Source of the DNA: Trypanosoma brucei
Lineage: Eukaryota
Length of the DNA stretch: 64,000 nucleotides
Assembly: GCA_000002445.1 (NCBI GenBank)
Contig: CM000208.1
Location: forward strand, 2,816,001 to 2,880,000
Direction: 5' to 3'
The position numbers and the translations under genes are program-made. Of this stretch, positions 1 to 64,000 are shown in pieces. Positions within the stretch are counted from its first letter, which is position 1. The number at the start of each line of letters is the position of its first letter. The notes under the pieces were generated by a model that was not told the origin of the DNA, did no database searches, and saw only the letters and a program-made list of their open reading frames with translations.

Positions 1-10
1 CACCCACTTT

Positions 11-1342
11 ATGGGTAATGGCGCCAAACCCAACAGAACAGGTAGTATTCAAAACAGCCCACCGCTTCTTTTGTTCATAGGTGTCGGCGGCCGCCCCATC
101 TCTAACATTGAGAGCATGACGCATCTTGTGCGTGCTGAGTTTCGCGCGGTAACCATTGAGTTGTGTCCTCTTACTGCTGCGTTTCTGGACCGAGAGGATT
201 CACAAAAACCATCAGCACGGGCGGATATCTGTGTCATGGCTATGGATGGTGCTGGTGAATTTGGAGGGGCTCTTGCGTTCACTGGTGATCCCCTGTTAGC
301 AGATGGAATCCTCCAGCAGTTGCACAAGCGACCGACGGCGTCATCGCGGGATCACTGGATTGCATTGGCGTTGCACATCGCTCATTTGTTGGTGTCAGAT
401 GGCAAGAGTTTTAAGTTCGTGTTGCACGTATTGCGCTGGTGTTCGTTATTGATGAGTAGGAAACGAGGAGGCAGCGCGTCAAGACCCCACGTGGACCATA
501 TTTTTCAATTTCTTTTAGCAACAAGGGCGAAAAAACCATTGAGCGGCCTACACACTTTCGCAGAAGTTGGAGAAAGTTGTGATGAAGGCCGCGGCAAGGC
601 CACTGCTACGGTGCCACCTCACACCAGCAATGACTTGTCGTTTTCAAAACCTCATCCTGGTGTCATTGCCTGGCTTGAGGAGGCCATTGCAAGGGCTCAT
701 CAAGATGCCATGTTGGAATGTTTTTCGTTTTGGGAATTTGTTAGTAGCCTGCGCAACGATGTGGAGGTTGTTTCTGCTGGAGAGCCCCAAACGCCAAAAC
801 AATGCGTGACCTGCCATTCCAATGCTATTTTTGTGCGCGTCCGTGAGCCAAAGCTCGCGGCACGTGCCTTGTTGGGTGCTGGTTTTGGCGCAACCCCTCT
901 CACCCCGCATTGGTGGGGCGGAAGGCAGCAGAAAACAATGGATGGTGCCAAGATGTTGGTGAAAGGCTATTTAAGACGGTTGTCACCTCACGACATTGTT
1001 CTTCTTCCAAAGTGCCCTATGTGTGAAGATTTAGCGCAGCATGCTTTGTGTGTGCCGTTGTACCCAAGCATGAAGTACACTAACAGGGAGAAGCTCCGCT
1101 CGGCCATGCAGTCAGTGTTTCCGTCCTCACTCTTCAGAAGCCCCAGTGACAAGTTTCATGACCACGTGAAGGACTCCCAGGAGACTCATGCGTACCACTC
1201 TACAGCTGTTAGTAATTTAATTATTCAATGCAAGAGGAGCATTAGTAGAGGTGAGTGGTCAGCTGTTTTTTCCGATGCGCAGCCACTCTTGCTCCGGTGC
1301 CTCTTTGGCCCAATCCCGGCGTATGTGGTATCGAAGTTATGA
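11..1342 (+). CDS. hypothetical protein, possibly 5'-partial
   Basis: The 443-aa ORF starts with ATG at 11, but the frame stays open back to the window edge, so the true start may lie upstream. Composition looks coding. Contains a CPMCEDLAQHALC cysteine cluster. I recognise no family. Confidence 0.45.
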   Translation: MGNGAKPNRTGSIQNSPPLLLFIGVGGRPISNIESMTHLVRAEFRAVTIELCPLTAAFLDREDSQKPSARADICVMAMDGAGEFGGALAFTGDPLLADGILQQLHKRPTASSRDHWIALALHIAHLLVSDGKSFKFVLHVLRWCSLLMSRKRGGSASRPHVDHIFQFLLATRAKKPLSGLHTFAEVGESCDEGRGKATATVPPHTSNDLSFSKPHPGVIAWLEEAIARAHQDAMLECFSFWEFVSSLRNDVEVVSAGEPQTPKQCVTCHSNAIFVRVREPKLAARALLGAGFGATPLTPHWWGGRQQKTMDGAKMLVKGYLRRLSPHDIVLLPKCPMCEDLAQHALCVPLYPSMKYTNREKLRSAMQSVFPSSLFRSPSDKFHDHVKDSQETHAYHSTAVSNLIIQCKRSISRGEWSAVFSDAQPLLLRCLFGPIPAYVVSKL

Positions 1343-1700
1343 GAATAATGCGGGGCAGAGTATTTTTTTTTTTGCATGTAAGTCGTGAATTCCCGAAGAA
1401 GCTGCATATGCGATTGGCCTGTGTCCGTCGCCCCGCACCATCTCTTCTGTAAATTTCGTAGGAGACTAAACTTGTAAAACAGGGAGAAAGAATAGCGAAA
1501 GCGACCGTGTGAATGCGGGCACAAGTGCATATATACATTGTGAGTACTATCCAAATAAGCGAAAGTTTTATAACGTATTTCAGCGCTTTCCTTGCCTCTT
1601 TGATTTTCCTTTCACTTTCCCTCATTGTGTACTACACACATTTGCTGCGACTTCTCAATGCGAACCGTAACAGTATTAGTTATAGGGGTAGTGTCGTGCG

Positions 1701-2705
1701 ATGACGGATCCTGTGCGCCGCGATCCCACGGAGTTTCTTCGCGTCCTCCGCCGCATGTCGCGAACGACATCATGGCAGAAAACAATGCTCTTTGCTTCAA
1801 AGGGCCGCATGGTGGGTTACAGGCTTACGCGTGAGCACTACAATACTGTTCTCTTCTCCCAGTCACTCTGGGGGCGTGCGTTGGAAATTGTGCGGGTTGT
1901 GCGGGCGATGCAGGAGGACAAGGTGCAACCCAACGGTGCAACGTACTACTACATTGTTAACGGCATGGGAAACGCCGATCACGGCTGGAATTACGACTTC
2001 AGAATAAATCGTCGATTGGAGAAAATACAACACTGGCGTGTTGCATTGGAGGCGTTGGAGGCGTGCGAAGCTAATGGGTTTGACTCAACCGACACTATGC
2101 ACAACTCGGCATTGATTACACTGGTGATCCCAGGTTTTAATAGGTGGCAGCAGGCGAGTCTTTTGTTACAGCGGATGCTCCGGGAGGACCGTCGCATGCA
2201 TCCCACAATGGTGAAGTTTTACCATGACTGTTTAGTACGCAACAACAGACCGCGGGAGGCTAGTTCTCTCATGCGTCTTGCCGCAGAGCGGGGGGTGCAC
2301 GGGTACGAAGACAAATGGGAGGCGGACGTATATAAGGGACGGCCACTAGATAGTGAAGTTATGAATGAGAGCGAAGGAAATGGGCTGCGGCGGCAAGCTT
2401 CCTCCCTCGCTTTCGCTTCACTGATGTTGCGTGGTGATCAGAGGCCGCTGCCAGAGAATTTGCAGGCACTACTGGAGGAAGAAACCACGAGGAATATTGA
2501 AGCGGAGCGCTCCGTTCCCGTACCGTTTTCTGCAGGGCTTCATGCTACTGAAATAAATAGCGTGTTCCGGCCGCGTGTGTACAGACAGTTATGGTACAAG
2601 TGGCAGCACATCGCCAACCGCTACCGGCCCACGGCCGCTCTCAAACGGCGGCAGCTCGCCCCACGGGATTCTCCAACTGGTATTCCGGGGTTTTACCGTA
2701 TTTGA
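1701..2705 (+). CDS. pentatricopeptide-repeat (PPR)-like protein, likely a mitochondrial RNA-binding factor
   Basis: ATG start, 334 aa. Residues HYNTVLFSQSLWGRALEIVRVVRAMQEDKVQPNGATYYYIVNGM fit the 35-aa PPR helical-hairpin consensus (YNtli ... A..l...M...g..P...TY..li.g). Further degenerate repeats follow (WRVALEALEACEANGF, HNSALITL). A T-rich tract lies upstream. Confidence 0.5.
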   Translation: MTDPVRRDPTEFLRVLRRMSRTTSWQKTMLFASKGRMVGYRLTREHYNTVLFSQSLWGRALEIVRVVRAMQEDKVQPNGATYYYIVNGMGNADHGWNYDFRINRRLEKIQHWRVALEALEACEANGFDSTDTMHNSALITLVIPGFNRWQQASLLLQRMLREDRRMHPTMVKFYHDCLVRNNRPREASSLMRLAAERGVHGYEDKWEADVYKGRPLDSEVMNESEGNGLRRQASSLAFASLMLRGDQRPLPENLQALLEEETTRNIEAERSVPVPFSAGLHATEINSVFRPRVYRQLWYKWQHIANRYRPTAALKRRQLAPRDSPTGIPGFYRI

Positions 2706-3674
2706 TGTGGCAGTTGCTGATGTGTGAAGTTGTGTGTGTGTGCGTTATTTCCTGTGTCATTCGCTACTTTTGTGATATAGTCGTTTTTTTTCTTTCACAT
2801 ACTGTCGTCATTAAAGTAATTTGTCTTCGATTTTCGACTCCAAAGCTAACATTTTTGTTCTTGTTCCTTGACGCCGCGAGTATCTCTGCCAGTTCTTCGG
2901 TTTCCTTGAGCGATCGTTGAGCTTATTTGGGTCTTCTTTCATCTGTAATGGAGGCGGGGAAATGCATCGGCCCCATCCACCAGCCGTATTAACCCTGTCT
3001 TTGTGGCTTGGCAGCATTGAGTTGAGGTCGTCTTGCTTTTTTGGTGTGTGTATCCCGTTGTCAGTTCTTGGTGAAGCGGAGAACCGCATATGGGGAAGCA
3101 GTATTGAAAGTCTTCTTCTCTTCACAGTTTTGGTTTTTGTCTTCCGTGTATTCTCGCGGGCGCTGCGACCCCCTCACTCATGTGGTTGGGGTAATCCTCC
3201 AGCCCCCAGAGAGGTGAACGTTTTGTATCTTTAGGCCCCCCCTTTTTTTTTCGGTGCTATGCTCCCCCGATGAACAGATCTTTCTATATCTGTATGTTTT
3301 TCCCCCTCACTCGCATGTCACAGTGCCTACAACGACCATCCGTACATATTATATAGTCATTCTTTCTCCGGCCACTTCCCCTCATCTGATTCTTCAGTCT
3401 TCGAAAGGAAGTCTGCAGAAGCACGGCGTTGTGGAGAGAGTACGGTATAGGAGGAGCGGAAGCGTTACTTCTAACAGTAGGAGGGAGAAAGAGTGAGAAC
3501 TGGGGGAGTAAAGGTATACACGTAAGTCAGTTTGAGGGGCGGGGGAGTTCATACACGTACATGCGGTTGGACAGGTAACTGCACGCACTTACGCATACTG
3601 GCATACACAACCGCTATTGAAAGGGTTTGTAGGGTACATTAGAGAACGGCGACAACATTCTAAAATAAATTTAG

Positions 3675-4907
3675 ATGCCTGCGCTCAGTTGGGCGGATAA
3701 GGCTCGTGGGCTTTCAGCTTCCAGAAGCGGTGGTGCGGATCACATTGTTAGTCGTAAGACTGACACCGCCCTCTCACACACTGGTCTGAAGGGTGAGAAG
3801 AAATATCGACACTACATTGAGGACAGAACTTCAGTTCTACCTCGGGGACTGGAGCCCAACATGTGGGACTTGGTCTGTTCGTACCTTAATGTTCAGGATG
3901 TCAAAAAGTTGAGTGGCACCTGCCGCTTTCTGTGGGAGTTGCTGCGCCCTCGTGACAACGTGTGGCGTGTGCAGTTGGACTACTTTAGGGAAGATATGAA
4001 AAATTTGTATGGTGAGGGCCGCCTACTCTGTACGGAGTTGTTTGTGCCACCATCTTGCAGTGCTTATGAACAAATGAAACTGGAGTTACAGTTATACATA
4101 ATGGACACTCATCGTGAGTGGCAGCTTAAGGACCGTGAAAAAACGGATGGCCCTTACGGTATGTTTTCTTGCCCTTTAACTCTTGCTCATGATCCCTCTA
4201 TCAACGAGGAGGGTTGGCAGGACGAGGATGTTACACCCTTTTCTCAGTTGCGGATAATTCGTGCAGTACGACTTTTCCCTTCGGGGTTATCTACATCCCA
4301 AAGTTTGCGACACAATGGAGGCAGTGGCTCAATCTTCACGCCGAGCGAGTACATGATGTTATGCGAAAATATCAATCATGGTGATTTCACAGGCTCTCGT
4401 TTGGGTGTGCAGGATCACGTAGATGAGGAAGGCGGGTTGTTGCAGTTTGCTCTCATGGAGACTCTCCGTCGTGCCAAGTATCGCAAACCCCCTCGATGCT
4501 CCACGGGTGAAGTGCGCACTTCTTCCCACCTGGTGCTGCGTCATTTTGGCGGTTTGCTGCTATCAATATGCCGTTACGAAGCAGAAGACATTTTAGATTC
4601 CCTTCTCCACAAGCGGGGCCTCGTGGATGACTTCGTTACGTACTGTAACTACAGGGAGCGATCGACAACGAACCGGCCGTGTTTTCCGTTTCCTTGTCAG
4701 TCACGTTACTACATTGCTCCAGAGTTATGCCGAAGGGGCCGTGTGGGTCTTATCATTACGGACTCTGTGCGTTTGCTCGTGGTGGTCGGAAAGGAGCTCG
4801 TGACGCGGGACGATGCGCGATGGGGCAGTGATTTTGCAGCGGCAGCAGCTGCGGGTCGTACGGTATATGGAGGTGGCATGAACCCTCAGCAACCACGATT
4901 GGTGTAG
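3675..4907 (+). CDS. hypothetical protein with an F-box-like motif
   Basis: ATG start, 410 aa. MWDLVCSYLNVQDVKKLSGTCRFLWELL matches an F-box-like L-x-x-L-V-x-x-L ... R-x-V-C-K/R-x-W consensus. The true start could be the internal ATG near 3859 (MWDLV). No other family signature. Confidence 0.45.
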   Translation: MPALSWADKARGLSASRSGGADHIVSRKTDTALSHTGLKGEKKYRHYIEDRTSVLPRGLEPNMWDLVCSYLNVQDVKKLSGTCRFLWELLRPRDNVWRVQLDYFREDMKNLYGEGRLLCTELFVPPSCSAYEQMKLELQLYIMDTHREWQLKDREKTDGPYGMFSCPLTLAHDPSINEEGWQDEDVTPFSQLRIIRAVRLFPSGLSTSQSLRHNGGSGSIFTPSEYMMLCENINHGDFTGSRLGVQDHVDEEGGLLQFALMETLRRAKYRKPPRCSTGEVRTSSHLVLRHFGGLLLSICRYEAEDILDSLLHKRGLVDDFVTYCNYRERSTTNRPCFPFPCQSRYYIAPELCRRGRVGLIITDSVRLLVVVGKELVTRDDARWGSDFAAAAAAGRTVYGGGMNPQQPRLV

Positions 4908-5284
4908 AATACTTTTTGGTGCTTGCGCAAAAGTTTGGTGTGGCACGTGACTACGGTTTCTTTTGACGCACGGATAGGTCAAGGCTCATCTGTGCCTGTT
5001 TTCTGGATTTTTTTTTTTGCTTTGCACACCCTTCACTGAATTTCGACGGTGTGTTTTCCCTCATCGTGGATTACTTGGGTCAGTTGCACATACCTGTAGG
5101 CGGTGCCCTTGCGCCATTATATTCTTTTCCACCCAATCTCATAAACTTTTTACACAGTAGGAAACCTAAGAAACCCGCATATTCGGGTTGAACACCGGCT
5201 TTTGTTTGCCGTGATTCCTGACTCGTGCGGGACGTATTGTTGGGGAGCTTTAGTGGAAAATCGAGAGCATTAGAGTTTCTCTTA

Positions 5285-8200
5285 ATGTACACTACGACAG
5301 CCAAACAGCCCACAGTGGTGGGGGAGCGCGCTTTTTCCATGTCGGAGAAAGTTCTCACGTTCCCTTCCGCCGTAACTTCAATGACAGTTACCCCGGATCA
5401 CGTGTGGCTGGTCATGTCTGACGGAGGTGTGCAGATACGTGATGTTTCCACCACGGAGTTGGTTCACTGCTTCGCTAGCGCATCAAGACCGAGGCGTGTG
5501 GTACGTATATGGTCGATTCTCGCTGTTCCAGATCCTGCTGTGGGGTTACAGGTATGGATGGGGCTGTCCAATGGTGCCGTCGAGGTCTATGACGCACAAA
5601 CTTTCGGCGTATTGCGCCAGCAGACGAAGCACGCGGGTGGGGTATATTGTCTTGCCGAGTTTGGCGGGTACGTGTACTCAGGGAGCAGTGACTTCAAGAT
5701 TGGGCAGTGGTACGCCGCGGACGCACGCCTCGTGCGGATGCTGCACGGTCATAGCAATTATGTGCGCTGTCTTTATGCCGAGGGCAACGCCGTTGTGAGT
5801 GGGTCCGATGATTGTACGGTACGTGTATGGGATGTAGGAAGCGGTGACGCCCAGTTAACGGGACGCTTTCACGACCGCTCGGCCGTGTCTGCTCTGTGTC
5901 GTGTAGGCATTACGATGTGGTCTGGTGATGATAGTGGCCGTGTTGCGGTGTGGAGGCTCGACACATGTGAGGCTTTACACATTCTTCAGGCACATAGCGG
6001 TCGCGTTTCGTCACTGAAGAAGGTTGGATCACGTGTGTACTCTGGTGGCGCAGATGGCGTGATTGCTGTATTTGATGCGGAGGAGGGTCGTTTGCTGAGC
6101 CACGTGAATAATTACCACGGTGTTCGTGTCTCTTCTCTTGTTGTAACGTCGGAGCTGCGACGGTTTTGTATCTGGTCCTCTAGTGCGGACAAGATGATTC
6201 AGTGTTGGCACCAGGATGAGTATACTGTTATGATAGGTGATCAGGAAAGGTTTTCAGAACGTTTTTGGTACGAAACAGGTTCGACACCGTACCGTGAGTT
6301 CCGGGACAGTGTTCTGAAGCACATCGGTAACCTGCGAGAGACACTCAAGATAAGAACGTCCGACAATCCACGTTTAGTAGATATAGTGGGTTTATCTAAC
6401 TCCGCATCGACTGTGGAGGGTTTTCGGAAACGGGAAGCCATACTCAATAAGGAGCTTTCGTCTCTGGAGGGTCGCCAAGCATCACTGGAGAGTCAACTGG
6501 AGCAGTCGAAGGGAGTACTGGAGAATATAGAAAAGGAAACGAGCTTGGTGCTTGGCATTCTTCGTGCAGCTCAAGCTGAGCTTCGATCGCTGGACCCCGT
6601 TTTGCATGGCTCTCTTCTCATGTCGGCAGGAGGCGATGCGAATGGACCGCTTGCAAATATTGTTAGCACGCTATCGGGTCAACCGGCAACAATGACTAAC
6701 GTGCCGAACCCACCTGGCAACTTGGCTGTTCCGACTTCTACCGCTGCAACGACGTCTGCTTGGCCAGCAATTCCCTCAGCAGCTGCGGTGGGTAGTGGAG
6801 CTCAATACGCTGCGTATCAGCCCACTGCAATTCAGGGGCATCCCTTCTATGTAGGCACTCCAGCAACTTATACCCAACCTGCCTCGGTCTCGCACCCAGT
6901 CGCTGGCGTCAGTGGGGCGACAGTGTCCAATTTGCAGAGCCCCGTTCCCCCAGTTCAGGTGTGTGGAACGACTCCTACTGGGGTGTCAACGGCACAAATT
7001 CCTGGTGGCCAGGGTGTGGCCTTTACGGCATTACAACCGGCCGGCACCATGGCTGTGGGAGGACCAACAGGTTCAACAAATGCTGTTCAACAAGTTCCCA
7101 CAGCTGCTACCACACCCAGCGGCACGACTGCCGCAGCAATGGTTGGCGCACTACCGCCTGGTCAGAGCACAGCCACCACATCAGCCCAACCACTCGGAAC
7201 CGCGGCTGCGGGAGCAATGGCTGGCGCACTACCGCCTGGTCAGAGCATAGCCACCACATCAGCCCAACCACTCGGAACCGCGGCTGCGGGAGCAATGGCT
7301 GGCGCACTACCGCCTGGTCAGAGCATAGCCACCACATCAGCCCAACCACTCGGAACCGCGGCTGCAGGAGCAATGGCTGGCGCACTACCGCCTGGTCAGA
7401 GCATAGCCACCACATCAGCCCAACCACTCGGAACCGCGGCTGCGGGAACGATGGCTGGCGCACTACCGCCTGGTCAGAGCATAGCCACCACATCAGCCCA
7501 ACCACTCGGAACCGCGGCTGCGGGAACGATGGCTGGCGCACTACCGCCTGGTCAGAGCATAGCCACCACATCAGCCCAACCACTCGGAACCGCGGCTGCA
7601 GGAGCAATGGCTGGCGCACTACCGCCTGGTCAGAGCATAGCCACCACATCAGCCCAACCACCTAGCACCTTGGGTGTAGGAGGGTCAACAGGGGCTCCAA
7701 CATTTGGACAAAACTTTGCTGTGTCGCTGCAACCTTCGACTGCCACCACCTCCGTTGGGCCGGCTGGGTTAACGTCTTCTGCGGCAAACATGGCAGTTTC
7801 TTCTCAGCCGTTGGGCGCCTCAACTGTCGTTGATGCTTCGGGGCCACTACACAGCGGCCAAAGCCTGACTGGGTCGGCGCATCCGCTCTCTACTCAGGCT
7901 TCCGGAAAACTGATGGGAACGGCATCGGCTGGTGAAAGTGTAACTACGCCCTTTCAACCATTGGGTGCCACTGCAAATGGTAGCTCTTTGGTGTTCACAA
8001 CCGCTGGTCAGAGTTTAACAGCTATACCACAATCTCTTGGGGTCGCATCTACCGGGCAGTCAACGGCACAAATTCCTGGTGGCCAGGGTGTGGCCTTTAC
8101 GGCGTTACAACCGGCTGGCACCATGGCTGTGGGAGGACCAACAGGTTCAACAAATGCTGTTCAACAAGTTCCCACAGCTGCTACCACACCCAGCGGCACG

Positions 8201-8602
8201 ACTGCCGCAGCAATGGCTGGCGCACTACCGCCTGGTCAGAGCATAGCCACCACATCAGCCCAACCACTCGGAACCGCGGCTGCAGGAGGGCCAGCAGGGA
8301 AACCCCCTGTTGAGCAAGATTTTTTATCCACGAAGCGCGTCGTTCCACCCGTTTCTCGTTGTGGAACCGCGCCCCCGTCCAAACACGTCCATTTCGAGCA
8401 GGTAGCTGAAGCTACCACCAGTGGCGGTGTGGTCTACAGGGGCGTAGAATGGACCAATAAAAACGTCGGCAATTATATCCAGCGCCGTTACTACGGGGCG
8501 GAACCAAGTCTTCGGACCCCGGCTCTTGAAAAGCGCAGGAGATTGCAAGGTCGTATGCCGGACGTTAAGTTAGAGCCGTTCAAAAGGAAAGACGAGGGAT
8601 GA
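5285..8602 (+). CDS. WD40-repeat protein with coiled-coil and a long Ala/Thr/Gly/Pro/Gln-rich tandem-repeat domain
   Basis: The track ORF begins with GTG at 5225; the first in-frame ATG is at 5285. The N-terminal ~300 aa holds clear WD40 blades (HGHSNYVRCLYAEGNAVVSGSDDCTVRVWDV, GHSGRVSSL ... SGGADGVIAVFD). A charged coiled-coil segment follows (ELSSLEGRQASLESQLEQSKGVLENIEKE). Next come about seven 78-bp (26-aa) repeats (ALPPGQSIATTSAQPLGTAAAGAMAG) and a duplicated ~230-bp block. Confidence 0.7.
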   Translation: MYTTTAKQPTVVGERAFSMSEKVLTFPSAVTSMTVTPDHVWLVMSDGGVQIRDVSTTELVHCFASASRPRRVVRIWSILAVPDPAVGLQVWMGLSNGAVEVYDAQTFGVLRQQTKHAGGVYCLAEFGGYVYSGSSDFKIGQWYAADARLVRMLHGHSNYVRCLYAEGNAVVSGSDDCTVRVWDVGSGDAQLTGRFHDRSAVSALCRVGITMWSGDDSGRVAVWRLDTCEALHILQAHSGRVSSLKKVGSRVYSGGADGVIAVFDAEEGRLLSHVNNYHGVRVSSLVVTSELRRFCIWSSSADKMIQCWHQDEYTVMIGDQERFSERFWYETGSTPYREFRDSVLKHIGNLRETLKIRTSDNPRLVDIVGLSNSASTVEGFRKREAILNKELSSLEGRQASLESQLEQSKGVLENIEKETSLVLGILRAAQAELRSLDPVLHGSLLMSAGGDANGPLANIVSTLSGQPATMTNVPNPPGNLAVPTSTAATTSAWPAIPSAAAVGSGAQYAAYQPTAIQGHPFYVGTPATYTQPASVSHPVAGVSGATVSNLQSPVPPVQVCGTTPTGVSTAQIPGGQGVAFTALQPAGTMAVGGPTGSTNAVQQVPTAATTPSGTTAAAMVGALPPGQSTATTSAQPLGTAAAGAMAGALPPGQSIATTSAQPLGTAAAGAMAGALPPGQSIATTSAQPLGTAAAGAMAGALPPGQSIATTSAQPLGTAAAGTMAGALPPGQSIATTSAQPLGTAAAGTMAGALPPGQSIATTSAQPLGTAAAGAMAGALPPGQSIATTSAQPPSTLGVGGSTGAPTFGQNFAVSLQPSTATTSVGPAGLTSSAANMAVSSQPLGASTVVDASGPLHSGQSLTGSAHPLSTQASGKLMGTASAGESVTTPFQPLGATANGSSLVFTTAGQSLTAIPQSLGVASTGQSTAQIPGGQGVAFTALQPAGTMAVGGPTGSTNAVQQVPTAATTPSGTTAAAMAGALPPGQSIATTSAQPLGTAAAGGPAGKPPVEQDFLSTKRVVPPVSRCGTAPPSKHVHFEQVAEATTSGGVVYRGVEWTNKNVGNYIQRRYYGAEPSLRTPALEKRRRLQGRMPDVKLEPFKRKDEG
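7130..7665. repeat. about seven near-identical 78-bp in-frame tandem repeats inside the WD40 gene
   Basis: The unit ggcgcactaccgcctggtcagagcatagccaccacatcagcccaaccactcggaaccgcggctgcgggagcaatggct recurs head-to-tail with only single-base variants (gca/gga, acg/gca). This creates the shadow ORFs seen in other frames and on the minus strand. Confidence 0.85.
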
Positions 8603-8860
8603 TAGAGAGTTACAAAGCCGTTAAAAGCGTTTCCGGTAAATGGCGTTAAAAAGTATATAGATATTTTTCCATAGAAATTGTCACGGCTTTTTGTGGTGTT
8701 GTTACTCAGGCTGTTTTTTCCGAGGAAACTTCGGGTATCAGGGTGTTGTGTCTTGATCCACTGACTGCCTTTTCTTTATTTACCATCTGACTAGGAACAG
8801 TAATACTGTAGCCTCTACAGTATTGAGAGCGCGGCGCTGACTAACTAGGTGGAATAGACC

Positions 8861-10461
8861 ATGAGAAGCGCGCAGTTCCCACTTGCAGCAATACCGCCCC
8901 CACCACCATCAGCAGCAGTCCCACAACCACCAATGGCAGCAGTCCCGCAACCACCAATGGCAGCAGTCCCGCAACCTCCAATGGCAACAGTCCCGCAACC
9001 ACCAATGGCAGCAGTCCCACAACCACCATCAGCAGCAGTCCCACAACCACCAATGGCAGCAGTCCCGCAACCACCAATGGCAGCAGTCCCACAACCACCA
9101 TCAGCAGCAGTCCCGCAACCACCAATGGCAGCAGTCCCGCAACCACCAATGGCAGCAGTCCCGCAACCTCCAATGGCAGCAGTCCCGCAACCTCCAATGG
9201 CAACAGTCCCGCAACCACCAAGGCAGCAGTCCCACAACCGCCAATGGCAGCAGTCCCACAACCACCATTGGCAGCAGTCCCACAACCACCAATGGCAGCA
9301 GTCCCACAACCTCCAATGGCAGCAGTCCCACAACCACCAATGGCAGCAGTCCCACAACCACCAATGGCAGCAGTCCCACAACCACCAATGGCAGCAGTCC
9401 CACAACCACCATCAGCAGCAGTCCCACAACCACCATCAGCAGCAGTCCCGCAACCACCAATGGCAGCAGTCCCGCAACCACCAATGGCAGCAGTCCCACA
9501 ACCACCATCAGCAGCAGTCCCACAACCACCAATGGCAGCAGTCCCACAACCACCAATGGCAGCAGTCCCACAACCTCCAATGGCAGCAGTCCCACAACCA
9601 CCAATGGCAGCAGTCCCACAACCTCCAATGGCAGCAGTCCCACAACCACCAATGGCAGCAGTCCCACAACCACCAATGGCAGCAGTCCCGCAACCTCCAA
9701 TGGCAGCAGTCCCGCAACCTCCAATGGCAGCAGTCCCGCAACCTCCAATGGCAGCAGTCCCACAACCACCAAAGGCAGCAGTCCCACAACCACCAATGGC
9801 AGCAGTCCCGCAACCACCAATGGCAGCAGCGCGACAGTCACCGCTGGTGGTGGCCCCGGCGTGCCCACCAACTTCCGATGGGCTAAATGCTACTGATGGC
9901 ACGGGTAGTGGATTATCAAAAAGTCTTGTAATACCATCTGCTGCCGGGGGGTTGGCAGTATCATTGTCCGAGACTCAGCAAACTCGTGGATACGGAAGAG
10001 AAACGGAGGAGATTTTTTCAGGTAACCACCCCACTAGCAACCCCAATTTACTGTCTCATTCACCTTTGCTTGCAGGTCTTCCTTCCTGGAACATCCCAAG
10101 TGCTTCAAGTTCTACTTGGGCGGGGTCGACAGTAACTCAAGTCTTTGTGCCCCAGCTGGATGCTGTCCCAGCGCGCAGCGTCATCTTACCGACTGCGGTG
10201 TGGTTTGACGACAGACTAGAGCGTGTAGTTGTTCCTCGAGTGAATGCCACTTCTTCGGTGCCAAAGGGATTACAAGAGGAAGGTTCTAGGCAGCGGTTAA
10301 AGCCGTCATTCAAACGAGTGAAGGACAAATACCTCTGGCGGCTGCCACCGTCGAAAGAGGGTATAGCAAGTGAGTTGTGGCGTGGAGTTTACTGGAAGCA
10401 TGTTGATGTGCATCGTTACGTTTCCAGGCGGTATTTTGGGGGACCGCCACCGGTTGAATAA
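8861..10461 (+). CDS. proline-rich repeat protein with about 38 copies of a 24-bp repeat encoding (M/S)AAVPQPP; frame interrupted by a 1-nt deletion near 9222
   Basis: ATG at 8861 follows a normal intergenic region and opens MRSAQFPLAAIPPPPPSAAVPQPP.... Near 9217-9231 the repeat reads ccaccaaggcagcag instead of ccaccaatggcagcag. This shifts the reading frame into that of track ORF 9244..10461, which carries the unique C-terminal domain ending ...RRYFGGPPPVE. The gene is therefore either a pseudogene or, more likely, carries an assembly or sequencing indel within the repeat array. Confidence 0.5.
8897..9830. repeat. 24-bp in-frame tandem repeat array of about 38 units
   Basis: Units are gcagcagtcccacaaccaccaatg and variants (ccgcaa/ccacaa, cct/cca, atg/tca). 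It is coding on + only. The long minus-strand and alternate-frame ORFs 8841..9902, 8845..9405, 8883..9896, 9101..9871 and 9508..9813 are artefacts of this array. Confidence 0.9.
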
Positions 10462-10796
10462 CACTAGCTGTAGCCGAAGATGTGTTACTTGTTCATCGTT
10501 TCTTTTGTTTGTTGCTGAAAAGTTATCTGAGTGATCAAAGCATAGGTTGATTGCTGTTTTCTGTGTTTTTGTCTTCCTGTGAACTCCCACATCCTCGTGC
10601 AGTCGCTTCTTCACACCTCTTCTGGGGAGTTGACTTCCCTTTAAGTGCCCAGTAGTATCGTGGAGGTCTGTGTTTCGTAAGTCTCTGTCTTCAGGGTGTT
10701 AACGACATATAAATACATGTACGTGAGTATTGCCTAGAAGTGAACGACGATTTTAATTACATATTAACATATTCCAGAGTGTAATCAGGCTCTGGG

Positions 10797-11729
10797 ATGC
10801 TGCGCCACACATCACGGAACAATGCTTTGCACGCATTTGTTCGCTCACCGCATTACCGAACTATTCCGAGCGCTGGACCAAATGGGATTGTTGTCAACCG
10901 AGATATGCTCGTTCACCAGTTCAGAGACTTCTACAAAACACTTCAACATTGCTCTCTTGTCGACAAAGTCCATTTGATGTCCGAGAGACCCTCGGTAGAA
11001 GCACTACGGGTAGCGGACCAAATGGTTTCCATCGGTGCCACATTTTTAGAGATGCCACTGACAGGTATGGAACATCGCGCGACAGAATTTATGGAGTCAA
11101 TGCGGTATGTTCGTGGTGCTGGTGGACCCTCTACTCTTGCCTCGTACTTGCAAGATACGGAGAATTGCCGGTGTAATAGCGGCGATGTGGTGTGTTTACC
11201 GAATGGCATAGCAGTTGGCCACGGTCCGAGAACAAACGCAGTGGCTCATACTACGCTGAAACAATTGTTCGAAGTGAAAGATGACCAATTTTCTTTTGAT
11301 GTCTTCACTTTAGAACAGGAGGGTGATGCGCCACCGCTTGGGGACTATTTCGGTTTTGCTGGGAGCAACGTATTACTCACTTGGAAAGATGAGCACGGTT
11401 TACTTGCTGTAGATCAATACCAACAGAAACAGCCCCACACGGAGATGAATGTAGTTTATCTTGAACCTGGTTGCCATTTTTTATCTTTCTATGGTGTCGA
11501 CCACACGATAGATGTTTTAGTTCAGAAGGGCTACGAACGCTCAATGGACAGCATTGCTGCTGCGGGTTTGAATCCTATTCCTGTTCAGTGGTCGGAGATG
11601 GACAAACTTGGGATATCGATGAGGGCCGCAGTTCTTCCACTTAAATTCTTCAAGGCGAATGTTGGTGGCATGTTGTCGAGGAACAAGAGTCGTGGAGCCC
11701 GATGGCAGACGCATCAACTGCAGAAATAA
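10797..11729 (+). CDS. conserved hypothetical protein
   Basis: ATG start, 310 aa, coding-like composition, with a pyrimidine-rich tract upstream. I cannot assign a family. A weak resemblance to the amidinotransferase/DDAH fold is not supportable without a search. Confidence 0.5.
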   Translation: MLRHTSRNNALHAFVRSPHYRTIPSAGPNGIVVNRDMLVHQFRDFYKTLQHCSLVDKVHLMSERPSVEALRVADQMVSIGATFLEMPLTGMEHRATEFMESMRYVRGAGGPSTLASYLQDTENCRCNSGDVVCLPNGIAVGHGPRTNAVAHTTLKQLFEVKDDQFSFDVFTLEQEGDAPPLGDYFGFAGSNVLLTWKDEHGLLAVDQYQQKQPHTEMNVVYLEPGCHFLSFYGVDHTIDVLVQKGYERSMDSIAAAGLNPIPVQWSEMDKLGISMRAAVLPLKFFKANVGGMLSRNKSRGARWQTHQLQK

Positions 11730-12391
11730 TGGCTGAGGAGACTGTTTGTAGTTTAGCGCGTGCGTGTATGTGTGTGCTCATGGTTGTGGTTAGTACACAA
11801 GAGGGAACATGATGGCAAAGAAGGGCATTTGTTATTCAAAGCAAACCACGAACGTATCAGATCGAATAAACACAGTTCATTTCAGTCACTTTTATCTTGG
11901 GTAACTAACAATTTCATTGAAAGCGGCATGGCTACACATTTGTTTGTGTAGTCCAGTGGGGGAGACATACAAGTTGGGAAAGTTAAGGCATCGATGATGG
12001 CTCTGATTTTAAGCTTTTTTTGTGCCGACCTTGTTATGGACTTGCCACGTTACTGCTGATTGCTGTCAGTTATTGATGTAAGGAAAGGGAGAGTATTTTT
12101 CTTTGTGAAGGTACGTGACCTCTCTGGCTCTGCATTCCCCCTTATTGTTTCTCCTCCTTCTGTTTCGTCACTCGTTGCGTGACACACTTAGGGTGCCGGC
12201 TCGCTCACCTTCATACCCTTTCTCTGGTGTGGCGGGGGCCAATAAAGGGAGCTGTCGGCCGGGCTTGCATTAGCCGAGGGAAAGGGCAAAGGAAGACGCC
12301 CACATTGGTATTCGCAGTACCCTTGAGGTGGCTTCCTTTTAAGAGAAGGACGGGGTGAGTACCAGGCGTGCGCTGGGGAAGCAAGGCAGGT

Positions 12392-14521
12392 ATGACAATA
12401 AGCAGCCCGTGCAACCACGAATATCACCTATGGACCCTCTTCAAACTGCATTCAAAACCTCTTGGTGCTGTGACTAGTGGGGCTCATCACGGACGTTACC
12501 TGACGGAGGATGGTTTTCGGGCCATTGTAGATTCCCTCGTCGGTATGGGTCTACTAGACGGGGGCCACGTGGCAGAAAGGGAGGGAACTGAGAGCAGGAG
12601 TGACAAGAGCGTGGGCGCCGTTGTTTTGTATGGTGAGGTCGAAATTGCAACTGTGCCTTCTACCTCACCTCGTGCAAATGCGTCCACCGAGAGTGCTGGA
12701 GTTTCTGGTGAGGATGCGTTAGAGAGGGTGGATATCAGTCTGAGCATGGACTCGGCCCCTATCTGTTCCTTACCGCACCCAAACGTTGTTATCTCTGAGG
12801 TGGTTCCCCCGGTACGATTACAATCCGAAACCAAATCTTTTGGTGACACCATTGTGCCAGATGCGGAGAGCCATGCGACTGCGGAATTACCGGCTTCGCC
12901 CTGGCAGGTGGACAAGGCGGAGCCTGAGGGGAGCGGGTGGAAGCAGGGGATGGAACCTAGGGAGGACACCGTTCACAGAGGTGTTCACGGAATGCGTATG
13001 CCCTCTGACAATGGCAACCGACATCAGTTGCCAGAGAACATGACAGAAAGGTCGAAGGAGCAAGTGCAGAACACCGATGTTCGACGACGCTTGGTTGATA
13101 GTTATGTGTCTGGCGACTCCCGACAGTCGCAGAAGTGTGTGCAGTGGACTAGACGTGGCGGAGCCGTGTACCCCAATAACCACCTACGAAGTGGAGTTGA
13201 GGGTGAAACGTCTTCCTTTAATGGCACTGGCCTTGACGCTGTAATATCACTTGTGAAGTCTGACAAGACTTCGTGCTTCTCTGATATGGCATTAGACTCG
13301 GCGGCGCTGGACCAGCTACTTCCAAGAAGCGTCGAAAACGATGCGTTAGATAAAGCCAATGATAACATGTTTGTGATGATTGAGGAGGCGGCGGCACAAC
13401 AAGATTCTCTTCACGGTTTCTCACGTGTGAAGTTCTTTCCGGCTGAAAATACCGCGAATAGGCCTGACATTAGAAATCGCGGTCCACGTTTATCGACGCC
13501 ACCGCGTCGTCCTAGAAACCCGGCAGTGATTCTTCCATCTCCCCATGTATCGATCACCGATGAAAGGTATAAGAGGCCAGGTGCGTCACCGAGGCCGTCG
13601 CAATCATCTTTCAGGTCACCGCGCCTTTCCCCTAATAATAGAGGTTCTTCTGTCCGTTTTCATCCATCTACAAGCTTCCAGACTCCAGTCGGTAGACACG
13701 GCGGGGAGGGAACTGGTGACGGACTGGCCGCTGCTGCGACCAAGACCGGTACCCGAGGCGCCGCTTTCGTGGGTCCACGAGCATCAATGGATGAAGAAAG
13801 GACGGCGTTATCAGAGGATGTGAATACTGACGAGAGAAGACAAGTTCAGCAGCTGATGCCCAGACGATCTATCAATACCAGTGGTAGCGGAAGTTGTGGG
13901 TACACCTCGAGAGGCAGCGAAGGATTTCCACAACCTCCGGGGCGCCGCATGGTTGGCGGAGTTACCTCGTTAGAGTCCGCGCAGCCCAGACACCTGCCAC
14001 GGAACGCCGTGGGTTCAACACAAGACGGAATGGGCATGGGGTCGGCTGTGGCCTTACCGCAGTACCGGAGAAAAGCATTACTCACATCGGATGCAACGTC
14101 GGCCGATCACACCTTTGGGGAATGGAGCTCCCTGAGCCCCCAAGGAGTCATGCACCATGGTGCGTGTGCCCCTTTCCGAGGTTCCAACACAAATAGTTCA
14201 CTCAGCGGTGGGCAAGGAAGCGGGACAATGACGAGTGACCCACGAAGATTTGTTGCGAGACCTGCTGTGGGACCCACGGCACCACTGCCACTTCTATTGG
14301 GGCCCCGTGGCCGACGCCGCAGCGCATCAGTTCCATGTTGCCCTCACGGCACGGAGCCTTCGCCACGACCGCCAAGGTCGCTCTCGAAACGTGCCCGTCT
14401 TCGTGCCGAGCGGAAGTGGAGGCCGATGGAGCCACCCGCTGTCCCCCACACAAGAGCCCGCAGTTGGGGTTTCCGTGCCGGAGGAAATGTTACGGCACCG
14501 CTAATCCCAACCTGGGAGTAG
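12392..14521 (+). CDS. hypothetical Ser/Pro/Arg-rich low-complexity protein
   Basis: The track ORF starts with GTG at 12368; the first in-frame ATG is at 12392, giving ~709 aa. It is the longest ORF in the region and the only one with coding-like composition. The C-terminal half is highly S/P/R/G-rich (RPRNPAVILPSPHVS ... SPRPSQSSFRSPRLSPNNRGSS). Confidence 0.45.
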   Translation: MTISSPCNHEYHLWTLFKLHSKPLGAVTSGAHHGRYLTEDGFRAIVDSLVGMGLLDGGHVAEREGTESRSDKSVGAVVLYGEVEIATVPSTSPRANASTESAGVSGEDALERVDISLSMDSAPICSLPHPNVVISEVVPPVRLQSETKSFGDTIVPDAESHATAELPASPWQVDKAEPEGSGWKQGMEPREDTVHRGVHGMRMPSDNGNRHQLPENMTERSKEQVQNTDVRRRLVDSYVSGDSRQSQKCVQWTRRGGAVYPNNHLRSGVEGETSSFNGTGLDAVISLVKSDKTSCFSDMALDSAALDQLLPRSVENDALDKANDNMFVMIEEAAAQQDSLHGFSRVKFFPAENTANRPDIRNRGPRLSTPPRRPRNPAVILPSPHVSITDERYKRPGASPRPSQSSFRSPRLSPNNRGSSVRFHPSTSFQTPVGRHGGEGTGDGLAAAATKTGTRGAAFVGPRASMDEERTALSEDVNTDERRQVQQLMPRRSINTSGSGSCGYTSRGSEGFPQPPGRRMVGGVTSLESAQPRHLPRNAVGSTQDGMGMGSAVALPQYRRKALLTSDATSADHTFGEWSSLSPQGVMHHGACAPFRGSNTNSSLSGGQGSGTMTSDPRRFVARPAVGPTAPLPLLLGPRGRRRSASVPCCPHGTEPSPRPPRSLSKRARLRAERKWRPMEPPAVPHTRARSWGFRAGGNVTAPLIPTWE

Positions 14522-15250
14522 CCGAAGTTTTCTGCCCAAATGGGGGAAAAGAATCGGTGTGTGTGTGTGTATGTATGGGGAGACATTGCCTGGGAAAATA
14601 CGCGAATGTTATGGCAGCTGCTGCAACGCGAGTAACTTTGAAAAGTTATAGAAAACAGGGACAATATGTTGTAATCATGCTACTTTGTCCTTCGGCTCCT
14701 ACGAGCAAAGAACTGACCCTCCTCGTTCCTGCCGGACAGTTGGCCATTGTGCTATCCGTACGTGTCGGGCACCGTCGAATCCGGCTCCTTGCATCACAGT
14801 AGCTGTTCTTTCTATATATATTTTTGCTCTTGCTACCGAATAGATGATGGAACTTCAACGTAAAGGCGTGAAAGGGCCAGCGGCTATGGGATGTGGTGCA
14901 TCCCATTAGGCTGGAATACGCAAGTGTACCCTTTTGTACTGTGTCGGATTGTAGTTGCTACGTACCCATATCCTAAAGAGTTTCAAATTATTTTCCATAT
15001 TTTACTCTCTCCAGGAAGCCAATGGAATTCTCATTTGGGCTTCTATTATTACCCTTTGATTTTTGAGACTGTTGACACCCTGTGACATTGCTTATATGTA
15101 TGTATTAACTGTGTGAGCAAGCATGCCCCCCCCTCGTGATGTATAGCAATACATTTGCATGTATAATCGACGTTATGTTGTAACCAGTTTTCTATGTAAA
15201 GTTCTACTGATTTCCTCATCGGTTATCCTGAAAGGGAAGCCTCGTTAGAG

Positions 15251-16201
15251 ATGGTGGTGGGACACCGGGTTCTCACAACTGCCCCGCGGCAGTCTAGTTA
15301 CACTAGGGTTGGGTTGGTGAGACCAGCTCTTCTCAGTTTATCTGTCACCAGTGTTTCTACCGTGCAATACGTGGGGGATGGTGCGTGTTCGTATTGCTGC
15401 TGCAGTAGGCGTTACATTCGCACCATCATCACACCACGCCCTGCTGTTACTACACTTGTATACATTGACAAGTATGGACGGCCGGTTCGAAATGGAACGG
15501 AGACGGATGTTTCACTGATACGCACTCGAGACAACCAATTTTACCTGCAACGCGTGCTGCCCGGCGGGGAGGTGATACGCTGGCGTGCCCCTGGGCTAGA
15601 CCATCTGAAGCATGTTACCAACTTTGAGACGTACAACCTTAATGAGATTGACGAGTATGGTGGGGTTATAATCCCGGCTGGTGTGATGCCTACAACACCC
15701 AACGACCCCCCGAGTTATCACGATGCGGTGTATTACATTAACCGCATGGAGGCCACGGAAAAGATCACTCGCAAGACCAGACGCCGCTGGCACCGCCGCC
15801 TCTATGCCCATTGGAAGGAGAGCCCAGATAAATTCTTTAACTACTCCATAAGCGCCTACGGGGTTCCGTTCATTGTACTCTTGTGGTTAACCATCCGTGG
15901 TTTTCACAGCATAAAGAACAACAAACCATTCTGGGACGTTAATGTGTATGGAAAAACAGATGAGGAGTCCGATGCACGCGACCCTTGGCTGCGGCTGATG
16001 CGGTTCTCAGACCGCCACCCCGAGCACGAGGGGCTTGACCTGACTGTCACAATGATGTCCCCAGGACAGTCGCGGCTGTCAAACTCTCGTGCAGAGCTGC
16101 GGGAGTCGGACTTTACGGACCCACATTTTCACAGTGAGTTGTGGTGGAAGCTACGGCACGTGCGGTACTACGGGCACTGGCCAAAGGGCTTGTCGGAGTA
16201 A
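15251..16201 (+). CDS. hypothetical protein with one predicted transmembrane helix and a PPSY motif
   Basis: ATG start, 316 aa. Hydrophobic stretch YGVPFIVLLWLTIRGF. PPxY-type motif NDPPSYHD. No recognisable family. Confidence 0.45.
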   Translation: MVVGHRVLTTAPRQSSYTRVGLVRPALLSLSVTSVSTVQYVGDGACSYCCCSRRYIRTIITPRPAVTTLVYIDKYGRPVRNGTETDVSLIRTRDNQFYLQRVLPGGEVIRWRAPGLDHLKHVTNFETYNLNEIDEYGGVIIPAGVMPTTPNDPPSYHDAVYYINRMEATEKITRKTRRRWHRRLYAHWKESPDKFFNYSISAYGVPFIVLLWLTIRGFHSIKNNKPFWDVNVYGKTDEESDARDPWLRLMRFSDRHPEHEGLDLTVTMMSPGQSRLSNSRAELRESDFTDPHFHSELWWKLRHVRYYGHWPKGLSE

Positions 16202-16793
16202 GTAAAGGTGATGGTGATTTATTGTGAAAACAGAGACAATGCCGGTAGTGTGCGCAGAGGAAGGCACACAAGAGGGGAGAAAAACTGGGCAAGGGGAAGT
16301 CATCTCATTTATCGTTTGTAGTTGTTAATCAGCTTGCATTTGCTTTGTTACGCATGCAGTTGCATCCGGGAATCCTCCTCCTGAGTCAAATGCAGTCAAG
16401 CAGGTACACACGGGGCAGCGAAGGTAATAGGGTGAAAATTGTAACTGCCATCGTCTTTTTGTTGCTTACCATCATTTTTTTTTTTGTGGATGGAGGTCTG
16501 CACTACTTCATGAGTGTTTGCACTGGCTCACATTGGCAAAAGGATGATTTTCCTTCCAATGCTTTCATTCTTTCCCTTTGAATCATCTCCTTCATTTGAG
16601 ATCATCATTCCCCTTTCTTTTACCGCTCCCTACACGCTCGTCCCACTGCCATCACTCCATATTCTGACTTCCACGTGGTTAAGAGCGGTATGTATGAATA
16701 TATAGTTTTTGCTTTCACACCTCTTCCCCGGCATCTTTACCTTTTTCTATTGTGTGTGAAGTATCCTGTTTTGTTTCCCAATTGCTTTCAGAA

Positions 16794-17297
16794 ATGACCC
16801 AAAACATTATTCGTCGCATCTTTGGCAATCGTGAACTGCCGGAGAACCTTAGCGGTAGCGAGTACGAGCGCTACATGCAGGAAAACTTTCCCAAGTGGAT
16901 TGATGAGTTTGAAAAGGGCGGGTTTCTTGAGGCAACAAAACTCCCAGCCATAAAGAGTGAGAGGGATTTCTTGAGCAAACTCATTGAACACAAAGACGAA
17001 ATTATGGTGGTTAAGTACTGGAAGCACGGATGCATCCCGTGCCTCTCATTGGCGGAAATGTACAAACAGGTATCGGAGCAATGCAAAAAAGAAAACCGCC
17101 GTATTGCGTGGTACAGTGTGAATACAAAAGATGTTAGCGCGCGATCGTTAGTTGACTACCAACTCGTTAACGGAACCCCCACAGTCCAGACATTCAGTAG
17201 GATGAAACAGGTGGGTAAAGAAATTCGAGCAATAAGTGCGGAGGAGCTAATGAGGGAGCTTTCTTTACGCGAGGCTGCTCTGAATACAGAGAGTTAG
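16794..17297 (+). CDS. thioredoxin-fold protein with a CxxC (HGCIPC) active-site-like motif
   Basis: The track ORF starts with GTG at 16752; the first in-frame ATG is at 16794. VVKYWKHGCIPCLSLAEMYKQV matches the thioredoxin W-C-x-x-C region (canonical VVDFWAEWCGPCK). A long pyrimidine-rich tract lies upstream at 16560-16790. Confidence 0.55.
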   Translation: MTQNIIRRIFGNRELPENLSGSEYERYMQENFPKWIDEFEKGGFLEATKLPAIKSERDFLSKLIEHKDEIMVVKYWKHGCIPCLSLAEMYKQVSEQCKKENRRIAWYSVNTKDVSARSLVDYQLVNGTPTVQTFSRMKQVGKEIRAISAEELMRELSLREAALNTES

Positions 17298-17644
17298 GTT
17301 GAATGGAGGAGACCACTCTTCCCCATGTCTTTTCCTTACGGAAAGGCTCTGATCTTCACACGAAATCAAACTGTTCTTTTTTAGGAAGTAACGGTGGCAC
17401 ATAGTAGGCGGCGTTATGTATGGATGTCGTCCTGATATTGTCCCTGGTTGCACTGTTCGGAACACACCCCCACCTCTCATCTTCTACCTCTGTGCCCTTT
17501 TAGCTCAACAGTCAGGACACAATTCGTGTCGTTATGGACAGGGTGGTCAAATTTTCACACACATATGTATATATATATATATATTCCTTGCATTTTCCCT
17601 TTTCCCTGGGTTAGATACGCTCTTCGGAGCTGTGACGTTAATAA

Positions 17645-19099
17645 ATGGAAGGGGCCGCTGGAGGGCATGACAATAGAAACGCTTCCACGAAAAGTTTGAC
17701 AGCATGGCAAACTAATTTGGAGGAAGAGAAGTGTGCACTCCTATCAGCGGTAGGAAGCGCTGACGGCAAGCAGAATGAGGAATGTGAGGAAGCCGTTATG
17801 TTCCCGGGAGGAGGATGTAATGTTGTCAGCGCTGTTAATGGCGCGCCCGCTATCAGTGTTTTCCCAGCTAAGGTGGGTTACTTTGGTTATTATTTTGCTC
17901 TTGGGTCCGTTATCGCCTTTTACGGTGTCATTTTCACATCGAAAGGTATGAGCCCAAGCCACATTGGACTGCTGCTGTCGTTCACACCTCTAGCAAATAC
18001 CGTGCTTTTCCCTACCGTCACGTACATAGCCGATCGTTTTCAGTGTTCGAGTCACATTCTTGTAATGTGTTGCATCGCAAGCTCATTTTTCACTGCTGTC
18101 TTTTTGCTGAGCAACACAACCGTGGCAGCGCTCATCTCGTTTCACTTACTTGTGGTGACCCGATCCCCTATTAGCCCACTTCTGGATCAGCATACACTTT
18201 CCATATTCCCTAAGGAGGGGAGAGTAAAGGATTGGGGGGCATTACGTTCCTTCGGAGCTCTTGGTTGGGGTGTTGGAAGTGCCGTATCTGCAACTACGGT
18301 TGATTTAACGTCCACATGGGCTTTGGCGTCTTTTTTGTTTGCGGCCGGCCAAGTGGGCGTGCTCTACTGTGTTTTAAGGTCGAAGCCATATGAAGTGGTG
18401 GAGAGGACCCCGATGCAATTTCATGAGGTGTTTCTTTTCGTACTTCATCATAGGCGTTTACTATTGTTCCTCACTGCCTCATGTTTTATGGGCGCCGGGT
18501 TTGCACTCGTCAATAACTTTCTGTTTGTTTTCTTGGAGACCCTCGGTGGGTCAAAGGTTCTGATGGGGCTGTCGCTTGCCCTGACCGTCAGCACCGAAAT
18601 TCCCATATTTCAGAACGCTAAATACTTTCAGGAACTCTTCACCGACCGTCAGATGCTTTCGATATCTATGGCCACGTGGATGCTTCGTGTCGTTGGATAT
18701 TCTCTGTTGCAGAATCCGTGGTTGGTATTACTGCTGGAACCACTTCACGGCATCACGTTCGGTTTCACGTGGTTGCCGGGTGTGCATATTGTTAATACCG
18801 TTTTCCCGCCGAACCTCTCCAACTCTGCAACGGGGTTTCTATATTTCTTTGTCAACGGCATCGGACCGATTACTGGCAGCGTTCTTGGGGGGGCCATCTA
18901 TGAGTGGCTGGGACCTAGGGTTATGTTCCGAGCCGCCGCGTTTGTTGTCTTTTGTGTGCTTGTCTTATTCGTATTTCTCGATCGATACCTTGAAAAAGAA
19001 GAAGCAGTTTCTGCTACCGCTGGCGACACTTTGGCTTGCACGACCGATGCTGTTGTCGCAGGAGAAGTGCGGCTTTCTGGTGAAAGCGAGAGGTGCTAG
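17645..19099 (+). CDS. polytopic membrane protein, major-facilitator-superfamily-like transporter
   Basis: ATG start, 484 aa. About 11-12 hydrophobic helices arranged as two 6-helix halves around a central charged loop (RSKPYEVVERTPMQFHE). A G-x-x-x-G-rich helix and conserved R/K at helix ends suggest an MFS layout. Assigned by inference without profile search. Confidence 0.55.
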   Translation: MEGAAGGHDNRNASTKSLTAWQTNLEEEKCALLSAVGSADGKQNEECEEAVMFPGGGCNVVSAVNGAPAISVFPAKVGYFGYYFALGSVIAFYGVIFTSKGMSPSHIGLLLSFTPLANTVLFPTVTYIADRFQCSSHILVMCCIASSFFTAVFLLSNTTVAALISFHLLVVTRSPISPLLDQHTLSIFPKEGRVKDWGALRSFGALGWGVGSAVSATTVDLTSTWALASFLFAAGQVGVLYCVLRSKPYEVVERTPMQFHEVFLFVLHHRRLLLFLTASCFMGAGFALVNNFLFVFLETLGGSKVLMGLSLALTVSTEIPIFQNAKYFQELFTDRQMLSISMATWMLRVVGYSLLQNPWLVLLLEPLHGITFGFTWLPGVHIVNTVFPPNLSNSATGFLYFFVNGIGPITGSVLGGAIYEWLGPRVMFRAAAFVVFCVLVLFVFLDRYLEKEEAVSATAGDTLACTTDAVVAGEVRLSGESERC

Positions 19100-19372
19100 A
19101 AAACGTAAGTTTCTCACACGTTCTTCATACCGGTATCGGTAATCTAAACTATCCTATTGTTTGTGTTTCCGTTATCCCAACCCAACTGAAATACGTGGAA
19201 TGAGTGTGTGGGTTGTTGCTAGGGGCATGCATAAAACTTCGTGGCAATATGCCACCTGTGGCCCGCTGTCTCACTGTTGGGAGCTGGGTTTTTTAGGTGT
19301 GAGTTCTTCTGTACGCTGAGTTAACAAACTCCCCCTTTCCCCCTTATTATTAACCAGCCTAAATTTTATCCG

Positions 19373-19840
19373 ATGCAGGCAGTGGGTGAAACGTCCGTGT
19401 CAGGAGGATGGGCTGAAGATGAAGATTATCTACTCGGCGCCCGTTCCTGCGGGGATGGGGCGACCGTACCACTGAACATCGCCCATGTTCACCAGTCTGC
19501 GACTACCCAAAGGCGACGGGAGTTCTCTGAAATATTTTCTGTTGGTAACTCTATGAGGATGCACTCGGACTCTCCCGTTGCAAGTAGCATTGACACATGT
19601 TTAATTGGATCTTCAGGAGAGGAACGTCTTTCTCCCACTGTGGCAGACGATCAACGTGTTTTGGAATGCTTAGCTTCTATTGCATACCTAGTGGGGTCAC
19701 CACTTCAGCGCTCACAACCCACAGCCGCAGAACCAGTGCAAAAGGCGTTATGCGTTGTGAGAAAACTGCTTCAGCGCGGCGTTAACCCGGAGCAGATAAT
19801 TAACGTAATTGAGTCCCGGGACGGAGTGGGGGGGGGGTAA
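19373..19840 (+). CDS. small hypothetical protein
   Basis: ATG start, 155 aa. Sits in a gap between flanking genes on the same strand. No recognisable motif. Confidence 0.35.
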   Translation: MQAVGETSVSGGWAEDEDYLLGARSCGDGATVPLNIAHVHQSATTQRRREFSEIFSVGNSMRMHSDSPVASSIDTCLIGSSGEERLSPTVADDQRVLECLASIAYLVGSPLQRSQPTAAEPVQKALCVVRKLLQRGVNPEQIINVIESRDGVGGG

Positions 19841-20162
19841 CAATACCGAAGATTTTTGAATAAGAGAACATGTACGATGTCCCTCATGCCAACGAGCAAG
19901 GTGTCGGACGTCGGGTTGTGACTACGCCTGCAGGGTGGAACCGATTGTTTTTTGTTTTTTCACCTACAGAAGAGCCAGTTGCTACGGTTGTTACGCTCAA
20001 ATTCAGTGAAGATTTACTGCTACTGCTCGCTTTTTCTTTTTTCACTCCTGTTCCCCCTGACAATTGTGAAGAAGACCAGTGTAATTATCAGCACTCGATA
20101 CAAAGTAAGGGAGTGAAAGTGGAGAATAAAACCTAACAAACCGACCACTGCAGGTGATTAAA

Positions 20163-20945
20163 ATGTTATCAGGAAAGGTGGCGCTTGTTACTGGATCGAC
20201 CAGTGGTATCGGGTTTGGAATTGCGAGGCAGCTGGCGGCAGCTGGTGCCGACATTCTCCTCAACGGAAAAGAATCTTCCCTGAGGGACGCGAGTTTGTTG
20301 GAAAACTTGGAAAAGTACGGGCGACGTGTTCGCTACTTTGGTGCGGATAACAGGTGCAGACCGGCCCTCGAGGATATGGTGAAGTATGCAGAGGACGAGC
20401 TTGGCAAAGTGGATATTCTGGTTAATAACGCGGGGATACAGCATGTCGCATCCGTGACTACACTCCCAGCGGAGAAATGGAATGATGTCATCTCTATAAA
20501 CCTTAGTGCATCTTTCCACACCATACAACTTTGCCTACCGCGCATGCAACAACGGGGTTGGGGCCGGATAATCAACATTTCTTCCGTCCATGGCATAGTT
20601 GGTTCGGCTAATAAAGCGGCGTACTGCGCTGCCAAGCATGGGTTACTCGGTCTTACTAAAGCAGTTGCACTAGAGGTCGCGACAACAGGCGTCACTTGCA
20701 ACGCCGTGTGCCCCGGCTATGTTCGCACACCTTTAGTTGAGGTGCAAGTGAAGGCCATCGCCGATGCAAAGTTTAATGGAGATATTGAAGCCGCGAAAGT
20801 TGAGCTTCTGCGGGAAAAGCAACCTTCAAAGAGCTTCATAACAGTTGAACAGGTTGGGGATGTTGTACTGTGGCTCGCGAATCCGTCTTCCAGTCAAATC
20901 AACGGCTCAAACATTACAGTGGACGGTGGCTGGACAGCACAGTAG
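20163..20945 (+). CDS. short-chain dehydrogenase/reductase, bacterial-type 3-hydroxybutyrate dehydrogenase-like
   Basis: The track start at 20154 is GTG; the ATG is at 20163 (MLSGKVALVTGSTSGIGFGIARQLAAAGADI, the Rossmann TGxxxGxG). NNAGI motif present. Catalytic S ... YCAAKHG (YxxxK) present. PGYVRTPL present. The N-terminus is almost identical in pattern to bacterial BdhA (MLKGKVALVTGSTSGIG). T. brucei has a described beta-hydroxybutyrate dehydrogenase of this type. Confidence 0.85.
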   Translation: MLSGKVALVTGSTSGIGFGIARQLAAAGADILLNGKESSLRDASLLENLEKYGRRVRYFGADNRCRPALEDMVKYAEDELGKVDILVNNAGIQHVASVTTLPAEKWNDVISINLSASFHTIQLCLPRMQQRGWGRIINISSVHGIVGSANKAAYCAAKHGLLGLTKAVALEVATTGVTCNAVCPGYVRTPLVEVQVKAIADAKFNGDIEAAKVELLREKQPSKSFITVEQVGDVVLWLANPSSSQINGSNITVDGGWTAQ

Positions 20946-21872
20946 GAATAAGGGCCAAAGATACTCCTCCCCCCCCCCCCCCAAAGAAAAAGGTGGAGGA
21001 CAACGTCTTTAATATGAGTGATACACTTTTCCTCTTAACATGGAGTCCACACGTGGTGTGGTTGTGACAACTTCAACCTCAAAGGAGGAAGAGGACGGTA
21101 CTAGTGTGTGTCAACGAACAAAGACATCTTATAAGTGAGGGGAGAGGTTGAATTATTATTGACTCATTTTTATCCAAGTTCGTCGACTTTTTCCGTGGCT
21201 TTTCCTCCACATTCGCTTAAACAAATTGTTGTATATTGCGGGATTCGCGTATCAACCCCAACTCTCCACCTTCTTCGTGATCATGGCGGGTCGTTCAAGC
21301 GAGTGCCGTTCCCGCCATACTCTCGTCACAAGCGTGTAGTTTTTCCTGTGTGCGCTTCCACACCCCATCAAGAAACAATTGGAAGTCAACTTTAAAGCAC
21401 AATGTGTTCTCAGTTGTGTTTACACATGTTTATGTGTTTGTGCGTGTGCGCGTGCGTGTTTGCGTAAGGGGGGTGTCGTTTGTGGGGAGATATGAAGCTG
21501 TGCTGTGACACCCGTGAAAGAAGGCGATGCAACTCTGTGCGGGAAATTTGTAGTGTGACCTTTTTTTTTTCTTTTTGCGCATGTTCTCACGAAGATACAC
21601 GCGCCCAAAACTGTTGTCATCCTGTTAGTCGCTATAAGTGTATATGCAGCCCCATGAGGGAGTGATTTTTTTTTGTTTCTTCGTTTTTGTTTTTCGTTTT
21701 TAGTGGACCACAGAGTATTCTATTCCAATCGCTGAGAGTTAAGCAAATATTTGAAGCGCGTATTGCGTGCCTCGTTTCGCTACCTCTCCTATGTTGGTGG
21801 TTGCTATTTTTTCCCCTTTGCTGTGGGATGAATATTTTTTGCTTGCTCTTTATCTTTTTTTTCCTCATTCAA

Positions 21873-21893
21873 TGTGTGTGTGTGTGTGTGTGT
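21873..21893. repeat. (GT)n microsatellite
   Basis: gtgtgtgtgtgtgtgtgtgt lies in the intergenic region upstream of the ABC1 kinase gene, embedded in a long T-rich tract (21660-21870). Confidence 0.8.
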
Positions 21894-22081
21894 ATGGGGG
21901 AGGGGGAACGAAAAGAAAATACTTACTGCACGCCACCTTTCCATTTGGTTTCTGTATAGCGAAGAGGAAGTGAGGGCAAAGTGGAGGTAAACAAGAGCAA
22001 GGTGTTTCTCAGTCAGAGACGTGAGGGGGTAGAGGGACGCTCTTTTTTCCCCCTAATTTATAGTGGTGGAGTCGGTGAAAG

Positions 22082-24046
22082 ATGACGCTATGGAGTGCGA
22101 CGCGTATGTTTAAGCGTACATCTACCCGTTTCAGTGCTTCCATCACTCAGTGGCTCTACATGAACTGCAGGAACCGTTGTTTCTCTCAGTGCTCGGCTTC
22201 CATGCGGAGGGGGTCACGTGCACTTGCATGGGGACGACGGATGCTCCTTTGCGCAGTCGCTGTTACCACCTCTTACGTCTTCATTGATTATGCAACCGCT
22301 CAGTCAATTACTCGTTCCATGCGGGCATTAATCACAACGGCACGCGTAGTATACATGTACAAGGGGGCAACACCCGAAACATCTGAAGAACGTTCTAACC
22401 TTCACCGTGCAGCCGCTTTGTCGCTTCTTAACCTTTGTTTGAGGAATGAAGGACTTTACATAAAGTTGGGGCAGTCACTAACGGCTATGAACCACATATT
22501 GCCATGGGAATACATCGATGTTCTCACCGTTTTGTTAGATAGAGCTCCGGTTGTGCCCCTCGATGAGGTCCGTAGAATCATCCAGGAAGAGACGGGAAGG
22601 TCATGTGAAGAGCTGTTCGTTCGTTTCGACCCCAATCCCATAGCATCCGCCTCAATTGCACAGGTGCACCGGGCTCTGATGCAGCCGTCGGATCCAATAC
22701 AGTCCCCAGTGGAAGTTTGTGTAAAGGTGCAGAAACCCCATATTCGGCGTCAAGTGTTTTGGGACCTTCAAACGTACCGTTTTGTTTTGCATGTACTGGG
22801 CGCTGCATTTAATATACCCGTTGCTTGGATGAAGGAAACTGTCGTTGAAGGCATCCGCCGTGAAGTGGACTTTTCCATAGAGGCGAGAAATGCTACTCGT
22901 ATACGACAGGATTTTGCAGACCGCAGGGATTTGTATGTGCCGGAGGTGTATGGGGATCTTGTTACCCCTCGGCTACTTGTGATGGAGTGGGTAGATGGAG
23001 TGAAATTGGTCGACGTGGTGGCTGTGCGGGAGCAATTTGATGAAGTGAAGGTTCTCCAAACCGTCTTCGGTGCCTTCGGTGACATGATTTTTAAGAGCGG
23101 CTTCGTGCATTGTGATCCTCATGGGGCAAACATTCTTGTGCGTCCACAACCATATCCAATGGAAGAGGAGGCGTCTGGAAAGTCGAAGGAGTTGAGGCAG
23201 CCAGGTGGGAGGTGTTGCAACCCGCAGGTCGTTTTGTTGGATTTCGGGCTGTGCTGCCCCGAATCAGAGCGGTTCCGCCTTGAGTACGCTCTTCTGCTCA
23301 AGGCGATGATAATGCAAGACATGGTGACGGTGAGGAAAATAGTTTATTCGTGGGGTGTCGACGACGAAAAAACATTTTCAACCCTTCAGTTGCGTAGGTC
23401 TTACGCATCCCTTCACCGAAGGAACTGTGGTGAGATGACAAGGGAGGAGGCAATGCACATGCACAATGAAGAGAGGGAGCGCATTATGAATGTGCTGAAG
23501 AGGGAGGAACAGTTACCCTGTGAATTAGTTCTAGTTGGAAGAAGTATTGATATTCTTCATGGGGTTAATCGTCTGTATGGTGGGCTTGTGAACCACATGA
23601 GGGTTTTTGGTCGCCGTGCAGTTTCAGCACTGGGTCGTCTTAATACATATGAAGATATTCAGCTCTACTTAACGCATCTCGTTGGCCTTTCCAACGGTAA
23701 TGCAGGAGAAGAGGCAATTCCGCCGTGTTGTAGTGGCAAACTCTTGTCTTTATTTGACCCTACACTCGAGCACCAACGGCGTGAAGAGGCCGCAGCCGTT
23801 CTTAAGTTTCGAAGTGGGGTAACCGCTGCTTTTCGTTACCGAGTCTGGGAGGGTATTATCTCTTTACTGATGTTGTTTCAGTTTGAGCTGGCACTCCTCT
23901 TTTTGGATGCCTACCACATGTTCATTCGGTGGTACAGCAAAGTGTTTGAAGTATCCATTTGGAACTGGATGGATGCGCGTTGGCAGAGGTTCATAAAGGC
24001 GGGGTGTTGTGGGAAGAAGGAAAACAAGTTTTATTCCATACGGTAA
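22082..24046 (+). CDS. ABC1/UbiB-family atypical kinase (ADCK / aarF-domain-containing kinase)
   Basis: ATG start, 654 aa. Family hallmarks include ASASIAQVHRA and VKVQKPHI (lysine motif). DFSIEARNATRIRQDF and VMEWVDGVKL also present. The catalytic FVHCDPHGANILV and DFGL motifs are intact. Confidence 0.85.
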   Translation: MTLWSATRMFKRTSTRFSASITQWLYMNCRNRCFSQCSASMRRGSRALAWGRRMLLCAVAVTTSYVFIDYATAQSITRSMRALITTARVVYMYKGATPETSEERSNLHRAAALSLLNLCLRNEGLYIKLGQSLTAMNHILPWEYIDVLTVLLDRAPVVPLDEVRRIIQEETGRSCEELFVRFDPNPIASASIAQVHRALMQPSDPIQSPVEVCVKVQKPHIRRQVFWDLQTYRFVLHVLGAAFNIPVAWMKETVVEGIRREVDFSIEARNATRIRQDFADRRDLYVPEVYGDLVTPRLLVMEWVDGVKLVDVVAVREQFDEVKVLQTVFGAFGDMIFKSGFVHCDPHGANILVRPQPYPMEEEASGKSKELRQPGGRCCNPQVVLLDFGLCCPESERFRLEYALLLKAMIMQDMVTVRKIVYSWGVDDEKTFSTLQLRRSYASLHRRNCGEMTREEAMHMHNEERERIMNVLKREEQLPCELVLVGRSIDILHGVNRLYGGLVNHMRVFGRRAVSALGRLNTYEDIQLYLTHLVGLSNGNAGEEAIPPCCSGKLLSLFDPTLEHQRREEAAAVLKFRSGVTAAFRYRVWEGIISLLMLFQFELALLFLDAYHMFIRWYSKVFEVSIWNWMDARWQRFIKAGCCGKKENKFYSIR

Positions 24047-24647
24047 TTTTGACGATAAGTTGTTTCTAAATTTGTAGGGTGAAAGTCCATGAAAGGTGAC
24101 TCACCTTACACGAGTATAATTATTCTGAACCCCGTGGGTTGTCGCGGTTTAATTTTTTTTATTTTGCATAAGAGTACTGATATTTACAACTTCTATAAGT
24201 GCTTAACGTTGATTCTGAGGTTCTTCGTAGTACTTTATCCTTCTTGCACTCCTGCTACTTACTTGTCATATCTTACATCGTATATCATGCGCGCTGCCAT
24301 ACACTTGTCCATTCTCTTTGTGTGTGTGTTTTGCGTTTGTATGTGTTCATTGTCGCTCCTGTTATTATTATTGCAGCTATAGTTTGATGCGGTTTTCGTT
24401 CTACCGTCAACGCTATCTCGAATTTTGTTGCTGTTGCTGTAGAAAATACGTTATTTTTCCCTTCCCTGAAATTGCGAGGCTCTAGGCATTTGTTGTTGCT
24501 TCTCTTATTTGTCAGGCTTGACACTCCTCCTTAAATTGCTGTACGGGACTGGGGCCCATCAGACCATTTGCCGTTTGAAAGGAAGGTAACAAAAAAAAGG
24601 AGGAAGGAAGTACACAATCACATTGGATAGAGCAGAAAGAGAGAGGA

Positions 24648-25256
24648 ATGAAAAGATATATTCAACACAAGGAAAGTCTACCCGCGCAAGTGGGCATAAA
24701 GCGATACCGCACCACGGCAGCAGAGGGCGCCACCCTTGCATCGTCCACCGCACATGGAGGTGATACGGCGGAACTGGTAGATCGTGGTATCGAGAGCGGA
24801 GTGTGCCACGAACATGAAGAGTCAAATGGGGGCAACGTACAGAGTGTGGAGAAAAGAACTCCCTCACTAGAGCCGACATGCGCCGACAGTGACAGCAGCT
24901 CTGAAAACGAAGATGATTATGACGAGTTAAATAAGGAAAGATTGCGGCTCGAGCAGATGCAACGGGATAAGAAACAAACTGAGGACAGAAAGGGCTCGAT
25001 CGGTGGGAGCGCCACTGGTACTTTCTCACCTCGGTCAGAGAAGATGGGAATTGCCGGAAACGGCAACAGTGCTGTGGGAGGGGTTTCCTCATACAATCAT
25101 GACGTTTTATTCCGTGGTGGTAAGTGGAGGGATAAGAATCACGAACCTGCTGAGAGTGAATCGAAGAAGAAGAAAAAGGAAAAGTGGGAGGCAGTTGTGA
25201 ATGACACGCAGCGTTCCGCTGCGTACCAGCACTTTATGAAAAGTTACTTTAAGTGA
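24648..25256 (+). CDS. hypothetical acidic/charged protein
   Basis: ATG start, 202 aa. Highly charged (DSDSSSENEDDYDELNKERLRLEQMQRDKKQTEDRK; KKKKKEKWE). No family assigned. Confidence 0.4.
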   Translation: MKRYIQHKESLPAQVGIKRYRTTAAEGATLASSTAHGGDTAELVDRGIESGVCHEHEESNGGNVQSVEKRTPSLEPTCADSDSSSENEDDYDELNKERLRLEQMQRDKKQTEDRKGSIGGSATGTFSPRSEKMGIAGNGNSAVGGVSSYNHDVLFRGGKWRDKNHEPAESESKKKKKEKWEAVVNDTQRSAAYQHFMKSYFK

Positions 25257-25902
25257 AGGGAAGCGGACGTATACTCTCGCATTCGTGACATGGAGGGGTT
25301 CCGTGCAACGCTATTTTTTTCAAAAAAAATGGTTGGGGTGTTAAGACCGCTTAAACGGTCTTTTGTCGTACCATGCGAGTAAAATTATTCTCGGTTGGCG
25401 GCCGGTGTGTCTTCGGTGTTCCGGAGGTTGGTCCCATCTGCTGCATCTTTCTTTTGGATGAGCACTCCCAATTTCACTGAGTTACTTCCACGTGTCCACG
25501 TGTTGATGAATGGTGGCTGTGTCTTTTCTCCAACGTAGCGTTTAGTGCGCTGAATGCCGCTCTTTCAGGCGGTGTGTGACGAAGTTGTTCTTTCATTTGG
25601 TAGTGTATATTTCGTGCTTACCATGTGACCCCTCACGTGCTTCGGAAGTTTTCATTTGTCTAATTCTGTTGGGGAGCTTTGTGTGTGTGGTTGGTGTTCC
25701 TGGTATACTGACATATCGAATGGCGGCAAAGGAAGCCATGGAAACAAACTTATTCATAACTGTATGCCAATATACATTTAAATCTATATCCATATATGTA
25801 TATATATATATATATATATACTATCTGCTATGTGCAGTGTTTTACCCATTTGTACACTGCCTTTTTCTTACTCTTTAAGCTGCTGATAGCGGTAATACCC
25901 TG

Positions 25903-26880
25903 ATGAAGTACCTGGAGAATACCACTACTATTGTAAAACCAAATGGGAAGAAAAATGGCCTTACGAAATCGTCTAGTGAATGTATCAATTATTCCTTGTG
26001 TGAGGGCGCTGACTGCAACGCAAGGGCAGATTTGCAGGAGGGAGGCGCTAGCTGCCCTTGTTCACCACCGCTAGCTGCGGAAAGAATGGGTTGTGAACAG
26101 CAAAAATACGCCGCATCATCTCTTGGAGATGGACAACATAGAGGAAAACGCGGGCGCGGTGGCGAAGTTAGTAACGGGAACTGCGAGAATGTTTTACCTG
26201 AAGCATCTCCGTGTGTGAGCGCGGAGGTATCAGCTTCTTCAATTGTTCACAGTGCTGTCGCCGTGGGAGCATCCCCCGTCACACTTGAGTCGAGGAAAGA
26301 GACGGAACGGAGGGGTAAACGCATAAGTTGGCACGACGACGAAAACGGTGGCGTGGAGTCTGACTCTTTGAGCTCATCGTCCCTCCGCTCGGGTGCTAAG
26401 AGGAGAATTGACAACATGTTCATTTACCCGAGGGAACAACTTAGTTTACCCAAGGTAATTACAGAAAATACACCCTACTGCGAAAGGCAAAACGACGATG
26501 GAACATCTTACATCTCGTACAAGCTTCAGGGCCCTTCCCGTCGTTTCACAATGTGGAGACAACGACCGGTATCAGGAGATTGTGAAGGTAGAAAGGAATC
26601 GAAATTTGAGGATCAACCATGTGGTAATCGACCGCACAAAAGGATTAACTCGCTATTTTCATCCATATATGAATCGTACGATCCCAAATCTGATGAGCAA
26701 ACTGTGCAGCTGCGTATAGCAACGTTTGATGAGGAATCTGAGGTTAATGGCGCTTTGTGCGCTGGTAATTTGCAGATGCCGTTTGCATGCGTGTCGCGTA
26801 TCACTAACGACCCAGTGCCAATTCCGCTTGCGCCTTCAACTGAACCAAAGAACGCTCAAGTAAATGGGCAACACAGTTAA
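25903..26880 (+). CDS. hypothetical protein
   Basis: ATG start, 325 aa, coding-like composition. No motif recognised. Confidence 0.4.
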   Translation: MKYLENTTTIVKPNGKKNGLTKSSSECINYSLCEGADCNARADLQEGGASCPCSPPLAAERMGCEQQKYAASSLGDGQHRGKRGRGGEVSNGNCENVLPEASPCVSAEVSASSIVHSAVAVGASPVTLESRKETERRGKRISWHDDENGGVESDSLSSSSLRSGAKRRIDNMFIYPREQLSLPKVITENTPYCERQNDDGTSYISYKLQGPSRRFTMWRQRPVSGDCEGRKESKFEDQPCGNRPHKRINSLFSSIYESYDPKSDEQTVQLRIATFDEESEVNGALCAGNLQMPFACVSRITNDPVPIPLAPSTEPKNAQVNGQHS

Positions 26881-27458
26881 AAAAGACGCGCACACATTTA
26901 TAGAGGGGGTGCGTTTCTTAATAATTTGCACTTATCTATTTTTATGTTACGCAAATCATGTGAGCAAAACTCTGGAATTGTGAAATATTGTCTTGACAGG
27001 GACGTGAACAGTCGCAGAAACAGTCAAGCGCGTTCCCTTTTACTGTTTTTATTCCTTCCGCTATTGATACGCGTGCACCCGTGTCTTTGTGTCTGCCCTA
27101 TGTTCACTCGACGCGATTATCTTTTTCTTTCGACATCGCCGCTAGAAGAGTCACACCGCTATTTCTTTTGAACAACAGCGTTCCTGCTTCCAGAGTGTTG
27201 TATTTCTTTCTGGTCGTTGATGATAACACACTAGCAGCTCAGCGTCACGATCATCAATTTGCCTCCGTCCATTTGCTTTTTCTTCTGCACCAATTTTTGG
27301 GTTTGTTCCGACTGCAATCTCGCTTTTTAAAAGAAGTCAAGAATAGCTTCGCTTTCAGCACTTTAATCATTGGTAAGCGTATTTTAACGACAAATAAACG
27401 AAGGGGAAAGGAGAGGGTGAAAACAACATCGAGGCGAATTCGTGTAGTGTTCTACGAA

Positions 27459-28748
27459 ATGCAACAGTCAATTCGGCTTGCTGATCGCCTCGCGGATGTG
27501 CCACCGTATTCCGTGTGGACAGAAATGACACCCCTCGCCAACAAGCACGGGGCTGTTAACCTCGGTCAAGGTTTCCCCAATTTTCCTCCACCCGATTTCC
27601 TCTTGAAGGAAGCCCATCGTGTGTTTGATGAAAGTGTTGTGACACCAACGAACCAGCAGTATGCGCGAACGCAGGGCAACCTGGAGCTTGTGTCCGAACT
27701 GAAGCGTATATACGCAAAACATCTTGGGTGGCCCGATATAGGTGACGAGAACATCGTCATTACCAACGGCACAACTCAGGGACTGAACATGGTATTTCAG
27801 GCTATTGTCAATCCAGGCGATGAAGTGATTACATTTGAGCCCTTCTACGACGCTTACCAATGTGACATCCAACTGGCGGGTGGTGTGGTAAGGTTTGTGC
27901 AGATGATTCCTGGTTCTACAGGCCTTGCGGACTCGTGGACCTTCAGTGAGGAGCAGTTACGGTCACTGATAAACCCGCGGACAAAAGCTATACTTGTCAA
28001 CACACCACAGAACGTTCCCGGGAAGGCGTGGACGCGGGAAGAAATGAATATTGTCGCATCCCTTGCTTTGGAGCATAACCTTATCGTTGTGTCCGACGAG
28101 GTGTATATGCATCTTGTGTACGCGACCCCGCATCCCATTGAGGGACAGAAACACTCGCATCTCTCAATAGCAGCGTTGCCGGACATGCGTGACCGCTGCG
28201 TCACACTGTGCAGTTCTGGTAAGACGTTTTCGGCTACGGGCTGGAAGATTGGCTGGGCGGTGGGCCCCACGAAGCTTATTCAGGCTCTGAGCTTGTTGGA
28301 ATTGTACCAAACATTCAACGTGGCCACACCCTTGCAGATTGCAACGGCCCGCGGCCTTCGCATTGCGGAGGAAGTCGGTTACTACGAGAATCTTCTCTCG
28401 CAATACGAAAAGCGTCGGAAGCTCCTTTGTGACATGCTTGCAAAGAATAACTTACCCCCAACCATACCCTCAGGTGGGTTCTTCGTTCTAGCGGACATCT
28501 CACTTGTGGACCCCAAGCATTATCTTGACCCCAATGAAAGGTCGGTTGGTCGAGACTGGCAGTTCTGTCGGTGGCTCACACGCACATTGAAGGTGTGTGC
28601 GATCCCTGTGACTGCTTTCTGCCAGAAGGAGAATCGCCCGGTATATGATAAGTTCGTTCGGTTTGCTTACTGCAAGAAGGAGGAAGACATTATAGAGGCT
28701 GGCATACGCCTTGAAAGACTGAGCGAGTACCTGCTTCCTGCCCATTAG
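27459..28748 (+). CDS. class-I PLP-dependent aminotransferase, kynurenine aminotransferase / cysteine-S-conjugate beta-lyase family
   Basis: Track ORF 27081 starts with GTG, and its N-terminal ~126 codons are hydrophobic junk; the first ATG is at 27459 (MQQSIRLADRLADVPPYSVWTEM). LGQGFPNFPPPDFL matches KAT/CCBL (human LGQGFPDFPPPDF). The PLP-lysine region SSGKTFSATGWKIGWAVGP matches GSAGKTFSATGWKVGW. NTPQNVPGK also present. Confidence 0.85.
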   Translation: MQQSIRLADRLADVPPYSVWTEMTPLANKHGAVNLGQGFPNFPPPDFLLKEAHRVFDESVVTPTNQQYARTQGNLELVSELKRIYAKHLGWPDIGDENIVITNGTTQGLNMVFQAIVNPGDEVITFEPFYDAYQCDIQLAGGVVRFVQMIPGSTGLADSWTFSEEQLRSLINPRTKAILVNTPQNVPGKAWTREEMNIVASLALEHNLIVVSDEVYMHLVYATPHPIEGQKHSHLSIAALPDMRDRCVTLCSSGKTFSATGWKIGWAVGPTKLIQALSLLELYQTFNVATPLQIATARGLRIAEEVGYYENLLSQYEKRRKLLCDMLAKNNLPPTIPSGGFFVLADISLVDPKHYLDPNERSVGRDWQFCRWLTRTLKVCAIPVTAFCQKENRPVYDKFVRFAYCKKEEDIIEAGIRLERLSEYLLPAH

Positions 28749-30035
28749 TAAAACCTTCAATTGAATTGGACATCAGGGATCTGTGGCCGGCCATTTTTTG
28801 TTCGCTTTTGTAGGAGGAGGTTTACCCTTTCATTGTGCAAAACGTAGTCCGTATTTATCTTTCAGCGATACGAGATTCTTTTTTATGTTACTTTCACTCG
28901 TCTATATTTTTAGTACAATGCGGCCGGCCAGGATAAACTCATGCTTGCTTTTCGTACTTTCTCCGGTTTTCGAAAACATTTTCTTTTCTTATTCAATAAT
29001 ATAACCTTTTATTTAGTTTTTTATTTCTTCGTTTTGCCATACATTAATTTTTCTTCCTCTTGTGTCTTTTCCCCCCGGCGCGGTGCGCCGTTGCAGTGAA
29101 TTTTTGTGGCCGACGTTCTGCGTGACCGTTATTTGCCCTCTCTTGGATCCATTTCTCCCTTTCTATCAATTTTAAAGCGAAAATAATTATTTTCCGCTAT
29201 TTTTATCGATCGGATTGCTCCCCCCCCTATTTCTGAATTGTAGGTAATCTGTGTCTGTGCATATGGTTTTGCTTGGTTCAATACACTGTGATGAAAACGT
29301 GTTTCGCTCCATATTTGAGCTGATGCTATGCAACCCTATTGTAGCGCAGGTGTCGACACTGAAGAAGGAAAGGAAATGAAAACAAATGAGAACATGATAA
29401 CTGTTGAAGGGTGTGAATGTATTTCTTCCCTCACAATCTCCTTAGTGAATATTTTAACGTTTACGTGTTGCGTCGTTAAGTGATGAGCACACCGAGTTGT
29501 GGAAAAGGGGTAGTAGTATCTGACATATTTTCCGAGAAAAGTACTTTCAAGTTACTTGGATACGGGAGTCACTTACCTCTTTCCGGGACAGGGAGTTAGG
29601 CGTCTTGGAAGTCCGGCTGAGAGTGATGTAGGGCAAAAAGAAAACGAGTAGCCAATTTTTTTTTGTGTGTGTGTCTTCACAAACCCGATTTTTATGTGCC
29701 GTCTCCATTCCTCAAATTATTTTTATGAAAGGCTGGTACGACAGCGTGGTGATGTATGCAGTTTCCCCTAGTTTTTTTTCTCTGACTCACCTTTTTTTTA
29801 AAAAAAAAGTTCCGTGTCATACTGTTGGGTGCCGTGTGGGAGTATATGGTGGCCAACCTGTTATCTCCTTTATCTTCCTCTTTCTCCGTTATGTTATACG
29901 CATCAACGTTTTCTTTTCAAATCTACTCCTTCTATTTCTGTTTCTACTTCTTTATTATTATTTTTATTCTCGTGACATTGTCTTCACTGTTGTTTCACAC
30001 CCCCGAAATCGTTGTATTTTGAATACCAGCTTTCC

Positions 30036-30893
30036 ATGGATACTTCCTCGGAGCTGTTTATTAGAGACAGATTTCCCGAGTTTGTATGCAAACGCAGTGC
30101 ATTATGCGGTAGCGGGGTTCAATCATTGCCATATGTATCATCAATTGCGGTTGATTCAAATGTCGAAACCGTTGGTTGTGGTAACCCTCCCTGGTGCCGT
30201 GCAGTGGAGGGATTTTCTGCACTTGAGCGAACTGTTCGGGAGAAGCTGAAGCGTCTCTTCGAGCGACAATACGAGTTTCTTCAACCCAAATTTGTGTCCG
30301 ATGAAGAAGAGGAGAACATGAAGCAGGGAGAAATTGGCAAGGAGGCGCAAGAGGTGCAGAAACTGTTGAAAGAATTAGAACGGATGGTTTCAGGATGTGA
30401 CCTCCACCGACGCGCGCCCAGTGAGGATGAGCGAAGGGTTTCTTGTAATGTCAAGAGATACCTCTCGCTTCATCTCTTGGAACTTACTCAAATGTTCAGG
30501 GGAGGGCAAATATTATTCGCAACAAAGTTGAAGCAGCGAGAAGAGAAGGTGAATCGATATAAGTTGATTGGCTCACCGGAGGCACACAGGCGGATGGAGC
30601 AGGAAGACCGAATAACGCACTATCTCGAAAAGGGTTATACGCAAACAGATATTAAAGAGCTTCTACTCGAGGATGAGCGTGAGCAGCGCGTCGGTCGAGA
30701 AATTAGCGAAATCGTCGAAAGCATTAAGGAACTTCATACCGTGTTTGAGAGCCTTAACTCGTTGGTAGTTGACCAGGGTTCTGCCTTAGACCGTATTGAT
30801 GTTGCCATTCAACAGACGAGAACTAGTGTGGCTGATGGCGTCACTATGTTGAAAGACGCACGAAACAATTCGAGCAGTTGTACACTAATGTAA
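30036..30893 (+). CDS. syntaxin-like Q-SNARE lacking a transmembrane anchor and ending in a CaaX-type motif (CTLM)
   Basis: Track start 30012 is TTG; the ATG is at 30036. The C-terminal SIKELHTVFESLNSLVVDQGSALDRIDVAIQQTRTSVADGVTMLKDA fits the t-SNARE heptad pattern with a zero-layer Q (VVDQGS). An N-terminal coiled-coil region resembles a Habc-like domain. The ORF stops 9 residues after the SNARE motif with ...NSSSCTLM and no hydrophobic tail. Confidence 0.6.
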   Translation: MDTSSELFIRDRFPEFVCKRSALCGSGVQSLPYVSSIAVDSNVETVGCGNPPWCRAVEGFSALERTVREKLKRLFERQYEFLQPKFVSDEEEENMKQGEIGKEAQEVQKLLKELERMVSGCDLHRRAPSEDERRVSCNVKRYLSLHLLELTQMFRGGQILFATKLKQREEKVNRYKLIGSPEAHRRMEQEDRITHYLEKGYTQTDIKELLLEDEREQRVGREISEIVESIKELHTVFESLNSLVVDQGSALDRIDVAIQQTRTSVADGVTMLKDARNNSSSCTLM

Positions 30894-31212
30894 GCGCACC
30901 GGTCGAAGCATACAGTTTTTTTCACCCCCTTTCGCGGGCATATCTATTGTTATCATCACCTCACTTCCTCCGTTCTTTGTGGTTGCCGCTGGTAACTGGT
31001 ATATTATGTGTGGGTTTCGTATAGTTTCTGTTATGGAGATCTAAATTAGTGAGGCAGTATGGTATGGGATCGCGCAGCCCTTGTGTGGATGCTCTCTTGC
31101 TCTTGCATGATTCCCCAATTTTCCTGTGTATCGTTACCACTCTCTCGTGAGACGCATTTTTTATTTTTCGTTTGTTGCGGTACAAAAGATATTAAGGCAA
31201 AAAAGAGTGTAT

Positions 31213-31860
31213 ATGCGTCCGTTAACGGAGGAAGAGACAAAAAAGCTGTTTGACAAGCTTGCACAATACATTGGACCGAACACTGCCCACCTGCTTCAGC
31301 AGAAGGGAACCAAATCGGCTGGTGTTGCTCCTTTCAACAATGGCAAGACCACCGGCAATAATGGGAGCAACGATGATGATGATGGTGATGACGGCGAAGA
31401 ACAAAACTCGCAGCAGACTTATGTCTTCCGTTTGCACAAGAACCGTATTTGGTACATGCCACTGAGGCTGGCCAAACTCGCAAGTTGCGTGGCGAAGTCC
31501 AACTTAATGGGAATTGGTGTTCTCTTCGCTAAGGTCACGCACCACGGTCATGTGCGACTGCAGGTAACGGCGTTAGAATATATTGCACAGTACTCTCTCT
31601 TTAAAGTGTGGTTGAAACCAAGTCAAGAGCAGAAGTTTCTGTATGGTGGCCACGTCACGCGTGCCGGTTTGGGTCGTATTACAGAAGCAACACCGCGACA
31701 TCAAAAAGTGGCTGTCTTTTCTATGGGCGATGTACCCCTCGGTTTTGGTGTGGCAGCGCTTGGGACGTTGGAGTGCAGGCGGTGTGAGATGAACAGCACC
31801 GTATTATTTCATGAAGCTGATGTTGGCGAGTACTTGCGTAACGAGGCACGCTTGACGTAG
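31213..31860 (+). CDS. NIP7: 60S ribosomal subunit biogenesis protein NIP7 homologue
   Basis: Track start 31126 is GTG; the first ATG is at 31213. MRPLTEEETKKLFDKLAQYIGPN is the conserved NIP7 N-terminus. A PUA-like domain occupies the C-terminus. An inserted Asn/Gly/Asp-rich loop (GNNGSNDDDDGDDGEEQNSQQ) is present. Confidence 0.7.
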   Translation: MRPLTEEETKKLFDKLAQYIGPNTAHLLQQKGTKSAGVAPFNNGKTTGNNGSNDDDDGDDGEEQNSQQTYVFRLHKNRIWYMPLRLAKLASCVAKSNLMGIGVLFAKVTHHGHVRLQVTALEYIAQYSLFKVWLKPSQEQKFLYGGHVTRAGLGRITEATPRHQKVAVFSMGDVPLGFGVAALGTLECRRCEMNSTVLFHEADVGEYLRNEARLT

Positions 31861-32387
31861 CATACCTGTCCGGAGAAGTGAAGAAGAGAAAATAAGTAAT
31901 ACGTGTAACATTTTTTAAGCGCTGTGGGGCCTCTCCCCATCTCCCCCTTTCTCTACCTCTATAAAAATAGGAGGAGAAACTGTGGTGTACTCTCCGTTGT
32001 GATCAAGTGATTTTTGACTTCCACGCACCATCATTTAGAAGCGGCACTTTTCCCTTTTTTTTTTTGGTATTCCCTTCTTTTCAGCCACACGCACGTTGTA
32101 TTAATTCGAACTCTCCGTTAGTGATTGTGTTCGCCTTCTGTGTTTACCAGTTGAAGAAGTTGCTATATTTATTTATTGGTGTAAGTGCACTCCGCAGTGT
32201 GCCCTTGGCGGTGTGCTACATATCGTGGGAGAGTTACGAAGGTCCGAAGAAAACATCTGGAAGGAGATCACAAAATAAAAAAAGGGGGGGAGGTCAAAAG
32301 GAAGCTTGAAAGGTTAGTTCATTCTCCAGTTGCATCCGACGTAACGAGGGAAGAGAGGAGTGCTCACTTTTCTACTCTGTAATACCG

Positions 32388-32687
32388 ATGACAAACACCG
32401 TCAAACACTCAATGGCACGTCTACGCGCAAAGATGTTAGGTGCGGCAAAAATGTTCCCAGATTATAATTTCCGGCATTATTTTGTGCAACACGTTAAGGA
32501 TCAGTTTGTGGCGATGGAAAAATGGGGTGTGGAGGAGCAACGCCGGTTTCTTAGGCAAGAGGGCGCAAAGAAACTGAGCGAAATGAGGCGTATGGCACTT
32601 GTGAACCGTATGTACTCCTCCCAACCCGTGTTTCTGGACGAGCGGGCGGCTTCTAAACCTTCCGTGACGCAAGAAGAAGAAGAGTAA
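32388..32687 (+). CDS. LYR-motif (Complex1_LYR family) protein, ISD11/LYRM-like
   Basis: ATG start, 99 aa. ARLRAKMLGAAKMFPDYNFRHYFVQHVKDQF aligns to the LYR family pattern L-x-x-R-x-x-L ... F-x-x-YN(Y/F)R-x-Y ... R-x-x-(F) (compare ISD11 [29 protein letters not shown]). Confidence 0.6.
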   Translation: MTNTVKHSMARLRAKMLGAAKMFPDYNFRHYFVQHVKDQFVAMEKWGVEEQRRFLRQEGAKKLSEMRRMALVNRMYSSQPVFLDERAASKPSVTQEEEE

Positions 32688-33588
32688 CGGGATGTAATGA
32701 CATTGTCGTGGTTGCATAAGGAATCGTCCGTTGATACCACTTAACTCTTACGGGGCGGCACAAAAATTGGCATGTTGCACTCCATTTCCGGGGGTGGGGG
32801 GTGATTACACAATACATAAATGCTTGTTTTCATGCATTTGAAACCTTCAGCTGAGCGCGGTTCGGGCGTCGTGTTGCAGATTTCTTTTTTTTTTTTTTGT
32901 ACCACATGACTGCCGCACTTTTCTCCCCGTCAGTCCCCAATTTCGTGTAATACAAAAACACTTATGCCTTAACCACAGTTACAGCAAGCGATGCACGTAG
33001 GAGTGAGATGTTGAAGTTGCCGTGTACATCATTGCATTCACCCGTGTATGGGTGTGACGGCGGCTTTGCAGGTCGTCAACTGGTTCTCACGCGGGTTGTC
33101 CATCTTTTTTTATCTTTTTGATTTAGTGCGATGACTGTGATTAGAACCTGGTCAAAAGGAAGGACTTAGCGGTAGTGTTCTGTACCGCATCGCTCTGACC
33201 ACAGATTCCTCCTCGTGGTACAAAGCGAATGAAAAACGAACGGAGTTACCTGTGGGGATTTCTTAATCTGTATCGTTTTATTCTTACTTTTTTGATTCCT
33301 TCATAATTCCTACTTTCCACCCTGTTTGTTGGCCCCGCATTCATACTTGGGCTAACGTTTGGGTGTTAATCCTTGCTTTTCTCCACACGAACTCACACAT
33401 GCGAGGAAAGAGCGCTAGGCGCAAGTAGACAAGCAATTCACACGAACATATATACATATATATATATATATATTTGTATATACTACATTCAACTGCAGTT
33501 GTTGCGACGGGGCGGCATAGTTTCTGGTAGTACTTTGCTCCCATCATTTGAGGGGACATAACCAAACACACGTGGCGCGTTCAGATAA

Positions 33589-34020
33589 ATGTTACTCGAT
33601 TTCATTTTCAGTCACCTGCGGGATATGGTTCTTTGGGTAGTTATTTTCTCACTCGCTGGTGCGGAACTGGAAAACTACAGCACGGTGATCAGCAATGTGG
33701 CATTCAGTGCACTACTGAGTTTCACTATGCCGATGCAGTTGGCGGAGCTGCGCTCAATGCTGCTGGAATTAGTATTGGGCCCGGACGACGATGGAAAAGT
33801 TGAACGAAATAAGGAAGCAGATGTGGAGGGAAGCCGCAAGTTGAAGGAGATGCTCATGCTCTTGGGTGCCATTATTCTTGGTGCAGTTGTTACGCAGTTG
33901 GATTGGGCGGTGTGGTTTCAGCGCTGGCCTCTCCCTTCTGTTGTGTTGTACTCCATTGTTCGTGCGCTGCTGTATTACTCCGGCAAGACACCAGAGAAGG
34001 TTGATGAAAAGGTGGAATAA
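33589..34020 (+). CDS. small hypothetical membrane protein
   Basis: ATG start, 143 aa, with 3 hydrophobic segments. Weakly supported. Confidence 0.3.
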   Translation: MLLDFIFSHLRDMVLWVVIFSLAGAELENYSTVISNVAFSALLSFTMPMQLAELRSMLLELVLGPDDDGKVERNKEADVEGSRKLKEMLMLLGAIILGAVVTQLDWAVWFQRWPLPSVVLYSIVRALLYYSGKTPEKVDEKVE

Positions 34021-34528
34021 ATACAACAGATAAATACGCATTGCGCATAATTTGCTTAAAAGAAATAGCGGTAACAGTAAAACGTACTTCTCTTTCATTT
34101 TAAAAAATAATAATGGGAAAGTCGGGAAGGGTGCGGTGGGGCGCAAAATTACAGTGAGATTTTCCTGTCATAATATTGATCTTGCATTTACTTCATTACG
34201 AGGTCCTTGGGTGCGCTGACTAACGTTACATGTGTTGTGTCGACGTCATTAATCGTCTTCATTGCCATCCATTTATTCTCCTTCCATTTCTACTCCGCGT
34301 CTACTCAGTTCGTAACTGAACCAATAGTTCGAGCACCGCGGAAGGAAACCACATACCGGATCCAAAGTTGTGGAGACCCAACTGCTCGGTGATCGAAGGT
34401 AATATTGAATGCTTTGCGTGCATAGTCAACCCGTGAGACGGACCACCAGCTTATAAGAACGAGTTGGGAGAGGGGGAGGATAGAGTAGTAGTATTACGGA
34501 GAAGAAGCAGTAACGCTGAAGCTTTTGA

Positions 34529-35698
34529 ATGTCTGTGTGTCCTCCACCATGGACTGGGATGACGGCGGAGGAGATTTCACAGAGGCTTGCGCTACTCACT
34601 TCGCAAACTATTTTACAGCATGACCTGAACCGTAGGTTCACACAACACGCGGTATTTTCAACTGGCTCAGAGGAACTTGACCGGTTGTTGCCCGACGGCG
34701 GGATGACGTGCGGGACAGTCCTGGAGGTGTTTGGTCCGCCATCAGGAGGGAAATCCCGCCTTGTGCGCCGCATGATATCTTCATTTGCGGCACAGGGTGC
34801 GTTAGAGTGGACGACTAGAGGGGTTGATGTGGGAATATGCGACGGCAGCCCATCGAAGGGACTGGAGGTACAGCAAGAATGTCTGAGGGCGAGAGCAGAG
34901 GAATGTTGCAGACCACGTGAGTGGTGTGTTTTCTACGTCTTGTCTGACCCGTCCTCTCTCAATCCCCGTCATTTGCGGGAAGAGCTCGAAAAAGCCCTCC
35001 AGCGTGCAATGTTGTGTGATGTGCACTGCGAGGGTGAGATTGAAAGGCTCCTCGATGACATCATAGGAAGGGTACAAGTGGTGAACTTCGCAACCCTAAA
35101 TGACCTTTTAAACTTCTTCCGTTTTCTGTACCACGAGGAGTATCCGTCGTCTATGCATCATGCTAACCAACGCCGCGCGTTGGTCGTTATCGACAGTGTT
35201 GCTCGCCTTTGGGATCACCCGACATGTGGAGCAACAAAGCATGCGCGGCACTGGGCGGCGGCTGAACTGGTGCGTGAGTTGCGCAATGTTATTATGCTTG
35301 GGAACGGTTGGCGTGGTGAGTATTGTGGTAACATTGACTCGCATCACTTAGATACCGAAGCTGGGAACGTTTTTTGTAGCGTCCAGGCTGCCAATGCGGG
35401 TACCTCTGTTGGTGGTAGTGTGGCGGTTGTTCTCGTTAACGGGTGCACGAACACGCGTTACTGCCACACCGTTGTTGGACCTTTGGGGGTGCCCTTGTGG
35501 TTGGCAGCTGCAGCGGATATTCGTCTTTTCATTGAACCCACATCAACTTCGGGTGATTATCCGCCCACTACCGGCGAGGATGACGATGGCATGTTATGCA
35601 CTCACCAATACGGGGCTGCAAAACACGTATTGGCGGTGCGTGTAGCGAAGGGCAGTGGTTCCTCGGTTCCCCGCGTGGGAAACATCTTTTTACCCTGA
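34529..35698 (+). CDS. RecA-fold ATPase, RAD51-paralogue-like DNA repair protein
   Basis: ATG start, 389 aa. FSTGSEELDRLLPDGGMTCGTVLEVFGPPSGGKSRL matches the Rad51-paralogue pattern (sTG...LD.lLgGG...g.itEifG..gsGKT) with Walker A GPPSGGKS. Walker-B-like hhhhD is present at ALVVIDSVARLW. Confidence 0.55.
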   Translation: MSVCPPPWTGMTAEEISQRLALLTSQTILQHDLNRRFTQHAVFSTGSEELDRLLPDGGMTCGTVLEVFGPPSGGKSRLVRRMISSFAAQGALEWTTRGVDVGICDGSPSKGLEVQQECLRARAEECCRPREWCVFYVLSDPSSLNPRHLREELEKALQRAMLCDVHCEGEIERLLDDIIGRVQVVNFATLNDLLNFFRFLYHEEYPSSMHHANQRRALVVIDSVARLWDHPTCGATKHARHWAAAELVRELRNVIMLGNGWRGEYCGNIDSHHLDTEAGNVFCSVQAANAGTSVGGSVAVVLVNGCTNTRYCHTVVGPLGVPLWLAAAADIRLFIEPTSTSGDYPPTTGEDDDGMLCTHQYGAAKHVLAVRVAKGSGSSVPRVGNIFLP

Positions 35699-36013
35699 TA
35701 AGGCGGTTTCCGTCTACATTTCTTTACAAATGTGTGCAGTTCCCTTCATCGTAGTACTGCAGCCAGTGGCGAAGCGCTAGTTTGATACACTGTGCTTTGT
35801 GTTTATTTCCTTGAAGCGATACTCTCGCAACTGTTGTTAAGGATTTTTATCACCTTTCTTGCGCGACCAACGATAGGTATTACTTTTTGAACAGCTGTTA
35901 GGTACTTTGGTGCGCAGGACGAAGCGAAGAAAAACAAACAAACAAACAAACAAACTAGAACATAATTCCGTTAGACAACCGATAATTTGTAGTTACTTTC
36001 ATTTGTGGTTCTG

Positions 36014-36766
36014 ATGTTAACTATCCGTGTCGGTAACCTACCAGTTTGCCTTTGCTCAAACTTGCGCAACACGTTCAACCCGACTTATGCCTTCGGGGTT
36101 AAGAGGAATGACGGCACGGTGGCACTTCTCGACGGGAAAAGTGGCCACCTACTGCTCCCATTTGATGCGGAGGGGAACATTATCGTCACTCCTGGGGCGG
36201 ATTACCAACTTGTTTTCTTGTCCAACGATTCAACTTCATCCACTGTTCACACAACGCAGGGCCTGGGAAAAGGAGGCACAAACAAAACTAGTCATGATTT
36301 CGAGCTTACAAAGGCCCTTGCAAAGGATGGTTCAATTCACCGGGAGAAGAGGCGTTTAGACGATGGGCGAGCCACCAGTCGTGAGAGGTTTCACAAGGGA
36401 AATGCACACTACTCAGTGAGTGATTCTAAACCCACGAAGAGGCGTAAAAGAGATCATTCCGTAGACAAGGATGCAGTTGTCGAGGCCGAATTCGGTTCTC
36501 AATCGATTAATAAAAAGGAGAGGAGTGTTAAGGCATCTCGTAAAGACTCTAACAGGGAAGATTCTGACGATCCCGATGATATTCCGATATTCTGCACGTT
36601 AGCCGGAAAGCCAACTCCCGCACCCATTTCATCAAATCACACCCCAACAGTTTCTCCCGCTCCGAAGGAAGTTTACCTCGTTGATAATTTTGATCCCACC
36701 ACGAGACCGGCACATTCTGAGGAAGGGGCTCTCGATAGTTCCGCGACGGAGCTCATTTCTTCATAG
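36014..36766 (+). CDS. hypothetical basic/Ser-rich protein
   Basis: Track start 36005 is GTG; the ATG is at 36014; ~250 aa. Lysine- and arginine-rich (KRRKRDHSVDKD). No family assigned. Confidence 0.4.
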   Translation: MLTIRVGNLPVCLCSNLRNTFNPTYAFGVKRNDGTVALLDGKSGHLLLPFDAEGNIIVTPGADYQLVFLSNDSTSSTVHTTQGLGKGGTNKTSHDFELTKALAKDGSIHREKRRLDDGRATSRERFHKGNAHYSVSDSKPTKRRKRDHSVDKDAVVEAEFGSQSINKKERSVKASRKDSNREDSDDPDDIPIFCTLAGKPTPAPISSNHTPTVSPAPKEVYLVDNFDPTTRPAHSEEGALDSSATELISS

Positions 36767-37589
36767 ACAAAAAAAAAAAGACCCGCCTCTCAAGCCAAAC
36801 GGTTGTGTTGGTTTTATTTTGTAAGTTGTGGTTGTCATAGTTGGGATATTGCGTTTTCAGGCGAGGTGGGTGATAAAGAAAAGGGGGAGATTTTGTAATT
36901 TCAAATAAAGTTTCGAGAGCGTTACGGGTGGTTAACATAGAAAGAAAAAAGAGGAGAGAATGAATGCACTACTAAAAAGAATCAGAAGTAAAAGAGCTAA
37001 AGCGCAAATGATAAAAGTCGCCCGTGTACAATCTGTTTTTTTTTTCCAAACGCAGAGGTGGAATATGGTAAGAGGATTTTTCTTTCCTTTTTTTTTTTCG
37101 TCTCGCGACTGCGACAACGGATCGATAATAAGATATGCGGAACTAGCAGTAGAGAAGGCAAATGTCGGAAGAAAAGTGAGAGTGTAAACAAAAAAAGAGG
37201 GCTTTTAAAAAAAAAGATAAAAATATAATAAACAAGGAAATGTAAAAAAAAAAAGAAAAAAACAAACAGAGGGAACAAAAGTGAACCTAAAGAAAAATTG
37301 AAAGGGAAATGTGACATTTTACAAGTTCCGAGTTCTGCATAGCAACAAATGCTCAAACTCCCTTCGGCATGCGCTCAAACATTCACGAATCGTTGTTACG
37401 TTTTTGCTGGCTTTCTCCCGTCGCTTTTTCATTTTGTTTAGTTATATTGTTGGTATTTCTTTTTTTTTTCTATAGCTATTTAGACTTTCTTATTATTGCG
37501 CGTTAGAAAGTTTTTTTTTTCCACCACCCAGACACATCTTTCGCTTTTCTTTTTCTTTTATTTATTTTACACCTTTTCATCAGATACGT

Positions 37590-37613
37590 ATATATATATA
37601 TATATATATATAG
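37590..37613. repeat. (TA)n microsatellite, one of several
   Basis: atatatatatatatatatatat. Similar (AT)n runs occur at ~38130-38155, 25797-25820, 33455-33475, 60399-60420 and 61035-61058. Confidence 0.8.
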
Positions 37614-40400
37614 TTCCCCGTTAATTTTCTTTTTCTTTTTTTGTTATTCGAAATAGTTATATGATAATGTGATATGCTTAAAATAAAAGAAAAAAAGTAG
37701 ATCCACAAATTTAAAATTTAATTTAACTATGATTGTCGTTTTTATCTTGTGTTGATAAAAACGGGGTCGGATGGTGTTTGCGTTTTTGTATATGCCGAAT
37801 AAAACTGCAGAATATATTTATATAAAATATTTATAGTAACAAATTAGCGACTTTTCATCTCACTTCCTCCGATTCTGTTCGCTTTTTTTCGCTGTCTCGT
37901 TATTTATTTACTCATTTACTTTTTTTTTCCTCTCTCCCCTCCCTCCCCTACCCCCTTTCGTATAAAAATATAAATATATTTATAAATGTGTTAGTCTCTG
38001 CGTTTCCTTTTATTACTTTCTCTGTTTTATTTTTCATCTTTCGATGTTTTGGCGTGCAGCTGTAGGTTTTGTGTTTTTTTTATTATCATTAAACTTAATC
38101 ACTATTCTTATTTTTGTATTTTCTTTTAATATATATATATATATATATATATGTTTTAGTTACTAGTGGCTTGCTTTTCTACGTTTCTTTTTGTTTTTTT
38201 TATTTATGAGTCGGGGCGAAGGAAGCGGTGCCTTTCCTTCATTTTACCTCTGAGTTATTAATTTTTTCCCCCCATTTTCCCCCTGCTCTCCGCCTGCCAT
38301 CAGGATCTGGTTTATTATTTTAATTTTCAGCACCATCATCACCGCTATTCCCTTCTTTTTTCTTTTTTTCCTTTTTTCTTTTGACATTTTGTCATATTTT
38401 TGTTGTTTTTGTTGTTTTTGTTGTTAAAAATATGATTTGGCTTTCATGTGTGTCGGCTTCGGTTTCGTAATGAATGCATTACAACATAACCTTCTTATTG
38501 CTTTTCATGCTGGCGTTTGTTTCATTTTGTTTCTTTTTTTTTATTTTTCCTGCGTCGACCTCAATATCCAACCGTCATGTTGCACCTGAGTGGTGGATGA
38601 GGAACAGGACGGTAACAAACAGATAAAAAATAAAAATTAAAATCAACTTCAAAACTTTGTTGAGTTCCCGTTGATGTTTATAAAAATGAATGATGATGAT
38701 GATAATAATAATAATGATAACAAATGCTGTCGCTCTTGTTGTTAATATAACCATTTTTGTTATTGTTAAATTGTTAAGAGGTCAACGATGAGGCAGTGGA
38801 TGATTTTTATTCATATGAACAAATTAAGTTGTTAAAAGTGGCGCCAATGGAAAGTGATTTGAAGGTGTGAAGTAAAGAAAAAGAGAAACAACAGCGGTAA
38901 TAAATACCATTTTTTTCTTTTAAAAAAAGAAAAAAAAAGGTACATACGACATCTGAAAAGGGGGAAGGCATAATCATGATATCAGTAATAATATTAATAT
39001 TACCAACAAGGCAAGAGGCAGGGAAACAAAGGGAGAGAAGGGAGAGGAGAAACATACAAAAGGAAAAAAAAGATAATAATAATAATAACAATAACAATCA
39101 CAATAATAATAATTATTATGTGATGTCTCCTCTTCCTCCTCCGCATTCTCCTTAAATGACACAACCCCTTTATAAAAGGGGGAAAAGAAAGAAAAGAAGA
39201 ATGGTAATTGTGTTTATGTATGTGTGTTTATGAGTTGGAGGGAGGGAGGGGAAAGCGGTATATCAAATGAATAAAATGACAAACCGAAACCGAGCCAAAA
39301 CGAAAGAGGAACGTAAAAAAAAAAGGAGGAGAAATGACAGTAAAGATATGGAGTGTAATAAAACTGAATAGAATGAAACAGAGAGCAAGGAAAAAGAAAA
39401 GGAAAGGAAAAAAGACAGATTGGTAAGGACGACATTTGTTTTGAGGAGCGGCAGTGGGAAATAGCGTGAAAAAGAGAAAAAGAAAAAAAGAAAAGGGAGC
39501 GAGGCGAGTGTTGAAGTGAAATACTGTGGGGTATTTTTGGACACCACGAATGAAACAAAAAGATATGTACACTCAAACATGAAAAAAAAAAGACAAATAC
39601 ATTAAATATGAGGAATACAGAATAGAAGAGATGAATAGAAGATGCGTACCCGGGTGCTCATGACTGGTACGACATTTACATGTTTTGTTTTGTCTTTTTT
39701 AAAATAAATAAATAAATATATATATATTCATGTGGTTGGAATGTATATGGAGTGATGTGGAGGTGTAGTGGTAGTTATGCAGATGGCGAATGCTCACTCG
39801 CAGCAACTGTAATTTGTCTTATGTTTTTACTTTGTTCCTCTTTCATCCTTTTAATTTTTTGGCGAATTCAAGAAGGTGAGGGCGAAGGGAAACAAACAGC
39901 AGGAAATGGGGTGAATTTTGTTGAAAGAAAAAAAAAGTGAATAAAAAGAAGGTAGTGATGCTTACCACTATATATCAGGTTCTTTGCGTCTGATTCAATA
40001 GAAGAAACGGAGAGAAAATTGTGTACAATGTATAATTGCTTTGCATTTTTTATACGCACGCGTGATAACTTGTAGTGCCTCCCCCCTATTCTCTTTTTTT
40101 CCTTTACAAACACAACTCTCTGAACTTAAAAGGGGAAGAGTAGAGACGGAAGCGAGTGCGGAGGCGGATGGTTTTAACATCTAAATACCGTTACTCATAT
40201 TACTTGTGTGAAAGACTTCGCTTTTTTTTTTTTTGTAAAAAATATTTCTCCACCTGAGTTGTAAGTCCATGATGGAACAACGCGTGAGGTGAAAGGAACA
40301 GAGAGGAAGAAAGATAGAGTGGCGGAAACGGACGGTCTTATGATTGTTTCTTTTCCGACGAGTCTTTCACATTAATTCAATCAAATATGCATAACTGAGT

Positions 40401-40506
40401 TCTCTCTCTTTTTTTTTCTTTTTTTCTTTACTTTTCTTAATTCTCCTTCTCCTCTTTCTTCCTTTACAAATTACTATTTTTCTTTGTTTTTGCATGCATT
40501 TCACAG
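40401..40506 (+). promoter_or_regulatory. polypyrimidine tract plus AG dinucleotide: candidate trans-splice acceptor region for the MAP kinase gene
   Basis: tctctctctttttttttctttttttctttacttttcttaattctccttctcctctttcttcctttacaaattactatttttctttgtttttgcatgcatttcacag ends in AG about 30 nt upstream of the ATG at 40535. In trypanosomatids such tracts direct SL trans-splicing and polyadenylation of the upstream gene (established knowledge). Confidence 0.5.
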
Positions 40507-40534
40507 GGATAGGATTACGCTTTAATTATTAATC

Positions 40535-41776
40535 ATGAACCGTAGTTCGAGGAACCTTGCAGAGATGCAGGATGAGATCAACCAGTTGGACGACCGTTAC
40601 AAACTTGAAAAGATAATTGGTGCGGGATCCTATGGTGTCGTCATCCGCGCGAGGGATACCACAACAAACGACCTAGTGGCCATTAAACGCGTCAATAAGG
40701 AAATATTCGAGGAAATAATCCTTGCAAAACGTATTCTTCGCGAAATCAAGCTGTTGGCACACTTTCACCACGATAATATCATTGGACTCCGTAACCTCAT
40801 CACCCCGGCCGACCGCGACAACTATGATTACTTTTATATTGTCATGGATGTAATGGAGACCGACCTGAAGCAAGTGCTCCGAACTGGCCAAAGTCTCACG
40901 GAAGGTCACATACAATATTTCATTTATCAAATCTTACATGCCCTAAACTTCATCCATTCTTCAGGTGTTATTCATCGAGACATCACCCCGGCCAACATTT
41001 TAGTCAATAAAAATTGTGATTTGAAGATATGCGACTTCGGACTTTCCAAAGAGGAGAGTGATCAAGGGGAGCACATGACAGATTATGTTACCATGCGTTG
41101 GTACCGTGCACCGGAGCTGGTGATGGAAGATAAGAGGTATTCCGCACAAATTGATGTGTGGGGAGTTGGAAGTATTCTTGGTGAGTTGCTGGGCGCCCGA
41201 CCCCTGTTTCAGGGAAAAGACCGTGTGAACCAACTGGACAAAATCATTGATGTTATCGGAACTCCATCTGAAGAGGATATAAATTCCATCGGGTCCACTG
41301 CGGCGCAGAAGTATTTAAAAAAGAAGTCATTTCGTCCTGCACCCGATTGGGCCTCCGTATATCCCAGAGCGAGTCCAGAGGCGCTGGACTTATTGCGGCG
41401 GATGTTGGTGTTCCATCCAGACAAGCGCATAACTGTCGCTGAAGCATTAAAACATCCCTTCCTTAGGGATCTGTACGAGGAATCCGATGTACAGGTTAGT
41501 ATCCAGCACTTTAACTTTGATGAAACACAACATAAAACAATTCAGGAGGTAAAGTGGGCGGTGTATGATGAGAGTGTGGCATTTCACAAAAACCACCCCC
41601 GGACAGCACCTAGGCCACAACAACAACAACATTCTGCGCAACAACCCGCCGCTGCTGCATCTCTTCCAACTGTTGATATCGCTGGAGAGTGGCGGTCAGC
41701 GCAACAAACAATTGAGCGGGGCGAGGAGGAATGTGGTGCGGAGCAGTTCGACAAATATGTGGGTTCCGTTGAGTGA
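40535..41776 (+). CDS. mitogen-activated protein kinase (TDY activation-loop type)
   Basis: ATG start, 413 aa. Gly-loop GAGSYGVV and VAIKRV lysine present. HRDITPANILV catalytic loop present. DFGLS present. Activation loop TDYVTMRWYRAPE (T-D-Y) present. WGVGSIL ... DQLDKIIDVIGTP (MAPK insert region) present. C-terminal Gln-rich tail. By gene order this may be the chr10 MAPK of T. brucei; symbol not asserted. Confidence 0.9.
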   Translation: MNRSSRNLAEMQDEINQLDDRYKLEKIIGAGSYGVVIRARDTTTNDLVAIKRVNKEIFEEIILAKRILREIKLLAHFHHDNIIGLRNLITPADRDNYDYFYIVMDVMETDLKQVLRTGQSLTEGHIQYFIYQILHALNFIHSSGVIHRDITPANILVNKNCDLKICDFGLSKEESDQGEHMTDYVTMRWYRAPELVMEDKRYSAQIDVWGVGSILGELLGARPLFQGKDRVNQLDKIIDVIGTPSEEDINSIGSTAAQKYLKKKSFRPAPDWASVYPRASPEALDLLRRMLVFHPDKRITVAEALKHPFLRDLYEESDVQVSIQHFNFDETQHKTIQEVKWAVYDESVAFHKNHPRTAPRPQQQQHSAQQPAAAASLPTVDIAGEWRSAQQTIERGEEECGAEQFDKYVGSVE

Positions 41777-42656
41777 TCAAATTCAGTTGTTAAAAGGGCG
41801 TCTGCGAAAAAAAGAAAATAATAATAATAATAGGAAAATGAAATAAACAAAACAAAACAAAAATAACGAACAAGAAAAAGGAAAGGAAGGAGGAGGAGGA
41901 GGAGGAAAGCTGCAAGAGTGGGTATAAGCACGTGCATGTATGCGTTTGTACGTTTTTTTAAAATTTCGTTTTGTCTCAGGGAAGAGCAGCTTTAATGGGA
42001 TTTCCTCGGCCTGCTTAGCTGATGCTGCGGCGGCCGTATTACGTGAAGGGATGCTAGAAATATGATATAATACGAAGGCCGAGAGGTATATATTGCGTGC
42101 GATGGAATAAAGTGAAGAGAAAGTTGTTGGAGGTGACGGTGCAAAAATTCAAAGCTATCAAATAAAGACTCATCGGGTAAATGGGAAATAAAAACTTAAA
42201 CGAAGAGAAACAAAAGAAAAAAGGGTGGAGGGGAACGTAAATAAGAAACAGATAAGCAGCAACTGACAAAAATATGAAGGTAGGGGTGGTGCGAAAAGAA
42301 AGGAAAAATTTGCCCGTGTGTGTGTGTATGTGTTTAAAGGAACGGGGGTCAAAAGTAAAATAAATCGAATGAATAATTGGGGGAAAAAAGGAAAGGAGAG
42401 GTTAAATGAAACAAAAGGAAGGAAATATGAGCATATGGCTACAAGTATATGATTCTGTCGGTGGAATGAGATGGTTAAGAGGAGTAGAGGAAATAGGGAT
42501 TCTACGGAAAAGTGAGTTGATGGAACGTATGGTAAAGGACTGCGGTGGGTTTCGTATGGTTTTACTTATGAAAAGAAAGTCATTTTACCCTCCTCCTGCT
42601 GTCCCCGACTTGTGTTTGTTGGTTTTGTTTTGTTTTGTTTTGCTCCGATATTTCAT

Positions 42657-42690
42657 TCCCTTCCCTTCCCTTCCCTTCCCTTCCCCTCCT
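42657..42690. repeat. (CCCTT)6 pentanucleotide repeat, preceded by a (GTTTT)n run
   Basis: cccttcccttcccttcccttcccttcccc. ttgttttgttttgttttgttttg lies at ~42620-42645. Confidence 0.8.
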
Positions 42691-44195
42691 AATCTATACG
42701 AATTTAGAGGGTGAGCGTTCGGTGTTTGAGGACGTCATGCCACTCACGGATGAATTCTCATGCTCATTTCTTGTGTGTGCGTGGGAAAAGGGCAGGGTAA
42801 AGGAGGAATTACTTATTTATTGTATTATTTTTTTTTAAAAAAGGAGAGGAATAGGAAATGGGAAGGTGTGCAGTGAATGGCTCAAGGTGATGAGATAGAA
42901 TATGATGGTTACCGTGGGTGCTTTTTTTTTTTGTTGATTCGTTGGTTGGTTGTTTGATTTATATGTTTCTATACTTATATGTGTGTGCTTGTAGCACCTT
43001 CATATTCTGACGTTACATACGCATATTTGATATTTCTTCTTATATTTACTTACATATGTATAGTCCTAAAAATTCTTTAAGCAGCGCCAGCAACAAAAAG
43101 AATGCTTGACTTCCATCACACATTTTTTCTTTCTTTTTTTCTTTTTTTTTTTCTGTTTATGCTTCCATCATTTTTACCATTTTCCCCGTTCCTCAATTGT
43201 CGCCGACATTATTATGGTTCCTTTTCATTCTTTTCCCATGTTTGTTTACATTCCCCTTCTCTGGGTTAAGGAATGCTTGGCGCGTGTATTTCAAATAAAC
43301 AGCATGAAGCTACTTGCCTTCCGTGACTGCCTAGCGTTCTTCCGTCGCTTCGTTTTGTTTGTGTTTTTTTTTCTTTTTTCCTTCTAGGTATTTAATTTCT
43401 TTTTTCCTTCTTATCTTCCATTCGGTATTTTACATGTTGGTGTTATTATGACGAGGCTTGCTTAGGTATGTTGCTCCCGTTGCGTTGTGGTGCTCCTTTT
43501 TTTTTTTTTACTTTTTGGTCACTTTTAATTCCTACGTGGCTCTCTGTGCGGACGTGGTGTACAACCTTTCCTACACGTACAAATATACAAATATGCGCAC
43601 ACTTACATACGCGGGTACGTATATACGTACATCTACATATGTATTGGTTTTGTGTTCAAATTAACATGTGTCGTTGCTACCATCGCTCTTTTTTTTCTTT
43701 GTTATTAATATTAATATTGATATTAATATTATTTATATTGCTGGGAATAGCATTACTATTTTTCTTTCTTTCGTTAACTATCTCCCCCCTTTCCGAATTC
43801 GTTTCTTCTTTTTTAAAAAAATTCTTTACCACCCAACCCAATTTCTTTATTTTTCCACCGTCGCACAGTTGGAATGAATGAATATCGGAGACAATTGAGG
43901 GTAAAGAGAAACTCAAAAGGAAAAGAGAAAGAGGGATAAAGGAAATGACGGGAACAAAAACAAAAAATAAAATGAAAACTAGAATTACATTTCTCCTCAT
44001 CTTCCTTCCCTCCCTCCCATATATACACACATATGCACACACTTCTGATATCGAAACGGGGAAAATGAAGGGGAAAAATAACAGTCACATGATTGGATGG
44101 GTGTGTAGTCGACGGTGGGTGCGGGACCCCTCCGGAAACTGCGAATTGTGGAAAGAGAATCGGGTGCCAAACGTCGGCAATATTTTGCAGCACTT

Positions 44196-44218
44196 CCTGA
44201 CTGACTGACTGACTGACT
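44196..44218. repeat. (TGAC)5 tetranucleotide repeat
   Basis: ctgactgactgactgactg, intergenic. Confidence 0.8.
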
Positions 44219-44496
44219 GTGCGGAAGTGCGCGTGTATGTTTATATATTTAATCCGTCTGTGTATACATATATTCATCAATCTGCACGAGTGTGTGGATT
44301 ACAATTGTGTGTTGAGCCTACGGCATGGTCGGTTGCGGCTTGCGAAGCTGTTTGTCTCGCTTTTACCCAACTACTGTTGTCATTCTTGTTTTTACCATTA
44401 TGTTATGCTGTTTGCTTAATGCTTTTCATTCCCGTTATTTTGGTGGAAGGGCTTCCGGGGAGTCGACTGTGAATTCATTTCCAAACTAGAACTAGG

Positions 44497-45366
44497 ATGG
44501 TACTCCCACGCAAGTTGGTCGGTCAGTGTTGTTTACTGCTGCAGAAGAAGCAAACAGCGGCAAGCTATATGGCAAATGCAGGGAAAGTAGGAAGCGAGGA
44601 GAAGTGGGCGCAGGCCGCTATGGAGTATTTGCACGAAAAGCGTCACTGCAATGATAGCCGTAAACGGCAGCACGATGTGGATAATGAGCGACGCATGGCG
44701 TTTGCCTTTGATCGTTACTGCTCTGTAAATGAGAAAATTTTCACAGAGCGACTTTCCCGCTTATCGGACCGCATGACTGAGGCGCTAGAGACAATAAAGC
44801 AACTGGGCATGGACCATGCACTTGAAGAGGCATTGATGTTGTCGTCGGAGCAGCCCCCTTTGAACTTTCGCCGTCCAACCCTCACACCACCAGTTGCTGG
44901 ATATGAGCCTGGATTTGGACTTGACGTCCCTCAACTCCGCTCGAGGCAAGCGGAGTATCCACCGGTAGGGAGACCAACCGATGCCATGGAGTTTGGGGAA
45001 GAAAAGGATCCGTCGTTTCCCCTCGTTGAGTCGTTCCGTGTAGAGGACCTCACTACGCAGTGCTTAAATGAATTAGAGGAAAGGCATGGTGAGATACGGG
45101 AGGCAGCACCAACAACAGGTGTGGAAGGTGAGGCATGGGAAGCATATGTGGCGTTGCAAAAGAAAGCGTTAGCGCGGCAACAGCTTATATTTGAACTTTG
45201 CAACGATGGGGAATTGCGGGAACGGTATGATTCGGACGTTGCGTTCCGGCAGCGGGTGTGGGAGGAGAGAGGCATGCTCCCGCTTGAGATTGAGCGGGAA
45301 CGGCTGCATGAGGAGCCACGGCACTATGCCCAGGAGCCGGCCTATCACCCCTTTAGGAAGATGTAG
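44497..45366 (+). CDS. hypothetical charged protein
   Basis: ATG start, 289 aa. Glu/Arg-rich predicted helical sequence. An alternative start is MANAGKVG at ~44569. No family assigned. Confidence 0.45.
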   Translation: MVLPRKLVGQCCLLLQKKQTAASYMANAGKVGSEEKWAQAAMEYLHEKRHCNDSRKRQHDVDNERRMAFAFDRYCSVNEKIFTERLSRLSDRMTEALETIKQLGMDHALEEALMLSSEQPPLNFRRPTLTPPVAGYEPGFGLDVPQLRSRQAEYPPVGRPTDAMEFGEEKDPSFPLVESFRVEDLTTQCLNELEERHGEIREAAPTTGVEGEAWEAYVALQKKALARQQLIFELCNDGELRERYDSDVAFRQRVWEERGMLPLEIERERLHEEPRHYAQEPAYHPFRKM

Positions 45367-48300
45367 GATGCAGGTGGCGGGTGAGGGTCGCTTCATGGCT
45401 TAGGTTCGTCCGTTTTGGCGCTGTCGCTGCGGGTTATTTTTGCCAGGCCCTTTCTTTCTTTCTTTGTTATCGCTGTTGTCACCATTGTTGTTAATGGTCA
45501 CTCAAGTTTGTCGGTTGACTTCTTGTGGAAGGAAGTGCCACACATGGGTTCAAGTTGGTGTAAACTACGCGGCGTGATGTTCTCTAGATGTGGCGTGGCC
45601 CCGTCTTCTTTCGTAAACCTTCCAAAGTCAACTATAACACAAAGTGGTGAGCGTACTGCCCTCGGTGTTTTTTCTTCATGTCGTCTGTCACCACGAAAAG
45701 GCAATAAGCGAAGCGTCATCATAAGTAACCAAATAGTTTACATGTGTTGGCTAACAGTGTATGCGGTTTCCCAACGTGGCACCGGATGTGCGTTGATGAC
45801 GGGCAGGAGACCGATTTTTCGGCCTGACCCACAGTACCCAGCGCCTCGGGCGTCGCAACGTAACACTTTGGGTTTATGATTCCTCGGCGGTTGGGGGATC
45901 GTGACAAAGGACCCCAATGCTCCACCGCTTGTGCTGGGTAACTCGTGTGCATCATCCTTTAACTGTCGAGCCGATGAATTCAACTCACTAGCTTCTTGCG
46001 CAGGTTGGTGCGGAAGTCTCTCGGTGGGGTGTTCCCGCAGGGGGAAGGGCCATTTATTTTTTCTCCGCTAATCCCGATGCATACGCGCATGGAGGACGCA
46101 ACAGGGTTTGGTAGCTTGTCATCATAAAGCAGATGATTAAAAGCATTATTTAATCTCTCAGTGCGGTTGTATCCATTGCGTGAATGCGTTGCCGCGCGTT
46201 ATTGAATGACTGCGCACACAGTTGTGTGCTGATGGTTTACGCGTTACCGACAGGATCCAACCAGGGATAAATTTGAAGGTGGTTTCCCTGCAGAGGGGTG
46301 ATGTTAAGATATACGAAGGAATGCCTGGGAACGTACCCGCATGTTTAGTCGATTCAAGGGATAAAATTGTTTGTTGTATGTCACAGATTGAATGTAACTC
46401 TGAAGTTTTACAGTTAGGACTACCTTCTTTACTACGGTGGACAGTATCTGAGGAATGCGGCTGAACATCGCGTGTGGGAAGTGCCCTGTCAGATGGATAT
46501 GTGTGGGAGAAGTTATTATTCCGATGTGTTGACTGTGAGAATATAACCGAGTCACATGTGCCTCTGCTTCCGGTTCCCAATTGCACTTTCCACTGATAGA
46601 AGTTAAGGGTGTATCGGGAGAGGGTCCAACAGCACGGTGAACGGGATGATTGATTTTGACACAGGGCGTATGCTTTCAGTGAAGGTGCTCGTAAGGCACA
46701 TTTTCTACAAGTTCAAGTTCAAGTAAAAATGAGACTAATGGAGTCTCATTAGTTGTCGAAGCACATACTGCGCAGAGACCATCTGATTTTGATAACGCAA
46801 GTCTAACCCGCACTTTTGTGTGAGTTCTACGTTCTTCAATCGCTTTCGCACTCTGTTATTGTGCGATACTTGGGTGTAGAGGTGACTCCGACGCCTCTAT
46901 GCTTGGTGATGGAATACGTAGCGGGTGACCAGTTAGAAGACATTATCAATAAAACTCAGGTTCGCCCAATTAATGTGCCAATCACCTGTACATTCTAAAA
47001 CTACTGCCGGGTTTGGGATACCTTTAATAATTTTGTGTTACCCACTGAAAGACCGAGAGTACCAACATGCTTTTGTCAGCGATCGGGAAGTTAAAATGTC
47101 GTGGATGTGGAGCAATCTTCTTTATTTTTCGCTCTTCTATTTATTCAAAAAACTTAGCTCAGTTTTTATTTTTAATATATTCCAAAATTGGATTCCTTTT
47201 CCTCTATGGTTTGACCGTGTATCGTCGTTACCATCTTTATTCCCCTGTGGGACTATACAGATATAAATTGTTTTCATCCCATTGTCACCGATTCGACCCT
47301 TTCCATACTATTGGGTTGTTCTAAAAGGTGGTAGTTTCTTCTTATCTTACCTTACCTCCACTTTATTATTATTATTACTTAAAAAGAAAAAAGAAAATGG
47401 CGTCTGAACCACAATTTTGCGTTATATAACATTCGCGTGAAACTTTCTTGAACATACAAAAGAAAATACGTAGCTGTAACTGTTTTTTTTTTAAAAAAAA
47501 CTTACGTTTTATGTTCTATTTTTTTTAGCCCCTTTTTTTTATTGCTCTTGCTTTTATGAGGTTTCTCAGACCGTACGAGGCGCTTTGTACCCAATTAAAT
47601 CTGAGGGAAGCGGAACGGGAAAATGTATAAGTGTGAACGGCAGTGCACTTTCTACACAAATCAGTGGGGATATTTATTTATTTTTTCCTTCTTCTTTGTC
47701 ATTATTTATTATTTTTTTTATTGATGTGTTGGATTATTTTGTTTTCCCTTTTGGGTTTTTATTCGGGCAACGTTTGCTTATGGAGAAGGAAGACAAGCAC
47801 ACCGCAAAAAAAAAAAAAGAGCGCTGAACATATGCGTATAAGAGAGAGAGAGAGATGAGGGATGTCAGGAGCAAAATTGGAGCGTGTGTGTCTATGTTGC
47901 AGAGGAAATGGTTACTGAGGTGACTGAAGATGTTTTGGCACTGCACAAGTAATTGGGGAGGGGAGGGGAATAAGGGATTAAGGAGGATAAAGTGTGAGTG
48001 AAAGTAGTAAAATAACCGAGTTCCCCTGCGGTTATTGCATTGAACGCACGCAGAACGAGTGGGACAGGGGCAATTTTTTTTTTTTTAATTGCTTCTTTTG
48101 GGTTGCTCACTTCTTCTCTATCGTCAGTGCCAGATGCGCACATCAGAACGTGGGCCACGTGAGACAAAAGAGAAAATGAAACAACCACTCACATATCAAC
48201 AATAGCCTTTGTGATAATAAAAATGAAATTACGCGACGTGTGTGTGTGTGTGGGGGGGCAGTGTTTTATTCCATTCATACACCTCCACGCCCAGTGTGCG

Positions 48301-48807
48301 AGCGCTAAATTTATGTGTGTAAATGTACCCTAAGGGACAACTGCGTGTGGAGTACTCTCTGGTTTACTGACTTCTTGTTTCCCTTTCGTCCGTTTATCTT
48401 TATTTATTTTTTTTTACTTTATTACTGCTATGTAGCGGACCTGAGATATACGTTATATATTTACACGTTTCTGCATAGTTGCAAATATGCGTGTATCTCA
48501 TTTTTTCCTGTGGTTGCTGCGACCCTGTGTGTGTACTGGGTTTGTTGATTGTGGCCGTATCGGTTACGCCTTCCAGTCACACTCATCCTTCGTAACTAAT
48601 GTACTTATATTTATCTATATTTGTCGAAATGCATGTGTTTTTACGCTTTTACTACTTTTCGTCCGTGTCCTTCTCCTAACCGCAGACGGAAGGGTTAGCA
48701 GTAGTGTATCTCCCCTAAAGGGGGATATAATCTGTGAAAAAGTAAAGTGAACGTAGTATTCTTGGGTCGTACTAGAATAGCATAGGAAGGAAGGATATTA
48801 AACCACT

Positions 48808-51800
48808 ATGCGGGGGAGCTGCAGCGAGGGTGCATTATCAGGAGGATGTTTGCCATCTAGAGCTACAACAAACCCCTTAGGAGGACCCAGTTCAGCCGGA
48901 TCACTGGAAATGGCTGAGATGTTAGGAGCTGAAGCATTTTACGGGTTACCTATTCTTTGTTCCCTGTGGTCTGAGCGCAAACTCCCAAAACGACGCGGCG
49001 CGAGGGGGAGAGGCCAACATTGGTCTTGTGCTTCGGGTGAAAGCGGCAAGAAGCGGAATTGCAACCTTCCTCCACAGCTCCTCTTCACCATTATGAGTTA
49101 CCTCCTACCAGAAGGTATGTTGAAAATGAGGTTGGTTTGCCGTACCTTCAACGACGTGTTCCTCACGTACAGCGTCCAGGAAACATTCGCCGTGTCACTC
49201 CCCCGTAGTTTCATGGAACCGACAGTAGGATTTCAAACTCTCTCAGGACTGATAAAAGAACGTGAGGCCGTTCTACGCAATAAGGAGCGCTCCTGGTCTA
49301 AGTGGCTCTCAGCATACGTGGTGATGTGGCTCCGAAAAGAAGCAAACAATGATACCATAAGCAAGGCGACGGTGGAGGGACAAGCCCTGTGGGTGCAGCT
49401 TCAGCGATCGCGGGTGTTATGTCGGCTCGCAATGGAGGAATGGCTCGGGCACCTCTCAGACTGCCGCCGTGCGCAGTATAATATACGTAGGAACTGGTTC
49501 AACCCAACAAATTTGGGTTGTACGTTGCGGACTGGAGTGCCGCCCGTTTTCCTACCGGATGGAACACTCTGCATTAATGACCCACCAGATGTAGTGAAGT
49601 TTTACGCCAAGCGTGACAGGGGGTTGCCTTTGTGTGAAGATGCGCTCTCTCACAAAACTGTATCGCGAAAAAACGACTCGCTTAAGGACATGTGGGCTCC
49701 CTTTGAAGAGCTTGCGTTTCCTGCATATGTGTGTCTAATGTATTATGACCCTTACGTGGATGCGCTCCACATCAGTCTGGCGAGCGGCACGTGCACACTT
49801 TGGCGTGTGAACAGCATAGGAATTGAGGCTGCAGCGCATCGCACTGCATCTGAAGCGGATTTTGAGAGTTCTTCACATCAACTGTGGCGTAAGACTGATC
49901 TTCCTTGCCGTAGCATCCCTAGCAGAATTGAGGTGGTGGGAAACTACACCATTTCTAGCGAGTTTCTTGCTTGTTCCGTGACGATGACAAGAGACGGTAT
50001 TAAGCTAGAGGACTACAGGTGGAGTGAAGACGAAGTGATGTCTAAAGTGCGTTTGTTTGGTGAGGGCGCGAATGGCGACACTAGTCGTATCATCGTGGCA
50101 AGTTGTGGCCGAGACGTGTCAGCATCCCTTCTTCCGAGAGCCACTGCCGGTGATGCACACCTTACGAAGGAGGATGTGGCAGTACTGAACATTTTGCAAA
50201 ATCAGTTGTCAAACGCGAGTAACAGTGTAAACAGACCTCGAGCGGGTCCTACTCGCGGTGAAGCTTCTGCGAATGAATCCCATAGACCGTCTGCCACCAA
50301 CTCTGTTGATGGTATTAACGGTGGGCATAACGATGTGGAGAGTGGCAATAACGGCGGGAATATCATTTCTATTGCCGGTGGGCCTGGTAACGGAGCATTT
50401 GAGCTGCTTGTTGACGACATTGAGCACGAAGGAGTAGGAACTGCTGCGTCTGAGGTAACCGCTAACCACCTGGAAGGGGAAAGGGGAGATAGAATCACCG
50501 ACTTCAGGCCCTCTTCAATCACAATTAATTCCACCGAGAGAATCGACATAAAGCGACACGTTTTTGGAGTGTTCAACGAGCAGGCGAGACTGATGTGCAC
50601 TGTTGCGATCACACACGAAGTGGCTGTTTTCATTTTGACCCAATCAGGTTGCAGGACATTAGGAGTAAATTACAGCGGAGGAATACATGCTGCGTCCGTG
50701 CTGAGCTCACCGGTGTTTAAGCGTTGTGAGTCACCTACAGCAGAGCACCCGTGCGAGGAGGGAGATGCATTGTTTCTGTGCGCCTCTCAACACAACGTAC
50801 TAATCTGTCAGCAGAAGTTATATCGTCGCCTGGAAGAGGTTGAAATATTGGTTATTCACCAGAATCACCGAGAGGCAGCAACATCACGAGGCGCTTTGCG
50901 GCCAAGTGAGCAGCGTTATGGGACGTGGTATTTTCTTAAGGGGTATTCATACCACTCTCCACCAATGATATTGAGACCATTGGTGGAGGTTTCTTCTCTT
51001 ATGCTGCAGGCATTCGTTCAACCGCGTCCCCTATTACCGGAGCATCTAGAATGGCTCAGTAAAAGGTCAAATGAGGGAACATGCAAGGTAGATTGTCAAC
51101 GGCAGCGGGAGGAGCACCTCCCGCCGTACAAGTCTTCCTGGTGGTGCCCGCAAAGGGACGGACACCCTTACTTCCACAAGCCATTTGTAATGTTTATTTC
51201 AAAATTTGTGGGGTATCTACTTGCTGGTTGCGACTGTACTTCCGGGGGATACCAGGAGGTCTCTACGGACGACCGAGAGCATTTTCATAGCGTTCCCCTC
51301 CTTGATGGGATTGCAGTGAAGCGGCTCCACCCGTCCGCAGTGGCACTGTCGCCTTCGCATGCTTTTTTCGTCCTCGGAATGGAAAACGGTTCGATTCTGA
51401 TGGTGTCTCCATCATGTCGAAAGTGTGATCAGGCAAAAGACGGTCAGGGGGGTTGCACCACAGATGCGCAGGTCAATGGGGCCCATCTCATTGAGCAATT
51501 GGACACCATATCCATTCCCGAAGGTGGGGAGGGATATTTGGCGAGCAGAGAAGCCCCCCAACTTCTTGTTGCTGGCGAGGACTTGCACGAGGAAGGAGCG
51601 GATGAAGGAGAAAGCTCCTCAAGCTCCGAAGATGAGGCTGCACACCCCCGCTCTCAACACCCACATACAAGCCATTTATACCGAACAACAATAATTAGCA
51701 ACAGGGTGCGTGGTTCGGCGCGGCAAAAGCGCAACCTTCGGTCGTTCACCCCACAACAGCTGTTTGGATGTGCTTTCCATGAGGATCCATACATCTCTGC

Positions 51801-53289
51801 GTTACAGCGCTGTTCATCATCGATTCTTAATTCAATGGAACGCCTTGAAGGGGAACAGCGGCGGCACCATCCCACACCGATTCATGCCGTCTGGATTCAT
51901 GCCCCGCGTGATTGCTACCGGTTCTCACGTAAGTCAGGCATATGGAGTATGCACTTGGATGATTGGAAATTAACCGTACTTAACAGGCTGTATGAACTAA
52001 CGGTATACGACCTCTCTATGCAATCTTTCGTCGGAAAAGACAATGTTAAAGGGAGTGTTGTGTTCGCACCACTACTAACACTGAGCCCATATTTAAGTCA
52101 TCCGTTTCTGGGTGTCCCAATGAAAGATGAGGAGAAGTGGCTTTGTTCGAAGATACGTAGACGGATGCGGGCGGAAACGGAACGAACTGCCTCTGGATGG
52201 GAAATTGTGTGGCACAATGGAGTGCTGGTTGTGCTTGGAGTGTCAAAAGGATGGAGGTACTCCGTTTTTGACTTTCATGCAAGGTTTAGTGACCCCGATG
52301 TGAAAAACTTTTCAGACCCAGCGCCAGTGGCATATTCAGCTAAGCGAGACGAGTACTATGAAAGTATTTCTGGTTCTCAAATGTTAGTGCCTCTCGATTT
52401 TGGAAAAAAAGGGACTCACAAGCTAGCGCTGCCCCGTCACTTCCCACTCCTTAGGCGGGACGAGAATATGTATTTGGTGAGGCTTTCGGTAAGGGCCGTC
52501 ACATTGGTGTTTCTATGCGTGGCGTTAATACTGGTGATGCTGCGTATCGATGGATATATCACAGCGCCGCATTGGGTCGCAGCCGCTGCTTACGCTCCGT
52601 ATGCACTAGACGTCATCGCCAACTCATTCACAGACTATGATAGATATTACATAGTCCGTAGTGACGTGCCATTTTACATTCGTCTTTTCTCTGACCTGCT
52701 TCTCTATATCGTGTTCCCCGTTGTTTTCACTCTGCGTCGTGATTTGTACCCGAGATTCAACACGCCGTGGATCGTCCTGACAATACCGTTGTGTGTTGCC
52801 ATCGCTATGAAGTCACTGCCGGACATTTATATTAATATGCACCCCGGGCAGCGGCACTGGTTTGCGTGGGTTACTACATCGCGACTGTTGAAGGCGCTGT
52901 ACGAATGGCTGATAATTTCGACAATCGTCCTTCTAGCTCTGTATTTCGATGGTCCTTCTGGTCGTGATCCACTTGCACCGAAGTTCCACATTGCTCTGGC
53001 CTTAACTCCGGTAATGTTGTTAATATTAATATTGAAGGTGAAATCTGCTGCTGCCTTTGTCCGAACTGGAAACTGGAGGCTTTATCTTACTTGCTTATTT
53101 CCATTACTTCTGTTGGCACTTCAGGTGATGCTGTTCGTTGGTGAGTTCAAGGACTACTATGAATATATTGGTAAACCGATCACCACGCCTAAACCGTCGG
53201 CGTCTCAGTCCCTTTTCATTCTTCCCTTTTCTGTTATTGTGGTGGCGATTTACAAGGGATATACCGTGGCTTCAGTTCTTTGTAGGTAG
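48808..53289 (+). CDS. large hypothetical protein with an N-terminal F-box-like motif and a C-terminal polytopic membrane domain
   Basis: ATG start, 1493 aa. LPPQLLFTIMSYLLPEGMLKMRLVCRTFNDVFL is F-box-like. The last ~330 aa contain ~8 hydrophobic helices (LVRLSVRAVTLVFLCVALILVML ... LLLALQVMLFVG ...). Central acidic Ser-rich patch EEGADEGESSSSSEDEAA. Confidence 0.6.
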   Translation: MRGSCSEGALSGGCLPSRATTNPLGGPSSAGSLEMAEMLGAEAFYGLPILCSLWSERKLPKRRGARGRGQHWSCASGESGKKRNCNLPPQLLFTIMSYLLPEGMLKMRLVCRTFNDVFLTYSVQETFAVSLPRSFMEPTVGFQTLSGLIKEREAVLRNKERSWSKWLSAYVVMWLRKEANNDTISKATVEGQALWVQLQRSRVLCRLAMEEWLGHLSDCRRAQYNIRRNWFNPTNLGCTLRTGVPPVFLPDGTLCINDPPDVVKFYAKRDRGLPLCEDALSHKTVSRKNDSLKDMWAPFEELAFPAYVCLMYYDPYVDALHISLASGTCTLWRVNSIGIEAAAHRTASEADFESSSHQLWRKTDLPCRSIPSRIEVVGNYTISSEFLACSVTMTRDGIKLEDYRWSEDEVMSKVRLFGEGANGDTSRIIVASCGRDVSASLLPRATAGDAHLTKEDVAVLNILQNQLSNASNSVNRPRAGPTRGEASANESHRPSATNSVDGINGGHNDVESGNNGGNIISIAGGPGNGAFELLVDDIEHEGVGTAASEVTANHLEGERGDRITDFRPSSITINSTERIDIKRHVFGVFNEQARLMCTVAITHEVAVFILTQSGCRTLGVNYSGGIHAASVLSSPVFKRCESPTAEHPCEEGDALFLCASQHNVLICQQKLYRRLEEVEILVIHQNHREAATSRGALRPSEQRYGTWYFLKGYSYHSPPMILRPLVEVSSLMLQAFVQPRPLLPEHLEWLSKRSNEGTCKVDCQRQREEHLPPYKSSWWCPQRDGHPYFHKPFVMFISKFVGYLLAGCDCTSGGYQEVSTDDREHFHSVPLLDGIAVKRLHPSAVALSPSHAFFVLGMENGSILMVSPSCRKCDQAKDGQGGCTTDAQVNGAHLIEQLDTISIPEGGEGYLASREAPQLLVAGEDLHEEGADEGESSSSSEDEAAHPRSQHPHTSHLYRTTIISNRVRGSARQKRNLRSFTPQQLFGCAFHEDPYISALQRCSSSILNSMERLEGEQRRHHPTPIHAVWIHAPRDCYRFSRKSGIWSMHLDDWKLTVLNRLYELTVYDLSMQSFVGKDNVKGSVVFAPLLTLSPYLSHPFLGVPMKDEEKWLCSKIRRRMRAETERTASGWEIVWHNGVLVVLGVSKGWRYSVFDFHARFSDPDVKNFSDPAPVAYSAKRDEYYESISGSQMLVPLDFGKKGTHKLALPRHFPLLRRDENMYLVRLSVRAVTLVFLCVALILVMLRIDGYITAPHWVAAAAYAPYALDVIANSFTDYDRYYIVRSDVPFYIRLFSDLLLYIVFPVVFTLRRDLYPRFNTPWIVLTIPLCVAIAMKSLPDIYINMHPGQRHWFAWVTTSRLLKALYEWLIISTIVLLALYFDGPSGRDPLAPKFHIALALTPVMLLILILKVKSAAAFVRTGNWRLYLTCLFPLLLLALQVMLFVGEFKDYYEYIGKPITTPKPSASQSLFILPFSVIVVAIYKGYTVASVLCR

Positions 53290-55450
53290 CGAGGAGGTGA
53301 CGGTGACGAGATAACACCTTCTTGATGTTTTTTTTCCCCAGCATGTGGGGTTCCTGCTTTCGTTGGTTTTGGTTTTTGCAAAGAAAAATAAAATATTAAC
53401 ATTTGTTTGTGTGTAGAAACGTACATGCATACGGAAGTATACGATTATATTTGAATGCACAAGTATATAGGTTAGTACGTGTAGTATATGTAGTTACTGA
53501 GGAAGGATCAATTGTTGCGTGTGTTGGCACTTGCGAACAACTTTTTTTGTTTTTGTTTTCTGCCTTGCTAGGGGTTCTGGGAAATAAACTGTGCAGGGTA
53601 TTTGATGCTGTGTTTTTGTCGCATACTTTTGGTTTGATCTGCTTGTCCTGGATTTGTGCTGTGGTACTTCTTTCATATCATGTACTGGGGGAGAGGGGGT
53701 GAAGCTGGGTTTTTTTGCTCTATTTTTTTTTTCATTTTCCTTGTCATATTTCGTTCGAAGCGGTTACTTCGCCGTTCAACTGTTTTTTAACGCGTTTCCT
53801 CTCCTCGACCGCGGAATCCGTGAGTTGTTTATTTGCGTCTTGAGGTGTTGGTGTGCGGTGGAGAACCCACTTATCGATTTTTAACTCTTTTTTTGTTTTT
53901 GTCCACTGCTCCCATTTTACCAGCATCCACAGCTGTTCGGGAGTATGGACGGGGGTTTAAAATCCCTGTTCTTTAATTGCATCCCCTTTCTTTCTTTTCT
54001 GTTGTATTACTTCTTACCGCGCACCAATATTTGCCTTTGTAATGTCTTTTATTTTTCTCTTTCAACCCATTCGTCAGGGATGTTGATGTCATCTCTCTTT
54101 CTCGATGTGCTCGTCGTCCTTCCCTTTTTATTACTATTATTACTATTTCCTTTTCCCCAAATTTCCCCTTTTTTGTTTTGTTCGCTCGCTTACGAGTTTC
54201 GTACGGGAAAGAGGGAATTCAGGGATGGGAGACGGCACGTAACTGGAAAAGACTCGACGAATGGTATGGACCATGTAACAGTTCGCACACCCATATGGGG
54301 GAACCCTAAAAGGGCGCATCGCGTGCGTCTGCATGTTCCATCCTTATTTTCTTTTTTTGTTTCTTTTGTTTTTCCTACCTTTTAACTCAATCTCCCCTAT
54401 TAACACGCATTTTACCCCTTCCCCCGTCTCTCTCTCTCTCTTGCAGCACTTGTTCCCTCAGTACATGCAAGTGTTTCCCCTCCCCCCCCCCCACTTTCCC
54501 ATCGTACAGGTGGAGACGAAGAAGGAAATTTTGTTTGAGCGCCACTAAACTGTTTCTGTGGTTTCCTTGTTTTGGGATTTCCCCCCCCCCCCAATCACAT
54601 AATTCCAAACCGATTTTCCTCTTTCATTTTTTTTCTACATTGCGGTTTCGCTCCCACTTGCATTTTCTTTCCATTCAGTAACTCTCCACCCACCAAAAAG
54701 TCCCCCTTTATATGCCAGTTTACCTTTAGTTCCCATTTTTGTTGATTGCTTTTTTTTTTTAAAAAAAATTGTTATTATCATTTCCTTTTGACCTCTAATT
54801 ATATTTGAGTGCGTTTGTTCTTAGGTATATTTCTTCCATGGAAAACGCTGGAGAATGAGAAGGAGGGGACGCGTTTGTATGTTTTGACTCGAAGGAAGGG
54901 GGGACGGGGGAACGGAGATGTAACGGCTATTTGTCATCGCATATGTTTTTTTTTTCTTAAGCGGGATAATATGTCACGAAATAGAAGGAGCCCGGAGGTC
55001 GTTTGCACCGCCGGTGTGGTGGTAAGCAGTAGATGAAAGTTTTAATGTTAATATATTGAAGTTGTGAGTCTGAACGGGGAAAACTGATTCCAGCGGTGCA
55101 CCCTACCACTGGTTGCATGAAGTGTAAGCGATTACAGGAAAATAAAAAAAGACAGGTGGAAGGACAATCTTTCGACAAAGCAGAAGGGGAAAAAGTGATG
55201 GGGGTCATATTTATCACTTCTCTCTTCTCTCCTCACACCTTCTTTGTCAAAACTTTAGGAGGTAAAGCATCCTTCCTGACGATCACTTAAACGGATTCTT
55301 GGCCTTGTGGAAGCAGTAGCAGAAAATCAACAAGAGGAATATACATATATATACCAAAGGAAGAAGGCTCTCCGCTTCTAATTGTATTAGTGCTGTAATC
55401 ACACTGAGTTTTTGCACCGTTTCCGCACTCCAGCACAAACGATATTTCGA

Positions 55451-56233
55451 ATGTCTGTTTCCCCCAAGCGGAGCCTGCAGGCGTCACATTCCTCCACTTT
55501 TGTCGGAAAGACGGTGCCGTCATATGTACTTTCACCAGTTATTGAGCAGCACCATCTGCTTTGGCAGTGGCGCACGGTGCTTTGGCGGAAGCGGCTTCAT
55601 GCCGTGCCTTTTCTTCTTCACTGGGCACCGGGCGTCCCTGCAAAACAGCCCTTTCTTCACCACACAACTGCTGAACTTATTCTCACATCAGGTCAAGAGG
55701 TGGCATCGGCACCTGCAGCAGCAAACTACCGGAATTCACCGCACCGTTTCGGCGAGCTTATTGTTCCATCACCCGCTGGAGGTCTTCATGCAACGATTTC
55801 AGGACAAGCGGGAGAAGTACACCCCCTGACACGATGGGTAGACGATTTGTTCGATTTCCCACAGCAGAGTGCGATACCAGGTGAGGCAGTGGTTAATCAT
55901 GAAGAGAGCATAAGCTCTACCGATTCATGGAGACACGTGCCGTCAATTTATCACAATGTTGTTGGATGTGGTTTGGCGGAACTAATCTTGGCCGTTGACC
56001 GGCTTGCAGCATTGCTTGCACGGCGACACATAACATTGGCTAATGCGTGCTGGGCTGTTTTAGCTGACAGCAAGGCGGATCTCAAACCGTTTTTGCGGTA
56101 CAGTGCCTTGGATATTGAGCGAGAAGTACTCGTAATGGCAAAGGCACATGAAATGATAAATGTTTCACTGGGCGATGCCATGAGGCGACCGCTTTTAACA
56201 ATTGAAGATTATCCATCGATGGCCGGATGGTAG
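55451..56233 (+). CDS. hypothetical protein
   Basis: Track start 55412 is TTG; the first ATG is at 55451 (MSVSPKRS...); ~260 aa. Coding-like composition. No family assigned. Confidence 0.4.
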   Translation: MSVSPKRSLQASHSSTFVGKTVPSYVLSPVIEQHHLLWQWRTVLWRKRLHAVPFLLHWAPGVPAKQPFLHHTTAELILTSGQEVASAPAAANYRNSPHRFGELIVPSPAGGLHATISGQAGEVHPLTRWVDDLFDFPQQSAIPGEAVVNHEESISSTDSWRHVPSIYHNVVGCGLAELILAVDRLAALLARRHITLANACWAVLADSKADLKPFLRYSALDIEREVLVMAKAHEMINVSLGDAMRRPLLTIEDYPSMAGW

Positions 56234-57354
56234 TGGCGAGTGTTTACAACAGTGTCGGGGTCGTGTCTGATGATTGTCTCGCTCATATTAACCTCTTGGG
56301 TGCGCTTATTGTTTCCCTCTCTCCATCAACTACTATTTCATATTGTCTTCATTGACTTTTGGTCAAAGTTTGTCAGTTTGTTTTTATTTTGTTTTCCGGA
56401 AAGGAAATATACGAATGCCTGTGGAGGTGTGTGTGTGTATGTGTACGTCCTTTTCTTTCTTAACATCACCATGCTGCAACTCTGGAAAATGAGTATGGTT
56501 GCAAGCGATTACTTTTATTCGTTTCTGTTTTCCGTTTCCTCACGGATGTGTGTCAGCTCAAAACCTCCCCATTTCCTATCGGTTTGAGCGTTGTAAATTC
56601 TTATCGTCCCGTGTGTTCCTTTTTAGTTTGAAGTCACAGCACTCTCCGTGGTCGTTTTGTTCCTTCGCTTCATTAATTTTTTTCATTTTTTTTTTTGGAT
56701 TGTTTGGATCCGCACAAGGCAAGAGGCAAATTGAAAATGCAAACATGGGAGGGTGTGGTACCTTCCACGCAACACGAGACTCTGTAGTTGGTGTTCGAAC
56801 GATTTAGTCAATCTCTATAGTTATTACGTACTTTTTCCCCTTTCCATCCGATGTCTTTTGCTGTCGTTGTTTTCAAAAATACAAAAGGACAGAATTATAG
56901 GTTCAATAACGGAAGGAAAGTTTGTGAATGCAGCAAAGGCAAGATATGTGAACGAGCTTCAACCACAGAGGTGCTATAAATTTAGGAGGCTGCAGGGCGC
57001 AAGCTGGCGCTTTCTCTTTCCTAAGAGGAGAAGGGAGCGCTCCATGTGACGCCAAACAAAAAGTTCATTCACTCCCGTTCGCATCCTGTGTGATTCCCTT
57101 TCTAACAAAACCGTGCACGTGATGAGAGTATGTTCTTTCTATATACTGATTTGTCCATTGAAGTACACAGATACATATTCATAGACTGTCGTTTCCCTGA
57201 CCGCATTTCCACCGGTTTTCCCCCTCTTTGGATGGATTGATTCGATAAATCTTTCTGTTGTGGTCTTTTCCACACCCCTGCGTTACATGTACCATGCAGC
57301 TTGCTGTTGAGCTGCATCGAAGTGGGATGAAACACTTGAGAACTGTTGTGGCTT

Positions 57355-57455
57355 ACGTACCTTTAGCTGCGTACTTCTCGCTTCTCACTACTCATTCCTC
57401 CGTATCTTCTGCTTTACCTCTCGCTCTTTAAAATCCACACTGCCAGAAACAACGA
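57355..57455 (+). promoter_or_regulatory. polypyrimidine tract plus AG upstream of the first RRM gene: candidate trans-splicing signal, duplicated at 58392..58492
   Basis: cgtacctttagctgcgtacttctcgcttctcactactcattcctccgtatcttctgctttacctctcgctctttaaaatccacactgccag. Both copies are identical. Confidence 0.45.
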
Positions 57456-57502
57456 AACCGTTTAAGCGGGACAAACTAATTAATTTTGTGGGAATTGCCA
57501 GT

Positions 57503-57853
57503 ATGCCACCGCGGGCTCGACTTTTTGTTGGGCAGCTAAACTTTGACGCAACCGAAGATGACATATATGCACTTTTTGATTTCTACGGGAAAGCCCTTCA
57601 TGTCAATATACTTCGTGACAAGGAGACACAAAAAAGCAAAGGCAGCGCCTTCGTGGAATATGGAAGTACGGAGGAGGCAGATTGTGCCATTCTCGCGCTT
57701 CACAACCGCTACAATATGGAGCGCGAAAAACCGCTTCAAGTGTCTTATTGTAACAAGTCCGAGTTGATATCCGAGTTTGGCAGGGATCATGCCTCGAAGT
57801 TACACGACGAGAACCCTGCGAACCCCGCCCCACCACAACGTGTTCAACGGTGA
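57503..57853 (+). CDS. RBP7A: small single-RRM RNA-binding protein, copy 1 of a tandem pair
   Basis: Track start 57488 is GTG; the ATG is at 57503 (MPPRARLFVGQLNF...). RNP2 LFVGQL and RNP1 KGSAFVEY present; 116 aa. I did not recognise the symbol from the sequence; it comes from remembered synteny (beta-HBDH-like SDR about 16 genes upstream, MAPK about 5 genes upstream, tandem small RRM pair, as on T. brucei chr10). Treat it as tentative. Confidence 0.7.
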   Translation: MPPRARLFVGQLNFDATEDDIYALFDFYGKALHVNILRDKETQKSKGSAFVEYGSTEEADCAILALHNRYNMEREKPLQVSYCNKSELISEFGRDHASKLHDENPANPAPPQRVQR

Positions 57854-58539
57854 CTAGCTGAGGGAGTAGCTTATATTGTTAATATATGAATAGCAGTTGA
57901 GATATACCGCTAATGACTATGTACTTGGTTCTGGAATTTGACGATATATTTTCCCAATTGTAGCGCTTCTGCTTCTGTGGTTGGATTTCTTATCTTATAT
58001 TTGCGTGATATCACTATCTTAATCGTGAGGAGGGCTAATCTTCCGGCGTTGAGATGGGTACTTGTGTTATCGATGCATGCTGCGGTTACTCCTCACCAGT
58101 TGCTAACAAATAACACCGCGGAACAGAAACAATGATCGACCTTTTTCTTTCCTCCTGTACATGGGAATTAGACTGCATGTAATGGGTTTAATGTTGAATC
58201 TTGTACGTGTCTCTGTGTAGGAGGGCGGTGTTCGAAAGAGATTTGCTCCTCTAACAACACATATATGTGTTTTTCTCGTTCTAAAATCTTTCTGTTGTGG
58301 TCTTTTCCACACCCCTGCGTTACATGTACCATGCAGCTTGCTGTTGAGCTGCATCGAAGTGGGATGAAACACTTGAGAACTGTTGTGGCTTACGTACCTT
58401 TAGCTGCGTACTTCTCGCTTCTCACTACTCATTCCTCCGTATCTTCTGCTTTACCTCTCGCTCTTTAAAATCCACACTGCCAGAAACAACGAAACCGTTT
58501 AAGCGGGACAAACTAATTAATTTTGTGAGAATTGCCAGT

Positions 58540-58890
58540 ATGCCACCGCGGGCTCGACTTTTTGTTGGGCAGCTAAACTTTAACGCAACCGAAGATGACA
58601 TATATGCACTTTTTGATTTCTACGGTGATGTGCTGCACGTTAATATACTTCGTGACAAGGACACACGAAAAAGCAAAGGCAGCGCCTTCGTGGAATATGG
58701 AAGCACGGTGGAAGCGGACTTCGCCATCCTCGGACTTCACAACCGTTGCAACACGGGACACAGAAAACGACTTCAGGTGTCTTATTGTAACAAGTCCGAG
58801 TTAATATCAGATTTTGGAAGGGATCATGCCTCGAAGTTACACGACGAGAATCCTGTGAACCCCGCCCCACCACAACGTGTGCAACGTTGA
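58540..58890 (+). CDS. RBP7B: small single-RRM RNA-binding protein, copy 2 of a tandem pair
   Basis: Track start 58525 is GTG; the ATG is at 58540; 116 aa. About 15 aa differ from copy 1, clustered in the RRM loops (KALH/DVLH, EEADCAILALHNRYNMEREKP / VEADFAILGLHNRCNTGHRKR). The termini are identical. Symbol tentative, on the same basis as RBP7A. Confidence 0.7.
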   Translation: MPPRARLFVGQLNFNATEDDIYALFDFYGDVLHVNILRDKDTRKSKGSAFVEYGSTVEADFAILGLHNRCNTGHRKRLQVSYCNKSELISDFGRDHASKLHDENPVNPAPPQRVQR

Positions 58891-59692
58891 TTAGCTGAGG
58901 GAAGTGCGACTTTTTTCACTTGGTATTGCTCTTTTTTTTTTTGTGGAAGTGAACTTCGTGTGCTAAACGGCTGTTATCACTCGCTTACGGGCGTGGGCGG
59001 AAAATACTGAAGGCAGCCCGCGCCACCAAACTTGGGGGGGAGCAACGCTGCAAACTATCGGGTTGGTTTTATTGGGTGTGTTTACAGTCCATTGCGCACT
59101 AAAAGTTGCTGGTGTGTATGCTTGTGGAGAGTACAGCTCATTATTAAATGATGCCACTGCATTGCTGGTGCTTTTGTATGCACGCGTCTGTATGTGGAAG
59201 TTGTTTTATGTGGATAAAACAAGGGAAGGAATCCCCTATTATGTACAAACGAACCGTGACTTTCTTGGTTGCTGAAATGGTCAACATAAATTGTTGAATT
59301 TTTTTTGTTCCTATTCTCCTAACTAACACACTACTGTGTGAAAGGATGAACTATACTTTAGATGGTTTTTATTACACCCTTGTGGTTGAAGAATGGCTGA
59401 CCTGTGTGGTATGCATGTCACGGGTATCACGGGCTTCAATTGGCACACATAATAGTCATTTTATGCAAGAGTCGAACTTAGTTACTCTTTCCTTATCTCC
59501 ACCCTGTCACCGCGTTTTTCATCATTTGTTTTTTTTTTGGCTGCATCCTGGTCGTTACCGTTGATGCCAAAGGTAAGCACCAAAGAAAATAGGACACAAC
59601 TAACCGCGTGTATTTACCAGCACACATACACTTCGCGCAGAGGGGTCAATTTTCTGGATTTGTACTAGACTCAAAACAGGTAAGTTAGACTC

Positions 59693-60046
59693 ATGTCGCA
59701 ACGGGGTTCCGCTGTCCATCGCACTCGTTCTCCCGATACGACAGATGATCGTGACTGCACTCGCCTTCGAACGGAGGGGTGGTCTGAAGATGTTAGTTTG
59801 TACAAAACACATCCCTTCACTTTAGCCTCGCAGGGAACCACGAATGGGGATGGCCTCACTGAAGGGGAACTCTACATTCAGTTGTGCAAGACTCCAGGCG
59901 GTAGTGAGCGACTTCCACCAGGATGGGAGAAGGTGTTATACGAAGGGGCGGTTGTTTACCTCGATCACATTTCTCGTGAAGCTCATGAAGTGCCGCCGTG
60001 GGAAGTGTGGCGTAAGCGGAGTGGTGCTGCAGCTTCATCTGCTTGA
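59693..60046 (+). CDS. small hypothetical protein with a WW-domain-like segment
   Basis: ATG start, 117 aa. LPPGWEKVLYEGAVVYLDHISREAHEVPPW resembles the WW consensus LPxGWE ... YYxNHxT ... TxWxxP. The tryptophans are 25 residues apart, slightly longer than typical. Weak. Confidence 0.3.
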   Translation: MSQRGSAVHRTRSPDTTDDRDCTRLRTEGWSEDVSLYKTHPFTLASQGTTNGDGLTEGELYIQLCKTPGGSERLPPGWEKVLYEGAVVYLDHISREAHEVPPWEVWRKRSGAAASSA

Positions 60047-61140
60047 TGTTTGATTCCTACCTTACTTCGTGAAGTGCACACAAGTTTCTTGTTTTTTCAC
60101 ATGTATTTCGGGTGGGAATTGCGTGACGTGACGCATATAAACTCCGGCTGAGGCGATTAATGTCGTTTTAGGTAATCGTCATGAAGGTTTCCATAGCATG
60201 GATCCGTGAATTTTCTTTCCGTGAGCCCTCATTTGCAGTGTTTATTAACCATATGTGGCCACCTCATGATGAAGCTGCTTCACCTTCTTCCCTTCAAACA
60301 TGCCGGTCTCCACCTTTTCACCCACTCATTTCCCGTATTGCGGTGGTGTTGTCATCTTTGAGCGACGTGCCGTGGAATGTGTATGTGTGAGGAAGATTAT
60401 ATATATATATATATATATTTCCAGCGGGTTACACATAGATGGGAATGAGAAGAATGAAAATTAAAAGAGAGAGAGAAAGCGATGCTCAGCCACGTAGTTT
60501 GTTGGGTGCAGTCCGACTTGGAGAGAGAGGCATGTAAAGGAGAAGAATCTCATACTTATTTTTTTTTTGCTTGTGCGTGGTCCAAGAGAGCACAGCACAA
60601 CACTTACAACCGGGGGTGCTTCTTTTTTCGTCTTTTTGATTTAGCTTTGCACTGCCCACTTGTTTGAGAGGGGAGCGAAAGAATATATTCGTATATATGC
60701 ATACACGTTGTGGAAGATTGGGAAATCCGATGCGGTGGTAATGTTCTTATTATTATTATTATAAATATTATGGATTTGAGGGACGCACCATCATATTCAA
60801 ATGAGTGAATTTAGAAAAAAAAAAACGCCGATGCGCACCTCTCTAAGCCACTGTTCTCGTGTACGTATTGGGAAACGATCGGTTAGTTCCAATGCGCTGG
60901 TATTCAACGAGTCACACATCATTTTGGTAAGACATGAGGTTGCATCGCCCACTAGTCGTTTCAACACTGTTGTTCCCTTTCTGTTTTTGTTGTGCCCATA
61001 TTTTACTGATTTTGTCACTGCCATCACCACCATCTGATGTATATATATATATATATATATGTTTGCCTGTTTGCCTGTTTGTTTGTTTGTTTGTGCATGC
61101 TGTTATGAATTTTTTCAGTATTACTGTTTAGAGCGCAAGC

Positions 61141-64000
61141 ATGAACTTTAGGAAACTAACAAAATTTTGGAGAAGGCAAACGAGCCAGGTTGATGTTGTC
61201 TCGGGGAGTGAAAAGTGTACAAGCGGTGATTATTGTGATACATTCGTTGGGCTTTTTCGAGGACAGCAGGGGAAAAACTTTGTTTCGTCGCTAGAAAGCG
61301 GACAAGCTGCTCTTGAATATATTAAAAATGTTACGGAGCGAGGGCAGATGACCAGCGGCACCCTCTCATCCTCGACAGACGACGAGCTGAAGCGAGAACG
61401 CGAAGAGACCCTCGTTGCTCTTGAGTTATGTGTGATTACGCATCCACAGTTTGTCAACACAGACGTGAACTCCAGCAACATTGAGAGCGGGGAAAGCGAG
61501 GGAGTTTCTCCTTCAACCACCGAGAAGGTTGCACACGAGGCTGCAACGAACACTACTGGGGAAGAAGTGACCATCACAATTAGTGAAACAAGTAATGGTA
61601 CCGCTGCTGCGAGTGCCAATACACGCAACGGCGAAGCAGCTACCCCAGTCGCACATTATACACAAGAGGAGCGTAGGGCTTTGCTGTACGAATTGGTCAG
61701 CATCATGCTTAGCATTGATCGTTTTCTTTACATAAATAAAATTAGGGAGGAAATACAGCTTCAGCACCCCTCAATGTTGGTGACCCCACCACCCACAACC
61801 ACCATCGGTACGGAATTGCTGGAGACCGCTCCATCGACGAATGCCACAGATGAAAAGAGTGTTGATTTTGAAAGCGATCCGTACGTGGCGCCGCCATCCA
61901 TTTCATCCACTGGAAGGGAGTCGGTACCAGACCTCGCGTCATGCCAATCAAACCCAGGCGACCCTGATGGAGATATTTCAAATCGAAGTTTGAACAGAGC
62001 AGAAGAGGTAGTGGCAAGAATTCAAGCGATCACCACTTGGATTGTCCTGCAGAAGGTACTGCGGAGTCAGTTGGAGTTGCACCGGGAAAGAGCCACCCAG
62101 CCAAATAGTCCCACAATAGAAGCAGGAGCATCGGAAGCAGAGTATGTGTTGCACTTTGAAGAACTGTGGATCGACACGGCTCCTCTACGGTGGGAGCAAG
62201 TGGTGGAAGAACTCAAGGAGGCCCTTGGCATGCGACGGAAGGAAATTGCAGAGGCCATTATATCTAGTTGGATACTGAACAATCATGCAGGTCATGAGCT
62301 CCTACAGTGTGTTATGCTGGAATTTTGTTACGGTGCCAACTTCGAGCACAAGACTGCGGTTGATGTGGATACCACACGACCGGAAATTATTTTCATGCCG
62401 GCAATCGGGAGCAATGACAGTGATGGTCAAAACCAGTCGCTGCAGCAAACTGAGGCGTTGACTGACACGACTCCCGAAGCACATGGCGGAGATGATGTCG
62501 TTCCAGATGACATGGTGGAAAAGGTGAAGAAAACATTCAAACAGTGTATTGTAACGCCATGGGTCTGCTATTTGGAGCAATCGTTGCAAGTATTCCAACT
62601 GGAGGGGGGCAATAGACCTGGTAAAGTGTTGGACACAACAAACGTTTCCCTCTGTTGCATGGTCAGTGCGTATGCGATTTGCTCAAAGCACTGGGAGGAA
62701 GTGAAAAGAAGGGACATCTTTCATTTTTTGGAAAAATTGTGGTGCGAACAACATGTTTCTACGCAGGTGGAGCGGATGAAGTGTGTTAGCACTGGGACAG
62801 AGGAAGATACCAAGCCTGAAAGCGAGGAAGTTGAGTGCGTGGACAGTTGTTCACCGCCTCAGGCATTGGACGGCGACAGCGATGGTACTGTTACGGTTGG
62901 TCACTGCGCTGAGAACGATAAATATGCTTTTTTGTGTGGGGATGAGTTCATATTGCCAGTGATGCTGCACGAGGCGTGGGCGACGGTGTTATGCATTCGT
63001 GCTCATCAGTGCCTTAACGGCGCTGGCCAGCCACTCTCTGAAGCGGTCAGACATGTTCGTCGGGCTTGCAGTTTGCCCATACAAAGATTTCCCTTTTGGT
63101 ATTGCCAAAGGGCTCATGAAGCTATCGTACATGCGTATGTTGCTGCCGGAAACTATGCCGGTGCGATTGAGATTGGACGAGCAAATGTAAACAGAAGCGA
63201 GCGATATTGTGCAACCCATGGCCACTGCCTTGCTAGCCGGGTGAATTACCTGGAGTCGTTGCAACTGCTGGCTGAGATACAGGCTGTGTACCCTGGTAGT
63301 ACTTCATTTACCAGCACTGTGCAAACGGTCCTACAACAGGCGGTACTCTGCGAGCAAGCACTGAAGGACGTTTTGCCTGTCTATATCAACGGGGTGGCCA
63401 GCCGTTATGCCGCTTTGCGGAGGAACATCTATCGAGTGAAGCTCATGGTTCTAAAGTTAAGTTGGCGTGTTCACTATCGTCTCGCTGAGGTCACACGCGC
63501 TAACATGTACTTTCACCAGTACATCCACCTTTTAACGTGTAGAAAAGTACCGGGGCGATTGGAAGAGCAATACAACGCGTGGAAAGAAAGGGGGGAACAA
63601 CTTCTCGGAGTGGAGCACAACTCAGCTGTTTGCTTTTTCGCGCGGGCGGTTGACTGTGCTAAAAAAATTGTCAGCTCCGTTTCACGGACTGCACCAACAG
63701 TGGATTCCACTGCAAATTGTGCATGTTCCCCAGTGACATTACCGTGTTTGGCAGCAGCAGATGCCACAGACACCGTGCATCAGGAGATAGAACTTAATAA
63801 AATGGAGGCGGAAGGCGAACGCAATCTTGCACTTGCCTATATCGAACAGGCGGACCACGAAGTCAACGTGAAGAAGCGGCGGCAACAGCTTAGCAATGCC
63901 GTAAACTGTGCTTACGCAGCGCAAGGTATTTTGCACCGTTGGACATCAAAATTAAAGGCTGTCATCCCCTCTACGCTAATGATTGGTGTCGCCTCTGGCA
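61141..64000 (+). CDS. large hypothetical protein, 3'-partial (runs off the window)
   Basis: ATG at 61141 is preceded by an in-frame TAG 4 codons upstream. Reading codon by codon, I found no stop through to the window end (>950 codons). Only short scattered antisense ORFs appear on the track in this interval, which is consistent. No family recognised. Confidence 0.5.
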   Translation, partial: MNFRKLTKFWRRQTSQVDVVSGSEKCTSGDYCDTFVGLFRGQQGKNFVSSLESGQAALEYIKNVTERGQMTSGTLSSSTDDELKREREETLVALELCVITHPQFVNTDVNSSNIESGESEGVSPSTTEKVAHEAATNTTGEEVTITISETSNGTAAASANTRNGEAATPVAHYTQEERRALLYELVSIMLSIDRFLYINKIREEIQLQHPSMLVTPPPTTTIGTELLETAPSTNATDEKSVDFESDPYVAPPSISSTGRESVPDLASCQSNPGDPDGDISNRSLNRAEEVVARIQAITTWIVLQKVLRSQLELHRERATQPNSPTIEAGASEAEYVLHFEELWIDTAPLRWEQVVEELKEALGMRRKEIAEAIISSWILNNHAGHELLQCVMLEFCYGANFEHKTAVDVDTTRPEIIFMPAIGSNDSDGQNQSLQQTEALTDTTPEAHGGDDVVPDDMVEKVKKTFKQCIVTPWVCYLEQSLQVFQLEGGNRPGKVLDTTNVSLCCMVSAYAICSKHWEEVKRRDIFHFLEKLWCEQHVSTQVERMKCVSTGTEEDTKPESEEVECVDSCSPPQALDGDSDGTVTVGHCAENDKYAFLCGDEFILPVMLHEAWATVLCIRAHQCLNGAGQPLSEAVRHVRRACSLPIQRFPFWYCQRAHEAIVHAYVAAGNYAGAIEIGRANVNRSERYCATHGHCLASRVNYLESLQLLAEIQAVYPGSTSFTSTVQTVLQQAVLCEQALKDVLPVYINGVASRYAALRRNIYRVKLMVLKLSWRVHYRLAEVTRANMYFHQYIHLLTCRKVPGRLEEQYNAWKERGEQLLGVEHNSAVCFFARAVDCAKKIVSSVSRTAPTVDSTANCACSPVTLPCLAAADATDTVHQEIELNKMEAEGERNLALAYIEQADHEVNVKKRRQQLSNAVNCAYAAQGILHRWTSKLKAVIPSTLMIGVASG

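What the first reader, a model, noticed from the sequence alone, without database searches (positions are those of the whole stretch)
8300..10461. Two adjacent low-complexity repeat proteins share a C-terminal motif
The WD40/AT-rich-repeat protein ends ...GGVVYRGVEWTNKNVGNYIQRRYYGAEP... The neighbouring proline-repeat protein ends ...SELWRGVYWKHVDVHRYVSRRYFGGPPPVE. Ungapped alignment gives RGV-x-W-x4-V-x2-Y-x2-RRY-(Y/F)-G, about 11 identities in 26 residues. Both also have long internal tandem repeats immediately upstream. This suggests a shared C-terminal module (for targeting or interaction) carried by two neighbouring genes. They may be ancient tandem paralogues whose central regions were overwritten by different repeat expansions.
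Basis: seen in the sequence. Interest (0 to 1): 0.5.

Follow-up and report, generated by a model that had tools for sequence, protein, structure and literature searches.

The report
Shared tail motif in trypanosome neighbours
Two neighbouring Trypanosoma brucei genes, a WD40 scaffold protein related to a flagellar transition-zone protein and a small proline-rich protein, carry a real, ancient, unannotated 30-residue C-terminal motif found only in kinetoplastids; what it does is still unknown.

Summary
The two C-termini align without gaps (11/25 identical, BLASTP E=3e-7; shuffle Z=9.4; profile-profile E=1.4e-9). The window is T. brucei-group chromosome 10, just upstream of RESC5.

- **Gene 1** is a WD40 + coiled-coil + repeat protein (family A). 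It is a tandem paralogue of family B, which I infer to be TZP50.
- **Gene 2** is a small proline-rich disordered protein (family C).
- **Conservation:** both families keep their own version of the motif across trypanosomatids. A has WTNxNVGNYIQRRYYGAxPSLR. C has WRGVYWKHVDVHRYVARRYFGxPPPxE, always 22-23 residues from the C-terminus.
- **Gene order:** it is always B-A-C-RESC5. Bodo saltans has one WD40 gene with one motif and no gene C.
- **Distribution:** a joint motif profile searched against 1.84 billion proteins found only these two families. There is no Pfam or PDB match.
- **Structure:** AlphaFold gives a low-confidence short helix inside long disorder.

Best reading: the motif was inherited from a single ancestral WD40 gene, and gene C is a tail-only duplicate. 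It most likely acts as a helical docking peptide for a shared partner. That function is inferred, not shown. The finding is real and new, but of modest interest.

In this assembly gene 1 is a B/A fusion and gene 2 carries a 1-nt frameshift. Both are probably artefacts or strain-specific alleles.

The parts
5285..8602 (+). Gene 1: WD40 + coiled-coil + low-complexity repeat protein carrying the A-type motif. It is the family A orthologue, inferred to be Tb927.10.11850. In this assembly its first ~72 codons and the shared WD40 stretch come from paralogue B (TZP50-like).
   Evidence: ORF. Pfam WD40 PF00400 52 bits against a cutoff of 27. Orthologues across Kinetoplastea. Comparison with P0002 and P0004 and with loci L001/L002.
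5348..6214 (+). WD40 beta-propeller of gene 1 (aa 22-310).
   Evidence: AlphaFold2 strands E22-E310, with pLDDT mostly above 90. Pfam beta-propeller families. Nearest solved sequences are FBXW7-type propellers.
5503..6122 (+). 620-bp stretch that is 99.2% identical between paralogues B and A in T. equiperdum. In the window it is the junction where B and A are fused; about 1.8 kb is missing relative to L001/L002.
   Evidence: blastn: window 1-6122 matches L001 4715-10838, and window 5503-7349 matches L001 12050-13903. B nt 219-838 against A nt 218-835 is 99.2% identical.
6290..6589 (+). Predicted coiled-coil helices of gene 1 (aa 336-435).
   Evidence: AlphaFold2 helices H336-360, H362-372 and H377-435, pLDDT 57-88.
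7128..7661 (+). 78-bp (26-aa) tandem repeat, 6.8 copies, Ala/Thr/Gly/Pro-rich, inside the disordered region of gene 1.
   Evidence: TRF, 97% matches. AlphaFold2 pLDDT below 50 across aa 437-1054.
8432..8506 (+). A-type copy of the shared motif: VYRGVEWTNKNVGNYIQRRYYGAEP.
   Evidence: Conserved in 28 family A sequences. Core KNVGNYIQRRY predicted helical at low confidence.
8507..8599 (+). Family-A-specific conserved basic tail after the motif (SLRTPALEKRRRLQGRMPDVKLEPFKRKDEG). It has no counterpart in gene 2.
   Evidence: Alignment A2. Second short predicted helix at aa 1078-1088.
8861..10461 (+). Gene 2: small proline-rich, disordered family C protein, inferred to be Tb927.10.11860 and annotated elsewhere as 'Cornifin (SPRR) family, putative'. 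The likely true start is ATG 8861 (MRSAQFPLAAIPPPPPSAAVPQPP...). A 1-nt deletion at about 9222 breaks the frame, so the longest intact ORF is 9244-10461.
   Evidence: ORFs. Repeat register shift CCAATGG to CCAAGG at 9221-9223. The N-terminus type M-x-S-x-x-PPPPP is shared with orthologues. Frameshifts lie at different places in L001 and L002.
8912..9829 (+). 24-bp (8-aa, AAVPQPPM) tandem array, 38 copies, in gene 2.
   Evidence: TRF, 93% matches. Unit listing.
10375..10458 (+). C-type copy of the shared motif at the extreme C-terminus: LWRGVYWKHVDVHRYVSRRYFGGPPPVE, followed by the stop codon.
   Evidence: In 22 of 22 family C sequences the central W lies 22-23 residues from the end. Predicted helix at aa 105-123 of the 130-aa tail, pLDDT about 61.
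10797..11729 (+). RESC5 (Tb927.10.11870), the synteny anchor immediately downstream. It is not part of the motif system.
   Evidence: Window 9050-14000 aligns at 98.4% to L001 15121-20076. That stretch contains the gene with the precomputed Pfam PF26170 RESC5 hit. RESC5 = Tb927.10.11870 according to PMC12936278.

Best explanation
The two peptides are diverged copies of one ancestral C-terminal element.

Origin (well supported). A single ancestral kinetoplastid gene, as still seen in Bodo saltans, encoded a WD40 propeller, a coiled coil, a Pro/Ala/Thr-rich disordered region, the motif, and an R-(R/K)-x-x-F end. At the base of the trypanosomatids it gave rise to three tandem genes:
- B: WD40 + coiled coil + proline repeats. 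It lost the motif. In T. brucei it is the 453-aa protein I infer to be the transition-zone marker TZP50.
- A: WD40 + coiled coil + repeats + motif. This is gene 1.
- C: a tail-only gene with a proline-rich region and the motif. This is gene 2.

Shown here: homology of the motif, its purifying selection in both families, the fixed gene order B-A-C-RESC5, and restriction to kinetoplastids.

Function (inferred, about 0.35). The motif is a basic, aromatic, amphipathic short helix embedded in long disorder. It most likely folds on binding one shared partner. This would let the small protein C dock at the same site as scaffold A, plausibly at the flagellar base where paralogue B resides, either as a co-recruited adaptor or as a competitor.
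For: Homology: BLASTP E=3e-7; shuffle Z=9.4; hhalign probability 96%, E=1.4e-9.

Conservation: 28 A-type and 22 C-type instances. W, V, Y and R are invariant and the following Y nearly so across both families. The C-type motif sits at a fixed distance from the C-terminus. In the C motif 8-13 of 27 codons differ synonymously between species while the peptide is retained.

Synteny: the order 410-aa gene, B, A, C, RESC5 holds in T. equiperdum, T. b. gambiense, T. melophagium, T. cruzi, T. theileri, L. major and Angomonas. A and C carry consecutive locus tags in T. grayi and consecutive protein accessions in Phytomonas. Each trypanosomatid locus has exactly two motif copies and Bodo has one. In Bodo a single WD40 gene lies 267 bp upstream of RESC5.

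The Bodo-type motif (…YVQERYHRKVTPLFGPP) combines the A-like core with the C-like FGPP(P) ending.

Exclusivity: the joint profile gave 32 hits at E<=1e-3 among 1.84e9 representatives. All are A or C family except one weak repeat protein.

Structure: both AlphaFold2 runs place the only secondary structure of the tails on the motif core (H105-123 in C, H1059-1069 in A), surrounded by disorder. Helical hydrophobic moment is 0.32-0.34, against 0.04-0.12 for a strand; net charge is +3 to +4.

Link to TZP50: Tb927.10.11840 is TZP50 (PMC6529878) and RESC5 is Tb927.10.11870 (PMC12936278). By gene numbering, and by size (453 aa is about 50 kDa), B is TZP50.
Against: - No localisation, interaction or phenotype data for A or C were found.
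- The TZP50 assignment rests on gene numbering and size, not on a sequence record.
- TZP50 itself lacks the motif, so a transition-zone location for A and C is only guilt by paralogy.
- AlphaFold2 confidence on the motif is low (pLDDT 50-62), and the motif did not dock with confidence on the propeller.
- Homology between A and C is limited to 30 columns. That C is a truncated duplicate, rather than an unrelated gene that acquired the 3' end of A, therefore rests on adjacency, element order and the low-complexity proline similarity to B tails, which is weak evidence.
Confidence: 0.6

Rival explanations
1. The motif is not a protein-docking peptide. It is a basic-aromatic amphipathic helix that anchors both proteins directly to a polyanionic surface, such as microtubule/tubulin tails or acidic membrane at the flagellar pocket or transition zone.
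For: Net charge is +3 to +4, with many Trp/Tyr/Phe residues. The hydrophobic moment fits a helix. The helix is predicted at low confidence inside disorder. The family A tail that follows is also very basic (EKRRRLQGR…KRK).
Against: Conservation is very strict and position-specific (DVHRY, RRY and G-x-PPP-x-E are invariant in C; NVGNYIQRRYYG in A). That degree of specificity is more typical of a stereospecific protein interface than of electrostatic surface binding. There are no experimental data either way.
Confidence: 0.2
2. Gene 2 is not a truncated paralogue. An unrelated proline-rich gene captured the 3' end of the neighbouring WD40 gene by illegitimate recombination, early in trypanosomatid evolution.
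For: Similarity is confined to 30 columns even with long flanks. Gene C has conserved blocks of its own with no counterpart in A (VVPxVVxYNEQxQHVVVP, NxY(L/D)(W/L)xPSPS).
Against: The order of elements (proline-rich region, then motif) matches the 3' half of the Bodo single gene. Proline repeats of the same PPxxA(A/S)VP type sit on the tail of paralogue B. No gene C was found without the motif or away from A. In practice the two scenarios are hard to tell apart, and both give a homologous motif.
Confidence: 0.12
3. The motif is a fragment of a known folded domain. An AP2/ERF-like 'YRGV…W' beta-sheet DNA-binding domain was my first recollection; an IQ-type calmodulin site ('YIQRR') was the second.
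For: There is a superficial match: YRGVEW against the AP2 YRGV-x-W element, and IQRRYYG against IQxxxRG.
Against: No Pfam family matched at E<=1 to 5 on either tail or on five orthologues. No AP2 or IQ proteins appear among the 32 profile hits in 1.84e9 proteins. There is no PDB match. In family C only 22-23 residues follow the central W, too few for an AP2 fold. AlphaFold2 predicts helix, not strands. Family C has V-A/S where an IQ motif needs I-Q, and Y where it needs R/K.
Confidence: 0.04
4. The similarity is chance, a compositional artefact of two low-complexity proteins, or the product of recent gene conversion between neighbours in T. brucei.
For: Both proteins are repeat-rich, and gene conversion does act in this locus (a 620-bp stretch is 99% identical between B and A).
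Against: The motif lies in non-repetitive sequence. Z=9.4 against composition-preserving shuffles. The motif is conserved in orthologues of both genes from Leishmania to Trypanosoma. In-register DNA identity of the two motif regions is only 34/75. A-to-C identity is about the same in T. brucei, T. cruzi and L. major (9-11 of 25, read).
Confidence: 0.02

Closest known systems
TZP50 (Tb927.10.11840 / LmxM.32.1230), flagellar transition-zone marker protein of T. brucei and L. mexicana (Dean et al. 2016, cited in PMC6529878)
   Same: It is the tandem paralogue (family B) of gene 1, with the same WD40 propeller and coiled-coil architecture. In T. brucei a 620-bp stretch is 99% identical to gene 1. 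The first ~290 residues of gene 1 in this window are identical to the 453-aa B protein of T. equiperdum.
   Different: B proteins lack the motif. They end in proline repeats and RRMSF (Leishmaniinae), or are truncated after the coiled coil (T. brucei). Equating B with TZP50 is inferred from gene numbering and size, not from a sequence record.
Cornifin / SPRR family (Pfam PF02389), the database name attached to gene 2 in T. equiperdum
   Same: Both have proline-rich octapeptide repeats. The Pfam match covers the AAVPQPPM array (28.1 bits).
   Different: The score is below the Pfam gathering cutoff (34.8). The match is purely compositional. Orthologues with few repeats have no Pfam hit. The conserved part of the family is the C-terminal motif, which SPRR proteins do not have. 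The name is a misannotation.
Basalin (Tb927.7.3130), an 'evolutionarily unconstrained' transition-zone protein recognised across kinetoplastids only through synteny (PMC6392502)
   Same: It is a comparable situation. A fast-evolving, largely disordered kinetoplastid protein has orthologues that single-sequence search misses: one search found only T. equiperdum. Synteny and a profile recover them.
   Different: Gene C retains one nearly invariant 28-residue peptide and shares it with a neighbouring scaffold protein. There is no evidence that gene C is a transition-zone or basal-plate protein.
Short linear motifs / molecular recognition features (MoRFs) shared by paralogues
   Same: The motif is about 25-30 residues long, sits in long disorder, is predicted to form a helix, is terminal, and is far better conserved than its flanks.
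   Different: It is longer and more strictly conserved than most catalogued linear motifs. No partner is known and no catalogue entry exists.

Membership tests
Kinetoplastid WD40/coiled-coil family A (orthologues of gene 1) | N-terminal WD40 propeller followed by a coiled coil | tested here: met
   Pfam WD40 52 bits against a cutoff of 27. AlphaFold2 propeller at aa 22-310 with pLDDT above 90, and helices at 336-435.
Kinetoplastid WD40/coiled-coil family A (orthologues of gene 1) | C-terminal W-T/V-N-x-N-V-G-x-Y-I-Q-R-R-Y-Y-G-A-x-P-S-L-R followed by a basic tail | tested here: met
   Window 8432-8599. The same element occurs in 28 sequences from Trypanosoma, Leishmaniinae, Phytomonas, Angomonas and Bodo-like organisms.
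Kinetoplastid WD40/coiled-coil family A (orthologues of gene 1) | Syntenic position between paralogue B and gene C, upstream of RESC5 | tested here: inconclusive
   The positions of C and RESC5 are as expected. In this window, however, B and A are fused into one ORF, unlike L001/L002. This is either a strain-specific deletion or an assembly collapse.
Trypanosomatid family C (orthologues of gene 2) | C-terminus W-R-G-x-Y-W-x-H-x-D-V-H-R-Y-(I/V)-(A/S)-R-R-Y-x-G-x-P-P-P-x-E, 22-23 residues from the central W to the end | tested here: met
   Window 10375-10458. Holds in 22 of 22 family members.
Trypanosomatid family C (orthologues of gene 2) | Proline-rich N-terminus (M-x-S-x-x-PPPPP…AxVPxPP) and no WD40 domain | tested here: met
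   Met if translation starts at ATG 8861 (MRSAQFPLAAIPPPPPSAAVPQPP). The frame is broken by a 1-nt deletion at about 9222. Orthologues are shown.
Cornifin/SPRR (PF02389) | Score at or above the Pfam gathering threshold (34.8 bits) | tested here: not met
   28.1 bits, on the proline repeat only. Orthologues give no hit.
AP2/ERF DNA-binding domain (PF00847) | About 60-aa three-stranded sheet plus helix, detectable with the Pfam model | tested here: not met
   No Pfam match at E<=5. Only 22-23 residues follow the W in family C. A helix is predicted. No AP2 proteins appear among the profile hits.
IQ calmodulin-binding motif | [FILV]Q-x3-[RK]G-x3-[RK] | tested here: not met
   Read directly from the sequences. 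A has IQRRYYGAEPS (Y where R/K is required). C has V(A/S)RRY(F/R/C)G (no Q).
TZP50 itself (Tb927.10.11840) | 453-aa WD40 + coiled-coil protein ending …TTVPVNTTNTV, localised at the transition zone | tested here: not met
   Gene 1 shares only its first ~290 residues with the 453-aa protein (P0004), then follows family A. Localisation cannot be tested with these tools.

The most novel reading that the evidence does not exclude
Gene C is a 'liberated tail' of an ancestral transition-zone/basal-body WD40 scaffold. It kept only the proline-rich region and the docking helix. It now acts as a soluble regulator that competes with, or bridges to, scaffold A for one receptor site at the flagellar base. 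The 30-residue element would then be a new kinetoplastid-specific targeting or docking motif. It could be used to find the receptor, and as a portable tag for that compartment.
Probability: 0.2. Interest if true: 0.5.

Novelty: new member of a known kind. Interest (0 to 1): 0.3.

Why it matters
- It gives two 'conserved hypothetical' kinetoplastid protein families their only recognisable shared feature, and ties both to the TZP50 gene cluster.
- It corrects a misleading 'cornifin' annotation.
- It supplies a precise, testable peptide (W…V..Y(I/V)xRRY(Y/F)G) for mutagenesis, pull-down or complex prediction in organisms where flagellar-base biology is actively studied.
- It is a clean example of a tail-only gene surviving next to its full-length paralogue for the whole of trypanosomatid evolution.
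- It does not overturn anything. Its value is as a lead for cell biologists working on the trypanosome flagellum base.

Tried and rejected
1. A single-sequence search with the 211-aa non-repeat tail of gene 2 found only the identical T. equiperdum protein. Orthologues had to be reached through synteny and a profile.
2. Pfam scans of both tails and of five family C orthologues found nothing, and no AP2, IQ or WH2 hit.
3. A PDB sequence search with the motif profile found nothing. The same search with the WD40 part found only generic propellers such as FBXW7 and WDR5.
4. I tested whether homology extends beyond the motif, using hhalign with 150-aa flanks. It does not.
5. AlphaFold2 of the family C tail and of full-length gene 1 gave low confidence on the tails and no confident docking of the motif on the propeller. 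I did not run fold searches, because the confidence on the tails is too low for fold matches to mean anything.
6. Literature searches for Tb927.10.11850, Tb927.10.11860, the Leishmania IDs and 'cornifin' found nothing on A or C. I checked whether A might be TZP103.8. It is not: that protein is Tb927.11.5750. Dean et al. 2016 (PMC5024643) is not held in the library.
7. My first DNA comparison of the two motif regions was one codon out of register. It was redone in register.
Full report
**What is at the coordinates.** The window is from the Trypanosoma brucei group. The non-repeat part of gene 2 is 100% identical to a T. equiperdum protein. Window 1-14000 aligns at 98-99% to chromosome-sized contigs of T. 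equiperdum and T. b. gambiense.

- **Gene 1** (ATG 5285 to stop 8602) encodes four parts: a WD40 propeller (aa 22-310, AlphaFold2 pLDDT above 90), a coiled coil (aa 336-435), about 600 disordered residues that include a 78-bp tandem array (7128-7661), and a conserved C-terminal tail.
- **Gene 2** holds a 24-bp array (8912-9829, 38 copies of AAVPQPPM), followed by about 210 non-repetitive residues.

**Is the resemblance more than chance?** Yes.
- BLASTP of the two tails gives 11/25 identities without gaps, 31 bits, E=3e-7.
- The Smith-Waterman score exceeds all 2000 composition-preserving shuffles (Z=9.4). With the whole of gene 1 as search space, Z is still 4.8.
- Alignments of orthologues from each family match each other with hhalign probability 96%, E=1.4e-9.
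- A regex for the motif core finds exactly two sites in the six-frame translation of the 64-kb window.

**Orthologues keep it.** A search with gene 1, with its repeats removed, recovered orthologues throughout Kinetoplastea. Those of family A end with …W-T/V-N-x-N-V-G-x-Y-I-Q-R-R-Y-Y-G-A-x-P-S-L-R plus a basic tail.

A single-sequence search with gene 2 found nothing outside the T. brucei group. Fetching the syntenic loci showed a small gene between family A and RESC5 in T. melophagium, T. theileri, T. cruzi, L. major and Angomonas. Each of these ends …W-R-G-x-Y-W-x-H-x-D-V-H-R-Y-(I/V)-A-R-R-Y-x-G-x-P-P-P-x-E. A profile of these sequences then recovered T. rangeli, T. conorhini, L. tarentolae and others.

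In 22 of 22 family C sequences the central Trp lies 22-23 residues from the C-terminus. Between species, 8-13 of the 27 motif codons differ synonymously while the peptide is kept, so selection acts on the protein. The two motif regions in the window share only 34/75 bases in register, which excludes recent gene conversion.

**The locus is a three-gene cluster.** The order everywhere is: 410-aa gene, B, A, C, RESC5. T. grayi has consecutive locus tags, and Phytomonas consecutive protein accessions, for A and C.
- **B** is a second WD40 + coiled-coil paralogue. In most species its tail carries proline repeats (PPTASVPAPP, AAVPPPP) and ends RRMSF (Leishmaniinae); it has no motif. These proline repeats match the gene 2 array in tblastn, though this is low-complexity similarity.
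- **Bodo saltans** has a single WD40 gene 267 bp upstream of RESC5. It has one motif (GGAQWLKSNVAEYVQERYHRKVTPLFGPP), ends RKYF, and has no gene C. Its motif combines the A-like core with the C-like FGPP(P) ending.

The simplest history is one ancestral gene that was duplicated in the trypanosomatid stem into B (motif lost), A (motif kept) and C (3' part only). Homology between A and C cannot be traced beyond 30 columns. That C is a truncated duplicate, rather than a gene that captured the 3' end of A, is therefore inferred from adjacency and element order.

**Distribution.** A joint 33-position profile of both motif types was searched against 1.84 billion representative proteins. It gave 32 hits at E<=1e-3. 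All are family A or family C kinetoplastid proteins, apart from one weak hit to an unrelated repeat protein. There is no Pfam family and no PDB chain. The 'Cornifin (SPRR)' name carried by gene 2 in T. equiperdum comes from a sub-threshold compositional match to the proline array (28.1 bits against a cutoff of 34.8).

**Structure and likely mechanism.** AlphaFold2 of the family C tail (10 sequences) gives pLDDT 51. The only element is a helix over RGVYWKHVDVHRYVSRRYF, with pLDDT about 61. AlphaFold2 of full-length gene 1 (42 sequences) gives a confident propeller and coiled coil and about 600 disordered residues. It also gives a short helix on KNVGNYIQRRY and another on the basic tail, both at pLDDT about 50, with no confident docking on the propeller.

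The peptide is basic (+3 to +4), rich in Trp, Tyr and Phe, and has a helical rather than strand-like hydrophobic moment. The residues invariant across both families are W, V, Y and R, with the following Y nearly so. I therefore read the motif as a recognition helix that folds on binding. The strictness of its conservation favours a specific protein partner over generic electrostatic binding, but nothing here shows that.

**Link to known biology.** RESC5 is Tb927.10.11870 (PMC12936278). TZP50, a transition-zone marker, is Tb927.10.11840 with orthologue LmxM.32.1230 (PMC6529878). From gene numbering and size (453 aa is about 50 kDa), B is TZP50, A is Tb927.10.11850 and C is Tb927.10.11860. This is inferred, not verified. 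No paper in the library mentions A or C. A location at the flagellar base for A and C is thus only a hypothesis from paralogy.

**Assembly oddities in this window.**
- *Gene 1 is a B/A chimera.* Its first ~290 residues equal the 453-aa B protein of T. equiperdum and the rest equals A. Window 1-6122 matches L001 4715-10838, and window 5503-7349 matches L001 12050-13903. About 1.8 kb (the 3' part of B, the intergenic region and the 5' end of A) is therefore missing, at a 620-bp stretch that is 99.2% identical between B and A. This is either a real deletion allele or an assembly collapse.
- *Gene 2 is split by a frameshift.* The 24-bp array has a 1-nt deletion at about 9222 (CCAATGG becomes CCAAGG). 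It separates the likely start codon (ATG 8861, with an N-terminus like that of orthologues) from the ORF carrying the motif. T. equiperdum and T. b. gambiense have frame breaks at other positions, which points to sequencing errors in the array.

**Verdict.** The motif is an undescribed, kinetoplastid-restricted C-terminal element. Its function is not established. The finding is a useful lead rather than a surprise.

Noticed in passing
window 5285-6200 (junction segment 5503-6122): Gene 1 in this assembly is a fusion of paralogue B (TZP50-like N-terminus MYTTTAKQ…) and paralogue A. About 1.8 kb present in T. equiperdum and T. b. gambiense is missing, at a 620-bp stretch that is 99.2% identical between the two genes. 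It is either a real recombinant or deletion allele, or an assembly collapse.
   Followed up: yes
window 9221-9223 (within array 8912-9829): A single-base deletion (ATG becomes A-G) in one 24-bp unit shifts the frame. ATG 8861, whose N-terminus looks orthologous, is therefore out of frame with the motif-bearing ORF 9244-10461. T. equiperdum and T. b. gambiense assemblies break the frame at other positions, so this is probably a sequencing or assembly error in the array.
   Followed up: partly
L004 (T. cruzi) 10001-17831; L001 10001-14844: Gene conversion between the tandem WD40 paralogues appears to be recurrent. In T. cruzi the 580-aa B-type and the 1252-aa A-type proteins share an identical N-terminal ~290 residues, and there are three WD40 genes in a row. 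In T. brucei only the central 620 bp is homogenised.
   Followed up: partly
P0028-P0046 (family B), L007 Bodo 10001-12637, L008 Angomonas 10001-12961: The extreme C-terminus R-R-x-S-F (RRMSF in Leishmaniinae B, RRGSF in Angomonas A, RKYF/RRHF in Bodo-like proteins) is conserved. It looks like a basophilic-kinase (PKA-type R-R-x-S-hydrophobic) site. T. brucei B and A lack it.
   Followed up: no
L006 13443-14663 (L. major gene C); P0091, P0093-P0097, P0105, P0107; L008 13255-13938: Leishmaniinae and Angomonas family C proteins share an extra conserved N-terminal block, KPGG(V/I)ALDMS(D/N)LFGPPK…KKSLPPWERKK, after a polyproline start. It is absent from Trypanosoma C. It faintly recalls a polyproline + WH2-like actin-regulator layout, but Pfam found nothing.
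   Followed up: no
window 6917-7150 and 8030-8269: Gene 1 contains a second, dispersed internal duplication (STAQIPGGQGVAFTALQPAGTMAVGGPTGSTNAVQQVPTAATTPSGTTAAAM…) flanking the 78-bp array and the following low-complexity region. The repeat unit type (…T(S/A)xQPLG(T/G)…) is shared with T. cruzi and T. melophagium family A proteins, with very different copy numbers.
   Followed up: no
window 10797-11729: My hmmscan against the local Pfam copy did not report RESC5 for this ORF (only a weak GAS2 hit). The precomputed annotation of the 98%-identical gene in L001/L002 lists PF26170 RESC5, so the two Pfam versions apparently differ.
   Followed up: partly
window 36000-44000: G+C drops to 0.33-0.43 here, against about 0.45-0.57 elsewhere. 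All ORFs of 250 aa or more outside the proline repeat array are on the + strand (one polycistronic unit).
   Followed up: no

What the first reader, a model, noticed from the sequence alone, without database searches (positions are those of the whole stretch)
40535..41776. MAP kinase with Thr replacing the catalytic-loop lysine (HRDITPAN instead of HRDLKPxN)
All other catalytic signatures are canonical: GxGxxG, VAIK, DFG, the TDY activation lip and APE. The catalytic loop, however, reads G-V-I-H-R-D-I-T-P-A-N. The Lys of HRDLKxxN normally contacts the ATP gamma-phosphate in Ser/Thr kinases, so a Thr there is atypical. It may indicate altered catalytic properties or substrate/ATP handling in this trypanosome MAPK.
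Basis: seen in the sequence. Interest (0 to 1): 0.5.

Follow-up and report, generated by a model that had tools for sequence, protein, structure and literature searches.

The report
Ancient MAP kinase lacking catalytic-loop lysine
This is the Trypanosoma brucei MAP kinase MAPK11, whose active site carries a threonine where nearly all Ser/Thr kinases have an ATP-contacting lysine; the change is real, invariant across kinetoplastids, diplonemids and euglenids, and paired with loss of the lysine's usual partner threonine, but whether and how the enzyme still transfers phosphate is untested.

Summary
ORF 40535-41776 (+) encodes a 413-aa MAP kinase with GAGSYG, VAIK, HRDITPAN, DFG, TDY and APE. The Thr codon is ACC at 40985-40987. 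The gene is T. brucei MAPK11 (Tb927.10.12040), the orthologue of Leishmania MPK11 (PDB 4QNY).

The Thr is not an error. 119 of the 120 closest database proteins, and all 128 aligned family members, have HRD[ILVM]TP[ASG]N. They come from trypanosomatids, Bodo, Perkinsela, diplonemids and euglenids. Codons vary synonymously (ACC/ACG).

- **Coupled change.** The P+1-loop Thr is Thr in 129 of 130 Lys-bearing MAPKs but Met in 124 of 128 Thr-bearing ones.
- **A second Lys-less family.** MPK10 (PDB 3UIB) has His at the same site, plus DFN, and is a proven active kinase.
- **Intact machinery.** Every other catalytic and phospho-lip-binding residue is invariant.

The best reading is a remodelled but still functional MAPK active site, activated through TDY phosphorylation. 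It probably acts in the STE11-MKK4-MAPK11 module that mediates the melarsoprol-induced mitotic block. Activity itself is untested, so a pseudokinase-like switch remains a live rival. The gene is known; the catalytic-loop feature was not found in the searchable literature.

The parts
40535..41776 (+). Complete coding sequence of T. brucei MAPK11 (Tb927.10.12040): 413 aa plus TGA stop
   Evidence: ORF list and translation. Pfam Pkinase 7e-66 over aa 22-310. 100% identical to the T. b. equiperdum protein; 67-71% identical to Leishmania, Leptomonas and Novymonas proteins, two of which (Leptomonas) the source names MPK11. Gene id from PMC6283605.
40619..40636 (+). Glycine-rich loop GAGSYG (aa 29-34). 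Ser32 (40628-40630) sits at the loop tip, where Lys-bearing MAPKs mostly have Ala.
   Evidence: Ser32 is present in 126 of 128 Thr-class and 3 of 3 His-class sequences, against 11 of 130 Lys-class sequences.
40676..40687 (+). VAIK motif with the beta3 lysine Lys51 (40685-40687)
   Evidence: Lys51 is present in 128 of 128 family members.
40742..40744 (+). Helix alphaC glutamate Glu70
   Evidence: Present in 128 of 128 family members.
40973..40996 (+). Catalytic loop HRDITPAN (aa 147-154). Asp149 and Asn154 are canonical.
   Evidence: His, Arg, Asp, Pro and Asn are each present in 128 of 128 family members.
40985..40987 (+). Codon ACC = Thr151, at the position of the catalytic-loop Lys (PKA Lys168 / ERK2 Lys149)
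   Evidence: Thr in 128 of 128 family members, Lys in 130 of 130 other MAPKs. Same codon in T. b. equiperdum; ACG in L. major.
41033..41041 (+). DFG motif (aa 167-169)
   Evidence: Asp167 in 128 of 128 family members.
41078..41086 (+). TDY dual-phosphorylation lip (aa 182-184)
   Evidence: Thr182 and Tyr184 in 128 of 128 family members.
41090..41095 (+). P+1 loop Thr186-Met187. Met187 replaces the conserved P+1 Thr (PKA Thr201 / ERK2 Thr188).
   Evidence: Met in 124 of 128 Thr-class sequences; Thr in 129 of 130 Lys-class sequences. Euglenid orthologues have Val-Met, so the defining change is loss of the Thr, not a shift.
41108..41116 (+). APE motif (aa 192-194)
41669..41752 (+). Conserved motif in the otherwise disordered C-terminal tail (aa 379-406, TVDIAGEWRSAQQTIERGEEECGAEQFD) with near-invariant Arg387 (41693-41695). 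Possible regulatory or docking element; its link to the active site is unproven.
   Evidence: Arg387 in 104 of 109 orthologues. AF2 pLDDT below 50 in this region. The motif was not found in the three MPK10-type tails.

Best explanation
The ORF is T. brucei MAPK11, a member of a MAP-kinase orthologue family (MPK11) whose named members are all Euglenozoa. In this family the active site was rewired before kinetoplastids, diplonemids and euglenids diverged.

**The rewiring.** The canonical pair of catalytic-loop Lys and P+1-loop Thr is replaced by Thr151 plus Met187. In canonical kinases that Lys contacts the ATP gamma-phosphate and the Thr hydrogen-bonds the catalytic Asp and the Lys. A Ser is also gained at the tip of the glycine-rich loop.

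**What is kept.** Everything else needed to bind Mg-ATP, deprotonate a substrate hydroxyl and respond to dual TDY phosphorylation is strictly conserved.

**Most likely mechanism.**
- Shown: it is a MAPK-fold protein with an intact nucleotide and metal site and an intact phospho-lip read-out.
- Shown by others: it is cytosolic, and its knock-down, like that of MKK4, lowers melarsoprol sensitivity and relieves the melarsoprol-induced mitotic block.
- Inferred: it is activated by a MAPK kinase on Thr182/Tyr184 and still transfers phosphate, but without the lysine's positive charge.
- Inferred: the Thr151 hydroxyl takes over orienting Asp149, the job of the lost P+1 Thr. Met187 fills the space of the Lys side chain. 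The gamma-phosphate is held by the two metals, the Gly-loop backbone and Ser32, and possibly water or a substrate or partner residue.
- Inferred consequence: slower or more substrate- and metal-dependent catalysis than ERK-type MAPKs.
For: **Identity**
- 100% identical to the T. b. equiperdum protein; Leptomonas orthologues are named MPK11.
- Best PDB match is 4QNY, the L. donovani LDBPK_331470 MAPK, at 603 bits and also HRDITPAN. The AF2 model has a target-normalised TM-score of 0.94 to it.
- Tb927.10.12040 is called MAPK11 in PMC6283605.

**Conservation**
- Thr at the Lys site in 119 of the 120 best hits and 128 of 128 aligned family members.
- Named sources include Bodo saltans, Perkinsela, Trypanoplasma, Papus, the diplonemids Sulcionema and Namystynia, and the euglenids Euglena, Eutreptiella, Rhabdomonas, Urceolus and Petalomonas.
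- The Thr codon is ACC or ACG; L. major ACG is one transversion from AAG (Lys), yet Lys never appears.

**Coupled change**
- Lys pairs with P+1 Thr in 129 of 130 sequences. Thr pairs with Met in 124 of 128, with 2 Val and 2 Thr. His pairs with Tyr, Ser or His in 3 of 3.

**Intact machinery in the Thr class**
- 128 of 128: Gly29, Gly31, Gly34, Lys51, Glu70, His147, Arg148, Asp149, Asn154, Asp167, Thr182, Tyr184, Arg188, Arg191, Asp207.
- 127 of 128: Glu194.

**Precedent**
- L. major MPK10 has HRDLHPGN, DFN and THYVTHRWYRAPE (PDB 3UIB/3PG1).
- When purified from parasites, MPK10 robustly phosphorylates MBP in a Lys51-, Thr190- and Tyr192-dependent way (PMC4169501).

**Literature on the lysine**
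- It orients and neutralises the gamma-phosphate in almost all Ser/Thr kinases, and other kinases supply that charge from elsewhere (PMC1989141).
- The catalytic-loop consensus is H/YRDXKXXN (PMC3415842).

**Biology**
- MAPK11, MKK4 and STE11 are top melarsoprol RIT-seq hits.
- MAPK11 RNAi raises melarsoprol EC50 1.7-fold and reduces the conjoined-nuclei phenotype. The protein is cytosolic (PMC6283605).
Against: - No kinase-activity measurement for any MPK11 or MAPK11 was found.
- Thr is uncharged and too short to reach the gamma-phosphate.
- No clade-specific basic residue that could plausibly substitute was found by sequence. The gained basic positions 38, 230, 236, 263, 264 and 275 map, by homology and my own structural knowledge, to beta2 and the alphaG/MAPK-insert region, not to the phosphate site.
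- MPK10's His can be protonated, so it is an imperfect precedent. Recombinant MPK10 is only weakly active.
- The Lys168-Thr201-Asp166 hydrogen-bond network is taken from my own knowledge of PKA and ERK2 structures. It was not retrieved from a paper here.
Confidence: 0.6

Rival explanations
1. MAPK11 is a catalytically very weak or dead signalling switch, in effect a pseudokinase. It binds nucleotide and changes conformation on TDY phosphorylation, and it acts by scaffolding or allostery within the STE11-MKK4 module rather than by phosphorylating substrates.
For: - The gamma-phosphate-contacting Lys, listed among the catalytically important residues of the loop (PMC3415842; PMC1989141), is missing, with no identified replacement.
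- No activity has been reported.
- The knock-down phenotype does not distinguish catalytic from non-catalytic roles.
Against: - All remaining catalytic residues are invariant in 128 of 128 sequences spanning three euglenozoan classes: beta3 Lys, alphaC Glu, HRD Asp, Asn154 and DFG Asp. From my own knowledge, non-catalytic kinases usually drift at these sites.
- It does not meet the usual sequence definition of a pseudokinase (loss of the beta3 Lys, HRD Asp or DFG Asp).
- The related Lys-less MPK10 is active.
Confidence: 0.25
2. The two altered positions are the ones that classically separate Ser/Thr kinases from Tyr kinases. The change may therefore reflect altered chemistry: Tyr or dual specificity in an organism without classical tyrosine kinases, or an ATPase-type role like Bud32/PRPK and RIO kinases, which carry Thr or Ser at this site.
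For: - The loop VIHRDITPANILV fits the PROSITE tyrosine-kinase active-site pattern and not the Ser/Thr pattern, with both patterns written from my memory.
- UniRef names the T. congolense and T. vivax orthologues 'putative tyrosine protein kinase'.
- Human PRPK has HGDLTTSN (PMC7864929).
- Marginal Pfam hits to the Kdo and ABC1 atypical-kinase families cover this loop.
Against: - There is no Arg at +2 or +4 from the catalytic Asp, as in HRDLRAAN/HRDLAARN (role of that Arg in PMC1989141).
- There is no Pro-x-[KR]-W P+1 motif; RWYRAPE is retained.
- The overall best matches are Ser/Thr MAPKs: Pkinase 223 bits against PK_Tyr_Ser-Thr 116 bits.
- The full ePK C-lobe and activation loop are present, unlike Bud32 and RIO (PMC7864929).
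Confidence: 0.07
3. The Thr codon is a sequencing or assembly error, or a strain-specific polymorphism of a normal HRDLKPxN MAPK.
For: None beyond the rarity of the residue.
Against: - The same ACC codon appears in an independent T. b. equiperdum assembly.
- A T. b. gambiense study lists its 'Mapk11 homolog' entries with no non-synonymous SNPs.
- Thr is present in all 128 aligned family members, with synonymous codon variation.
- The crystallised L. donovani protein has HRDITPAN.
Confidence: 0.01

Closest known systems
Leishmania MPK11 (LmjF.33.1380 / LDBPK_331470; PDB 4QNY)
   Same: Orthologue, 71% identical over 98% of the length. Identical HRDITPAN, DFG and TDYVTMRWYRAPE. Best fold match to the AF2 model.
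   Different: The tail differs: T. brucei has EWRS where most orthologues have EGRS. The 4QNY chain sequence is 354 residues and matches the query only to residue 352, so it does not cover the tail. No paper describing 4QNY's active site was found; it is used only as a modelling template.
Leishmania / kinetoplastid MPK10 (PDB 3PG1, 3UIB)
   Same: - It is a euglenozoan MAPK that also lacks the catalytic-loop Lys and the P+1 Thr.
- It shares the derived residues Ser32, Arg52, Glu173, Thr186, Val196 and Met197 with MPK11.
- Its nearest non-MPK10 sequences are MPK11-type, with the diagnostic columns masked.
   Different: It has His rather than Thr at the Lys site, DFN instead of DFG, and a THY lip. 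It has a documented autoinhibitory C-terminal domain and measured activity. The sister relationship is only weakly supported: the T+H grouping appears in 77 of 200 NJ bootstraps.
Canonical ERK/p38/plant-type MAPKs
   Same: Fold, TxY lip, HRD Arg, phospho-lip-binding arginines and RWYRAPE; 40-45% identity.
   Different: They have HRDLKPxN with Lys (130 of 130) and V[AV]T with the P+1 Thr (129 of 130). The Gly loop is mostly GxGAYG.
Tyrosine kinases (HRDLAARN / HRDLRAAN)
   Same: They also lack the Lys at Asp+2 and the Thr in the P+1 loop. The same two positions are co-substituted (own knowledge; Arg role in PMC1989141).
   Different: Tyrosine kinases supply an Arg at +2 or +4 that occupies the Lys position. 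MAPK11 has Pro-Ala there and no Arg.
Bud32/PRPK and RIO atypical kinases
   Same: Thr or Ser at the equivalent catalytic-loop position: PRPK has HGDLTTSN (PMC7864929). Rio2 takes its gamma-phosphate-contacting basic residue from the small lobe (PMC1989141).
   Different: PRPK lacks the activation loop and the helices after alphaF, and Rio2's large lobe is quite distinct from conventional kinases. MAPK11 is a complete CMGC kinase.

Membership tests
MAP kinase (CMGC group ePK) | Eukaryotic protein-kinase catalytic domain | tested here: met
   Pfam PF00069, E = 7.4e-66, aa 22-310, full profile length.
MAP kinase (CMGC group ePK) | TxY dual-phosphorylation motif in the activation loop | tested here: met
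   TDY at aa 182-184. Thr and Tyr are invariant in 128 of 128 family members.
MAP kinase (CMGC group ePK) | Closest sequences and folds are MAPKs | tested here: met
   PDB sequence hits are 4QNY, fungal Mps1, plant MPK4/6 and ERK1/2/5. Foldseek top hits are 4QNY, p38 and ERK2.
MAP kinase (CMGC group ePK) | Catalytic loop HRD[LIM]KPxN with Lys at Asp+2 | tested here: not met
   HRDITPAN, with Thr151. Lys is present in 130 of 130 other MAPKs in the comparison set.
MAP kinase (CMGC group ePK) | P+1 loop V-[AV]-T-R-W-Y-R-A-P-E with conserved Thr | tested here: not met
   VTMRWYRAPE, with Met187.
MAP kinase (CMGC group ePK) | Arginines that read the phosphorylated lip (HRD Arg, alphaC Arg, P+1 Arg) | tested here: met
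   Arg148, Arg66, Arg188 and Arg191 in 128 of 128; Arg69 in 123 of 128. The mapping to ERK2 residues is from my own knowledge.
MAP kinase (CMGC group ePK) | Activation by a MAPK kinase and proline-directed Ser/Thr phosphorylation | not testable with these tools
   The only support is genetic co-occurrence of MAPK11, MKK4 and STE11 in the melarsoprol screen (PMC6283605).
MPK11 orthologue family (Euglenozoa) | Full-length high-identity match to proteins named MPK11 | tested here: met
   67-71% identity over about 96-98% of the length to Leishmania, Leptomonas and Novymonas proteins. UniProt Q389D8 is listed as the T. brucei MPK11 (PMC3100106).
MPK11 orthologue family (Euglenozoa) | HRD[ILVM]TP[ASG]N plus TDYV[TV]M signature | tested here: met
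Pseudokinase (sequence definition) | Loss of the beta3 Lys, the HRD Asp or the DFG Asp | tested here: not met
   Lys51, Asp149 and Asp167 are present and invariant in the family.
Protein tyrosine kinase | Arg at +2 or +4 from the catalytic Asp (HRDLRAAN / HRDLAARN) | tested here: not met
   The positions after Asp149 are Ile-Thr-Pro-Ala-Asn; there is no Arg.
Bud32/RIO-type atypical kinase | Truncated C-lobe without an activation loop or the helices that follow alphaF | tested here: not met
   The full Pkinase profile is matched. The AF2 model has a complete C-lobe and a MAPK-like fold.

The most novel reading that the evidence does not exclude
MPK11, together with MPK10, would define an ancient class of MAP kinases, found so far only in Euglenozoa, that carry out regulated phosphoryl transfer with no basic residue in the catalytic loop. 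They would use a rewired Asp-Thr/His-Met triad. The missing charge might be supplied in trans or in cis, for example by a substrate or partner residue or by the conserved C-terminal G-R-[ST] tail motif. Alternatively the chemistry itself might have shifted: acceptor specificity, metal dependence or ATPase switching. That would be a new catalytic solution within the best-studied kinase family, in a protein linked to arsenical drug action.
Probability: 0.15. Interest if true: 0.75.

Novelty: new variant of a known kind. Interest (0 to 1): 0.5.

Why it matters
**For kinase enzymology.** The catalytic-loop lysine is one of the most conserved residues of Ser/Thr kinases. A MAPK family has kept every other catalytic residue but replaced this one, and its structural partner, across the whole depth of Euglenozoa. 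That makes it a natural experiment on how dispensable the lysine is and what can compensate for it.

**For parasitology.**
- MAPK11 knock-down reduces melarsoprol sensitivity and relieves the drug-induced mitotic block. Knowing whether it signals by catalysis or by scaffolding therefore bears on arsenical mode of action.
- The non-human active-site geometry (Thr/Met in place of Lys/Thr) could be exploited for selective inhibitors of MPK11/MPK10-type kinases.
- A crystal structure of the Leishmania orthologue (4QNY) already exists for that purpose.

**For annotation.** The same substitution seems to mislead automatic annotation into labelling orthologues 'tyrosine protein kinase'.

Tried and rejected
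**Sequencing error or polymorphism.** Rejected.

**Compensating basic residue.**
- I compared 128 Thr-class with 130 Lys-class MAPKs column by column.
- Gained basic positions are 38, 230, 236, 263, 264 and 275. By homology these lie in beta2 and the alphaG/MAPK-insert region, not near the gamma-phosphate, so none was accepted.
- This could not be checked in 3D because neither the AF2 model nor PDB coordinates are exposed to scripts.

**C-terminal tail as the compensator.** The conserved G-R-[ST] motif is absent from MPK10-type and several divergent Thr-class proteins, and AF2 does not dock it. It is kept only as a passing observation.

**Phylogeny.**
- NJ with 200 bootstraps and the three diagnostic columns masked did not resolve the question. 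The Thr class formed a clan in 26-36 of 200 replicates and Thr+His in 36-77 of 200.
- A single versus a double origin of Lys loss is therefore left open.
- Two long-branch sequences, a springtail JNK fusion and a Brachypodium CDK-like protein, intruded and were removed.

**Literature.**
- No paper in the searchable library prints HRDITPAN, HRDLHPGN or related strings.
- The Horjales 2012 MPK10 structure paper is not held.
- The PKA Thr201-Lys168-Asp166 contact could not be retrieved from the papers I could open. It is therefore cited as my own knowledge.
- The Brumlik 2011 reading of a 'shifted' P+1 Thr is not supported as the defining change. Euglenid orthologues have Val-Met with no Thr at 186.
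Full report
**1. Observation**

The ORF finder returns a single long ORF at exactly 40535-41776 on the + strand: 413 aa, ATG start, TGA stop. Translating the sub-coordinates confirms these motifs:
- GAGSYG, nt 40619-40636
- VAIK, nt 40676-40687
- HRDITPAN, nt 40973-40996
- DFG, nt 41033-41041
- TDY, nt 41078-41086
- APE, nt 41108-41116

The codon at the lysine position is ACC, at 40985-40987. The protein matches the Pfam protein-kinase domain over its full profile length (E = 7e-66). Its closest solved relatives are all MAP kinases.

**2. Identity**

The protein is 100% identical to a T. brucei equiperdum protein and 80% identical to the T. congolense orthologue. It is 67-71% identical to Leishmania, Leptomonas and Novymonas proteins, and the two Leptomonas proteins are named MPK11 by the source.

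The best PDB hit is 4QNY, 'MapK from Leishmania donovani, LDBPK_331470', at 603 bits; it also reads HRDITPAN. An AlphaFold2 model has mean pLDDT 82, with the activation loop (aa 169-187) and the C-terminal 50 residues at low confidence. It superposes best on 4QNY, then on p38 and ERK2.

The literature identifies the gene as MAPK11, Tb927.10.12040 (PMC6283605), UniProt Q389D8 (PMC3100106).

**3. Is the Thr real and selected?**

Yes.
- An independent T. b. equiperdum assembly has the same ACC codon.
- A T. b. gambiense patient-strain study lists two 'Mapk11 homolog' genes, both with no non-synonymous SNPs (PMC4721075). I did not verify which is the orthologue.
- Of the 120 best database proteins, 119 carry Thr, as HRD[ILV]TP[AS]N. 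The one exception is a plant MAPK.
- In a domain alignment of 262 sequences, all 128 family members have Thr and all 130 other MAPKs have Lys.
- Named sources cover trypanosomatids, Bodo saltans, Perkinsela, Trypanoplasma, Papus, the diplonemids Sulcionema and Namystynia, and the euglenids Euglena, Eutreptiella, Rhabdomonas, Urceolus and Petalomonas. The substitution therefore predates the divergence of the three euglenozoan classes.
- Codons vary synonymously: ACC in T. brucei, T. cruzi and Bodo; ACG in L. major, with neighbouring codons also differing. ACG is one transversion from AAG (Lys), yet Lys is never seen. This is purifying selection for Thr.

**4. What else changed**

*P+1 loop.* It reads TDYVTMRWYRAPE against the canonical TEYV[AV]TRWYRAPE. 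The conserved P+1 Thr is Thr in 129 of 130 Lys-bearing MAPKs. It is Met in 124 of 128 Thr-bearing ones, with 2 Val and 2 Thr.

From established structural knowledge of PKA (Thr201, Lys168, Asp166) and ERK2 (Thr188, Lys149, Asp147), this Thr hydrogen-bonds the catalytic Asp and the catalytic-loop Lys. That is my own knowledge and was not retrieved here. On that basis the two substituted residues are a contact pair, and the covariation supports a coupled replacement.

[quoted passage not shown] Euglenid orthologues have Val-Met at positions 186-187. The ancestral event is therefore loss of the Thr rather than a shift.

*Gly-rich loop.* Ser32 at the loop tip, the PKA Ser53 position, is present in 126 of 128 Thr-class and 3 of 3 His-class sequences. 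It is present in only 11 of 130 Lys-class MAPKs.

**5. A second Lys-less family**

The representative search also returned MAPKs with His at the Lys site. They match L. major MPK10 (PDB 3UIB/3PG1), which reads HRDLHPGN, DFN and THYVTHRWYRAPE.

MPK10-type sequences share several derived residues with MPK11: Ser32, Arg52, Glu173, Thr186, Val196 and Met197. Their nearest non-MPK10 neighbours are MPK11-type, with the three diagnostic columns masked. Neighbour-joining support for a joint clade is weak, at 77 of 200 bootstraps. One or two origins of Lys loss therefore remains open.

MPK10 purified from parasites robustly phosphorylates MBP, and this requires Lys51, Thr190 and Tyr192 (PMC4169501). 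A MAPK without the catalytic-loop Lys can therefore be an active kinase. The caveat is that His can carry a positive charge and Thr cannot.

**6. What is retained**

In the Thr-class the following are invariant in 128 of 128 sequences:
- Gly29, Gly31, Gly34 and Val36
- Lys51, Glu70, His147, Arg148, Asp149, Pro152, Asn154 and Asp167
- Thr182, Tyr184, Arg188, Arg191 and Asp207

Glu194 is present in 127 of 128.

The protein therefore does not meet the sequence definition of a pseudokinase. Conservation of the metal and nucleotide ligands and the catalytic base at this evolutionary depth argues that ATP chemistry is still under selection. The lip-reading arginines and the TDY motif argue for canonical activation by a MAPK kinase.

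**7. Mechanism**

*Literature.* In almost all Ser/Thr kinases the Lys two residues after the catalytic Asp orients and neutralises the gamma-phosphate. Tyrosine kinases, ChaK and Rio2 supply the same charge from other positions (PMC1989141). The loop consensus is H/YRDXKXXN (PMC3415842).

*Search for a compensator.* I looked for a clade-specific basic residue that might compensate. Those found are at positions 38, 230, 236, 263, 264 and 275. By homology they map to beta2 and the alphaG/MAPK-insert docking surface, not to the phosphate site.

*Preferred model (inference).*
- The Thr151 hydroxyl orients Asp149, replacing the lost P+1 Thr.
- Met187 fills the Lys channel.
- The gamma-phosphate is stabilised by the two metals, the Gly-loop backbone and Ser32.
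- Catalysis is probably slower or more context-dependent than in ERK-type MAPKs.

*Rivals.*
- A pseudokinase-like switch, confidence about 0.25.
- Altered acceptor or ATPase chemistry, about 0.07. The loop matches the PROSITE Tyr-kinase pattern as I recall it. Two orthologues are auto-named 'tyrosine protein kinase'. PRPK has HGDLTTSN (PMC7864929). Against this, there is no Arg at +2 or +4 and the C-lobe is a full MAPK one.

**8. Biology**

MAPK11, MKK4 (Tb927.8.5950) and STE11 (Tb927.10.1910) were three of the top seven hits in a melarsoprol RNAi screen. MAPK11 knock-down raised melarsoprol EC50 1.7-fold and reduced the drug-induced conjoined-nuclei phenotype. The protein is cytosolic (PMC6283605).

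In Leishmania, MPK11 is reported in the promastigote secretome/exosome proteome (PMC5464532). Its phosphorylation rises in amastigotes after HSP90 inhibition (PMC10715028). No enzymatic study was found.

**9. Novelty and verdict**

The gene, its orthologues and one crystal structure are public, so this is not a new gene. The Lys-to-Thr substitution, its Euglenozoa-wide invariance, its coupling to the P+1 Thr-to-Met change and the parallel with MPK10's His were not found in any searchable paper. Alignments printed as figures and subscription papers could not be searched.

I rate it a new variant of a known kind with moderate interest (0.5). It is a real, ancient and testable deviation in a core catalytic residue of a drug-response-linked kinase, but its functional consequence is still unmeasured.

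Noticed in passing
window 41669-41752 (aa 379-406 of MAPK11): The otherwise variable, low-confidence C-terminal tail carries a conserved motif: [ST]V..[ET]G[ED]G-R-[STA]-[AG]QQT[IL]EK, then acidic residues, then [FYW][DE]. Arg387 is present in 104 of 109 orthologues. T. brucei has Trp386 where 95 of 109 have Gly. The 4QNY chain matches the query only to residue 352, so it does not cover the motif. The motif was not found in the three MPK10-type tails. It may be a regulatory, docking or pseudosubstrate element.
   Followed up: partly
window 8841-9902 and 7128-7661: There are two in-frame tandem coding repeats. One is 24 bp x 38 copies (8912-9829, 93% match); it yields stop-free ORFs in several frames on both strands. 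The other is 78 bp x 6.8 copies (7128-7661, 97% match), inside the 1125-aa ORF 5225-8602.
   Followed up: no
window 22082-24046 (+): A second, unrelated kinase-like gene lies in the window: an ABC1/UbiB atypical kinase (Pfam PF03109, E = 4.5e-65). Nearby are a class I/II aminotransferase (27081-28748) and a NIP7-like PUA protein (31126-31860). Apart from two that lie inside the 24-bp tandem-repeat array, every ORF of at least 200 aa in the window is on the + strand, consistent with one trypanosomatid polycistronic unit.
   Followed up: no
orthologues P0001 (T. congolense) and P0006 (T. vivax): UniRef names these MAPK11 orthologues 'putative tyrosine protein kinase'. This is probably an annotation artefact: Thr at the Lys site makes the loop fit the PROSITE Tyr-kinase active-site pattern rather than the Ser/Thr one. 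The patterns were written from memory and tested by regular expression.
   Followed up: partly
P0222 (Notosolenus urceolatus) and P0126 (Petalomonas cantuscygni), found: Two early-branching euglenids may carry intermediate states. Notosolenus has a Lys-bearing MAPK (HRDLKPGN, TLYVAT) with MPK10-like ELLMQW, Arg52 and Glu173. Petalomonas has the catalytic-loop Thr but keeps the P+1 Thr (TDYVTTRWYRAPE). They could order the two substitutions if placed on a robust tree.
   Followed up: partly
L004 (T. b. equiperdum CM010681.1) versus window 38000-45000: The equiperdum gene model is truncated to 310 aa, although the locus is 97.6% identical to the window. The alignment has 42 gap openings over 6.8 kb, which suggests indel errors in that long-read assembly rather than a real truncation.
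   Followed up: no

What the first reader, a model, noticed from the sequence alone, without database searches (positions are those of the whole stretch)
57248..58920. Tandem RRM-gene duplication whose non-coding 5' flank is more conserved than its coding sequence
The two ~1037-bp units share a 5' flank of ~255 nt with 1 mismatch, including the polypyrimidine/AG trans-splicing region and the first ~40 codons. The middle of the RRM instead has ~15 amino-acid replacements out of 116, concentrated between RNP2 and RNP1 and in the alpha2/beta4 region; the two copies differ here at KALH/DVLH, DKETQK/DKDTRK, EEADCAILALHNRYNMEREKP/VEADFAILGLHNRCNTGHRKR. This is the opposite of the usual pattern for duplicates. 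It suggests either recent gene conversion limited to the 5' region or positive/relaxed selection on the RNA-contacting loops, producing two paralogues with different RNA specificity. If these are RBP7A/RBP7B (tentative), they are implicated in quorum-sensing-driven stumpy differentiation, which would make the divergence of functional interest.
Basis: seen in the sequence. Interest (0 to 1): 0.6.

Follow-up and report, generated by a model that had tools for sequence, protein, structure and literature searches.

The report
RBP7A/RBP7B: partial gene conversion of duplicates
Two neighbouring trypanosome genes for a small RNA-binding protein that controls a life-cycle switch keep their shared upstream region almost identical by copying it from one gene to the other, while the second gene's protein core has drifted away from a form conserved in all relatives; the copying mechanism is ordinary for this parasite, but the divergence of the second gene is overlooked.

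Summary
The window is T. b. brucei TREU927 chromosome 10. The two ORFs are exactly RBP7A (57503-57853) and RBP7B (58540-58890).

Only a 620-nt block is duplicated (57247-57866 vs 58284-58903). The 3'UTRs are unrelated. The 256-nt 5' flank has 1 mismatch, against 41/348 in the CDS (16/116 residues).

The cause is concerted evolution of the 5' block:
- Synonymous divergence is 0.05 in codons 1-29, 0.77 in codons 30-80 and 0.31 in codons 81-116.
- In three T. brucei subspecies genomes, six flank sites differ between strains in both copies at once.
- All 39 informative sites downstream group by paralogue.
- The flank is the most strain-variable segment (about 3%), so purifying selection does not explain its identity.

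Positive selection is not shown: omega is about 0.18, and no sub-window exceeds 1. Divergence is strongly one-sided. With T. congolense as outgroup, RBP7B has 13 unique changes and RBP7A none. Four RBP7B changes hit loop-5 residues invariant in 29 other trypanosomatid homologues. RNP1 and RNP2 are intact.

Flanks less diverged than CDS were already described for T. brucei tandem arrays (Jackson 2007). This is a new instance of a known process in known genes.

The parts
57247..57866 (+). Duplicated block, copy A: 5' flank, RBP7A CDS and 13 nt after the stop codon.
   Evidence: Offset-1037 identity profile and blastn: 93% over 619 nt, with no third copy in the window.
58284..58903 (+). Duplicated block, copy B: 5' flank, RBP7B CDS and 13 nt after the stop codon.
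57247..57588 (+). Homogenised (gene-converted) segment of copy A: 256-nt flank plus codons 1-29. Strain-specific sites shared by both copies span 57289-57436. The paralogue-specific site 57545 (D15N) limits the most recent tracts to 57544 or earlier.
   Evidence: 2 mismatches in 342 nt; maximum chi-square breakpoint at 57589. Site patterns: 6 sites group by strain and 1 by paralogue.
58284..58625 (+). Homogenised segment of copy B.
57367..57431 (+). Polypyrimidine-rich tract (about 80% C+T) upstream of RBP7A. The first downstream AG is at 57445-57446 and is the predicted trans-splice acceptor. An identical copy lies at 58404-58468, with its AG at 58482-58483.
   Evidence: Composition scan. The function is inferred from general trypanosome mRNA processing and was not mapped here.
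57503..57853 (+). RBP7A (Tb927.10.12090) CDS: 116 aa, single RRM. This is the ancestral-like copy.
   Evidence: Pfam RRM_1 E=4.5e-17. Exact match to XP_823414.1. Primers. No unique changes against T. congolense.
58540..58890 (+). RBP7B (Tb927.10.12100) CDS: 116 aa, single RRM. This is the derived copy.
   Evidence: Pfam RRM_1 E=8.7e-17. Exact match to XP_823415.1. 13 unique changes; Y70C, M72T, R74H and P77R fall at otherwise invariant sites.
57589..57742 (+). Divergent core of the RRM (codons 30-80: beta2, loop 3, beta3, alpha2, loop 5). It matches 58626-58779 in RBP7B. Identity is 79.7%.
   Evidence: 31/153 differences, dS 0.77, dN 0.137, omega 0.18. All differences but two (57625 and 57630, which vary among the RBP7B copies) are fixed across three strains. 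Secondary structure from the AF2 model.
57867..58283 (+). Unique RBP7A 3'UTR and intergenic segment. It is unrelated to the sequence downstream of RBP7B (58904 onward).
   Evidence: blastn with word size 7 finds nothing significant.
56882..57318 (+). grumpy lncRNA, placed approximately by published primers. Its major and longest isoforms end inside the duplicated block, so its last 30-70 nt are repeated at 58284-58355, upstream of RBP7B.
   Evidence: Primer mapping. Isoform lengths 359, 397 and 432 nt from PMC9200285. The end positions are inferred.
57113..57204 (+). snoGRUMPY (TB10Cs'2C1) C/D snoRNA. It is single-copy and ends about 43 nt upstream of the duplication boundary, so it is not part of the repeat.
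   Evidence: Primers at 57115-57135 and 57180-57199. C box GTGATGA at 57119 and D box CTGA at 57197, read from the sequence. No Rfam model matched.

Best explanation
This is the RBP7A/RBP7B tandem pair of Trypanosoma brucei. The duplication is old. Repeated non-reciprocal exchange between the two copies (interlocus gene conversion or unequal sister-chromatid exchange) keeps the 5' part of the repeat homogenised. That part holds the polyadenylation zone of the upstream transcript, the polypyrimidine tract, the splice acceptor, the 5'UTR and the first 10-29 codons.

Exchange stops where the copies become too different, at codon 30. Downstream, the copies evolve independently. RBP7A stays in the ancestral form. 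RBP7B has accumulated replacements in helix alpha2, in the alpha2-beta4 loop and in loops 1 and 3.

The two genes therefore share processing signals, 5'UTR and N-terminus. They have unrelated 3'UTRs, which fits their reported opposite regulation during stumpy formation, and different peripheral RRM surfaces.

Shown here: the mosaic of divergence, concerted evolution across strains, and the one-sided divergence. Inferred: the molecular mechanism of exchange, the position of the splice site, and any functional consequence of the RBP7B changes.
For: (1) Synonymous divergence is mosaic: dS 0.05 in codons 1-29, 0.77 in codons 30-80 and 0.31 in codons 81-116. The flank is 0.4% diverged. The breakpoint lies at 57589 with permutation p<0.0005.

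(2) Concerted evolution across TREU927, T. b. equiperdum and T. b. gambiense. In 57247-57588, six sites separate TREU927 from the other two in both copies at once, two more do so partly, and only one site is paralogue-specific. In 57589-57866, 39 sites are paralogue-specific and none is strain-specific. The equiperdum A and B flanks are 256/256 identical, and the gambiense flanks differ at 3 sites.

(3) The flank is not unusually constrained. TREU927 vs equiperdum differ at 8/256 (flank A) and 9/256 (flank B), against 2/457, 3/417 and 2/351 in adjacent unique DNA and in the RBP7A CDS.

(4) Relative-rate test with T. congolense as outgroup: A-unique 0, B-unique 13, p=2.4e-4. RBP7B alone changes 4 of the 35 positions that are invariant in 29 other homologues.

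(5) T. grayi and T. vivax also carry two tandem type-1 copies that are 97-99% alike within each species. T. congolense has two consecutive accessions with an identical protein. This fits long-term concerted evolution of an old pair.

(6) Jackson 2007 documents the same behaviour in other T. brucei tandem arrays.
Against: - Only three T. brucei-group assemblies were available, and each is a haplotype mosaic of a diploid. Allelic recombination could contribute to the flank haplotype pattern.
- The age of the duplication is not fixed.
- It is unresolved whether conversion stops at codon 30 because of selection or simply because 20% mismatch blocks heteroduplex formation.
- The intermediate dS of codons 81-116 could reflect an older conversion or chance.
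Confidence: 0.85

Rival explanations
1. The duplication is young, and the 0.4% flank divergence gives its true age. The coding core diverged fast because of positive selection for a new RNA specificity in RBP7B.
For: Replacements cluster in loops 1, 3 and 5 and in alpha2, and all fall on the RBP7B lineage. RBP7B also shows more amino-acid polymorphism among strains (residues 41, 43, 84 and 102) than RBP7A (residue 108 only).
Against: - Synonymous sites in the same region are highly diverged (dS 0.77; pS 0.74 in codons 57-77), which selection on the protein cannot produce.
- Omega is 0.18, and no sub-window exceeds 1.
- The flank shows strain-specific variants shared by both copies, so it has been homogenised after the strains split and does not date the duplication.
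Confidence: 0.05
2. The flank is nearly identical because it is a strongly constrained functional element, such as processing signals, a regulatory RNA or part of grumpy. Exchange between the copies plays no role.
For: The flank holds the polypyrimidine tract, the AG and the 5'UTR, and it overlaps the 3' end of the functional lncRNA grumpy.
Against: - Between strains the flank is the most variable segment of the locus, about 3% against 0.4-0.7%.
- The same substitutions appear in both copies.
- There is no Rfam match.
- The flank has no detectable similarity to the T. grayi or T. vivax loci.
- The snoRNA lies outside the repeat.
Confidence: 0.04
3. Assembly artefact: the repeat was collapsed or one flank was copied onto the other during assembly.
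For: Tandem repeats are prone to collapse in assemblies.
Against: Three separate genome assembly records (TREU927, DAL972 GCA_000210295.1, T. equiperdum GCA_003543875.1) show the same 1037-bp spacing, the same boundaries and the same core differences. Each has its own few A/B flank differences.
Confidence: 0.02

Closest known systems
RBP7A (Tb927.10.12090) and RBP7B (Tb927.10.12100) of T. brucei, regulators of quorum-sensing-driven stumpy formation (PMC4403954, PMC6034907; original screen cited there as Mony et al.)
   Same: The sequences are identical to the TREU927 proteins, and published primers map to them. The arrangement is tandem, downstream of grumpy/snoGRUMPY and Tb927.10.12080.
   Different: Nothing differs in identity. 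The literature I could read calls them 'two almost identical genes' and mostly treats them as one unit: joint RNAi, a joint null mutant, and overexpression of RBP7B only. The one-sided divergence of RBP7B and the converted 5' block are not described there.
Concerted evolution by partial gene conversion in T. brucei tandem gene arrays (Jackson 2007, BMC Evol Biol 7:54, PMC1855330)
   Same: Both show non-coding regions that are invariant or less diverged than the CDS (that paper's arrays Tb24, Tb62a and Tb93), conversion tracts that span start codons and UTRs, and different histories for CDS and UTRs.
   Different: I found no mention of this two-copy array in the passages of that paper returned by my term searches. 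Here only the 5' flank is shared and the 3'UTRs are wholly unrelated. The unconverted part shows strongly one-sided protein divergence.
ELAV/CELF/Sxl-type RRM domains (best fold match CELF1 RRM1 bound to GU-rich RNA, PDB 3nnh; best sequence match Sxl RRM2)
   Same: Canonical beta-alpha-beta-beta-alpha-beta fold, with intact RNP2 (LFVGQL) and RNP1 (KGSAFVEY). Foldseek rmsd is 0.7 A over 83 columns. phmmer E=7e-18.
   Different: The protein has a single RRM plus a predicted C-terminal helix at residues 91-103. Its loop 5 (NRYNMEREKP), which is conserved in all 29 other homologues of the set, is specific to this kinetoplastid family. RNA targets are unknown.
Classical mosaic paralogues with a converted 5' segment (for example the human fetal globin pair); cited from general knowledge, not tested here
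   Same: A sharp boundary separates a homogenised 5' segment from an older, diverged 3' segment in a tandem pair.
   Different: The organism differs, and genes here are expressed polycistronically, so the homogenised part carries RNA-processing signals rather than a promoter.

Membership tests
RNA recognition motif (Pfam PF00076, RRM_1) | Profile match above the gathering threshold, with RNP2 and RNP1 motifs present. | tested here: met
   RBP7A scores 62.1 bits and RBP7B 61.2 bits against a cut-off of 20.7. LFVGQL and KGSAFVEY are identical in both copies. The AF2 model has the b1-a1-b2-b3-a2-b4 order, pLDDT 88.
T. brucei RBP7A/RBP7B locus | Protein sequences identical to the annotated TREU927 genes. 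| tested here: met
   Exact look-up gives XP_823414.1/Q389D4 and XP_823415.1/Q389D3.
T. brucei RBP7A/RBP7B locus | Genomic context: downstream of Tb927.10.12080 and grumpy/snoGRUMPY, with gene-specific primers matching. | tested here: met
   All 18 published primers map in the expected order.
Interlocus gene conversion / concerted evolution | Within the tract, paralogues in one genome are more alike than orthologues between genomes. | tested here: met
   In block 1, A-B distance within a strain is 2, 2 and 5, against 7-10 between TREU927 and the other two strains. Six sites have pattern 001111.
Interlocus gene conversion / concerted evolution | Adjacent segments give conflicting phylogenies, with a significant breakpoint. 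| tested here: met
   Block 2 has 39 sites with pattern 010101 and none grouping by strain. Maximum chi-square breakpoint at 57589, p<0.0005.
Interlocus gene conversion / concerted evolution | Neutral (synonymous) divergence differs between segments. | tested here: met
   dS is 0.05, 0.77 and 0.31 in the three CDS segments.
Interlocus gene conversion / concerted evolution | Direct observation of a non-reciprocal transfer event: donor unchanged, copy number unchanged. | not testable with these tools
   This needs pedigrees, clonal lines or population long reads. Unequal crossing-over cannot be told apart from conversion here.
Positively selected paralogue (adaptive neofunctionalisation) | dN/dS above 1 on the branch or at a class of sites. 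| tested here: not met
   Pairwise omega is 0.18 overall and in the core. Codons 70-77 give dN 0.49 against dS 1.6. A branch-site test was impossible, because there was no T. congolense DNA and dS against other outgroups is saturated.
Asymmetrically evolving duplicate (one conserved copy, one accelerated) | Significant relative-rate difference against an outgroup. | tested here: met
   Tajima-type counts are 0 vs 13 with T. congolense (p=2.4e-4), 1 vs 11 with T. melophagium and 1 vs 9 with T. vivax.

The most novel reading that the evidence does not exclude
Selection actively protects RBP7B's divergent alpha2/loop-5 surface against a conversion process that is still homogenising the adjacent 5' block. 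On this reading RBP7B is a neofunctionalised regulator specific to the T. brucei group, since T. congolense keeps two identical copies. It would have a partner or RNA preference different from the ancestral RBP7A, and it would be wired to opposite developmental regulation through its unrelated 3'UTR.

A second, weaker reading concerns the end of the RBP7A transcript. Because the duplicated block starts in the polyadenylation zone, grumpy lncRNA and RBP7A mRNA would end in the same 30-70-nt sequence. That could contribute to their reported joint up-regulation in stumpy forms.
Probability: 0.2. Interest if true: 0.6.

Novelty: new member of a known kind. Interest (0 to 1): 0.35.

Why it matters
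RBP7 is one of the few RNA-binding proteins shown to be required for the slender-to-stumpy transition that controls trypanosome virulence and transmission. The field has treated RBP7A and RBP7B as near-identical and interchangeable.

The analysis shows three things:
- RBP7A is the conserved, ancestral-type protein.
- RBP7B, the copy used in overexpression and rescue experiments, carries four replacements at positions invariant in the 29 other homologues compared, which range from Trypanosoma to Leishmania and Phytomonas.
- The two genes share processing signals and 5'UTR by ongoing homogenisation but have unrelated 3'UTRs.

This gives concrete swap experiments to separate the two proteins' roles.

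It also flags practical cross-reactivity. Several published grumpy and RBP7A primers, and the 3' end of grumpy itself, match two places in the locus.

As evolutionary biology, it is a clean small example of partial concerted evolution, not a new principle.

Tried and rejected
- **grumpy as a decayed relic of the older 'type-2' RRM paralogue.** That paralogue sits at the same position in T. vivax and T. grayi. tblastn of six homologues against the whole window at E<=10 found nothing in 56200-57500. Rejected at this sensitivity.
- **Residual similarity between the two 3'UTRs, or between the sequences upstream of the two flanks.** None found.
- **A known structured RNA in the flank.** Rfam at E<=1 over 56300-59700 gave no match. 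snoGRUMPY itself has no Rfam model.
- **Cross-species conservation of the flank or UTRs in T. grayi, T. vivax or an unidentified Logan contig.** None, apart from a 30-nt match of the snoRNA 3' half in T. vivax.
- **T. congolense DNA for a branch test.** The protein is not in the contig index.
- **Exact look-up of the window's RBP7B protein.** Also not in the contig index, although the cluster look-up identified it.
- **Polarising synonymous changes with T. grayi, T. vivax or the Logan contig.** pS is 0.8-0.95, which is saturated and unusable.
- **RBP7B as a converted orthologue of the type-2 paralogue.** Rejected. It carries the type-1 signature residues (LHVNILRD) and none of the type-2 signatures.
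- **Parallel C61F difference between the two T. grayi copies as evidence for an ancient A/B split.** Only one of three T. grayi differences coincides, and site 61 is variable in the family. Too weak to use.
Full report
**What is there**

The region holds two 351-nt ORFs on the + strand, at 57503-57853 and 58540-58890, spaced 1037 nt apart. Both are single-RRM proteins: Pfam RRM_1, E=4.5e-17 and 8.7e-17.

An exact-sequence look-up identifies them as XP_823414.1/Q389D4 and XP_823415.1/Q389D3 of T. b. brucei TREU927. Published qPCR primers for RBP7A and RBP7B map to copies 1 and 2. Primers for Tb927.10.12080, grumpy and snoGRUMPY map immediately upstream in the expected order. The window is T. 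brucei chromosome 10.

**Checking the observation**

At offset 1037 the two copies are homologous only over 57247-57866 (620 nt). Both ends of the homology are abrupt.

- The 256-nt 5' flank has a single mismatch, at 57491.
- The CDS has 41/348 nucleotide and 16/116 amino-acid differences.
- The rest of each 1037-nt period shows no detectable similarity. These are the RBP7A 3'UTR/intergenic region 57867-58283 and the sequence after RBP7B. The sequences upstream of the two flanks are also unrelated.
- The unevenness is highly significant. Flank vs CDS gives p=1.3e-9, and flank vs synonymous sites gives p=2.6e-15. The maximum chi-square breakpoint is at 57589, and 0 of 2000 permutations reached it.

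The near-identical stretch runs into the first 29 codons, not about 40.

**Why the flank is more alike than the CDS**

*1. Synonymous divergence is a mosaic.* dS is 0.05 in codons 1-29, 0.77 in codons 30-80 and 0.31 in codons 81-116. Codons 57-77 are close to saturation, with pS 0.74. Selection on the protein cannot raise synonymous divergence. The core is therefore old, and the 5' block has been made young.

*2. The cross-strain test shows concerted evolution.* I fetched the locus from T. b. equiperdum (L001) and T. b. gambiense DAL972 (L005).

- In 57247-57588, six sites (57289, 57361, 57369, 57370, 57409, 57436) separate TREU927 from the other two genomes in both copies at once. Sites 57305 and 57313 do so partly. 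Only 57545 (D15N) is paralogue-specific.
- In 57589-57866, 39 sites are paralogue-specific and none groups by strain.
- The equiperdum A and B flanks are 256/256 identical. The gambiense flanks differ at three sites.
- At least one exchange between the copies has therefore happened since these lineages split.
- The strain-specific sites put the recent tract(s) at a minimum of 57289-57436. The tracts extend no further than 57544 in TREU927 and 57531 in the other two.

*3. Constraint is not the cause.* Between TREU927 and equiperdum the flank differs at 8/256 and 9/256 positions. Adjacent unique DNA differs at 2/457 and 3/417, and the RBP7A CDS at 2/351. The flank is the most strain-variable part of the locus. 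That fits fixation of alternative paralogous variants by conversion. It does not fit purifying selection.

**The coding divergence is one-sided**

Pairwise omega is 0.18, overall and in the core, and no sub-window exceeds 1. Positive selection is not demonstrated.

- With T. congolense as outgroup, RBP7A has 0 unique residues and RBP7B has 13 (p=2.4e-4). Other outgroups point the same way.
- RBP7A is identical to the T. congolense protein from residue 44 to 85.
- In a 32-sequence alignment, 35 positions are invariant among the 29 other trypanosomatid homologues. RBP7B alone changes four of them: Y70C, M72T, R74H and P77R. RBP7A changes none.
- Among strains, RBP7B varies at residues 41, 43, 84 and 102. 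RBP7A varies only at residue 108.
- RBP7B is intact in all three genomes, and its omega is well below 1. It is reported to drive stumpy formation when overexpressed and to rescue the RBP7AB null mutant (PMC6034907). It is therefore functional.

Whether its changes reflect relaxed constraint or adaptation is open.

**Where the changes lie**

An AlphaFold2 model built on the alignment (pLDDT 88) gives these elements:

| Element | Residues |
|---|---|
| beta1 | 5-10 |
| alpha1 | 18-26 |
| beta2 | 31-38 |
| beta3 | 45-53 |
| alpha2 | 56-66 |
| loop 5 | 67-78 |
| beta4 | 79-82 |
| extra C-terminal helix | 91-103 |

The best solved fold match is CELF1 RRM1 bound to GU-rich RNA (3nnh, rmsd 0.7 A). 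The best sequence matches are the Sxl RRMs.

| Location | Changes in RBP7B |
|---|---|
| Loop 1 | D15N |
| Start of beta2 | K30D, A31V |
| Loop 3 | E41D, Q43R |
| alpha2 (i, i+4, i+8, so one helical face) | E57V, C61F, A65G |
| Loop 5 | Y70C, M72T, E73G, R74H, E75R, P77R |
| C-terminal part | E91D, A106V |

RNP2 and RNP1 are untouched. In canonical RRMs (general knowledge), loops 1, 3 and 5 lie at one end of the sheet and often modulate RNA specificity. The alpha2 face points away from the RNA and often binds proteins. Nothing can be said about actual contacts without a complex structure.

**Wider context**

The locus is syntenic in other trypanosomes: the Tb927.10.12080 orthologue (seen in the T. 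vivax locus), then RRM genes, then a small WW-domain gene (seen in the T. grayi locus).

- T. grayi and T. vivax carry an older 'type-2' paralogue upstream, followed by two tandem type-1 copies that are 97-99% identical within each species.
- T. congolense has two consecutive accessions with an identical protein.
- In T. grayi the shared block again runs from about 290 nt upstream of the ATG to the stop codon. There the flank is slightly more diverged than the CDS, which is the usual pattern.

This fits an old tandem pair under long-term concerted evolution, with T. brucei RBP7B as the copy that has escaped downstream of codon 30. Independent duplications are not excluded.

**Functional reading (inferred)**

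The duplicated block starts inside the zone where grumpy is polyadenylated. Isoforms of 359, 397 and 432 nt starting near 56882 would end near 57240, 57278 and 57313. The block also contains the polypyrimidine tract (about 57367-57431) and the first AG (57445).

The homogenised module is therefore the coupled polyadenylation and trans-splicing unit, together with the 5'UTR and the N-terminus. The unrelated 3'UTRs fit published data: RBP7A and grumpy rise in stumpy forms and RBP7B falls (PMC9200285), and RBP7B mRNA is cell-cycle regulated in slender forms.

**Comparison with what is known**

Jackson 2007 (PMC1855330) surveyed T. brucei tandem arrays. He reported arrays whose non-coding regions are invariant while the CDS is diverged, different histories for CDS and UTRs, and conversion tracts that span start codons and UTRs. 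The pattern is therefore typical for this organism, and the mechanism is known.

What I did not find in the literature I could search is the specific description of this locus. Reviews call the genes 'almost identical' (PMC4403954).

**Verdict**

- The positive-selection half is not supported as stated. It should be replaced by 'one-sided divergence of RBP7B, cause unresolved'.
- This is a new instance of a known process in known genes. It has modest general interest and some practical value for people working on stumpy differentiation.

Noticed in passing
window 57251-57271 / 58288-58308; 57300-57318 / 58337-58355; 57515-57535 / 58552-58572: Three published primers each match two places, because they lie in the duplicated block: the grumpy II reverse primer, the grumpy overexpression reverse primer and the RBP7A forward primer. 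The last 30-70 nt of grumpy are repeated just upstream of RBP7B. Probes, RNAi or LNA reagents aimed at the grumpy 3' end could therefore also hit the end of the RBP7A transcript.
   Followed up: partly
window 57113-57204; L004 4689-4718: The C/D snoRNA snoGRUMPY is single-copy and ends about 43 nt before the duplication boundary. Its 3' half has a 30-nt, 83% match about 300 nt upstream of the first type-1 RRM gene of T. vivax (E=0.002). The snoRNA position therefore appears conserved. It has no Rfam family.
   Followed up: partly
L002 45-410; L004 3498-3860; window 56200-57500: T. grayi and T. vivax have a third, older RRM paralogue ('type 2', signature LSVNLLHD...AIRSLHNRYFMER) between the Tb927.10.12080 orthologue and the type-1 copies. 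T. brucei has no such gene at that position, where grumpy lies, and no T. brucei or T. congolense type-2 protein appeared in the homologue search.
   Followed up: partly
L003 7349-7755: T. vivax has an unannotated second type-1 copy that is 98.8% identical to the first over 408 nt. Homology starts only about 21 nt before the ATG. The copy has an indel near the start and no in-frame ATG at the corresponding position, so it is possibly a pseudogene or uses another start.
   Followed up: partly
L002 1454-1810 vs 2325-2681: The two T. grayi type-1 copies differ at only three residues. One is the same C-to-F difference in helix alpha2 (T. brucei residue 61) that separates RBP7A from RBP7B, and another is the adjacent exposed position 64. 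This could be parallel change or an old paralogue-specific difference.
   Followed up: partly
window 57294-57317 (and 58331-58354): There is a perfect 8-bp inverted repeat, ATGCAGCT-N8-AGCTGCAT, inside the shared block near the longest grumpy 3' end. The strain variant at 57313 would break one pair, so conservation of the stem is doubtful. It was read by eye and not folded.
   Followed up: no
window about 56430, 56694-56780 and after 58943, compared with L001: The ungapped alignment of TREU927 with T. b. equiperdum loses register at these points. This indicates indels, including one in the T-rich tract around 56680-56700 and one in the poly-T tract after RBP7B (58935-58945).
   Followed up: no
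window 59693-60046: The downstream 117-aa ORF contains a WW-like motif (LPPGWEKVLYEGAVVYLDHISREAHEVPPWEVW). It is conserved and syntenic in T. grayi (L002 3314-3640).
   Followed up: no
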